Origin: a virus
Lineage: Duplodnaviria > Caudoviricetes
Virus record (IMG/VR): IMGVR_UViG_3300010366_000066
Coordinates: 1 to 24,244 of that record
Direction: 5' to 3' (one strand)
DNA: 24,244 nt
In this document: positions 1 through 24,244 of the stretch, piece after piece
How the letters are laid out: each line of letters opens with the position of its first letter
Numbering within the stretch: position 1 is the stretch's first letter
Notes under the pieces: model-generated
What the model saw: only the letters and a program-made list of their open reading frames with translations
Databases searched by the model: none
What the model was told of the DNA's origin: nothing
Program-made: the position numbers and the translations under genes

Positions 1-614
1 CCAAGCGCTGGCCCTGTAAATCCACCCTTCCCTGGAGACTGCACAACCTGAGTAAATCCCCTGCTGCGATGGGGATGCTTCGGATCGGCGTAAATTTCAC
101 ACCAACACCTGTGGTAGGCGTTCGTCTGGAGCATGTGCGCCATCGTCTGCCTCAGCGACAATTTCCTGATGGGCCTGCGGATTCTCCTTTCCGGCGTCCT
201 TCTGGGGCCTAGGCGTTCCTGGCGCTGCCCCTTGATCGCCCAGGAGAAGCCGACCCGTGAAATTCCGTACTCGATGAAGTACGCCTCACGGCTGTCGTTG
301 TAGAGCGTCCACCAGCCGACCGTACGGTGCTTGACCTTCCAGCCCAGGTAGTACCGCTGTGAAATTCTCCTGACAGGCAGCTTCCATGCCTGGTTCGACT
401 GCTTCTCCTGAGGGTCGTACGGGCCGAATGACAATTTCCTGGCGTACATCTGATTGACGAGCGCCATGCGGTGAACGAGGTCGTCCATCATGATTGGAAT
501 TTGATGCGGAACCTCTACCTCGGCCCAGCGGATCGCTTCTTCCAGCCCGTCGAACGATTCCGGGGTAACCGAGAGGAAACTTCTGCCGCTAGTGTACGCA
601 ATGAAACGCGCCAC
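1..614 (-). CDS. HK97 gp10-like neck/tail-completion protein (partial, runs off window start)
   Basis: Not in ORF track. Hand translation from GTG at 614 (MARFIAYTSGRSFLSVTPESFDGLEEAIRW...) is open to position 1. It contains YNDSREAYFIEYG, resembling the gp10 N..YA.FVEYG motif, and lies right after the head-closure-like gene. Confidence 0.6.
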   Translation of the reverse strand, partial: MARFIAYTSGRSFLSVTPESFDGLEEAIRWAEVEVPHQIPIMMDDLVHRMALVNQMYARKLSFGPYDPQEKQSNQAWKLPVRRISQRYYLGWKVKHRTVGWWTLYNDSREAYFIEYGISRVGFSWAIKGQRQERLGPRRTPERRIRRPIRKLSLRQTMAHMLQTNAYHRCWCEIYADPKHPHRSRGFTQVVQSPGKGGFTGPAL

Positions 615-615
615 G

Positions 616-1149
616 CTACTTCACTCGCCTCAGGATCGCAGTAGGCGGCATTTCATCGGCACCGCTGACGAGACGGAGACCCACTTCCCAGTGATGCTCC
701 GGATTTCCGTTATGATCGGGTATGAGGTTCGCATTGACGACGGTGAACCTGCGGCCGTAGTATTCGATGAAATCTTCTCCAGCACGACCCCACTTCCAAA
801 AATTCAGATGAGCGCCTCCCCAGTACACCGGAAACAGGGCAATGTGGTCGTCCGTCTCAATTTCAAGGCCGAACATCTCCACAATGGTCTCCGGAGGCAA
901 TTTCGCCCCTCTCGCGGACGTAACAGGCTGGACGAACGCCTTCACGATCACATCCGTCGTCTTCGTCGGATCGGGAAGGTGCCCAGAAGGGTCACAGACG
1001 GGCGCTGAGGGGTTCTGGAGGTGCCAGGTGGGGTCTCGGTACCCCTCAGGGGTGTGACACGGGCAGATCGTCTCAGATTCGCTCCTGAAAAAGCGCGTGT
1101 CGGAGCCGTGAGCCATGAAAAGCGCGTTTGCCCGCTCGACCGTGCTCAT
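616..1149 (-). CDS. putative head-closure (stopper) protein
   Basis: 177 aa, CPC...C motif, ends with a G..F.V...D..G...HWEV.L pattern typical of SPP1 gp16-like stoppers; synteny between adaptor and gp10-like gene; ATGA overlap with the upstream gene. Confidence 0.55.
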   Translation of the reverse strand: MSTVERANALFMAHGSDTRFFRSESETICPCHTPEGYRDPTWHLQNPSAPVCDPSGHLPDPTKTTDVIVKAFVQPVTSARGAKLPPETIVEMFGLEIETDDHIALFPVYWGGAHLNFWKWGRAGEDFIEYYGRRFTVVNANLIPDHNGNPEHHWEVGLRLVSGADEMPPTAILRRVK

Positions 1150-2798
1150 TGGGCCATCAACGTGTCGAAGAAGAACGTCACCATGCTCGCTGCGTTGTTC
1201 TGGAAATTGCCCGCACCCTCACGGTACTCAAGAGAGAGCGTGAACCAGCCCGTGGAAGAAGCCGGTACAGCCGTTACCTTGTAGCGAGCGAAAATTGTCA
1301 TGTCGTTCTTGTCCTGTATCCGGACTGCCTCGCCAGCAACCATCCTGTTCAGGATGGCAGTGATATCGACGCTTCCGCTGGAAAGAGTTGAAATATACAT
1401 TTCAGTCGCCAGGCTGAGGTCGCTGTTGTTCAACCGGACTTTCCCGTTCCCTGGATCAGCCGCTGCCGTCTGGTTCGAATACTGGTACTGAGAGGTCTCC
1501 AGCACTGGCGGCGCAGTCCAGGCTAGCTCCAGAACACCCGACCGCCGAAGCACGTCACCCACATCGCCGCCTGCTGGAATTTGCTCCCCGGTCATCGGAG
1601 TGGGTGGAGGAGTCGTACCACCATCGGAATCCCTCGGAGCCGAAGATGTAATAAAGAGAACGAGCTTCGCACGCCCAACTGTGCTGAACGTGTACGGAGT
1701 GCCGTCTGAATTCACCACGGCAAGGATCAGATTCGTCCCGGCCTTGAATTCACCGGCATACGAACCGCTACCTACCGTTGCTGGTTGTGAAAGCTGTTGG
1801 CCGGGAATTGCCGATGCGTTCTGCATGCCGAACCGTAGCTGTGAATTCAGAAGCCCATCGTTCAGCGAGAAGAGATAGGCATTCGGGAAGAGACTGTTGT
1901 TGTAATCCGGTTCCCACCCTTCTGAAATGTCCATGTACGTCATCGGAAGCACGACATCCCCCGGTGATGCCGCATAGACAGGAATTCCCGTGCCGATGCC
2001 GGGAGTGTCGAAGCCGAACTCGTAATTCACTACCTTCACGTCGTCACCCCCGGTTTTGTTTCCGTTCGTTGGCATTTCAATGGTGGGATACGGCGGTGGA
2101 ATCGGGCCTACTCCAAGCTCGACCAGCGAGCGAGAGATATCCACTCCCATCAGCCTCGACGTGTAGCCTCCAGCCACGGACACTTCCTTCATGAGAGCTA
2201 CAACGGTATACGTCCTGCCGAGCCAGGTGTTCGCTACACGGATCAAGTCCTCGATGGATTTCAACGTCTGCGTGGCTGTAGCCGTGCTCTGTTTTTCAGT
2301 GAGCAGCCCGGCAGTCCAAGACTGCGATGTTCCCGTTCCCGAGGCGACTCTGACGAGATAGCACCGCGCCATCGTCAGAAGAGTCAGTCCTGAAAGCTCA
2401 TTGTAATTCAAAGTCGCCGGATCGGGTACGACCGTGCCGCAATATCCCTCGACCACTGCGGCGGCTTCCTGGGCGACAATTTGCTCTTTCAAGGTCGGAT
2501 CGCGCAGAAGGACGCGCTCGACAACCTCGGAGACGACACTCGTCGTGCCACCCTGGATCGCAGACGACATTTCAGAGAATGCGCCTTTGGAATTCTCCCA
2601 CTGGATCGCGAACCAGTCGGTCTCACTGAGCGCCTGGTTCGTCGTGTAATCCGTGATGTAGCCCCCTGGAGAGCCGATAGCCGTGACGACCTCGATGGAT
2701 GAAAACGGCCCTGCCTGAGCCGGTGCCTCGTAGATGTGGAGCTTGACCAGATCAGGAACGTCGTTCGGAGGAACGAAATTCAGGAAGACAGAAGCCAT
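1146..2798 (-). CDS. putative head-tail adaptor fused to N-terminal Fn3/Ig-like and C-terminal fibre-like domains
   Basis: 550 aa. aa 1-85 are beta-rich (..DWFAIQWENSKGAFSEMS). aa ~88-195 are helical with a SQSWTAGLLTEKQS strand as in gp15/gp6 adaptors. Pro-rich linkers and a beta-rich C-terminus follow. Confidence 0.5.
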   Translation of the reverse strand: MASVFLNFVPPNDVPDLVKLHIYEAPAQAGPFSSIEVVTAIGSPGGYITDYTTNQALSETDWFAIQWENSKGAFSEMSSAIQGGTTSVVSEVVERVLLRDPTLKEQIVAQEAAAVVEGYCGTVVPDPATLNYNELSGLTLLTMARCYLVRVASGTGTSQSWTAGLLTEKQSTATATQTLKSIEDLIRVANTWLGRTYTVVALMKEVSVAGGYTSRLMGVDISRSLVELGVGPIPPPYPTIEMPTNGNKTGGDDVKVVNYEFGFDTPGIGTGIPVYAASPGDVVLPMTYMDISEGWEPDYNNSLFPNAYLFSLNDGLLNSQLRFGMQNASAIPGQQLSQPATVGSGSYAGEFKAGTNLILAVVNSDGTPYTFSTVGRAKLVLFITSSAPRDSDGGTTPPPTPMTGEQIPAGGDVGDVLRRSGVLELAWTAPPVLETSQYQYSNQTAAADPGNGKVRLNNSDLSLATEMYISTLSSGSVDITAILNRMVAGEAVRIQDKNDMTIFARYKVTAVPASSTGWFTLSLEYREGAGNFQNNAASMVTFFFDTLMAQ

Positions 2799-5161
2799 GA
2801 ATCCACCTTTGCATCGAGAAGAGCGGCCTTACGAGCCGTTTCACGCTCTGCTGCCGAGAGCAACTGAGCTTTGAATGCTGATGAAACAAGCGCTCCACCA
2901 TCACTGCCTCCTGTCGAGGCACTAACCAAGATGGCGTCAGGCATCTTACCTGAAATTGTGCCATCACCCGGAAGAAGGACATCCGTCCGGATACTGTATG
3001 AAATCCGAAGCGAGACCGTCGCAAAGCCGCCGAGCGAATAGGTCGGCGTGAGCGTCTTCCGAACTTCAGCGACGAGCTTGTATGTGAGGGTGACGGACTT
3101 GACACCGACAGTGTTGAGCCTGTAGGTGAGCGGCAGCGATTTCAGAACTCGCTGGCGGACATTGTACTTGAAGACCGGAGGTCGTGCAACCACGATCTGC
3201 AACCGGTACATGACGGTAACTTTCTTGACAACAGCGACTCGGACGTTGTAGCTGATCGGCAGGAGCTTTGCGGACGCTCTGGTCACCCTGTAACTAAGGC
3301 CGATTGCCGTCAGAACCTGACGCCGGACGTTGTATGCCGGTGAGACCTTCTTGACCGCCGCCTGATGCACCACGTACGAGAGCGGACGGTTCTTTGAAAT
3401 TGTGTTGATGAGCTTGTAATTCGCCGTGTACGACTTCGAGACCGTCTTCCGAATCCGGAACTGTAGACCCACAGCCGTTGAAATTGTTCTGCGGACGGCG
3501 TAGCTCAGTGGCAACGATTTCACCACTGTCCTTTTCACCATGTAGGAAAAACCGACCGCCTTACTGTACGTAGCCAGCAGGCTGTAGCTGAGTGGAAGAA
3601 CCTGCGTCACCCTGCCGATGGCGTAGCTCAGATCGAGAGTCTTCGCAACAGGCCGCCGAACACCATACGTGATGGCTAGAGATGTCAACAGCGGAACTGA
3701 AATCTTGTACGAGAGCGGCAAAGGCTTCCCGATGAAAATCCTTATATTGAAATTAACGGTCAGAGTCTTCGCAGCGACTCTCTGCTGCACCCTGTACGCA
3801 AACGTCGTCGCTGTGAAAATAGATTTCCTGACCGCATACGTCGGCGCAGTGGTCTTTGCAACCTGCCGCCTGACGTTGTAATTCAAAACGAGTTGCTTCA
3901 GTATCGGGCCTGAAATTTGATAACTGGGAGTAACGGTCTTCGACACCGGAATTCTGACGTTGTACGAGAGCGCAGCCGTTTTTGGAATCGCCCTGCGAAC
4001 GTTGTAGCTCAATGCCTGAGTCTTCGGTACCTGCTTCGTGACAAAGTACGTCAGACCGGCAGTCTTCGGAACTTGTCTCCGGACGTTGTAATTCAGGTTC
4101 AATTGCTTGACGACCGTAGACTGAGAGACAACGCTGTAATTCAGTGCCAGCGTCTTGGCAAGCCTCGCTGCAACCTTGTACGTAAGAGCTACAGATTTCG
4201 CTACGCTCTTCTGGACGTTGTAGCTGAGCGCGTATCCGTTTCCTGCAACCAGACCCGCGTTGTAATGCGCTGACACCCTGGCAGCCGACAGAACAGACGG
4301 GTAAAATGCAATTTCATCCATCGTCCCGTTGAGAGGCTGAGTGCCCCATTCGGAACCGATGAACAGACCGTTGGTCGCTGCGGATGAAAAATCGTAGTTG
4401 GGGTTAGTCAGAGTCGGTGTCTCGGAGACGCCATCGAGATAGAACACAACCGCACCGCCAATACCGGCTCGGGTGACGACGAGGTGGTGTGTGTTCGTGT
4501 CGGTTATTTTCAGAGTTGTCGTCTGGGCGCATGTTCCGGTAAAGCTCTTGTTCAGAGCAATCGTTCCGGTGGAATTGACGCGAACAGCAATGCCACCGTT
4601 GTACTGGTCGAACAAGTCTGTTGTTACGGCTGTACTAGTTCGCTTTACCCACATTTCAACCGAGAAGGTGTTCAGCGGAAATACAAGTCCGCCACGGCTT
4701 AGCCAGCCTGTAGCACCAGCACTGAAAAATCCTCTCGCCTTTGATGATGGGTCGCCAACCAGCAGCCCTGCCACCTGTGGCGTCGTATTGCCATCGCCCG
4801 TCATGTGATTTCCAGCGCCAGATGAGTCCTGTGGAAGCCCCGCCTCTTCCATTCGCCAGTAGCCCGTTGGCCCATCTGCCAGAATCACGGCGCTGTAAAC
4901 GTTGCTGATGCGACCGACAATTTTCCGAACGTTGTAGCTCAGCGCCAGCGACTTTGAGACAGGCTGTTTGACGGTATACTGAAATCCGCTGCCAACGAGA
5001 ACTTGCCTGCGGACGGTGTAATTGACAGCGAGTGTTTTTAGTGGAACGCTAGTGCGGACGGTGTAATTGACGACAAGCGACTTTACCGGAACCGTAGTCC
5101 GACCAACCTGAATTTCAGGATCGAACCAGCTATTACGGATCAGCGAGCCGTCGTACAGCAT
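2780..5161 (-). CDS. LamG/concanavalin-like lectin domain virion protein with ~15-aa KxLxLxYxV repeats
   Basis: LamG signature: ADGPTGYWRMEE...FSVEMWVK...HHLVVT...FYLDG...LNGTMDEIAFYPSVLSAARVSAHY. About 30 copies of a V-x-K-x-L-x-L-x-Y-x-V repeat lie around it. Confidence 0.75.
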   Translation of the reverse strand: MLYDGSLIRNSWFDPEIQVGRTTVPVKSLVVNYTVRTSVPLKTLAVNYTVRRQVLVGSGFQYTVKQPVSKSLALSYNVRKIVGRISNVYSAVILADGPTGYWRMEEAGLPQDSSGAGNHMTGDGNTTPQVAGLLVGDPSSKARGFFSAGATGWLSRGGLVFPLNTFSVEMWVKRTSTAVTTDLFDQYNGGIAVRVNSTGTIALNKSFTGTCAQTTTLKITDTNTHHLVVTRAGIGGAVVFYLDGVSETPTLTNPNYDFSSAATNGLFIGSEWGTQPLNGTMDEIAFYPSVLSAARVSAHYNAGLVAGNGYALSYNVQKSVAKSVALTYKVAARLAKTLALNYSVVSQSTVVKQLNLNYNVRRQVPKTAGLTYFVTKQVPKTQALSYNVRRAIPKTAALSYNVRIPVSKTVTPSYQISGPILKQLVLNYNVRRQVAKTTAPTYAVRKSIFTATTFAYRVQQRVAAKTLTVNFNIRIFIGKPLPLSYKISVPLLTSLAITYGVRRPVAKTLDLSYAIGRVTQVLPLSYSLLATYSKAVGFSYMVKRTVVKSLPLSYAVRRTISTAVGLQFRIRKTVSKSYTANYKLINTISKNRPLSYVVHQAAVKKVSPAYNVRRQVLTAIGLSYRVTRASAKLLPISYNVRVAVVKKVTVMYRLQIVVARPPVFKYNVRQRVLKSLPLTYRLNTVGVKSVTLTYKLVAEVRKTLTPTYSLGGFATVSLRISYSIRTDVLLPGDGTISGKMPDAILVSASTGGSDGGALVSSAFKAQLLSAAERETARKAALLDAKVDSWLLSS

Positions 5162-5209
5162 CTAGAACCAGGCTTTGATATTCAGTTGAGGATCGAAGAG
5201 AGGCTTCAT
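5162..5209 (-). CDS. 15-aa mini-ORF MKPLFDPQLNIKAWF, in frame with the LamG gene across a TAG
   Basis: ATG overlaps the upstream stop (TGATG). Its TAG at 5162-5164 directly abuts the ATG at 5161, which has no obvious SD. Confidence 0.5.
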   Translation of the reverse strand: MKPLFDPQLNIKAWF

Positions 5210-5982
5210 CATGCTTTCGTCACCCTAAGAAATGCAGGAAGATAGATTCCACCTGACCCACCCGCGCCAGCCTTGAACGTAATTGACGAAGCGCTGACAT
5301 ACGCCCTAACTGAATATGTGTGCGCTCCTGCGGATGGAACATCAAATGTTGACAGAGCCATCGGAGGAGCAGGATGAGCAGACGCTGACGCAACCCCGGC
5401 ACCTTTGTATGTGCCAAGGACAGTAGAGTCACGCAGGAACACGACATTCCAGTCATTTCCAGACGCGACGAGGTAGTTCGCCACAAGCTCAACTTTGACC
5501 CTTGTCCCATCGTAGGTAATCGAATTTCCAGTTATCACAGCAACCGCCGTTGCTTCTGTTGTCGCTGAAATAGCAGCCGAGTCCGCAGTTATTTGAACGT
5601 AGTCAAGCTCAGCGCCAACAGCAATGGACACACCGGGGCTAACTGACCAGCCAATTCCCTCGACATACACCAATGTCTGCCCCGGCGGTAGTGAAATTTG
5701 ATACAGTTGAACAACTGTCGATCCGTCCGTGTGCTGAATGGTAACAGTGCAATACTGGGAAGCGTCCTTGTTGCGAACGTTGACGGTCTTGATGTTCCGG
5801 GTGACCCCGCTTGCAGGCGCGGCCGACAGGTCTGTCGTCGCAGCCGTTGAAATCGCTGTGTTCTTGCGATACGACGTAGCAGTGGTGCCGTCGTAATCCA
5901 TCGCTGAAATATGACAGTCGAGCGCAACTGCCGACCCGCTTATCAGTTGAATTTTGTCGCTTGGCCCTAGACAGAGGATCAT
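5209..5982 (-). CDS. beta-rich virion fibre/decoration protein (paralog A)
   Basis: 257 aa, Thr/Ala/Ser-rich; clear paralog of 5983-7095 (MILCxGPxDKxQL, ELDYVQxTADSAAISATTEATAV). Confidence 0.65.
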   Translation of the reverse strand: MILCLGPSDKIQLISGSAVALDCHISAMDYDGTTATSYRKNTAISTAATTDLSAAPASGVTRNIKTVNVRNKDASQYCTVTIQHTDGSTVVQLYQISLPPGQTLVYVEGIGWSVSPGVSIAVGAELDYVQITADSAAISATTEATAVAVITGNSITYDGTRVKVELVANYLVASGNDWNVVFLRDSTVLGTYKGAGVASASAHPAPPMALSTFDVPSAGAHTYSVRAYVSASSITFKAGAGGSGGIYLPAFLRVTKA

Positions 5983-7095
5983 TTATGCTCCGTACACCAT
6001 GAACGAGAAATCCAAATCTCTGGCTGCCCCGTTCGCCGTTGAGGTATCCTTCGTTGCCACGGTGAACACGGTCGTTGTAGGCGTTCCATACACGACTGCC
6101 GTTCCGCTGTTCGAAGGCGGTGCAATGGGCGTGCAGACGACGGCGTAATTGGCATTTGGCTGTGCAGTCGTGAGTGTAATTGTATATAGCCCTGTACCAG
6201 TCCGGCTAGAGGTGAAACCCGATCCGTACAAGGAATTACCTGTCGCTCCAGCGACACGACCTGCCACAAATCCCGCAAAACCACCTGCCGGGCCGCGTGG
6301 CCCAGTGACACCAATGGCGCGTGTAACACGCAAGAACATCGGCAGGTAATTTCCACTACCGCCTGGCCCAGCTTTGAAAGTCGAGTTGTTGGCGCTCACG
6401 AATGCCCCGACGGAGTACGTATGACTTCCGGCCGGAGGAGTATCAACGAAGAACGTCTCGCCGCTCCAAGCGATAACCGTGTTCGCGGACTGAGCCGTGC
6501 CATATCCGCGAGACTGACCGATAGGAGTGCCATCACGGTACAGGACGACTGTGACTTGGTTGGCCGCGCTCGAAAAAATCCCAGGCGAGAAGAAGTGAAT
6601 TTCAACCTTCGTCGCCCCATCGTAGACAACGGAATTCCCGGTGATGACCGTAACTGCCGTTGCCTCCGTCGTCGCCGAGATTGCCGCGCTATCGGCGGTG
6701 GCCTGCACGTAATCCAACTCAAGGCTGGCAGGAATTCCCTGGCTCAACGACCAGCCGACCCCTTCAATGTACTGGAGCGTCTGCTGCGCCTGGATTACAG
6801 TTTTGAAAAGCTCGACGGACGTTGTGCCGTCCGTATGAATGATCGTTGCCGTCACCGAAGCGCTAGTCGTGTTGGAATTCTTGATGTTGAGCGTCTTGAT
6901 GTTCCGAGTTGTGCCACTCGCAGGAGCTACCGTCAGATCGGCCAGACCGTTCCAGCTTGTATTGACGATATTTCGCCGGTACGTCGTGACATTCCCAGCA
7001 CCATCCACGTCCATACCTGAAATATGGGCGTGGATGTTCGTCGCCACGTCTGTCGAAAGCTGGAGCTTGTCGTTCGGGCCGATACAGAGAATCAT
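5983..7095 (-). CDS. beta-rich virion fibre/decoration protein (paralog B) with short collagen linker and extra C-terminal domain
   Basis: 370 aa; GVTGPRGPAG linker, then SRTGTGLYTITL...NYAV fibre-tip-like domain; GAGG SD. Confidence 0.65.
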   Translation of the reverse strand: MILCIGPNDKLQLSTDVATNIHAHISGMDVDGAGNVTTYRRNIVNTSWNGLADLTVAPASGTTRNIKTLNIKNSNTTSASVTATIIHTDGTTSVELFKTVIQAQQTLQYIEGVGWSLSQGIPASLELDYVQATADSAAISATTEATAVTVITGNSVVYDGATKVEIHFFSPGIFSSAANQVTVVLYRDGTPIGQSRGYGTAQSANTVIAWSGETFFVDTPPAGSHTYSVGAFVSANNSTFKAGPGGSGNYLPMFLRVTRAIGVTGPRGPAGGFAGFVAGRVAGATGNSLYGSGFTSSRTGTGLYTITLTTAQPNANYAVVCTPIAPPSNSGTAVVYGTPTTTVFTVATKDTSTANGAARDLDFSFMVYGA

Positions 7096-7106
7096 TTCAT
7101 TTCCTC

Positions 7107-7223
7107 AATTTCAGGCCGCGACCACCACTGTACCAACGTTGCCAGCGAGCCGCACCTTCGGGGAGTAGCTCGCCACGGTGGCCTCGGCAGTGGCCCTCTT
7201 TCGGAGTTGCGCGGCCTGAAGTT
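7107..7223. ncRNA. structured intergenic RNA element
   Basis: Closing stem TTCAGGCCGCG (7110-7120) / CGCGGCCTGAA (7210-7220); nested CCACTG/CAGTGG and GCGAGC/GCTCGC stems; CC-TTCG-GG apical loop. Confidence 0.45.
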
Positions 7224-7224
7224 T

Positions 7225-7524
7225 TCACCGCTCATCTCTTGGAGACCAAAGCGATGCGTCTTCCATGTCATCGAACGCCTTGATTTTCAACTCCCCCGGC
7301 TGGTGGGAGTAGAGCGCGATGACAGAGCCGTCATCAAGAATTTCATACCGGTACGCATGAATCCCATGCCACTTCGCCCGGTCGAGAAGAATTTCCTTGT
7401 CCCGCCCCTCGGCCTTGGCTACGGTGTTGTACGACTCCTCGATCTGCCGCAGCACATCCTCTGCCGCCTTTTCACATTGCGGCGGTGGTCTCTGAGCCTC
7501 TTCGAATTTCTCAGCCTCTGTCAC
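7225..7524 (-). CDS. hypothetical protein
   Basis: 99 aa; GTGA overlap with the upstream gene. Confidence 0.6.
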   Translation of the reverse strand: MTEAEKFEEAQRPPPQCEKAAEDVLRQIEESYNTVAKAEGRDKEILLDRAKWHGIHAYRYEILDDGSVIALYSHQPGELKIKAFDDMEDASLWSPRDER

Positions 7525-8021
7525 GGGTTCGTATCTCCTTGCACATTGACCGTGAACGAGTCGGCGTACGCAGCAGCCCCGGCGTTGACGACACGCTTCA
7601 GCCAGACGCCCTTGTACTGCCCCGCAGGGATGTCCGGAATTGTCAGACCGGTCGCGTATGAAATTGCCGTGTTGGCGAACGTCACCGAAGCCGGTGCCGT
7701 GTTCTCATCCGCGATGGTCGCCATTGCCACGTTGACGCCCTCCAGAGCGAGCGCGAGGTCTGCGTCGGTATCAGGTGAGGGTGTGTCCGGAGAGACCCAC
7801 ACACGCGGAGCGAGGTACGCCAGAGTACCGTGCTCGTTGCTGACGTAAATTCCCCGGTACTCCGTATCGCCTGCGGCGGACTCTGCACCGGTCACGTCAT
7901 CGAACAGGGAGGCAGACGCATCCGTCGTTGTGGATTTCGCTCCACCCAGCGCCGCGTTCTGGTTTGAGTTGGCTGCACCGCCACTCAGGCGGAAATGAAT
8001 ATCTGTTGCAACGATTGGCAT
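7521..8021 (-). CDS. conserved phage virion structural protein (LSGG..N..LGG / LFDDV..E..G..EYR family)
   Basis: 166 aa; recognisable motif seen in phage structural modules; GGAGG SD. Confidence 0.7.
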   Translation of the reverse strand: MPIVATDIHFRLSGGAANSNQNAALGGAKSTTTDASASLFDDVTGAESAAGDTEYRGIYVSNEHGTLAYLAPRVWVSPDTPSPDTDADLALALEGVNVAMATIADENTAPASVTFANTAISYATGLTIPDIPAGQYKGVWLKRVVNAGAAAYADSFTVNVQGDTNP

Positions 8022-8049
8022 TCTTCCTCCTGAGTTTTTTCAGAACTAA

Positions 8050-8074
8050 CGGGGCCGTCCACGCCACGGCCCCG
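8050..8074 (-). terminator. hairpin/terminator after major capsid gene
   Basis: CGGGGCCGT-7nt-ACGGCCCCG stem followed by a weak U-tract (TTAGTTCT) on the minus strand. Confidence 0.5.
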
Positions 8075-8095
8075 CAGTCCATCAGTTGTTCGGAA

Positions 8096-9286
8096 TTACG
8101 AGGTCGGGAGCGTGATCTTCTGGACGCTGTTCGGAAGGTCGAGATACAGGCCACGCCTGCACCGAGCGACCTGCTGTGCCTGGATCAGCCGTGAAATGTC
8201 ACCAGGCCCCACATCGACGCGGAGGTCGTGATGGACGAGTTCCTTCAGCCGCATCCGAGGAGCGATGAAAAAACACGTCCCGGCGGTGACACCCGGATAC
8301 GTGACCGCGTTGACACCGTTCGTGACCGTTGCGCCGTTGTAGTAGATGATCGTGTCCACCGGCACCCTGCGAAGCTGGTTCCCGTTCGCATCGAGGACAG
8401 GCGTGAGCAGCGCGTCCTCGATCTGAAAACGGTCACCCTCGTTCGCGAGAATTACAGTCGGAACACGCTGCGGAACAGCCATCGCACCAGTCCGGTATGC
8501 CGACTGGAACGTCCGCAGGGTGTGCGACTGAATTCCCTCACCGGCCGTCGCGTCCGCAGCGGTGGAGTTTCCGCCGCCGTACGAATACGCGATGATCGGA
8601 GACAGGTGGTTGTGGTTCAGGAGGTAGTTGTACGAGCGGCCGAAGGCACGGGCGTTCATCCCGATTTCATACGACCGGTCGTACTCCATCATGTCCTCCG
8701 TCCATTCGAACCCGGCCGCGTACGTCGCGATGGGAACGAACGTCGGTGCCCCGGAGCGGGCGAGCGTCCCGAACACGATTTCCTCTCCCTCGAACTTCTG
8801 GAGGAAAATCACGTTCGCGTCGAACAGCACGTCGCCACCGACCTGCACCGAGCCGCCGGGGAACGGGCCATCGACCCGCTCATACAGCGGCTGATAGAGC
8901 AGCGGCACGTCTGCGAGACCCACGTCGATATCGATCCGGACTTTCTCCAGCAAGTCCATCGCGCCCTGCGACGTGGTGATCATCTCGCTGACGGTTTTCA
9001 GCATCTCGATTTCCGGAATCTTCTTCGTGAATTCCGGAGAGAGCCGACCCGTCATCTCCGATGCCGAGACGAGGTTGTACGTGGCATGCTCACCGACGAC
9101 CCGTTGCGGCGTCCAGTGGCGATGCGCCTGCTCGCGTCCATCCGGAGCGTTGAAAAACGCACCCTTCTCCAACGGCCCGAAGCGGCCATCGTGCCGGATC
9201 GCGAAGTGGTTTTCATCGATGTGACGAACGAAATCGTCCATCGTCGGAGCCTCGGGAACGAGGACTCCACTCGCCTTTCTTCCCAT
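8096..9286 (-). CDS. major capsid protein (HK97 fold)
   Basis: 396 aa; GEEIVFGT and TYAAGFEWTEDMMEYD motifs; strong AAGGAGG SD; follows protease and cement genes. Confidence 0.8.
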   Translation of the reverse strand: MGRKASGVLVPEAPTMDDFVRHIDENHFAIRHDGRFGPLEKGAFFNAPDGREQAHRHWTPQRVVGEHATYNLVSASEMTGRLSPEFTKKIPEIEMLKTVSEMITTSQGAMDLLEKVRIDIDVGLADVPLLYQPLYERVDGPFPGGSVQVGGDVLFDANVIFLQKFEGEEIVFGTLARSGAPTFVPIATYAAGFEWTEDMMEYDRSYEIGMNARAFGRSYNYLLNHNHLSPIIAYSYGGGNSTAADATAGEGIQSHTLRTFQSAYRTGAMAVPQRVPTVILANEGDRFQIEDALLTPVLDANGNQLRRVPVDTIIYYNGATVTNGVNAVTYPGVTAGTCFFIAPRMRLKELVHHDLRVDVGPGDISRLIQAQQVARCRRGLYLDLPNSVQKITLPTS

Positions 9287-9301
9287 TTCAGTCCTCCTTT
9301 C

Positions 9302-9670
9302 CTACGGCCCGATGTTCAGCACGCGGACAGCCGCGTACCCGTTCGCGTTCTTCGCTTCCTCGACCTTCGCAACGGGAGAGCCTGCGACCGTTGCCGACAG
9401 ATCGGTGTCACCGCGCTTCAGCCCTGCACCCGTCGTCCAGTACAGGTAATCCCCCACAGCCGGTGAAAGCGCTGCGGGCAATTTCACGTACCAGATGCGC
9501 TCCGACGAGAATTCCATCCCCGCCGTCCTCACGGTATCCGCCGCCGCGATGTTCGCGAGACAAATTCCGTTCCAGCCGTTCAGCCGATACATGTCTCCGA
9601 ACGAGAACGTACCCGCAGGCCAGGTGTAGCCTCCCTGCGATGCACGGCCGTCGGTCTTGAGTTGACCCAT
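9302..9670 (-). CDS. DUF2190-like capsid cement/decoration protein
   Basis: 122 aa; GDMYRLNGWNGI...AVGDYLYW...VAKV..AK......VRV pattern; directly upstream of the capsid gene. Confidence 0.7.
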   Translation of the reverse strand: MGQLKTDGRASQGGYTWPAGTFSFGDMYRLNGWNGICLANIAAADTVRTAGMEFSSERIWYVKLPAALSPAVGDYLYWTTGAGLKRGDTDLSATVAGSPVAKVEEAKNANGYAAVRVLNIGP

Positions 9671-9689
9671 TTCCTACCCTCCTCTCCCG

Positions 9690-10139
9690 TTACTCGGTGG
9701 TTGTCTCTTCGGACTGCTGGGACGCGATGTAATTCTGCACGTCCGTCTTCGTGACACGACCTTCAGCGCCCGTGCCCTCGACATCGGACAGGCTGACGCC
9801 CTCGGCCTCTGCGAGTTCCTTCGCGCCCGCAGTCGCGTTTTCCTCGCCCTCCTCGGCTACGGTCTGTGCCTCGATTTCCTCTTCGGCATCCGTGCCGTAG
9901 TCCTCCGAGAACTGCTCCGCGAGCGGATGATCCACGATGGGCAGCAGCGCTCCTGCCGACGTGAGCGGATCGGGAGAGCCGTACTGCGGTGGCCCCATGA
10001 CGACGGGAACCATGTCCATGTCCTGATCCTCCGGTGAAACGTACGGGTTGTTGAGATTCGGAGACTGGACGAAATTCTCCTGGCCGTACTGGTGTGCAGC
10101 CAACTCCTCTTCGGTCGCGTTCGGGTTCTCGTCGGCCAT
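9690..10139 (-). CDS. acidic protein with C-terminal E3-binding (PSBD) domain
   Basis: ATAGAKELAEAEGVSLSDVEGTGAEGRVTKTDV matches the peripheral subunit-binding domain consensus (A...A..LA.E.GIDL..V.GTG..GRI...DV). Confidence 0.75.
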   Translation of the reverse strand: MADENPNATEEELAAHQYGQENFVQSPNLNNPYVSPEDQDMDMVPVVMGPPQYGSPDPLTSAGALLPIVDHPLAEQFSEDYGTDAEEEIEAQTVAEEGEENATAGAKELAEAEGVSLSDVEGTGAEGRVTKTDVQNYIASQQSEETTTE

Positions 10140-10140
10140 T

Positions 10141-11304
10141 TCAGACCCTTTCCTTGACGCGGATGTTGGACGTGACCGTGCCCGGCTTGTAATCCGTCTT
10201 GCTGCCGTCCGGCTTCGGGGAATTCGTGATGCTGGGTGGCGTGCTCTCCATCTCCGACACGATGGATTTCAGATCGGTGGACGAGTCGATGATTTCACCG
10301 ACGAGCTTGGAGACCGTCTCCTCGTCCTTCTCGGCGTCTCCGGTGAGCTTGACCTCCCTGGAGGCCATCTCCCCGGCGATCAGGCGCGTGACGAGCTTCC
10401 TGTCGCGCTCCTCGCCGCCCTTGAGCTTCTTGTCGAGCACGGTGGCGAGCACGGACGCCCTGAGCGACTTCCCGGCCTTGCGAAGCTCAGCAACCGCTGC
10501 TGAAATTACGTTGACCGGCTCCGCGCTCTCGTCCATGCCGAGAAGCATCCGAAGCTGCGGAATCAGATCGAGCGTCGGCTTGATTTCATCCGCAGTCGTC
10601 TCCATCTCTGAGACCTTCGTCTCCAGCGGCTTCTTCGCCTCGTCCTCGATGCTCTTGACGAGCGCCGGGTTGTGAGCGCGAAGATCGTTCGCAGTGAGCG
10701 CTGCGATTTCCTCCGTCTTCACTTCACTACCTCCCGTCTCCATTTCGGAAGAAAGAGCGCCGACCATCCTGGCGCTCATCCCGGCAGCACGCGGCCGAGA
10801 CAGATCGATGGACTCGATTTGAAATTCCTTGATCCGTACCCCCTTCTCGAAAGGCTCCTGGGCGACTTTGCCTCGCCACGAAACCGTCTGGATGAATTTC
10901 CTTCTCGCGTACTCTCTCGCCTTCGTTCCCGGCAGGACGTACGCCTTGACGGCGAGCCGTGCCTTGTCTCCGACCGAGAGCATCTTCGCCCCGACCCACT
11001 GCAACTGAATTTCAGGAAATGAGTACGGGTCATCCTCGGGGCGAATGTGACCCATGTACCCGACGATTGGCTCCGTCGTCGCAGCGGACGAGATTTCAGA
11101 GGCCACCTGTCCGAAAAGTTCCGGCCCCCAAAACCGCTTCGACTTCGACCACCCGGACTCGATGACGTACGTGGCGAATTTCGGATCATCGTCACCTTCC
11201 GTCACCTGAGCGACGAAATTCGAATCGAGCGGCACCATGCCACCCGCATCGCCCATTTCACCGACCGTGATGGTGAAATCTTCTGTGATGTCCTGAAATT
11301 CCAT
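10141..11304 (-). CDS. capsid maturation protease/scaffold fusion
   Basis: Start moved to ATG 11304 (GGAG SD). N-terminal GWSKSKRFW..YMGH..VSWRG..SIDL protease-like region, then a charged helical scaffold-like C-terminus. Confidence 0.65.
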   Translation of the reverse strand: MEFQDITEDFTITVGEMGDAGGMVPLDSNFVAQVTEGDDDPKFATYVIESGWSKSKRFWGPELFGQVASEISSAATTEPIVGYMGHIRPEDDPYSFPEIQLQWVGAKMLSVGDKARLAVKAYVLPGTKAREYARRKFIQTVSWRGKVAQEPFEKGVRIKEFQIESIDLSRPRAAGMSARMVGALSSEMETGGSEVKTEEIAALTANDLRAHNPALVKSIEDEAKKPLETKVSEMETTADEIKPTLDLIPQLRMLLGMDESAEPVNVISAAVAELRKAGKSLRASVLATVLDKKLKGGEERDRKLVTRLIAGEMASREVKLTGDAEKDEETVSKLVGEIIDSSTDLKSIVSEMESTPPSITNSPKPDGSKTDYKPGTVTSNIRVKERV

Positions 11305-11305
11305 C

Positions 11306-11770
11306 TCAGACTCTCCTGAGGCGCTTGCCCTGGTTCTGGTTGAACAGCGTCCTCGGGATGACATTCGCATGTCCTCTGGACGCCTTGCCCGGAACTTCCT
11401 TCGCCAGATCGCGCTGGCCGAACGCCGAGACGACCGTGGGGTGCTTCGACGGATCGTATTTCGGGTTCGGGTTGTTCGTGAACGTGTCCGCCTCCGGAGA
11501 GAATGTCGCCTGCGTCCTCCCCGTCGCCATGATCCCGGAAACGGAATTCAGGTTGTACGGGTCTCTGACGTAAAGACGCCTAGGCGTTGCCAGCTTTTTC
11601 CGGTATACCTTCGTCAGGACAGTCGGGTCGTGCTTCGACATGTCGATTGCCTGTCCGAATTTCACAGTCCGTCCAGCCTGCGTCGTCTTGTAGGCGTACG
11701 GGTTGTACTGCCGCTTGATCTTGATCTTCGGCGCAGTGAAAGTCGCCTTGACAGTTCTGTAGCGTGCCAT
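11306..11770 (-). CDS. basic hypothetical protein
   Basis: 154 aa, K/R-rich; abuts the upstream stop (TAGATG). Confidence 0.7.
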   Translation of the reverse strand: MARYRTVKATFTAPKIKIKRQYNPYAYKTTQAGRTVKFGQAIDMSKHDPTVLTKVYRKKLATPRRLYVRDPYNLNSVSGIMATGRTQATFSPEADTFTNNPNPKYDPSKHPTVVSAFGQRDLAKEVPGKASRGHANVIPRTLFNQNQGKRLRRV

Positions 11771-11941
11771 CTAGTACCCCCTTCCTCCCTTCGTTCCAAT
11801 TCCCTTCCTGATCCTCACGTTGCTGCCCGCCGGAAAGCCGAAGGCTGTGGGGTTGACCCCAGCCCTGCGAAGCTCCTTCATGTGACGGACTTGCGCGTAT
11901 TTCAGAACCGTCACACTCGCGTTACGGTCGATGAAGGCCAT
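11771..11941 (-). CDS. small basic protein (56 aa)
   Basis: Start MAFIDRN at a TAATG overlap with the upstream gene. Confidence 0.65.
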   Translation of the reverse strand: MAFIDRNASVTVLKYAQVRHMKELRRAGVNPTAFGFPAGSNVRIRKGIGTKGGRGY

Positions 11942-12144
11942 TAGCTCTTTTTCCTCCCTCCTTTGTTCCACTTGCGAGCATTCAGAGCGAACGTTGCACG
12001 ACGACGGGTCTTGGGGTTCTTCGACTTCTTCAACGCCCTGAGCTTGCTGACCGGAATTTTGTTTCCTTTCTTGGTGCCTGCTGTCTTGCGGAGCTTTCCC
12101 CGGTTCGCCTTTTTGATGTAAATTCCGCTCTTGCGACGTGCCAT
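11941..12144 (-). CDS. very basic small protein (IKK...G.L....KIP.SKL...RA.FA type)
   Basis: 67 aa, very K/R-rich; TAATG coupling at both ends. Confidence 0.75.
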   Translation of the reverse strand: MARRKSGIYIKKANRGKLRKTAGTKKGNKIPVSKLRALKKSKNPKTRRRATFALNARKWNKGGRKKS

Positions 12145-12941
12145 TACAGCTTAATCATCCTCCCGTAGAAGCCGAGCGCTGGTGAAATTTTCGCGATTGT
12201 CCTACGCCCGCCGGGAACGGTCGTTACGAGCCGTTGGCCTAGACCTGACGCTGAAGGTGAAATTGGTGGTGTTACTGGCGCTGGGCCAGCCAGAAGAGCA
12301 ACGGCATGACCCATCCACGCCTGGTTGCCTGCCACCCTTGTCCACGTTCCCGCAGCAAGAGTTCCGGGAGCCGCCATCGGAATTTCAGCCAAGGTGATCT
12401 GGCACGGAACACCAGCGTTGCCGACCTCGTACCGCTTCGTATTTCCGGGGTAATCGACGGTGTACTGCGTATTGTCTCCACCCGTTCCGAAAGCGAGAAC
12501 AAGTGAATTCGCGACAGCCACCGTAATCGCAGGAGCTACCGCTGTCAGTGCAACAGAGCCAGCCCCACTGGCACCGGCTCCATCGAGCGCTGATCCCGCA
12601 GCAACGACGTTTGTGTACTGTGCAATTACAGCATCGTAATACACAGCCGCAGCTTGGTCGTTTCCAATCGTGATCGGATCGACTTCCGTGCCGTCGATTC
12701 GCTTGCCCCAAATTCCGAGCTTCTGTCTGCCGCCGAAGCCCCATGCCGGACTCATGTATAGCTGAGTCCAACCAGGTGTGACGACTGTTCCACCAGCCGC
12801 AGGAGTGCCGTTTGGAAATCCGGTGATCGCAGCGACAAGATAATTTCCGACAACCCGAGACCCCGGAAGCGGACAGGTGGTTGTCGTGACCTGTGTCGCC
12901 GTCGTCGTACTGCTCTGGTTGACGAAAGCTGGAGTAGGCAT
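12144..12941 (-). CDS. beta-rich putative virion surface protein
   Basis: 265 aa, Ala/Gly/Thr-rich, TPGWTQL and APAITV..NSLVL motifs; TAATG start. Confidence 0.65.
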   Translation of the reverse strand: MPTPAFVNQSSTTTATQVTTTTCPLPGSRVVGNYLVAAITGFPNGTPAAGGTVVTPGWTQLYMSPAWGFGGRQKLGIWGKRIDGTEVDPITIGNDQAAAVYYDAVIAQYTNVVAAGSALDGAGASGAGSVALTAVAPAITVAVANSLVLAFGTGGDNTQYTVDYPGNTKRYEVGNAGVPCQITLAEIPMAAPGTLAAGTWTRVAGNQAWMGHAVALLAGPAPVTPPISPSASGLGQRLVTTVPGGRRTIAKISPALGFYGRMIKL

Positions 12942-13084
12942 TATCTCCCTCTCACCCTCCTTGACCGTCTACGACCCACGGCAGCAGCTACCTGCTTGGG
13001 ATTTTTCAGTCCAGCGATCTTCTTCCGCTTCGAACCCTTGACGCGGAATTTCCTTCTTCTGCCTGCCCCTGCACGGTTAGCCAT
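12941..13084 (-). CDS. protamine-like 47-aa protein MANRAGAGRRRKFRVKGSKRKKIAGLKNPKQVAAAVGRRRSRRVRGR
   Basis: Not in ORF track. It exactly fills the gap: ATG overlaps the portal end and TAA overlaps the next ATG. Confidence 0.7.
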   Translation of the reverse strand: MANRAGAGRRRKFRVKGSKRKKIAGLKNPKQVAAAVGRRRSRRVRGR

Positions 13085-14570
13085 TTTTTCCTGACTGTGG
13101 AACTATCGACGGCTGGTTCGTAGGAGCAGGCAGAGCATCAGGTGGCGACTTCTCCTGTGCAGGCGATCCCATCACCGGCAGGAATTGAGCGATCATCCGC
13201 TGGTACGTAGCATCTGAAATCTCTCCTCTTGCCCTGGCAACCTCCAGCCCCATGACTAGCTGCTGAAATGCCTGCATGACGACGACCTGATCGTCGGCTC
13301 TGACAATTTCCCAGGTGATCTTCGCCTTCACCGGGATTGAACCGGTTGCAACGAGCACCATTTTCAGAAGCTCCTGAACGGGCTTCTGATACACCTTCCG
13401 CTTGCGCTCGATCTTCTTGACGAACGGAACGGTCTGAGCGTTCCTGTCGGAGTTTGCAGAGCCGGAATCCACCCGCATGAACGCCCACTCCGGAGTTTGA
13501 GAGGCTATGCAGATGCAGTCAAGGATGAATTCCGCCAGGACTTTCGTGTCACCCAGCACGGAGGTAGCCTCCAAGAACCCGGCGTCCTCGTCCGGCTGGA
13601 GGAAAAGAATTTCACGTCCCTCGTACGAGACTTCCGCCTTCGTCTTCAACTGCCCCGTGTCGGGATCGATCAACTCGGGGTAATTGTTCTGGGCGAACGG
13701 AAGGAAGTCCTTGATCTTGAACTTCACCTTCGGCGTCGAGTGGTACTTGTGAGCTTGCAGGCCCTGGACGAGAACTTCGTGGAATGCATCGATGAACGGA
13801 ATTACAGGCTCGATATCCGACTGCCCGCCCTGGAGGTATGCCTCCCATTCGTTCGTCACTTCCAGAACCGGAACGAAACCCCAAGGGTTAGCCGCAGCCA
13901 ATTCATCGATCCACTCGTCCCTATGTTTGTCGAAGAACGTGTAATCCTGGGGTGTGATGATTTCAAGAACTTCGTGCTCCTCGACAACAGGATCGAGACC
14001 TGTCGTCGGATCACCTTCTGAAATCACCATCGTCATACGGTGTGAAATCAGAGCCTTCTCGATGACCCGCCTGTTCGCCACGTTGCGCTCGATGGTGACA
14101 AGATCGGGCACGATGATTTCAAGCGCACAGTGCTCCGCTTCATCGAGCGTCATCAGCATGTCTTTCACATCCGGCCGCTGGAGACGGACGATGGTCTTCG
14201 AATCCCGCATCGAGTCACGGAGCATCTGCTGAATTTCATCCGTCCAGTACGTTCGGATGCACTCGTTCAGGAATTTGTCGGTGACATCGTTACCCGTCGA
14301 GGCGATTGGCGTTCCGACAAACGCGGTCTGAAGGTCGATGATCGGCTTCACGAAGCCTGCGCCGAGAGCATTCTCCCCGGCGTTGCGGTACATCGTCCGC
14401 ATTGCCTCGTAATTCACCATCGTTCCCTCTGCCCGTGGGTGTCTCGTCCAGAACGAGAACGATGCACCGAACGGGCGGAAGGTCGAGCGTATGCCGGTGA
14501 AATTCACCCAGCCCATCGGGATGGCGATCTGCTCGGAAACCCAGTGCGCCGCTGACTTAATTTTCCCCAC
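13077..14570 (-). CDS. portal protein (SPP1 gp6-like)
   Basis: 497 aa; NPWGFVPV..V.N...GQSDIEPVI..IDAF and ..SQTPE motifs typical of SPP1-type portals; follows the terminase genes. Confidence 0.85.
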   Translation of the reverse strand: MGKIKSAAHWVSEQIAIPMGWVNFTGIRSTFRPFGASFSFWTRHPRAEGTMVNYEAMRTMYRNAGENALGAGFVKPIIDLQTAFVGTPIASTGNDVTDKFLNECIRTYWTDEIQQMLRDSMRDSKTIVRLQRPDVKDMLMTLDEAEHCALEIIVPDLVTIERNVANRRVIEKALISHRMTMVISEGDPTTGLDPVVEEHEVLEIITPQDYTFFDKHRDEWIDELAAANPWGFVPVLEVTNEWEAYLQGGQSDIEPVIPFIDAFHEVLVQGLQAHKYHSTPKVKFKIKDFLPFAQNNYPELIDPDTGQLKTKAEVSYEGREILFLQPDEDAGFLEATSVLGDTKVLAEFILDCICIASQTPEWAFMRVDSGSANSDRNAQTVPFVKKIERKRKVYQKPVQELLKMVLVATGSIPVKAKITWEIVRADDQVVVMQAFQQLVMGLEVARARGEISDATYQRMIAQFLPVMGSPAQEKSPPDALPAPTNQPSIVPQSGKNG

Positions 14571-15165
14571 TCGACTCCTCCACCGGCTCCTCGACGGATT
14601 TCACCAGAAGTTCCTCTAGGCGCTCGATGATTTGGGCTGCCTCCTCCTGAACTTCCGGAGACGCCTCACGAAGTTTCTCCACCAGTCCATCATCTGTTAC
14701 CGTCACCCTCTCGTCGTTGATGCTATGGCGCTCTTGCCTGGAGGACTTGGGCAGTCCTGCACGGTCGAGAATTTCACCGGCAGCCTGGAGGATATATCTG
14801 TCGTCGGCCGAAGAGCGCATGACATCCACGATTGCCTGCACTGCCTCGATCATGTAGCCGTGCAGCAGATCGAGCGCAGCTTGGGGGAGGCGCTGACGTA
14901 GGCCGACGAGAAGTTCCTTCGCCTCGGGAGTGTCGAGGAATTCCCTGACCTGACCCCTTGAAATTCCGATGATCTGAGACATCTGTGTTCGGGAGTAGCC
15001 GCCTAGCTGGAGGATCACGCACATGACGATGACGTGAGACTCCTCGAATTTCATCAACCGCTTGCGGGTACGCAGACCCTTCTTGTACCTCCGACGCACA
15101 CGGTTGACTTCCAGCTTTGCATCCCTTGCTCTGACCGCTGGAGTGAATTTCTTTTGAACGGGCAA
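14557..15165 (-). CDS. HTH protein, terminase small subunit-like
   Basis: HTH YSRTQMSQIIGISRGQVREF plus AVQAIVDVM...LQAAGEILDRAG oligomerisation-type motif; TTG start with GGAGG SD. Confidence 0.55.
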   Translation of the reverse strand: MPVQKKFTPAVRARDAKLEVNRVRRRYKKGLRTRKRLMKFEESHVIVMCVILQLGGYSRTQMSQIIGISRGQVREFLDTPEAKELLVGLRQRLPQAALDLLHGYMIEAVQAIVDVMRSSADDRYILQAAGEILDRAGLPKSSRQERHSINDERVTVTDDGLVEKLREASPEVQEEAAQIIERLEELLVKSVEEPVEESSGEN

Positions 15166-15173
15166 CGTTCCTC

Positions 15174-16856
15174 CTAGCGAGAGGCGATCACGTTCGTATT
15201 CATCCTTGACGAGAATCCACCCGGAACGTGCAGCGGTGGATTCGTAAGACCAGCAACTGTCGCAAACATGCAGGCGTGGTGCCAGTGGTCGGGGTTCTTA
15301 TTTCGTTTCCAGCGGGCGATCAGAATTCCCCTGGTGTTTTCCTCTTCGACCCTGGCTTGCTGGATCATCTGATGGTAGACCCCGTTGTAGTCTTTGCGGG
15401 GAAGATGCTCACCAAGCTCTCTGGCAGAATACGGAAGCCGTGCCAGTCCATTCATGAACTCACCGATGACAGTATCGAACGCGAGGGTACGGTCGATCTT
15501 GACTTCCGGAGCTTCCTTGTATTTCACTTGCCCGAAGTGAGCAATTTCCCCTTGCTGATCCCTGTCCTGCTCGAATCCCATATACAGACGTCCGTGATAT
15601 TTCAGAGCGAGTTCTCGGGATTTCGACTTCTCCGGATGGGCGTCGATCACTCCGACCCACTGCGGGAGGGAGGAGAGCCACTTGTCGAGTTGGTCGAAGT
15701 TCTGAAATATCTTGACGTTCCACAGCCTGCGGACGTTTTGTGCTTTCGTCCAGCACCAGGCGTGGATCATCGTGCCCACGTCAATTCCGATCTGGAGGTA
15801 CGACGAGGGGATACCACCGACCTCGTATCGCTCCCTGCAACTGTCGAGGAGTTCCACGGTGAACCTGTCACCGACCGCCGTGAAGGGGAGACCCATCGAC
15901 TGATTCCAGAAAGCCTTCATGTATTTCACTTCCCGAAGGCCCTTGAAATAGTCACGCATGATTTCAGGGAGAGTCTGCGTGGGGGAGTTGAACTGGTTGA
16001 TGTGGTATCCCCTCGTATCTCCGTCTGGGTTGTACGGTGTCCAGCGCCCGAGTGCGTTCAGGAATGGGCGCTCCTCATCGGTGAACTCCCGATTACAGAA
16101 CGCACATTCCAAAACGCAGTCGTGACGGTCATTGCCGACTTTCAGGTTGTTGTAGTCGAGGGCCTTGTCGTTCCAGTTGAGAGACTGAAATCTGTTACAG
16201 CCTGGGCAGGGAATTTCCCATCTATGTTGGTCTGAGAAGTCCCATGCATCGTCCGAGTAGATTCCATGCCCATCTACTGTAGGAGTAGAGAGCATGACGA
16301 GCTTCTTGATATGCGAGCCGTCCATACGATGTCGGGCATCACCGAGATTTTCCTCGACCATCCGGTCTCGCTCGTCCCAGACCTGAAAATCGACGGGAAC
16401 CTCTTGGAGTTCGTTCTTGATGTTCGTGCCTCGGATGTAGAGATTGAATTTCTTTGCGGACTGCTTGTGCAGCCGGTTGTCCACGGCCTTGAATTCTTGA
16501 GCGAGCAGGGGGTTCGACTCGATCATCGGGTCGATGCGTCCCTGCACGAAAGGCACTGCGCCAGTTTTCAGAGGAAGGAGGTAGAGGACGTTCCATCCAC
16601 GGACGGCGACAGCGTGGAGAGATTTCACCAACATCGTCACGGTGAACCTCATCTGAGCCGCTTTGGGAATTACAATCTCGGGCGAGTAATCCCTGATCAC
16701 CTGACGGACGTATTCGCCTCTTTCGAGAGTGAACTGGTGTCCATCCACTCTCAATTCCATGTCGAGCGCCCATTCGTCGGGACGCGCAAGGTTCCGCACC
16801 GATCTTCCTGCGGCGGCACGGGCAGCGCTACGCGGCATGGTTAGCGGCTTTGTCAC
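15174..16856 (-). CDS. terL: terminase large subunit, lambda GpA family
   Basis: KAAQMRFT (Walker A-like), WDERDRM (Walker B), STPT, CPGC/CAFC zinc motif, GYHINQFNSP, GIDVG nuclease, PDHWHHA. The start may be ATG 16838. Confidence 0.9.
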   Translation of the reverse strand: MTKPLTMPRSAARAAAGRSVRNLARPDEWALDMELRVDGHQFTLERGEYVRQVIRDYSPEIVIPKAAQMRFTVTMLVKSLHAVAVRGWNVLYLLPLKTGAVPFVQGRIDPMIESNPLLAQEFKAVDNRLHKQSAKKFNLYIRGTNIKNELQEVPVDFQVWDERDRMVEENLGDARHRMDGSHIKKLVMLSTPTVDGHGIYSDDAWDFSDQHRWEIPCPGCNRFQSLNWNDKALDYNNLKVGNDRHDCVLECAFCNREFTDEERPFLNALGRWTPYNPDGDTRGYHINQFNSPTQTLPEIMRDYFKGLREVKYMKAFWNQSMGLPFTAVGDRFTVELLDSCRERYEVGGIPSSYLQIGIDVGTMIHAWCWTKAQNVRRLWNVKIFQNFDQLDKWLSSLPQWVGVIDAHPEKSKSRELALKYHGRLYMGFEQDRDQQGEIAHFGQVKYKEAPEVKIDRTLAFDTVIGEFMNGLARLPYSARELGEHLPRKDYNGVYHQMIQQARVEEENTRGILIARWKRNKNPDHWHHACMFATVAGLTNPPLHVPGGFSSRMNTNVIASR

Positions 16857-16889
16857 CTGACGGGGGCGATCCGGTGAACGCCCGCCGGG

Positions 16890-16918
16890 ATTTTACTCGC
16901 TGCGCTGAATTAGGTCAA
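16890..16918 (-). promoter_or_regulatory. sigma70-type promoter for the terminase/structural operon
   Basis: TTGACC-N17-TAAAAT on the minus strand, followed by a GC-rich leader hairpin. Confidence 0.7.
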
Positions 16919-16929
16919 ACCAGGGTTGA

Positions 16930-17403
16930 CTAGATGCAGCCTCGGGACTCCATGTAATTCAGCCATTTTTCAAGCGACCAGTTGGGGTTCGGAACGACCT
17001 GAATTTCACCGGTCTTGAGGAGGTATTCCTTCCCCAGCGCCATGAGGATGATTTCAGCCCTGGAGTAGCCGACCGTCAGCTTGTCTCCATGCAGCACGTA
17101 GGAGAGGAACCTGATCGGTACCCTGGAGCCTAGACGGGCAGTCTCCTCCTCTATGTATTGGAGGGGGCCAAGGAAGATGTTCGCGGAGTTGAAATCGAGA
17201 CCATCCTTGGGGTACTCGATTTCCCAACGTTGCTGAAACTTACGTATTTCCTCGGCGATCTGAAATCCTGGTACCACCTCTGCCTCACCGGCAGAGTTGT
17301 AATTCTCCTTGGGAGATGGGAATGGGATGACGTTATTTTCAGTTCTCTCCTTATGAATTCTTGTCGTCTGGATGGATGGCCTGTAGCCTTTTATTCCCGG
17401 CAT
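16930..17403 (-). CDS. putative HTH DNA-binding protein
   Basis: ATG 17403 with GAGG SD; VPIRFLSYVLHG..TVGYSRAEIILMALG resembles an XRE-like HTH C-terminal half. Confidence 0.5.
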   Translation of the reverse strand: MPGIKGYRPSIQTTRIHKERTENNVIPFPSPKENYNSAGEAEVVPGFQIAEEIRKFQQRWEIEYPKDGLDFNSANIFLGPLQYIEEETARLGSRVPIRFLSYVLHGDKLTVGYSRAEIILMALGKEYLLKTGEIQVVPNPNWSLEKWLNYMESRGCI

Positions 17404-17545
17404 GGCGAAGTTCCTCAAGTTGATCGACAAGCTCGCGATTGATCGTCTGAGTCTCTACGAGTGTAATCGCGAGAGAGACGACGGTATCCCTGAGCGCAGT
17501 GATTTCACGCTCAAGGATTTCACATCTGCGGCGGTAGTCCATCAT
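17351..17545 (-). CDS. small coiled-coil protein
   Basis: 64 aa, heptad pattern; ATGA overlap with the upstream membrane ORF. Confidence 0.55.
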   Translation of the reverse strand: MMDYRRRCEILEREITALRDTVVSLAITLVETQTINRELVDQLEELRHAGNKRLQAIHPDDKNS

Positions 17546-17640
17546 CGATAGCAGAAATACCAGATGACGAAGCAGGCGATAATCGAGGGCAGGACGATGA
17601 CGAGGCAGAGCACGATCCAGGCAAAGAGCACCCAGTCCAT
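17542..17640 (-). CDS. 32-aa single-pass membrane peptide MDWVLFAWIVLCLVIVLPSIIACFVIWYFCYR
   Basis: Not in ORF track; TAATG start overlap and ATGA end overlap. Confidence 0.65.
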   Translation of the reverse strand: MDWVLFAWIVLCLVIVLPSIIACFVIWYFCYR

Positions 17641-17912
17641 TACCCCTCGCCTACAGGAGGATGTATCGGAAAGACAGCGAGCTTCTGGCCGTTGACGGCA
17701 AGCAGAGCTTTGAGGTGGATGAAAATATCCCCGACTGCCTCGGCATCGTCCTCGTAGCCGTGCATCGCCATTCCCCCGTTGTCACCATCGGAGATGAAAA
17801 CGATGAGCCTGTCTTCCGGGGTAATTCTGGGGTCGTTAGCGAACTTGCTGATGAGCATGTCGCAGACGTGGGTTATTCTGTCGTGAGGCTTATCGGAACG
17901 AGTGGGTGTCAT
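17640..17912 (-). CDS. hypothetical protein
   Basis: 90 aa; coupled at both ends. Confidence 0.65.
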   Translation of the reverse strand: MTPTRSDKPHDRITHVCDMLISKFANDPRITPEDRLIVFISDGDNGGMAMHGYEDDAEAVGDIFIHLKALLAVNGQKLAVFPIHPPVGEG

Positions 17913-18100
17913 TTCTTCTTACGCCTCACCCGGTGCGAGCCTTTTGAATAGACCGAGTTCGCCTTGGCGACTGCGGTTTTTCCACGGCCATACTGGTTCG
18001 CCTTCGCGTAGAAGATGGAAGTCCCTTTTTTCTTCCCGTACGTTTTCCTCATCCGGGCCAGGGCTTTCTTCGACCCCTTGCTGTACGCCGAGCGTGGCAT
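17909..18100 (-). CDS. small basic protein (K..M.K.YG.KKG..IFYA..N type)
   Basis: AAGGAG SD before ATG 18100; motif familiar from small basic phage proteins. Confidence 0.7.
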   Translation of the reverse strand: MPRSAYSKGSKKALARMRKTYGKKKGTSIFYAKANQYGRGKTAVAKANSVYSKGSHRVRRKKK

Positions 18101-18251
18101 TTTCACTCCTTGATCTTACGAGCCGTTCATACGCCATTCTACGACAGCCGTCGGCGTCTTCACAGAACGGCATGGTGCCAAGTGTCTCGTAGTCGATGGT
18201 GAGGTATTTCGGTCTGGTCAAGATGGAACGTCCGCACAGAGCACATTTCAT
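17919..18251 (-). CDS. putative zinc-finger protein
   Basis: CALC...CEDADGC with AGGAG SD; the 3' half overlaps the basic gene in another frame. Confidence 0.45.
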   Translation of the reverse strand: MKCALCGRSILTRPKYLTIDYETLGTMPFCEDADGCRRMAYERLVRSRSENATLGVQQGVEESPGPDEENVREEKRDFHLLREGEPVWPWKNRSRQGELGLFKRLAPGEA

Positions 18252-18290
18252 TTTGGAACTCCTGTCGGAATGGGGGAGGGATTTTCATCA

Positions 18291-18443
18291 CTACTGCTCC
18301 GGGGCTGGTGCCTCTTCCTCCGGAGGCCCCTGCTCTCCCTCGGGGTCATCCACGATTTCCTCGATGGGCTGTTCGTCGGGATTGTGCTCCAGCGGGGGAG
18401 CCTCCTCCTCGGGAGCCTTTTCCTCTTGTGGGGTCTCAGTCAT
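18291..18443 (-). CDS. 50-aa acidic Pro/Glu-rich protein
   Basis: GGAGGTG SD before ATG 18443; PEEEAP occurs twice. Confidence 0.65.
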   Translation of the reverse strand: MTETPQEEKAPEEEAPPLEHNPDEQPIEEIVDDPEGEQGPPEEEAPAPEQ

Positions 18444-18702
18444 TTTCACCTCCTTCCGACTTCGGTTGCAAACGTTCGAACTTCCGATAGCCCTTCCAGC
18501 GGTGAATTTCACCTTTAGGCCCTTTACCGGGAATCCACGTAGGCCAGGGAGCCAGGATTTCATCAATGCATTCGAAAGGATTTTCATCGGTGGAGCCTAC
18601 AGCACGGAGGAAATCCAAGGTGGTCGAGTCCATTTCATCGAGGGTTGACTCTTTGGAAATCCCGATGACCGTGAAGCTGAATTCCTGGACGTTTGAAATC
18701 AT
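18436..18702 (-). CDS. hypothetical protein, first gene of the leftward unit
   Basis: 88 aa; AAGAGGATC directly before the ATG. Confidence 0.6.
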   Translation of the reverse strand: MISNVQEFSFTVIGISKESTLDEMDSTTLDFLRAVGSTDENPFECIDEILAPWPTWIPGKGPKGEIHRWKGYRKFERLQPKSEGGEND

Positions 18703-18720
18703 GATCCTCTTAGGACGGTG

Positions 18721-18751
18721 AAATTAAGGGGAGGCCCTGGCGAACCTCCCC
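18721..18751 (-). terminator. terminator/attenuator-like hairpin in the leftward leader
   Basis: GGGGAGG-10nt-CCTCCCC-TTAATTT on the minus strand, between promoter and first gene. Confidence 0.45.
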
Positions 18752-18789
18752 CTGTGTAGAGGCCGACAGTCAAGTCGGTCGGCACCGTG

Positions 18790-18818
18790 AGCTTACAGGG
18801 TGGCTGATGGCTCGTCAA
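18790..18818 (-). promoter_or_regulatory. leftward promoter
   Basis: TTGACG-N17-TAAGCT. Confidence 0.6.
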
Positions 18819-18949
18819 GGGCGTCTCAGGAGGCCCGTAGAGGCCCCCTGAAGCGATTGAACCCCCTGGAGGTGACCCCAAGACCCCACAAGGGGGTCTA
18901 GAACACTGGCGGGATGAAATTGGTTTGAGGCCGTTTTGGGGTCGATTGA

Positions 18950-19760
18950 GGTTCTGGAATGAAATCTTGAGACATGTTGATTGGTCGTCAACATATGGGT
19001 CTTATCCGGGGTCGTTCTGACATTTGATCTGAAATCTGTAACAGGGCTTCGGACAGGGCTTTTGATTTCACTTAAACTGAAAACTATATTTCACTCCCAA
19101 GGGGCATTCTGAAATCTGAAAATTTTCACTAAAACTGAAAAATAATTTACATTCTAGCCCCGCCGGGAAATCGTCCTCCAGACCCTCGAATTCCTGAAAT
19201 CCGGTTGGCTCAACCATGCGATTTCAGAGGCTCTGGTGCGGTCTGTCACTTGGCTCAACCATGCGGGTTTGAGGCTATTGTGCTGAATTTCACAATGGGG
19301 GTGTAATTTCACTTACTGGAGGGAGTTCGAAATTCATTACAGAGGGTCGGTACTGAAATTGAAACGACCGTGGATAGGCTCGGCCTAGGATCGAGGACAG
19401 AGAGCAGGGGAGAGAGCATGGGACAGAGGGATTCCCCCTGCCCGCCGAACAGGCTCTGACTGTAATTATCGAGTGGAATCGAAGAGCATGGATTCCCTAG
19501 GCTCCCCAATTGCCTGGCGGCTTTCATCCCTGCGAGGATTTCAGAGGGTCTCGCATACCCTCCGAGGAAATTCTTCCGGCCGTGGATTGCCTGTTCTGGA
19601 ATCAGAGAATCGACGCAGGGACAGAGGGGTCTCTCAGTGAAATTCCCTGAGGGGTCTCTGAGGCTCTCCGGAGGGGTCGGACAGGGGAATTCTCACCCCT
19701 GAGGCTCCGAGGCTCTCAGAACGGCTCAGAATGCCTCGGAGGGGGTCTCTGTTTCCGATG
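18950..19760. repeat. non-coding control region with AT-rich tract and short direct repeats (possible origin or packaging site)
   Basis: AAACTGAAAA x2 in an AT-rich tract; TTGGCTCAACCATGCG at 19205 and 19250; GGACAGRG at 19051, 19395, 19421, 19619 and 19679; GAGGGGTC repeats. Confidence 0.55.
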
Positions 19761-19785
19761 GCTGCTAGCGGAATCCTTCCCGCTC

Positions 19786-19814
19786 TTCCGGAGCCGATGA
19801 AATCCTGCTACCTT
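19786..19814 (+). promoter_or_regulatory. rightward promoter with extended -10
   Basis: TTCCGG-N17-TACCTT with TG at -15/-14; the TGCTAC core recurs at 23547-23555, 23882-23890 and 24236-24244 on the minus strand. Confidence 0.5.
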
Positions 19815-19847
19815 GGGGTCTCGGCCGGAGGTTCGAATCGGCCGGAA

Positions 19848-19860
19848 GAACCTTGAAAAC
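19848..19860 (+). promoter_or_regulatory. boxA-like antitermination element 1
   Basis: GAACCTTGAAAAC, similar to Gram-positive rrn boxA (GnTCTTTGAAAAC); preceded by a hairpin at 19821-19845. Confidence 0.55.
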
Positions 19861-20042
19861 CTAGGTCTCCGAAACGGCCATTAGACCGCGTGGCTGCATG
19901 CCTCTTTGCGGGCCGTTTCGTCAGAGACCTAGCGCTACTCAATCGGCGCGCTCCCGTAGGCATTCGTCGGGCATCTGGCTCTACGCATGAACTAACGATG
20001 AATGGACGAGAATCTGAAAACCTGCGGAGTCGGTTGAGAGTG
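19861..20042 (+). ncRNA. structured leader RNA (two abutting domains)
   Basis: Domain 1: CTAGGTCTC/GAGACCTAG plus CGAAACGGCC/GGCCGTTTCG (19861-19932). Domain 2: CTCAATCG/CGGTTGAG, CGTAGG/CCTGCG and CATTCGTCG/CGATGAATG with G-U pairs (19933-20042). Confidence 0.65.
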
Positions 20043-20054
20043 AACCTTGAAAAC
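20042..20054 (+). promoter_or_regulatory. boxA-like antitermination element 2
   Basis: Exact second copy of GAACCTTGAAAAC. Confidence 0.55.
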
Positions 20055-20058
20055 CAGA

Positions 20059-21499
20059 CAGAGTGTGCGTTCAATCCATCCCCTCGGGGGGTTCTTTTCA
20101 TACCCTGAGAGGATCGAAACGAATGCACAATCCATACCGCCCTGGCGCGAATCGTTTCTACATCGCGGAACAGGCAATCGCGGGCAAGTCTCAGAGCGAG
20201 ACGTTCAACGCTCTTCGGCCGATGGTCGAGAGCGAGACTCTCGTCTTCAAACGGAATCCGACTCGGAGTGAGAAGGCTATGGGTATCACTACCCGTATCC
20301 CCCTCGCTTCGAAGGCTCTCCAGCTACAGGCTCTCCGCGATGAAATCGGACGGGTCTATCACGTCCTCGGATTGTCCATCGGACGCAAGTTCGATGAGCA
20401 GGAAATTCCGAGGATTCCGACCCCTCCGACCCCTGAAATCCCGATGGAAGAGGCTCCGGTTCCCGACGAAATTCCGACCCCTGAAGAGGAGCCGGAAGAC
20501 GAGGAGATTCCGGAGGCTCCGGAGACGCCTATCGCCAAGGGCAAAATGAAGATCAGGGAAGAGGTTAACTACTTCATTCGGCGGTGCAATGAAATCCGCG
20601 ACAGAATCGCGGATAGAGTCCGACTTGGTGAGACTGCTCTGGACTGGATTTCAAACCGTCCTTCGCAGGCTGCCATTCGGCTCATTCCGAAAGGCATTCC
20701 CGCCGATGCCCTGCTCTACACTATGACGCTCCATTGGAGTGCGGATAGTCGGCAGTCCTACGGGATTTCCGATTATGACATGGTGGCACTGTCCAAGTCC
20801 ATCATGGAAGAGCGGAATATCACTGAAATCGTCCGCAAGGATGGCAGGGTCGAGAGACCACATGTGATGTTCGGTTACGTCCTCACTCTGGCGGAATGTC
20901 GAATCCCCATTTTCCTGGTCGGTGAATTCGGGACTGGAAAGTCCTGGCTAGCCGGTCAAATCGCCGATTACCTCGGCGTGGATTACGGGGAGACGCCGAT
21001 GTGTCTCGGCGCTACTAGAGGTGATTTGCTCGGAAGATTTACGGCGAATCCCGATCAGGCTTTCATCGCTGCTCGGTTTGCTGAAATCTACGGGAATGGT
21101 GGAGTCTTCAACTTCGAAGAGTTCGACGCGGGAGACCCTGGACTGCTCATTGTTCTGAATAACGCAATGGCAGGGAATCACTTCTACAACTCGATGAACG
21201 GTGACATGATCGAAAGGTCTCCGGAATTCATCGCTGTAGCGACCGGAAATACGTACGGTTATGGCGCGAATACCCGCTACACGGCTCGGGAGCACCTCGA
21301 CGAGGCTACTCTCGACCGTTGGCGCATGGGTCGCGTTTGGGTCGATTTCGACCGTGACTTGGAACAATTCCTGGCCGATTCCTACCTGGATTCGATCGGA
21401 ATTTCCAAGTAGTCTCGATCCCGCTCTCTGAGCGGGTTTGCAGTACCTAGGGCACAAGATGCCCGACCCCCTGAGGGGATGAATTGAGCGCACACTCTG
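20059..21499 (+). repeat. inverted-repeat pair 1 enclosing the AAA gene (20059-20093 / 21465-21499)
   Basis: 35 positions pair as RNA, with 3 G-U wobbles and one C-A mismatch. Confidence 0.9.
20123..21412 (+). CDS. MoxR/CbbQ/CobS-like AAA+ ATPase
   Basis: GEFGTGKS Walker A, FNFEEFD Walker B, ATGNT sensor, LDEATLDRW Arg finger; acidic Pro-rich linker; start moved to ATG 20123 (GAGAGGA SD). Confidence 0.9.
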   Translation: MHNPYRPGANRFYIAEQAIAGKSQSETFNALRPMVESETLVFKRNPTRSEKAMGITTRIPLASKALQLQALRDEIGRVYHVLGLSIGRKFDEQEIPRIPTPPTPEIPMEEAPVPDEIPTPEEEPEDEEIPEAPETPIAKGKMKIREEVNYFIRRCNEIRDRIADRVRLGETALDWISNRPSQAAIRLIPKGIPADALLYTMTLHWSADSRQSYGISDYDMVALSKSIMEERNITEIVRKDGRVERPHVMFGYVLTLAECRIPIFLVGEFGTGKSWLAGQIADYLGVDYGETPMCLGATRGDLLGRFTANPDQAFIAARFAEIYGNGGVFNFEEFDAGDPGLLIVLNNAMAGNHFYNSMNGDMIERSPEFIAVATGNTYGYGANTRYTAREHLDEATLDRWRMGRVWVDFDRDLEQFLADSYLDSIGISK

Positions 21500-21501
21500 A
21501 A

Positions 21502-22621
21502 ATTCGGTAGCTCGCTCATTCAGGGTTCTTCCGGAGAGCGAGTAGAGAATGAAAACCATGCGAGCACGGTATGCAGGTTACTGCACGCGGTGCAAGGGTC
21601 GAATCAGAGTAGGCGAATCGATGGTCTACCTCGGAAAAGGGAAGACGTTCCATCCCCTCTGCTACAGGGGGGATGAAAACGGAGATTCCCCGGAGGCTCC
21701 GACTATCGATGTTCCGCCGAAACGGCCGACACTTCCGCCGCAAAGAGGACTGAAGACGTTCACCGTGGATTGGGGAGAGTTGAAACAGAATCTCCTCGCA
21801 GCATTCCGCGACGATTTCAGAGCCTTTCCTCAACATGCCTCTGAGGTGAAATCTCACCTAGTCCATCCCAATGAAGGATGGCAGGGATACGGCGGAGAGG
21901 ACTGCAAACGGTGGCTAGAGTCTGGTTACAACTCCGACGCGATTAGGAATCTCGGTGACTTCACTCCTCCCCTCCGAAAGAAACGGCGAATCCGTTTCGT
22001 GGAAGAGGGGGATGAATTTCACTATGACCTGGCCGCTTCGGGAGCCGATAACTTCATGAGTGAGTGGACTCAACGGGAGAGAATTCCGGGGATGAAAATC
22101 AACATCGCTCTAGGGTTCTCGGCGGACGTCTCTGAGACCGTCCTGAATCGCTATGCGAAGTGGGTATGCAAGGCGATTTATTCCGTCATCGATATCGGGA
22201 TTGATCCTGAAATCTCGATTCACTACACGGCGGACAGGATGGTGGAAGGGGAAGAGGGGCCGCACGATACCCGAATCCGAGTGAAGAAAGAGCGCGAGGT
22301 GATGGATTTCCAGTCCTTCTCCGCAATGCTCTCTCCTGCTCAATTCCGGGCCTATATGTTCTGCGCGATGTATCTGCATTGCGAGAGCAGGGGTCGGAAG
22401 ATTACGGGAGGTCACGGTACGTCAAGTCGGTTCTTCACTCAATGGGGAGTCGATTGGGATAAAGAGCAGGAAATGCTCTACATCCGCTGCAACTATGGCG
22501 GATACGGATTCTCCGAGGAAACAATGGAGAGTCAACTCAGAGCAGCGTTGAAGGAAATGGCTAGCTAGTCCAGCCAGGAATTACAATTCAGGGGGAACCC
22601 TGAATAAGCGAGCTATCGAAT
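21502..22621 (+). repeat. inverted-repeat pair 2 enclosing the VWA-like gene (21502-21532 / 22591-22621)
   Basis: 31 positions pair, with 3 G-U wobbles and one C-A mismatch. Confidence 0.9.
21549..22568 (+). CDS. degenerate VWA/CobT-like partner of the AAA ATPase with N-terminal Zn ribbon
   Basis: ARYAGYCTRC...HPLC N-terminus; EEGDEFHYDLAASG, INIALGFS and SPAQFR motifs; typical pairing after a MoxR ATPase. Confidence 0.6.
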   Translation: MKTMRARYAGYCTRCKGRIRVGESMVYLGKGKTFHPLCYRGDENGDSPEAPTIDVPPKRPTLPPQRGLKTFTVDWGELKQNLLAAFRDDFRAFPQHASEVKSHLVHPNEGWQGYGGEDCKRWLESGYNSDAIRNLGDFTPPLRKKRRIRFVEEGDEFHYDLAASGADNFMSEWTQRERIPGMKINIALGFSADVSETVLNRYAKWVCKAIYSVIDIGIDPEISIHYTADRMVEGEEGPHDTRIRVKKEREVMDFQSFSAMLSPAQFRAYMFCAMYLHCESRGRKITGGHGTSSRFFTQWGVDWDKEQEMLYIRCNYGGYGFSEETMESQLRAALKEMAS

Positions 22622-22686
22622 ACGGAATTCCGGAGAGCAGCGGAGAGGATTTCATCCTGAGAGAACGCACACTGAAAGGATCGAGA

Positions 22687-22929
22687 ATGTTCTACGCTTT
22701 GCTTCCCCGGCCGGACGGTTCAATCTTCTACCTGAACCTGTCCGGAATCTACCTCGAATCGGACGCGAATTTCAAGCTGTCTGAGACGCTCGAATCAATC
22801 ACGAATTCCATCGAGAACGTTCGGTGGGATTTCCTGATCGATACGGAAATGTTCCCGTCACTCGAAGAGTATCGGGAATTCCCGTGCTATCGGATGCCCG
22901 ATGGTGTCCTGCGCTGCGAGGGGTGCTGA
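22687..22929 (+). CDS. hypothetical protein
   Basis: 80 aa; AAAGGA SD; Cys-rich C-terminus. Confidence 0.65.
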   Translation: MFYALLPRPDGSIFYLNLSGIYLESDANFKLSETLESITNSIENVRWDFLIDTEMFPSLEEYREFPCYRMPDGVLRCEGC

Positions 22930-22931
22930 GA

Positions 22932-23027
22932 ATGGACTCTGAGAGCCTGTTCTGGGCAATTTCAGCGGCACCTATCGTGCTCGCCTACCTCGTCTGGTAC
23001 CTCTGGTCGAATTTCCTCGATTACTAG
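22932..23027 (+). CDS. 31-aa membrane peptide MDSESLFWAISAAPIVLAYLVWYLWSNFLDY
   Basis: GAGGGG SD, ATG 2 nt after the upstream stop, one hydrophobic helix. Confidence 0.55.
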   Translation: MDSESLFWAISAAPIVLAYLVWYLWSNFLDY

Positions 23028-23103
23028 CCTGAAACAGCGCTAGAAAGTCGGAGAATTTCCTACCCCCTCTCCGCTGCTCTCCCGAATTCCGAATTTCATT
23101 TTC

Positions 23104-23140
23104 AGCCCGGAGGCAATTCCCGCTCCGGGCTTTTTTATTT
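23104..23140 (+). terminator. intrinsic terminator of the rightward operon
   Basis: AGCCCGGAG/CTCCGGGCT stem followed by TTTTTATTT. Confidence 0.85.
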
Positions 23141-23454
23141 CCCCGGCTGTTGTCAGAACGGACAACTCGGAGAGCGGAGAGATTAGGTTCGGCTCGGCCG
23201 TGCGAGGATTCCAGAACTACCCTCGGAATGAATTCCTCGCAATTCCCCCTCCCCCTCGCGAGAGCGCGTAATGCGGGAGGCAATTCCGGGTTTTCACGGA
23301 GCGGGATTTCGAGGAAATTCAAACCGGATTTCAGCGGGAAAGGGATTTCGAAAGATTTCGGAATTTCAGGTGTCGGCATTCCGGAGCGAATTGCGGTCGA
23401 GCAGGCGACGGGGGAACTGACCAAAGGCTTCGTGGAAAAATGCTTGCGGCGCAC

Positions 23455-23541
23455 AAAAAGAGAGCGCCCTTTCGGACGCTCCCTTCATCCTGAGAGGATC
23501 GTTCTGCCGCCACGCCGGGAGGATCAGACCCGAACGTTGCT
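23455..23541 (-). ncRNA. candidate antisense sRNA 1 (~87 nt)
   Basis: Own promoter (23547-23574) and terminator GGGAGCGTCC-GAAA-GGGCGCTCTC-TTTTT (23455-23483); carries CGAUCCUCUCAGGAUGAA, complementary to gene leaders. Confidence 0.65.
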
Positions 23542-23546
23542 CCTAT

Positions 23547-23574
23547 AGCGTAGCAGAGCTTAGACGGCCGTCAA
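23547..23574 (-). promoter_or_regulatory. promoter of sRNA 1
   Basis: TTGACG-N16-TACGCT with extended TG. Confidence 0.65.
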
Positions 23575-23818
23575 ACGGCCTCTGTGCGCCTTGTGGGGTC
23601 TCTCTACTAGGGGAGCATGGTGCCAGGAGCCATTCTAAGGGGTCTAGAAGGCGTCGCTAGCGTCGATGAATGTCGGAGTCCAAGTGAGGGGGTCGAAGCG
23701 CTCAGATCGCAAATTTCGAAGTCGAAGTCCGAAGTGCGAATTCGGGCAAGTGCCGATCCCGACCCCCCGGCCTTGTTTGTGGCAATTCACACAAGTGAAT
23801 TCACTCTGTCCTGAAATG

Positions 23819-23876
23819 AAAAAACCCCCGGCCTTGTGAGCCGGGGGTCTGTTCTCCGGAGAGCGAGTCCGGGAGC
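23819..23876 (-). ncRNA. candidate antisense sRNA 2 (~58 nt), or 3' UTR of the 98-aa gene
   Basis: Same TCTGCTACGCT -10 box (23882-23892); terminator ACCCCCGGC/GCCGGGGGT plus U-run (23819-23848); carries ACUCGCUCUCCGGAGAAC. Confidence 0.55.
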
Positions 23877-23892
23877 TTGCGAGCGTAGCAGA

Positions 23893-24189
23893 CTAGGGCT
23901 TGTAAATCCAGTCTGGCTTGGGCTGGAGGATTCCCTTCTCGACCAGACCGTCCGAGAACACGGTGTCCTTGCGGAGCGCGTCGATGCGGGAAGCGTAGAC
24001 CCAGTGATCGGGCTGCGCGGCGGTGAGGAAGCGATCCACGTTGAAATTCGGGTTCGTCTCCTTGAGCGCGTCCACGAAGGCGAGCCGCATGCCCGCCATG
24101 TGCGAGTGCTGCATGGTGTCGTCCGGGGAGATGCGCTCGGCCTCGGCCTTAAGCACGTCCGCGATAAGCTGAAAGTCCTTCTTGGTCAT
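23893..24189 (-). CDS. conserved small phage protein (MT.KDF..IA....NP.F...RF type)
   Basis: 98 aa, GAAAGGAAG SD, TGCTACTGT extended -10 at the window end. Confidence 0.75.
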   Translation of the reverse strand: MTKKDFQLIADVLKAEAERISPDDTMQHSHMAGMRLAFVDALKETNPNFNVDRFLTAAQPDHWVYASRIDALRKDTVFSDGLVEKGILQPKPDWIYKP

Positions 24190-24244
24190 GTCTTCCTTTC
24201 GTCTTGGGCGCTGCCTCTAGCGCCTCAGTGATCGTACAGTAGCA

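Follow-up and report, generated by a model that had tools for sequence, protein, structure and literature searches.

The question raised by this locus is why phage protein genes should be enclosed, one cassette after another, by long inverted repeats resembling the stems around rRNAs, and whether these repeats act as RNA or as DNA. The window analysed, a 24,244-nt stretch of Caudoviricetes DNA (IMGVR_UViG_3300010366_000066, positions 1–24,244), comes from an uncultured soil phage, and all features described here lie on its + strand. The three abutting repeats reported in the initial annotation are real, and they are the three longest inverted repeats of the window. Their arms were recovered at 20059–20093/21465–21499 (stem 1), 21502–21532/22591–22621 (stem 2) and 22623–22648/23066–23091 (stem 3). 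Pairing extends to 21536/22587 in stem 2 and to 22619/23095 in stem 3, giving arms of 21502–21536 and 22587–22621 for the former and of 22619–22648 and 23066–23095 for the latter. The near-contiguity and imperfections reported at the outset are also present: neighbouring stems are separated by 2 nt and then 1 nt, the non-Watson–Crick pairs of stems 1 and 2 together are six G-U and two C-A, and stem 3 has one C-C. The stems are the window's three best long-range helices (scores 29.9, 26.2 and 24.3; next best 17.8), and the best helix in 40 dinucleotide shuffles of 19819–23140 averaged 13.9, with a maximum of 16.9. Each stem appears in the minimum-energy fold of its own gene or genes, that of the third having a z of -6.1. 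The terminator claimed after the cassettes corresponds to an intrinsic-terminator-like hairpin with a U run at 23104–23136, missed by a simple scanner because its loop is 10 nt.

The first stem encloses a gene for a MoxR/CobS-like AAA+ ATPase of 429 aa (20123–21412), whose matches to AAA_5 and phrog_249 bear out its first assignment as AAA. The second encloses a DUF7192-like gene (gene 2; 21549–22568, 339 aa), which scores 26.1 bits against DUF7192, slightly below the cut-off of 27 bits, and has an N-terminal Cys-rich domain. As to its earlier description as VWA-like, the C-terminal domain of the predicted structure bears no more than a weak resemblance to VWA folds (best Z 5.2). The fold matches of this domain are mostly VWA domains with NorD near the top, and Foldseek returned no match for the gene 2 product at E 0.001. 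The third stem contains an 80-aa ORF (gene 3; 22687–22929), for which family and PHROG searches and a further search at 0.9 gave no match, and a 31-aa hydrophobic ORF (22932–23027; phrog_13140, E 0.007). An AAA_5 gene followed by a weakly VWA-like protein recalls the MoxR-type AAA+/VWA pairs NorQ/NorD and RavA/ViaA, with the difference that the VWA fold match here is weak (Z 5). Gene-enclosing stems are absent at a similar gene pair in the distant cultured phages Gordonia phage Sephiroth, Mycobacterium phage Aegeus and Tunturi_4.

Evidence that the arms pair as RNA comes from relatives, which were obtained by alignment-based scans of viral contigs; single-protein scans of viral contigs yielded none, and no relative was found among the genome contigs searched (genome_contigs). 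In locus counts that include the window's own contig (L010), the AAA stem is present in 26 of 28 clade loci with both flanks and the second stem in 24 of 26 with enough flank. The helices are 25–45 bp long and loop out 0.3–1.7 kb, and 16 of the 17 long helices of four complete relatives lie within this operon. Compensatory changes, proposed earlier as a check, are frequent. With the arms aligned separately by sequence, 46 changes in AAA stems are two-sided and keep the pair, 13 are G-U changes and 6 are of other kinds (246 positions, 11 of 13 disjoint pairs usable); in second stems, aligned in the same way, the respective counts are 25, 10 and 8 (135 positions, 6 of 13 disjoint pairs). Under strand-neutral detection, G-U pairs outnumber A-C pairs on the sense strand by 129 to 38 outside the motif centre. 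Covariation and strand bias thus back the earlier argument for RNA rather than DNA pairing, and the sequence evidence supports formation of the helices of this operon at the RNA level.

The cassettes themselves vary, as a comparison of related contigs for cassette content revealed. Both their number and their order differ, with up to five cassettes in relatives, some of them nested (nested stems occur in three loci), and one small-gene family lies upstream in three loci and downstream in two. In one relative, L034, the stems and the TTGAAAAY word are absent and the ribosome-binding sites (RBSs) are open; it is nested beside the stem-bearing L031 with support of 98 in a quick tree. This locus shows that stems, boxA and lock (a predicted masking of the RBS, described below) are dispensable for these genes. 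In L020 a stem is kept, but its outer half has ceased to pair.

The stems also share a sequence signature. A two-fold motif, GYTTnnnnRAR, with the geometry of an RNase III site is common to 80 stems and carries 8.0 bits of information, against 3.8–4.1 in four shuffles. T-A occupies motif column 2 in 68 of 80 stems and A-T column 9 in 69 of 80; these columns have the same spacing of 7 as the D/D' positions of E. coli RNase III sites (PMC6212723; PMC1540722). In a register set by the motif alignment, 16 columns wide, position 2 of the proximal box is A-U or U-A in 71/80 stems on one side and in 69/80 on the other, with 7 pairs between the two positions. Stem 2 of the window has only one good half-site, whichever register is chosen. 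Non-Watson–Crick pairs are most frequent in columns 4 and 7, and mismatches adjoin the predicted cut sites. The helix around the predicted cut reaches about 22 bp or more, a few stems being shorter on the outer side, and its length inside the cut has a median of 15 bp. At the two central pairs E. coli prefers G-C in vivo (PMC6212723), a preference not followed by columns 5 and 6 of the phage motif, which are A-U-rich (A-T 45/80, T-A 37/80). The rRNA stalks of the sampled Actinomycetota score poorly with the phage motif, at most 4.7 compared with a self-trained median of 8.5.

From the motif alignment, cuts are predicted in stem 1 between 20075 and 20076 and between 21484 and 21485, in stem 2 between 21519 and 21520 (register uncertain by 1 nt) and between 22605 and 22606, and in stem 3 between 22633 and 22634 and between 23082 and 23083. 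The initial annotation had proposed that RNase III releases single, end-paired mRNAs; covariation, G-U bias and the two-fold motif speak for such predicted processing. It is likely, to judge from these features, that host RNase III cuts the finished stem into single messages with paired ends. The contig ends of short loci were considered as marks of the predicted cuts and rejected, as they do not coincide with them. Also rejected was the idea that the motif is a mere anti-start-codon, since it is kept in 48 stems without AUG pairing at that place (T-A 41, A-T 45).

Upstream of the first stem, the operon begins like an rRNA operon, with a putative promoter, a hairpin and two boxA-like words. 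The extended -10 promoter-like element (TGnTAnnnT, 19806–19814) has counterparts in 10 of the 15 loci examined, placed 21–58 nt ahead of the distal boxA-like word; the background chance is 0.01. A short hairpin at 19822–19844 (centroid fold) occupies the boxB position of rrn leaders, and small hairpins are visible by eye at the same leader place in several relatives. It precedes boxA-like word 1, GAACCTTGAAAAC (19848–19860), which matches the B. subtilis boxA consensus AUGAUCUUUGAAA (PMC13753749). Between the two words lies a structured, gene-free leader RNA with two long hairpins (19861–20039; fold z -3.4), for which Rfam gave nothing at gathering level; relatives carry structured RNAs of 120–260 nt in this place. 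Word 2 (20042–20054, a word match) ends 4 nt upstream of stem 1. In a search whose pattern was picked after the sequences had been viewed, a boxA-like word lies within 70 nt upstream of 16 of 26 first stems, against 3 of 54 other stems, and is missing upstream of the remaining 10 first stems; a second copy is present in 17 of 22. The flanks, which had no part in the search, have G(-5) in 33 of 35 sites and C(-2) in 30 of 35; like the word and its position, these flanking bases agree with rrn boxA. The same word opens the 16S and 23S stalks of Actinomycetota rrn operons. The first reading of the window had included neither this leader nor the translation lock predicted below; both come from the follow-up analysis.

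According to folding calculations, the 5' arm has another partner before its 3' arm is made. The 5' arm of stem 1 is predicted to pair first with 20103–20132, the Shine–Dalgarno sequence (SD) and start codon of the AAA gene; the predicted first fold of the stem 2 arm covers 21530–21550, the RBS of gene 2; and the stem 3 arm would first meet 22687–22713, the start of gene 3. It is thus predicted that each 5' arm masks the RBS of its own gene until displaced by the 3' arm. Equilibrium folding of short fragments from 57 of the 80 stems, which are related by descent, gave a median computed cost of RBS opening of 12.3 kcal/mol in nascent RNA and 5.4 with the stem closed, compared with 6.8 with shuffled or foreign arms and 7.5 in 73 ordinary genes. 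The own 5' arm beats shuffled arms at its own RBS in 54 of 57 cases and foreign arms in 53 of 57, and against the nearest relative's arm it wins in 28 of 35 and loses in 4. Such a lock need not form in time inside a cell. For gene 3 of the window, the cut alone is predicted to bring no relief of the lock (11.4 vs 11.3), and the inner part of the stem 2 3' arm could alternatively form a local 8-bp hairpin (22586–22605).

Taken together, these features suggest, with a probability of about 0.6, rrn-like transcription combined with a translation lock, release at stem closure and RNase III cutting into end-paired mRNAs. Host polymerase would initiate at the extended -10 promoter, and boxA would, by analogy with rrn biology, be loaded by NusB/S10; this would protect nascent RNA free of ribosomes against Rho and keep the first 5' arm near the polymerase. 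The computed pairing of the 5' arm with SD and start codon would hold until the 3' arm forms the helix of 25–45 bp; the helix is shown by covariation, and the switch that frees the RBS is computed. RNase III would then cut at the two-fold motif, so that each mRNA stays closed by about 15 bp and loses the outer half of its lock. The likely gain for the phage would be translation of complete messages only, protected at both ends. A more tentative proposal, put at a little short of even odds, is that these phages have remodelled the rRNA production line of the host to serve protein genes, so that only completion of a gene licenses translation of a stable, end-clamped mRNA.

A simpler account, rather unlikely in our assessment, is that the stems are RNase III sites yielding end-protected single mRNAs, with incidental RBS pairing and translation coupled as usual. 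The helix, motif and covariation results would all stand without a lock, and the arm–RBS register is not constant between stems: of 57 start-codon U residues, only 9 pair at one fixed column and 19 are without a partner. However, the own arm outdoes shuffled, foreign and nearest-relative arms, and pairing as a by-product is disfavoured because a by-product should not follow each gene's own RBS. Conversely, the stems might be an uncut translational switch and end clamp on polycistronic RNA, bound poorly or not at all by RNase III. Such a switch would agree with the prediction that stem closure alone frees the RBS, with the poor fit of the motif to host-group rRNA stalks and with the complementarity of its TTCAT part to AUGAA. 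It is nevertheless improbable, given the persistence of the motif in stems that lack AUG pairing in that register, its two-fold form and the mismatches beside the predicted cut sites.

Ligation of the juxtaposed ends after cutting, which would produce covalently closed circular mRNAs, is suggested by geometry only, as the two ends of each product would lie at one helix end. No RNA ligase or RtcB family match (PF09414, PF01139 and PF00636 only) was found in five phage records, four of them complete; circularisation would therefore need a host ligase and is very doubtful. Hardly credible, finally, is the view that the arms work as DNA, either as sites for inversion or recombination or as single-stranded structures that permit cassette exchange. 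The variable number and order of cassettes, the changing place of the small-gene family and the nested stems would suit it, as would L020, which differs from its twin L019 in the leader and outer 5' arm. Yet arms within one genome are only 34% alike (median), the same as between genomes and unlike the sites of one recombinase, and the G-U bias tracks the coding strand. Cassette content does vary, as the suggestion of exchangeable cassette borders would have it, but there is no sign that the stems serve as recombination sites. Inversion, also raised initially, has no support: an assembled DNA run (contigs only, possibly the window's source) shows no joints, and DUF7192 lies on the AAA strand in all 35 loci with a hit.

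Among the closest known systems is the bacterial rrn operon. Its boxB-boxA-boxC leader is bound by a Nus/SuhB antitermination complex and its leader-trailer helices are cut by RNase III (PMC10250234, PMC8632103, PMC13753749). Shared with it are the order of promoter, small hairpin and boxA-like word immediately upstream of the first long helix, long covarying helices that abut as in the 16S-23S spacer and, in two loci (L009 and L038), the presence of a boxA-like word within the 5' arm of the second stem, which recalls 23S stalks. Unlike rrn operons, the phage loops enclose protein genes in up to five cassettes of variable content (the loops contain ORFs rather than rRNA, and there is no RF00177 match), the helix sequence is no copy of the sampled rRNA stalks, and the 5' arm has a second predicted role as an anti-RBS strand. 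In T7 early mRNA there are five signals for RNase III; one of them, R1.1, is a local stem of 49 nt in which a single strand is cut (PMC3867540, PMC8708148). This mRNA resembles the present case as a phage polycistron matured by host RNase III (here a prediction) with similar box geometry, whereas the phage arms described here lie 0.4–1.4 kb apart and enclose whole genes, which predicts double cuts and paired ends.

In aapA3 and hok, which are type I toxin mRNAs, the SD is at first masked by metastable hairpins that give way to a 5'-3' long-distance interaction; with this pairing the full-length mRNA is silent, and it becomes active through 3' trimming (PMC6733600). The phage RNAs similarly have one strand with two successive partners and, by computation, an SD hidden in nascent RNA until the transcript is complete. 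In contrast, their long-range helix is predicted to free the RBS (cost down to 5.4 kcal/mol), the operon has no antitoxin, and the arrangement is repeated along it. Pairing of the 5' and 3' UTRs of Staphylococcus aureus icaR covers the SD, blocks translation and triggers decay (PMC3868564); an RNase III substrate formed by both UTRs of one mRNA, in the phage by prediction, is common to the two, but the sign is opposite, since the phage stem is predicted to open the RBS. Lambdoid nut sites, with boxA and N protein, likewise represent phage use of boxA and probably, in the present operon, of host Nus factors, yet the order of hairpin then boxA follows rrn, and gene-enclosing helices are not described for lambda in the passages cited (PMC10250234, PMC8632103). 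The initial annotation knew of no such layout for phage protein genes, and no description of gene-enclosing stems in phage mRNA was found in the literature searched, a set with few subscription papers.

Bacterial and phage mRNAs are usually translated during synthesis and are short-lived. If the proposed reading is correct, a layout that delays translation to gene completion and then clamps the ends would be a new control of timing and stability made from rRNA parts. It would act as an operon-wide "translate only when complete" checkpoint in which translation is deliberately uncoupled from transcription, and would tie phage gene expression to host Nus and RNase III activity. Whether the Nus complex delivers a 5' arm to its distant partner is disputed. 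Natural sequence variants of the system number in the dozens, the stemless relative is a control supplied by the clade itself, and the predicted cut sites are exact, so that this role can be tested on an RNA other than rRNA.

For stable expression in actinobacterial hosts, the cassette could furthermore be used as a portable part. Gene content gives no more than a hint of Actinomycetota as the host: relatives encode an Rpf-like transglycosylase, DnaE, RecA and ThyX. No WhiB was found in five phage records, terminase and capsid searches led to distant phages of mixed hosts, and 51 genomes of one actinobacterial class, searched at the DNA level, yielded short chance-level matches only. Regarding the fate of the messages after cutting, replacement of the clamp by local hairpins was mostly rejected, as a pair of local folds is favoured over the duplex in only 10 of 80 stems. 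Local 3' hairpins are nonetheless enriched, with 47 of 80 at z < -1.64 against 18% in the coding control.

The window covers 24 kb of tailed-phage DNA, with terminase, portal and capsid-like genes on the minus strand and, at 19.8-23.1 kb on the plus strand, a short operon that carries three gene-enclosing stems. This operon encodes an AAA_5 ATPase (429 aa), a DUF7192-like protein (339 aa, matching just below the Pfam cut-off) and two small ORFs of 80 and 31 aa, and is followed, as the initial annotation proposed, by a terminator-like hairpin (23104-23136). The label VWA-like given there to the second gene is plausible and no more, since the predicted structure (pLDDT 75.6) has no Foldseek match at E 0.001 and only weak matches, mainly to VWA domains (best Z 5.2). 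The inverted repeats lie where they had been placed (20059-20093/21465-21499, 21502-21532/22591-22621 and 22623-22648/23066-23091, with gaps of 2 and 1 nt), and the tally of G-U pairs (6 of 8 deviations) and of single mismatches (C-A, C-A, C-C) was reproduced. They are the top three long-range helices of the whole window, scoring 29.9, 26.2 and 24.3 against a best-helix mean of 13.9 and maximum of 16.9 in 40 shuffles, and each is present in the computed fold of its gene.

Relatives were retrieved with an alignment of 42 AAA proteins, giving 6 viral and 48 metagenome loci (numbered L0xx), among them the window's own contig; 9 near-duplicates were removed. A strand-neutral search yielded 81 stems, spread over 35 loci, and removal of one local helix and replacement of one alternative register left 80, including the window's three. 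The AAA gene is stem-enclosed in 26 of the 28 loci having both flanks (exceptions L020 and L034) and the second gene in 24 of 26 (exceptions L006 and L034), while this operon holds 16 of the 17 helices scoring above 18 in the four complete relatives (67-74 kb). Arm sequences are unconserved, with a median of 34% alike both within and between genomes, and pairing is kept. The compensatory changes that the initial annotation called for were found. AAA stems show 46 two-sided changes that keep the pair and 13 G-U changes, compared with 6 of other kinds; for second stems the corresponding counts are 25, 10 and 8. These ratios are inflated because the stems had been picked for pairing. For this count the 5' and 3' arms were aligned separately in disjoint nearest pairs, of which 11 of 13 (AAA stems) and 6 of 13 (second stems) were alignable. 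On the coding strand, outside the motif centre described below, G-U outnumbers A-C by 129 to 38. Cassette content also varies as anticipated, with optional upstream cassettes and up to two downstream; members of one small-gene family take an upstream place in three loci and a downstream one in two. Stems are nested in L004 (7578-9221), L008 (7670-9437) and L048 (94-1899), where an outer stem surrounds a small stem-closed cassette and the AAA gene. L020 and L019 are near-identical from the AAA start on, and their sequences converge at the motif; the outer stem of L020 is unpaired because its leader and the outer half of its first 5' arm differ from those of L019, a difference reflecting either a recent module swap or an assembly chimera.

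Start codons lie a median of 27 nt beyond the stem's inner end (67 stems) and the 3' arm begins a median of 14 nt after the stop codon (52 stems), so the ribosome-binding site (RBS) stays outside the closed stem. Until the 3' arm has been made, the 5' arm is computed to fold over its own RBS. This predicted lock was evaluated where a start with SD support lies within 45 nt (57 of the 80 stems), as the cost of opening positions -16 to +3; in these equilibrium folds of related sequences, the median was 12.3 kcal/mol for nascent RNA versus 5.4 with the stem closed. Shuffled arms gave 6.8 (own arm higher in 54/57), arms of other loci 6.8 (53/57), and 73 ordinary genes 7.5. The nearest relative's arm gave 7.4 against 13.1 for the own arm, which was higher in 28 of 35 cases and lower in 4. 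In the window, closure lowers the cost from 20.2 to 5.9 for the first stem, from 13.7 to 0.1 for the second and from 11.3 to 6.1 for the third, and for every stem the own arm gives a higher cost than all 25 foreign arms. The long stem is computed to be the more stable state in 57/57, and local alternative hairpins occur within arms.

The 80 stems share a two-fold motif, G-Y-T-T-n-n-n-n-R-A-R, whose information is 8.0 bits, compared with 3.8-4.1 for four shuffles; T-A occupies column 2 in 68 stems and A-T column 9 in 69. Non-Watson-Crick pairs are most frequent at columns 4 (21) and 7 (13), and the window's internal mismatches fall at columns 7, 4 and 4, where the register of stem 2, which has one good half-site in either register, was moved by one by hand. 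The arm-RBS register varies and the motif is still present where the AUG pairs elsewhere; lock and motif are therefore separate constraints. E. coli in vivo RNase III sites have A-U/U-A at positions D and D', seven pairs apart by the position scheme (PMC6212723), and the proximal box prefers G-C, A-U, A-U, A-U, with G-C adjoining the cut being inhibitory (PMC1540722). The geometry of the phage motif fits these descriptions, but its two central pairs are A-U-rich, in contrast to G-C in E. coli. Cleavage at the phage motif would yield window products 20076-21484, 21520-22605 and 22634-23082. In its inner part (22586-22605), the 3' arm of stem 2 can fold back into a perfect hairpin of 8 bp, closed by a GGAA loop, that stops precisely at the predicted cut, and an enrichment of local 3' hairpins is seen throughout the clade. 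RNase III, RNA ligase (PF09414) and RtcB had no match in the window or the four complete relatives, so the cutting enzyme would come from the host. The highest score that the sampled Actinomycetota rRNA stalks reach on the phage matrix is 4.7, versus a self-trained median of 8.5, which argues against the motif being a simple copy of host sites. There are hints that the host may be actinobacterial.

The leader also resembles that of rRNA operons. The boxA-like word TTGAAAAY, a pattern picked after inspecting the sequences, occurs within 70 nt before the motif in 16 of 26 first stems (that of L005 assigned by hand) versus 3 of 54 others (genome-wide chance 0.013); 17 of 22 have a second copy, placed 137-316 nt upstream. 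Outside the pattern, 33 of 35 sites have G(-5) and 30 have C(-2), matching the B. subtilis boxA consensus AUGAUCUUUGAAA, which binds NusB (PMC13753749). In Actinomycetota rrn operons (L122-L139, picked for carrying it) the same word opens the 16S and 23S stalks, mostly as TTGAGAAC; the form TTGAAAAC occurs in rrn operons of 19 of 301 Actinomycetota genomes. In 10 of 15 loci there is an extended -10 element ahead of the distal copy, and a small hairpin usually separates the two. In the window these elements lie at 19806-19814 (extended -10), 19822-19844 (hairpin) and 19848-19860 and 20042-20054 (boxA-like words), the latter separated by a folded 180-nt leader (19861-20039). Relatives carry 120-260 nt of gene-free structured RNA there, many closed by their own helix; that of L007 resembles L026 and that of L009 resembles L038. 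It has no Rfam match at gathering level and is possibly a non-coding RNA. The L027 contig (1-20) starts 3 nt before a boxA-like word.

Locus L034 (1500-5648), which adjoins stem-bearing L031 in a quick tree (support 98), has short spacers and keeps the AAA gene, the DUF7192 gene and, downstream, two small ORFs. Stems, the TTGAAAAY word and the lock (its RBSs open at 7.0, 3.6 and 4.4) are all missing together in this one case, which is a natural control and shows that these genes can persist without the stem system. A similar gene pair occurs in three distant cultured phages, again with no gene-enclosing stems.

The favored reading, with a probability of about 0.6, is an rRNA-like operon whose genes are locked, released on stem closure and cut by RNase III into single messages. 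Host polymerase with a boxA-loaded complex would transcribe locked RNA; because this nascent RNA carries no ribosome, it would be exposed to Rho, which a boxA-loaded polymerase resists. The complex could also help the first 5' arm find its partner, as proposed in E. coli, where it would keep the 5' arm in place until the trailer has emerged (PMC8632103), although loss of boxA there costs only 2- to 3-fold (PMC10250234). Closure would then open the RBS, as computed, and RNase III would separate the messages, cutting away the lock's outer half; the messages are presumably stable and made early. The fully integrated checkpoint, in which boxA-loaded polymerase and arm-locked genes license translation only by gene completion, falls somewhat short of even odds.

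Processing into messages with no real lock would accord with the RNase III-like geometry and is unlikely beside the own-arm effect on RBS opening. An uncut switch, which would keep that effect and leave the shared motif aside, is quite improbable, and circularization of processed messages, next to the missing ligase matches, is less probable still. A role of the arms in DNA is the least probable, as gene orientation is the same in 35/35 loci, G-U exceeds A-C, and the one DNA assembly checked contained no joints.

The operon predicted by the favored reading works like an rrn operon, yet is not one. T7 early RNase III sites are local stems (PMC3867540, PMC8708148), whereas the phage arms enclose whole genes; 5'-3' pairing silences aapA3 and hok (PMC6733600) and icaR (PMC3868564), opposite in sign to the predicted opening of the RBS, and in PMC5725501 boxA is shown to act on mRNAs. 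No description of this gene-enclosing layout was found in the literature searched, whose coverage is incomplete.

Several other features were observed. A word like CGGRAGR-n4-6-CCCCTGC, identified by eye, recurs 10-70 nt past the last stem, often replacing a clear terminator (L004, L005, L007, L019, L026, L029, L035, L039, L045). A repeated palindromic word surrounds the AAA operon of Gordonia phage Sephiroth (L001, 208-4032), a 2.3-kb gene-free, repeat-rich stretch lies upstream of the AAA gene in Tunturi_4 (L003, 3254-4236), and the helicase gene of one relative's genome, G003, has an intein-like domain (L069, 13629-15839). On the window's minus strand, 2780-5161 encodes a 793-aa protein with a Laminin_G_3 domain, its gene having many imperfect 45-nt repeats, and a 98-aa ORF (23893-24189), in no stem and ending at its own terminator-like hairpin (23822-23850), is homologous (E 1.5e-6) to a small-gene family in stem cassettes of five relatives.

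Follow-up and report, generated by a model that had tools for sequence, protein, structure and literature searches.

The window, meaning the whole stretch of 24,244 nucleotides under analysis, is a 24.2-kb phage fragment, with leftward terminase, portal, capsid and tail genes in the left 18.7 kb. A 149-aa gene adjoining the capsid gene (9690-10139, minus strand) encodes an E3-binding domain (PF02817). To the right of this structural block, three rightward cassettes are found: a CobS/MoxR-like AAA_5 ATPase gene (cassette 1; 20123-21412, plus strand, 429 aa), a DUF7192-like gene (cassette 2; 21549-22568, plus strand, 339 aa), whose Pfam score of 26.1 bits is under the 27-bit cut-off, and small ORFs from 22687 (cassette 3), beginning with an 80-aa ORF (22687-22929, plus strand). 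The rightward operon has a candidate extended -10 promoter at 19806-19814 (plus strand), with a similar site 280-440 nt upstream in six of the seven loci examined, and a terminator-like end at 23104-23138 (plus strand; hairpin of -17.5, U run), 350 nt before the seed copy discussed below. A 98-aa ORF (23893-24189, minus strand) converges on the operon, and the first terminase-side ORF (18436-18702, minus strand, 88 aa) has a promoter-like site upstream at 18818-18790. The 80-, 98- and 88-aa ORFs are without family match, and for the last of these no relative was found among the loci compared. Two hairpins lie between its promoter-like site and its start (18722-18790, minus strand), the second being terminator-like and followed by TTAATTT; they are possibly an attenuator before the terminase-side operon. 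Further to the right, about 0.9 kb (18900-19800) lacks a credible ORF and holds many short repeats, including a 31-nt AT-rich pair (19066-19096 and 19124-19154), which might represent a genome end or origin region.

A separate inverted repeat of 30-34 nt surrounds each cassette. On the plus strand, the leader arm of stem I1 (20059-20092) pairs with the trailer arm at 21466-21499, that of I2 (21502-21535) with 22588-22621 and that of I3 (22619-22648) with 23066-23095. The I1 leader arm also hides the SD and AUG in a local hairpin, and the I1 trailer arm covaries in relatives. Around the AAA gene, the own trailer is the best partner for 26 of 28 leaders (-76.4 versus -45.2 ± 7.8), in a test that omits five duplicates and loci without flanks. 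The 24 ungapped stem cores that scored contain 29 G-U, 11 A-C and 16 other mismatches, and this G-U excess (29 versus 11) indicates that the stems favour plus-strand RNA; the ungapped-core count supersedes one on the full stem duplexes (144 versus 152). DNA inversion at I1-I3 was rejected because of the same bias and because each pair has its own sequence. Two presumably boxA-like words are present on the plus strand, at 19853-19860 and, just before the I1 leader arm, at 20047-20054; the word is found upstream in 24 of 28 loci and in gene starts in none of the 28. According to the folding model, closing the stem lifts SD accessibility from 0.31 to 0.49 for leader 1 and from 0.23 to 0.69 for leader 2, though not for leader 3. 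In relatives the modelled effect of the trailer is mixed, with an increase of at least 0.1 in 13 of 27 and a decrease in 3 of 27. An alternative pairing between trailer 1 and leader 2 is possible (21479-21519) and hints at a folding cascade.

On the minus strand, opposite its targets and 0.8-3.4 kb away from them, lies the unit for sRNA 1, a predicted 87-nt RNA (23455-23541) consisting of a 5' hairpin, a linker, a seed hairpin and a terminator. Its promoter-like site (23547-23574, minus strand) combines a -35 TTGACG (23574-23569) with an extended -10 TGc-TACGCT, of which TACGCT is at 23552-23547. The spacer of 16 nt is 1 nt below that of most relatives, and the site is not listed by a generic promoter scanner. 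The same promoter type is found at free-standing, ORF-less units in five relatives (L083, L089, L095, L105 and L112). The seed, CGAUCCUCUCAGGAUGAA (23484-23501, minus strand), forms a weak hairpin immediately 5' of the terminator, a position that it has in 13 loci. The intrinsic terminator (23455-23486, minus strand) has a 13-bp stem with G-U pairs, a GAAA loop and a U run, and folds at -23.7 on the minus strand versus -12.5 on the plus strand. Compared with shuffled sequences, the z-score of the fold is about -2.36 to -2.53 on the minus and -0.31 on the plus strand. The possibility of a small peptide gene was rejected, as all three minus-strand start codons inside the unit lack an SD, and their frames read through the terminator. 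Across loci, none of the orphan tag copies in such units has a well-placed ATG or GTG ORF behind it. The -35/-10 site, the terminator fold and the ORF check thus bear out the initial annotation, made from the sequence alone, of a minus-strand promoter-terminator unit without credible ORF. This annotation had also placed a second GAUCCUC near 23518-23524; the word is indeed present, but at 23519-23525. It is the second, shorter anti-SD word, exposed by the loop (23528-23520) of the 5' hairpin (23509-23540, minus strand). Its modelled binding to four leaders in the window is weak (0 to -6.3 kcal/mol), and its conservation was sought in relatives and not found. No result favoured the target outside the window that was initially considered for it.

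The matches between the seed and the leaders are real and beyond chance. Read on the plus strand, 23489-23501 is identical to 20104-20116 and 23484-23496 to 22651-22663 (both 13/13). The former site is the tag plus SD of the AAA ATPase gene (target 1, plus strand), the best among 32 start regions, and the complementarity to this SD region first proposed for the seed is therefore complete. The match at 22651-22663, proposed for the cassette-3 leader, also holds at 13/13, but does not concern the cassette-3 SD. It is an upstream tag copy (target 2a, plus strand), 24-36 nt before the AUG and predicted to be the anti-SD strand, and the true SD of the 80-aa ORF is found at 22672-22683 (target 2b, plus strand; 11/12 to the seed; repeat family D7). 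In the model, sRNA 1 binds the AAA leader at -6.8 kcal/mol when the leader is alone and at -13.9 when the trailer is bound, which means that predicted binding about doubles once the stem closes; the joint duplex on targets 2a and 2b reaches -7.5 / -10.6 kcal/mol. Only the starts at 20123 and 22687, out of 32 start regions, share 13 nt with the unit, with 9 nt for the next best. When the 58-nt body was dinucleotide-shuffled 3000 times, the control suggested initially, a single match of at least 13 nt to the 32 start regions occurred once and two such matches never. Among 4517 real 58-nt windows, four have two such matches, every one of them overlapping the sRNA 1 unit.

A possible third target is the SD of the first terminase-side ORF (18703-18714, minus strand), which is only 3 nt from the AUG. 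The 11/12 match reported earlier for this leader is confirmed and becomes 12/13 with one more base. The site ranks top among 28 leftward starts (-23.4 versus -22.0), is accessible and has a modelled binding of -10.2. In all four relatives with enough sequence, the terminase-side starts are without tag, and the relatives' own seeds bind them weakly (-12 to -17). Control of both arms of the divergent region, as claimed initially, is therefore not supported as a general feature, and the arguments for and against 18703-18714 as a lineage-specific target are about evenly balanced. The conserved regulon would rather comprise the rightward AAA operon and the promoter-proximal genes converging on it. 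Elsewhere on the leftward side, the leader (18252-18280, minus strand) of the ORF at 17919-18251 contains TTCCGACAG, the tag core of the commonest relative class; no seed matching it was found in the window.

A second unit (23822-23892, minus strand) forms the 3' end of the converging ORF, with a seed at 23855-23868 followed by a terminator. It repeats the 11-nt extended -10 of sRNA 1, without a clear -35. Its target is the SD region of the DUF7192 gene (21530-21543, plus strand), matched at 14/14. In the accessibility-aware model, sRNA 1 binds leader 1, leader 3 and the leftward leader (-6.8 to -13.9) and is not bound to leader 2 (only -3.0 and -1.7), and unit 2 binds leader 2 alone (-14.4 and -11.9). 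Therefore, the cassettes appear to be split between two RNAs without overlap.

Relatives were collected by alignment searches, which gave 53 viral and 51 metagenome loci and then 6 + 3 more, including some repeats; L074 and L095 are near-identical. The distant AAA proteins that made up most matches of one alignment search were left out of the analysis. Single-protein queries (the AAA protein or P0002, its closest relative) retrieved no locus from the viral contigs, where alignments succeeded, and no relative was confirmed in the genome contigs searched. For the AAA protein, 213 of 8000 scored candidates are relatives, many of them on contigs of about 70 kb, and a 69.8-kb contig encodes the same protein; L004, a relative by its terminase, stops short of the AAA region. 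Based on the SD and promoter style and on the similar gene placement in Gordonia and Mycobacterium phages, the host is presumably actinobacterial. The cultured phages Sephiroth (a Gordonia phage, L001) and Aegeus have a distant AAA homolog at the genome end, without clean gene-bracketing stems, and a mirror unit was looked for in Aegeus and not seen. In Sephiroth, the non-coding stretch before the AAA gene (L001 6955-7190) has same-strand mirror words of its own leader motif, in another layout.

In the relatives, the SDs of the rightward cassettes and of promoter-proximal converging genes are overlaid by a tag specific to the lineage, and genes on both strands have it 5-14 nt before their ATG or GTG. 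Five classes were set by eye, namely CCGACAGAAAGG, CAGGGAAAGG, CUAGAGAAAGG, GAAAGGAUC and the window's CCUGAGAGGAUC. In 13 phage loci of the AAA/DUF7192 family, the mirror of the locus's own start-associated tag lies directly 5' of a terminator, tracking all five tag sequences. For minus-strand terminators this is the case in 12 of the 23 loci examined, the window counted, most of the others ending too early. Units were identified in L109, L110, L111, L067, L077, L083, L089, L095, L105, L096, L112 and the window, plus L082, with two units each in L089 and L109 and two tandem seeds in L077. The seed comes after a coding sequence, with tagged converging genes, in L109, L110, L111, L067, L077, L082 and one L089 unit. 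In L073, L084, L087 and L098, fragments that reach the converging genes, a seed was looked for and none was found. In 13 of 14 units, the seed strand gives the better terminator fold, with U tails inflating the G-U count. The unit in L082 (229-282, E 6.7e-6) was newly found with a model that lacked base pairs and was hence sequence-only, trained without L082; 12 of its 15 matches are training sequences. It lies on the AAA-gene strand, with the mirror still 5' of its own terminator. The orientation of a unit therefore follows its own transcript and not the target operon, which argues against a DNA operator.

In those parts of the complete relative G001 that were retrieved, 8 of 11 motif matches precede a start codon, 4 of these 8 being right behind a promoter-like site, and the matches cluster around the AAA operon. 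A perfect tag copy without ORF behind it also occurs far from the early region, in a strongly folded stretch (L119 17443, G001 about 63942). Sense tag copies after the last rightward gene, again without ORF behind in the list of starts used, are present on the plus strand in L111 (10376), L095 (2222), L077 (3838), L109 (12828) and L087 (8851); these are possibly decoys for the antisense RNA or empty cassettes. Two more ORF-less promoter-terminator units (L095 2828-2953 and L073 4240-4339, both minus strand) have no anti-tag seed and might be unrelated small RNAs.

Seeds and tags change together in the relatives, as the covariation check proposed initially revealed for five tag sequences and 13 loci. 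By modelled duplex energy, all 12 seeds prefer their own targets to those of every other tag class, with means of -21.4 kcal/mol for own targets, -18.8 for the same class (36 pairs) and -13.3 ± 3.0 for other classes (96 pairs), a test that is partly circular because the seeds were located by their match and the classes were set by eye. A hairpin-first test was run on 19 loci with the rightward leaders as sole targets, in which a strong complement (median -17 or lower, a cut-off picked after the 12-seed energy test) preceded 14 of 52 minus-strand and 1 of 32 plus-strand terminator-like hairpins. Nine on the minus and none on the plus strand beat every other class by at least 3 kcal/mol, and 11 of the 19 loci scored. 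Two of the 14 matches (L109 12811 and L105 1530) are probably not genuine units, while the test overlooked the true L105 unit and L112 narrowly failed the cut-off. The entire SD is covered by the seed duplex in the window (target 1), L083, L089, L105 and L112, whereas the perfect match of L109, L111 and L095 takes in the 5' half of the tag and ends within the SD. Seed-target mismatches are not biased to G-U-compatible changes (17 versus 15, p 0.43). In an unrooted tree of 19 DUF7192-like proteins, the CAGGG class is a well-supported clade and the GAAAGGAUC class a weaker group, the window and L105 each having their own long branch. This suggests about four independent tag changes with a matching seed change. 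The co-change of seed and target, together with the L082 orientation, supports the trans-acting antisense RNA over SD regions that was postulated initially.

sRNA 1 is thus probably an antisense RNA gene, the seed of which would pair with the SD tags of early mRNAs and block their translation, resulting in a delayed early shut-off. It is likely that one RNA shuts off translation of the whole early gene set, because the relatives changed tag and mirror together. As the promoter type is the same, the host polymerase would transcribe sRNA 1 alongside the early genes, and the short, terminator-capped RNA could then accumulate. The seed loop would contact the tag loop, and the resulting duplex might cover SD and spacer. 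In the case of the AAA gene, the model predicts a leader that hides its SD until the gene's trailer pairs with it, and binding of the RNA to this opened form with about twice the strength. The 3' end of a tagged early mRNA contains the seed in many relatives; therefore, early-gene output would feed back on all tagged genes. In the window, the job would be divided, with sRNA 1 serving cassettes 1 and 3 and the second unit cassette 2. Promoter type and gene position are what point to early shut-off as the timing.

The same RNA and the same pairing might mainly serve exclusion or persistence, by silencing a second phage with the same tag or by keeping a carrier-state genome quiet, and the tag classes would then be RNA-based immunity groups. 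The existence, among 13 loci, of five tag classes, each with its matching seed, suggests diversifying pressure, and a 4-nt change in c4 of P1/P7 and its targets restricts cross-action (PMC5320573). Yet integrase, recombinase, resolvase and ParA matches are missing in all three complete relatives. One tag class is kept across very distant branches, which fits poorly with immunity groups, and exclusion or persistence is unlikely as the main job. Another possibility might be an action in cis. In type I toxin mRNAs, the 3' end folds back on the mRNA's own SD, and the 3' end of a tagged leftward mRNA could do the same, the free-standing units being left-overs of gene loss. The seven cases above with tagged converging genes and a seed behind a coding sequence are compatible with this, but six units (window, L083, L089, L095, L105 and L112) have their own promoter-like site and no ORF, and in the window the 3' seed of the converging ORF matches cassette 2 and not its own leader, so that folding in cis is very unlikely to be the explanation.

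It is highly improbable that the RNA activates translation by opening SD-hiding tag hairpins: the whole SD is spanned by the duplex in the window (target 1) and in four relatives, and the best model for leader 3 also covers the true SD, even though 22651-22663 is the predicted anti-SD strand of that leader and the perfect match in L109, L111 and L095 stops inside the SD. Just as improbable is a protein site, either on DNA (oriented and stoperator-like) or on sense RNA (as a decoy), with 23484-23501 as one more site. In favour of this, the DNA of the orphan copy directly repeats the rightward tags, the seed-target mismatches lack a wobble bias (17 versus 15), and oriented DNA sites of similar size are described for cluster A mycobacteriophages (PMC3203893, PMC4351075). 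However, the tag keeps its SD spacing on genes of both strands, the mirror of the L082 unit, which lies on the AAA strand, still precedes the unit's terminator, a terminator-like structure marks the end of the rightward transcript at 23104-23138, and five unrelated tag sequences would demand five protein specificities. A chance likeness among SD-like words can hardly be credited. It is true that the seed resembles an anti-SD word and that each of two unrelated parts of the window likewise shares 13 nt with one start region, but none of the 3000 shuffles gave two, the terminator-adjacent position is fixed in 13 loci, and matching is class-specific; chance remains a fair explanation only for the third site, 18703-18714.

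Regarding lysogeny, the three complete relatives (CheckV 100%) were searched for tyrosine integrase, serine recombinase, resolvase and ParA genes using the models PF00589, PF07508, PF00239 and PF13614, the window itself being a fragment. None of the three has a match, and the control searches were positive. The initial suggestion of a c4- or CI-like silencing in a lysogen is thus unsupported, and early shut-off fits better than c4-type lysogeny because no integrase or ParA match was seen in these relatives. A wider scheme, rather doubtful as a whole, would be an early programme run by RNA only: boxA-type antitermination would come first, the SD would open when the leader-trailer helix closes around the finished gene, anti-tag RNA from the 3' ends of early transcripts would then silence, and tag and anti-tag, drifting together, would become private codes that also separate virulent phages into exclusion groups. 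What the comparison of relatives points to is a single short, predicted RNA for a whole tagged regulon, in phages without detectable lysogeny genes. The address code would have been rewritten about four times with the pairing kept. The five natural seed-tag pairs, which discriminate in the model, would serve as orthogonal translation switches.

Among known phage RNAs, the P4 CI RNA is about 80-90 nt long, with loops that pair in trans and partly cover the RBS. The c4 RNA of P1/P7 shares these properties and shows a co-change of seed and target (PMC5320573), all of which resembles sRNA 1. With regard to the two loops of c4, two anti-SD words are present in sRNA 1, the 5' one binding weakly in the model. 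Unlike c4, sRNA 1 has no tRNA-like 5'-3' closing stem for RNase P, and instead consists of three separate hairpins with its own terminator; it would address several operons, and no lysogeny genes were detected in the relatives. Moreover, c4 is encoded in the operon of its targets, whereas sRNA 1 lies opposite and 0.8-3.4 kb off. An Rfam search of window positions 16500-24244 gave no c4 among 13 sub-threshold matches at E up to 5, and in eight relatives there was no match at the gathering score. The target of a type I antitoxin RNA encodes a small toxic peptide, and the best target here is a 429-aa AAA ATPase. The mode of action predicted for sRNA 1 is also like that of the 6C (B11) sRNA of Actinomycetota. 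This sRNA is encoded by the host, has C-rich loops and acts on a broad range of targets (PMC6486639), in contrast to the phage-encoded unit with its 11-13-nt seed fitted to the phage's own tag; the two C-rich loops and the Rfam match typical of 6C were not found in sRNA 1.

At the level of strategy, T4 also shuts off a set of early mRNAs at translation start, with RegA repressing about 30 mRNAs and RegB inactivating early transcripts (PMC3014915); T4 uses proteins for this, where a base-pairing RNA would do so here. The leader-trailer stems are similar to the helices of rRNA operons (PMC8632103), in that genes are enclosed by a long-range helix with a boxA-like word before it, although the sequences enclosed here are protein genes.

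The closest likeness of the tags themselves is to the start-associated sequences (SAS), a short asymmetric motif over the SD of non-structural genes that is conserved beyond rRNA pairing in cluster K mycobacteriophages and cluster EF Microbacterium phages (PMC3203893, PMC7302621, PMC11373665; see also PMC4351075). The tags described here fit this, being asymmetric, in mRNA sense, over the SD and a few bases before start codons. They also belong to non-structural genes only, and none of the window's 28 leftward starts is matched over more than 9 nt. The cluster K 13-bp SAS consensus is absent from the window and its relatives, which use other words, and ESAS-type repeats were not seen in the window. 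The tag sequences differ and the phages are unrelated, and here the mirror precedes a terminator, often has its own promoter and covaries with the tag. The 2011 paper mentions, for four K1 phages, a single inverted SAS copy that is not at a gene start, and does not decide between an RNA and a protein partner (PMC3203893); the 2024 paper still calls the role of SAS unknown (SAS papers: PMC7302621, PMC11373665). In the literature searched, to which most subscription papers and the SAS supplements did not belong, no phage RNA complementary to a shared start tag is described. The inverted SAS of Anaya (record positions 59870-59882) occupies a predicted hairpin loop between genes 96 and 97. This hairpin comes right behind another strong hairpin (record 59779-59899, L115 29780-29900). 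No inverted copy was found at up to two mismatches in the right halves of Pixie and TM4. The RNA-only early programme, if true, would account for the SAS motifs and the lone inverted SAS of the cluster K1 mycobacteriophages. The anti-tag finding offers a concrete and cheap test of the SAS role, open since 2011, as the inverted SAS of Anaya is testable in M. smegmatis. Compared with c4-like phage antisense RNAs, which control one immunity operon, sRNA 1 is predicted to address a whole tagged regulon.

Follow-up and report, generated by a model that had tools for sequence, protein, structure and literature searches.

In the sections of a 2025 review that were available to us (PMC12197685), nearly all phage RNAs acting on genes of the phage itself are cis-antisense, and the targets of trans-acting phage sRNAs are mostly host mRNAs. 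Among the former, sar of P22 and OOP and aQ of lambda are cis-encoded RNAs that repress genes of their own phage by pairing and serve the choice between lysis and lysogeny (PMC12197685). A trans-encoded RNA that blocks the ribosome-binding site (RBS) is known from mycobacteria, where the host RNA B11 reads the G-rich SD (PMC10470900).

The start-associated sequences (SAS) of Cluster K phages consist of a phage-specific motif over or upstream of the SD of many non-structural genes (PMC3203893, PMC11373665). In four phages a single SAS has the opposite orientation and is not tied to a gene start (shown in Fig. S3 of Pope et al., 2011), and whether its partner is RNA or protein was left open (PMC3203893). 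The role of SAS was still called unknown in 2024 (PMC11373665), and the parts of the two papers available to us propose no RNA partner (PMC3203893, PMC11373665).

Other described systems depend on the folding of the message. In the type I toxin-antitoxin (TA) system aapA/IsoA of H. pylori, the SD is hidden during transcription, the mRNA later refolds into a translatable state, and the antisense RNA is directed against that state (PMC6733600). The early mRNA of T7 is a polycistronic transcript with double-stranded signals between its genes, which is processed by RNase III (PMC3867540); determinants of RNase III have been described (PMC1540722, PMC3867540). In the icaR mRNA of S. aureus, an anti-SD in the 3' UTR ahead of the terminator pairs with the 5' UTR (PMC3868564).

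Here we describe sRNA 2, an antisense unit on the minus strand of a 24,244-nt stretch of DNA from an uncultured, probably soil-borne phage, the whole of which is referred to as the window. We consider it probable that sRNA 2 is a trans-acting phage sRNA of about 58 nt, which blocks translation of an early cassette mRNA via the RBS of a VWA-like gene, and very likely that the RNA pairing between its seed and this leader is under selection. Our literature search, incomplete in subscription papers and supplements, found no published phage trans sRNA directed against leaders and no published gene-enclosing stems.

The cassette operon and its setting

The terminase, portal and capsid genes of the window are encoded on the minus strand. 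The plus strand holds a non-coding stretch followed by genes for an AAA_5 (MoxR/CobS-like) ATPase (429 aa, 20123-21412), a DUF7192 protein (339 aa, 21549-22568), which is the target gene, and an 80-aa protein (22687-22929), with a 31-codon ORF behind the latter (22932-23027). An extended -10 promoter-like element (19806-19814, plus strand) belongs to this cassette operon. A 98-aa gene on the minus strand (23893-24189), having a promoter-like box at 24236-24244, faces the operon and lies upstream of sRNA 2.

The ATG at 21549 is supported as the start of the target gene because homologues of its protein are 339-342 aa long. The sequence-only reading had called this gene VWA, and profile, homologue and structure-model matches support the name in part: the protein belongs to Pfam DUF7192, its structure model (pLDDT 85) strongly matches phage DUF7192 proteins, and the top fold matches beyond these are NorD VWA domains, but the latter are weak (best E 9e-4; about 1e-3), and we regard 'VWA-like' as a fair name for what the model suggests. 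A MoxR-vWA pair in jumbo phages has been proposed to aid virion assembly (PMC7824862). The closest homologues share 56-75% identity; single-protein searches of viral contigs did not find close relatives, and no prophage was found in a genome collection. The style of the promoters and SD sequences would suggest an actinobacterial host. The reads of three DNA sequencing runs, two of which cover little of the window, contained no variant over seed or target.

Further features of the window were observed outside the antisense unit. The 5' leader of the operon (19820-20058) is structured (z -3.75 for 19820-19950) and contains a T-loop-like GGTTCGAATC hairpin as well as two copies of GAACCTTGAAAACC (at 19848 and 20042), which we take to resemble the boxA antitermination signal of rRNA. 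In the virion region, a 793-aa protein (2780-5161) has a globular insert flanked by numerous imperfect repeats, each about 15 codons long and with YxV motifs. Seven homologues match 57-61 residues of the 98-aa protein, which is thus longer than the matched part by some 40 residues, and the extra part of its gene (23893-24015) contains the weak -35 of sRNA 2; the loci of these seven homologues have neither an AAA/VWA operon nor a similar antisense unit.

Architecture and predicted transcription of sRNA 2

The predicted RNA (23817-23876, minus strand) is about 58-60 nt long, with a putative start near 23876 and an end in the U tract. Box, seed and terminator follow one another in this order: the box TCTGCTACGCT (23882-23892), an extended -10 promoter-like element (TG-n-TACGCT), stands directly after the stop of the 98-aa gene, the antisense seed (23851-23868) has a perfect core of 14 nt (23855-23868), and an intrinsic-terminator-like hairpin of 12 pairs, 8 of them G-C, is followed by the U tract (23822-23850). 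This layout had been described as shared with a sibling unit, sRNA 1 (23455-23557, minus strand), and all of its parts were indeed present there, including the identical box; sRNA 1 also has TTGACG at 16 nt upstream, its own terminator and no ORF. It had further been noticed that part of the seed forms the loop CUCGCUC of a 5-bp CCGGA/UCCGG hairpin (23856-23872). The hairpin is found in the MFE fold, but the stability of this 5' domain does not exceed that of shuffled sequences (z -0.42, 73/200 shuffles equally good) and a similar hairpin is not evident in the units of relatives, for which reasons the seed-in-loop hairpin was rejected as a defining trait. A search with Rfam covariance models over 23817-23892 gave no match at E up to 1, and elsewhere in the window three sub-threshold matches.

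Within the searched sequence, the minus-strand copies at 23892 and 23557 are the only occurrences of TCTGCTACGCT. The shorter pattern TGCTAnnnT is present four times in the window (both strands), each time before a transcription unit, namely the cassette operon (19806), the 98-aa gene (24244), sRNA 2 (23890) and sRNA 1 (23555), and relative G001 has four such boxes with TTGACA 17 nt upstream that lead into genes. Since all window copies precede units and the G001 boxes carry TTGACA, the box is most likely the early promoter of the family, and TCTGCTACGCT would be a promoter element outside the RNA itself. A sigma-70 consensus scan listed neither the sRNA 1 nor the sRNA 2 promoter. The -35 candidate of sRNA 2, TGGATT (23905-23910, minus strand), located 17 nt from the -10 and inside the 98-aa gene, is weak (3/6).

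No terminator lies between the stop codon of the 98-aa gene (23893), right after which the box starts, and the seed, and therefore read-through RNA should carry the seed too. The hairpin at 23822-23850 would end the mRNA of the 98-aa gene as well, and the 58-nt RNA and the read-through mRNA are both expected to end at 23822-23817. The lack of a terminator before the seed and the weak -35 would also fit a real pairing that involves no separate sRNA, the seed acting only as the 3' UTR of an mRNA of about 410 nt from the 98-aa gene, or of a fragment cut from that mRNA, and in L009, L024 and the L042 unit at 4022 the seed is found 6-15 nt past a stop codon with no -10-like hexamer nearby. We nevertheless judge this unlikely, as the 11-nt box is identical to that of the ORF-less sRNA 1 with its TTGACG, TGCTAnnnT is as rare in the window as stated above, and in the units of L038, L045 and L059 the seed is preceded, at a distance of 22-53 nt, by extended -10 elements. 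The L012 unit likewise has its own -10.

Predicted pairing of the seed with the leader of the VWA-like gene

The seed region 23851-23868 (GTTCTCCGGAGAGCGAGT) repeats 21525-21543 (GTTCTTCCGGAGAGCGAGT) in the leader of the VWA-like gene, with an exact core of 14 nt (23855-23868 / 21530-21543) and 5 nt beyond a 1-nt gap, confirming the repeat reported from the sequence alone. The target on the plus strand covers the leader and RBS of the gene, its core lying at -19 to -6 from the ATG, and is 2.3 kb from the sRNA 2 locus. Seed and target are on opposite strands, so the minus transcript is antisense to the leader, as had been claimed, and pairing is possible in trans alone. The opposite strand, the position of the core and the concerted change of seed and leader described below together support the original proposal of a trans antisense unit aimed at this RBS.

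The match is the longest exact repeat between 23100-24244 and 18700-23100. Among 2,456 sites within about 19.3-24.2 kb, the leader of the VWA-like gene ranked first for a 22-nt seed query (-33.2 compared to -28.2 kcal/mol for the next site), and it ranked second for a 34-nt query against the whole window (-36.7 compared to -36.9 kcal/mol for a site at 8081); both rankings refer to sites inside the 24,244-nt window, and further targets may lie elsewhere in the phage genome. The region is rich in CCGGA and GAGAG motifs, and the seed region has a further 19 matches of 9-11 nt in the window, which could raise the suspicion of a dead duplicated leader or a chance match. However, none of these exceeds 11 nt, and in a control with 3,992 35-mers (window 1-19990, both strands), the longest match to the three cassette leaders was 11 nt, 0/3,992 reaching 12 nt. 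Moreover, the same position and orientation are found in 12 relatives with different sequences, a comparative pattern by which an accidental or dead repeat appears largely refuted already, and we hold it to be extremely improbable.

A 3' UTR anti-SD ahead of a terminator is a trait that sRNA 2 shares with icaR, but icaR pairs within one mRNA, while the sRNA 2 seed and its target are on opposite strands (PMC3868564). Some minus-strand early genes in relatives carry the same leader motif, and cis pairing would be possible there. In the window, by contrast, seed and target do not share a strand, and pairing with the leader of the 98-aa gene itself reaches just -11.8 kcal/mol, compared to -35.8 kcal/mol for the leader of the VWA-like gene; a seed folding back on the leader of its own mRNA is the least probable of all readings that we considered. 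Nor does the unit resemble a cis-encoded antisense RNA, which overlaps its target locus with full complementarity, as it occupies a separate locus and shows a gapped 19-nt match.

Gene-enclosing stems and the predicted state of the RBS

The transcript of the cassette operon is predicted to form long-range stems, of which stem 1 (20059-20093 / 21465-21499) lies around the AAA_5 gene and stem 3 (22623-22648 / 23066-23091) around the 80-aa gene. The left and right arms of stem 2 are at 21502-21532 and 22591-22621 in the MFE fold of 19821-23140. Alignment-based scans gave 57 loci, of which 53 including the window (L016) remained after four duplicates had been dropped, some rows still representing the same phage. 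A long inverted repeat encloses the AAA or VWA gene in 43 of these 53 loci, window included, and the remaining ten loci either belong to distant homologues or lie on truncated contigs. Different phages have arms of unrelated sequence. In 46 ungapped stems, the non-Watson-Crick pairs comprised 57 G-U, 23 A-C and 30 others (binomial p 2e-4 for G-U vs A-C), and the excess of G-U over A-C points to RNA on the plus strand; together with the MFE stems, it supports the long duplex on the transcribed strand that an RNase III stem would need. RNase III signals of T7 are local hairpins, and rRNA stalks are the pre-rRNA counterpart. The operon resembles the T7 early transcript in being polycistronic with double-stranded signals between genes, but differs in that each gene of the operon is predicted to be looped out by a long-range stem of 25-40 bp.

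Variations of this arrangement were noted elsewhere. The AAA stem of L008, L012, L050 and L053 reaches further upstream to include an additional stretch or gene, and in L012 the stems are nested. The cultured Gordonia phage Sephiroth, which has a distant AAA gene, shows similar promoter-like boxes and no long enclosing stems; at its right end (L065), TGCTAC(G/A)(C/T)T promoter-like boxes are repeated around the AAA and DUF7192-like genes. In the window, the left arm of stem 1 can alternatively fold into a terminator-like hairpin with trailing U residues, immediately upstream of the AAA RBS (20078-20102), a possible attenuator.

The left arm of stem 2 contains a predicted cis anti-RBS, GCTCGCTC (21510-21517, plus strand), which as GCUCGCUC in the unfinished transcript is predicted to pair with GAGCGAGU (21536-21543). 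Opening the RBS was calculated to cost 12.4 kcal/mol with the left arm free and 2.0 kcal/mol with the arm locked, and the RBS is predicted to be open once stem 2 has formed. None of 40 arm shuffles was as occluding as the real window arm, and the left arm was predicted to occlude the RBS more strongly than 90% of its shuffles in 15 of 22 loci (window and 21 relatives). Hiding of the SD in the nascent mRNA, followed by refolding into a translatable state that an antisense RNA opposes, is what the locus would have in common with aapA/IsoA. Type I TA mRNAs (aapA/IsoA, hok/sok) have long-range 5'-3' pairing as well, but in the window such pairing is predicted to free the RBS, not to hide it. The products also differ, being an AAA ATPase and a VWA-like partner (the target a protein of 339 aa) instead of small toxins, and the antisense RNA has no gene overlap.

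The loop of sRNA 2 and the left arm of stem 2 share the heptamer CUCGCUC, and the target overlaps this arm by 8 nt (21525-21532), an overlap that had been noted before. A cofold of sRNA 2 with the stem-closed leader model gave no binding, the algorithm being unable to pair into an enclosed loop, and opening-energy calculations, which are able to treat such a loop, were used in its place. With stem 2 formed, the net binding energy was predicted to be -14.9 kcal/mol when pairing comprised the 14-nt core, compared to -13.3 kcal/mol when it was limited to the 11 exposed nt and -10.1 kcal/mol when the full 19-nt site was invaded. A block of translation is likelier than an effect on processing, because the best predicted pairing leaves most of stem 2 intact. 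The contrary reading, that the RNA pairs with the leader but mainly alters folding, processing or decay (by invading stem 2, by creating an RNase III site or by activation), would account for the 8 nt of the target inside the arm, for the position of one sRNA 1 site on an SD-hiding strand (see below) and for the many relatives in which the exact match ends upstream of the SD or at its start. Full invasion is, however, predicted to be about 5 kcal/mol worse than binding of the core, the core covers -19 to -6, and a duplex of 14 bp is short for RNase III, making this reading quite unlikely in our view. An action of sRNA 2 on an arm of stem 3, to which it has a 10-nt match at 22629, was rejected, since opening there costs 25.1 kcal/mol.

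sRNA 1 and coverage of the cassettes

The seed of sRNA 1 has just two other matches of at least 9 nt in the window, one in the AAA leader adjoining the start (20104-20116) and one in the cassette-3 leader at -36 to -24 (22651-22663). Pairing with the AAA leader continues past a bulge with G-U pairs (24 pairs). The site on cassette 3 sits on the strand predicted to pair with the SD of that gene (22651-22685), and because of this position sRNA 1 may activate cassette 3 instead of repressing it. The suggestion that the two sRNAs cover all three cassettes holds insofar as all the leaders are matched, but uniform repression does not follow from it, given the site at -36 to -24.

Concerted change of seed and leader among relatives

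Antisense units were sought in 23 of the 53 loci, chosen for defined stem arms and DNA behind the operon. The window has, behind its operon, a minus-strand seed with a hairpin within about 15 nt, and 12 of the 22 relatives proved to have such a unit too (L008, L009, L011, L012, L024, L035, L038, L042 with two units, L045, L046, L054 and L059). No unit was found in the other ten, five of which have less than 1 kb of downstream DNA; for the remaining five (L032, L044, L048, L049 and L053, with 1.2-4 kb downstream), a looser search that also took in L010, L013 and L057 gave nothing convincing. Two seed copies (5424 and 5456) are present in one 3' region of L035, and the two units of L042 are separate (4022 and 5007). 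A structural alignment of 15 units revealed little common sequence beyond seed and terminator.

The seeds follow the leader of their own phage: CCGACAG in L008, L009, L011, L012, L035 and L045, CCCGAC in L024, CCAGGGA, CTCAGGGA and CTTCAGGGA in the group of L038, L042 and L046, GAATAGGGGATCG in L054 and CTAGAGAAAGG in L059. The seed classes CCGACAG, CAGGGA, GAATAGGGG and CTAGAGAAAG, as well as the two types of the window, are located on different branches of the VWA tree, where the CAGGG group forms a clade with support and L054, L059 and the window each have a derived type of their own, the window's branch being long and its placement unsure. This distribution indicates at least four concerted changes of seed and leader.

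Since the first search picked seeds by their match, we also ran a seed-blind, terminator-first test. Eight of 21 terminators carried at least 9 nt antisense to the cassette leaders of their own locus (6/19 without the window's terminators), compared to 4/320 comparisons in which the leaders belonged to other motif classes; as the rows are related, the significance is overstated by the Fisher p of 2e-8. The terminator finder missed the units of 6 of the 12 relatives, owing to weak U tails or imperfect stems. In a cross-pairing matrix, again with seeds picked by match, the leaders of the own phage came first for 9 of 16 seeds (mean -24.4 for own and -15.7 for other leaders), most of the remaining seeds ranking a phage that shares their motif class higher. 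Duplex energies of chance sites were better than those of the leaders in several relatives, and in L012 and L035 the VWA leader itself matches just 6 nt.

In the relatives G001, G002 and G004, one conserved motif, different from SAS, precedes many gene starts and has one reversed copy. Among the motif copies listed for the whole genomes G002 (19 copies) and G004 (15 copies), just one in each, the copy in the antisense unit, has no ORF behind it together with an antisense hairpin-terminator; the same survey did not pick up the unit of G001. The leader motif in relatives also precedes minus-strand early genes, and one seed could therefore serve a regulon there. The four visible early leaders of the window differ and have no common tag.

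A short repeat near promoters and gene starts has the look of an operator, and Pope et al. left protein binding open beside RNA binding for SAS (PMC3203893), so that the repeat might be read as an operator- or stoperator-like DNA or RNA site for a protein, with base pairing irrelevant. We regard this as very unlikely, considering that the ORF-less copy is reversed relative to the terminator in every unit found, that the sequence of the repeat changes freely along with the leaders, and that the pairing of sRNA 1 with the AAA leader passes the bulge with G-U pairs. On these comparative grounds, 23817-23892 is best described as a real and evolutionarily maintained antisense unit.

Further units were observed that do not match cassette leaders. 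A second promoter-seed-terminator unit of L011 (10660-10693, minus strand) has a seed matching AAGGGAAGAGA, which precedes two other minus-strand genes of that locus (5535 and 4491), and by its sequence this is a precedent for tandem sRNAs with different targets. Promoter-plus-terminator units without a match to cassette leaders are also found on the minus strand of L045 (2868-2960), with the identical TCTGCTACGCT box, and of L011 (10483-10601).

Discussion

From its location apart from the target, its short complementarity to the initiation region and a pairing kept through change, sRNA 2 is predicted to work like a trans-encoded RBS-blocking sRNA. It is similar to B11 (PMC10470900) in having a short RBS-complementary seed and a terminator-like hairpin of its own, in being encoded away from its targets and in its predicted repression, but the seed of sRNA 2 reads a co-changing, phage-specific tag on the phage's own genes. 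Like sar, OOP and aQ (PMC12197685), it would repress genes of its own phage by pairing, but in contrast to these RNAs it is encoded 2.3 kb away, with a pairing of 14-19 nt, and the three complete relatives gave no integrase match.

We propose that host RNA polymerase transcribes the AAA-VWA-small gene operon early. Until transcription of the VWA cistron is complete, the left arm of stem 2 would fold over the RBS and keep it off; when the right arm emerges, stem 2 would close, free the RBS and turn translation on. Closed stem 2 probably marks the cassette for RNase III-type cutting, which would leave a stable, end-paired mRNA; this cutting is inferred from the length of the stems and from the analogy with T7 and pre-rRNA. 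In the last step, sRNA 2 would accumulate, both through initiation at its extended -10 promoter and as the 3' end portion of the mRNA for the 98-aa gene, and would re-cover the RBS with the same heptamer, switching it off again. Its pairing would begin at the exposed GAGCGAGU, and no more than about 3 bp of stem 2 would be opened. A single seed would serve a tag common to many leaders in most relatives, while in the window the leaders would have diverged and two RNAs would split the job.

The likely purpose of such a circuit would be a delayed shut-off of otherwise long-lived early messages in the lytic cycle. The three complete relatives contain no tyrosine integrase, resolvase or ParA family match (3/3), which favours early lytic shut-off or silencing of superinfecting kin over lysogeny, and a role in lysogeny is disfavoured accordingly.

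The closest unexplained case is that of SAS, with which the relatives G001, G002 and G004 share a leader tag before many starts and one reversed copy, the motif differing from their tag. In the AAA-VWA phages the reversed copy is opposite to the operon strand and before a terminator, and the tag of the window is split into gene-specific leaders, unlike SAS. Within 30,000-59,646 of Adephagia we counted 15 sense SAS copies and one reversed copy, the latter (L078 28683-28695, record 58,682-58,694) predicted to lie in the loop region of a long hairpin on the plus, transcribed strand between genes 92 and 93. The fold makes the reversed SAS of Adephagia a candidate anti-SAS RNA in a culturable phage. 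It is conceivable, although we would put it at somewhat less than even, that these phages possess an RNA-only timing circuit for early genes, in which stem closure licenses each cistron and releases a stable end-paired mRNA, a co-evolving sRNA reading a private tag then silences it, and the same logic explains the actinophage SAS including the reversed Cluster K copy. If this were true, tag and seed would form a lineage-specific address, which could silence superinfecting kin too.

In conclusion, trans regulation of the phages' own early mRNAs, through tags that co-evolve with the sRNA, appears to operate across an entire family of uncultured phages, in which at least four mutually distinct tag-seed classes are present. 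The family gives a direct, testable hypothesis for start-associated sequences, for which the reversed SAS of Adephagia offers a culturable case in M. smegmatis, and its tag-seed pairs are natural candidates for orthogonal translational switches in Actinobacteria-like hosts.
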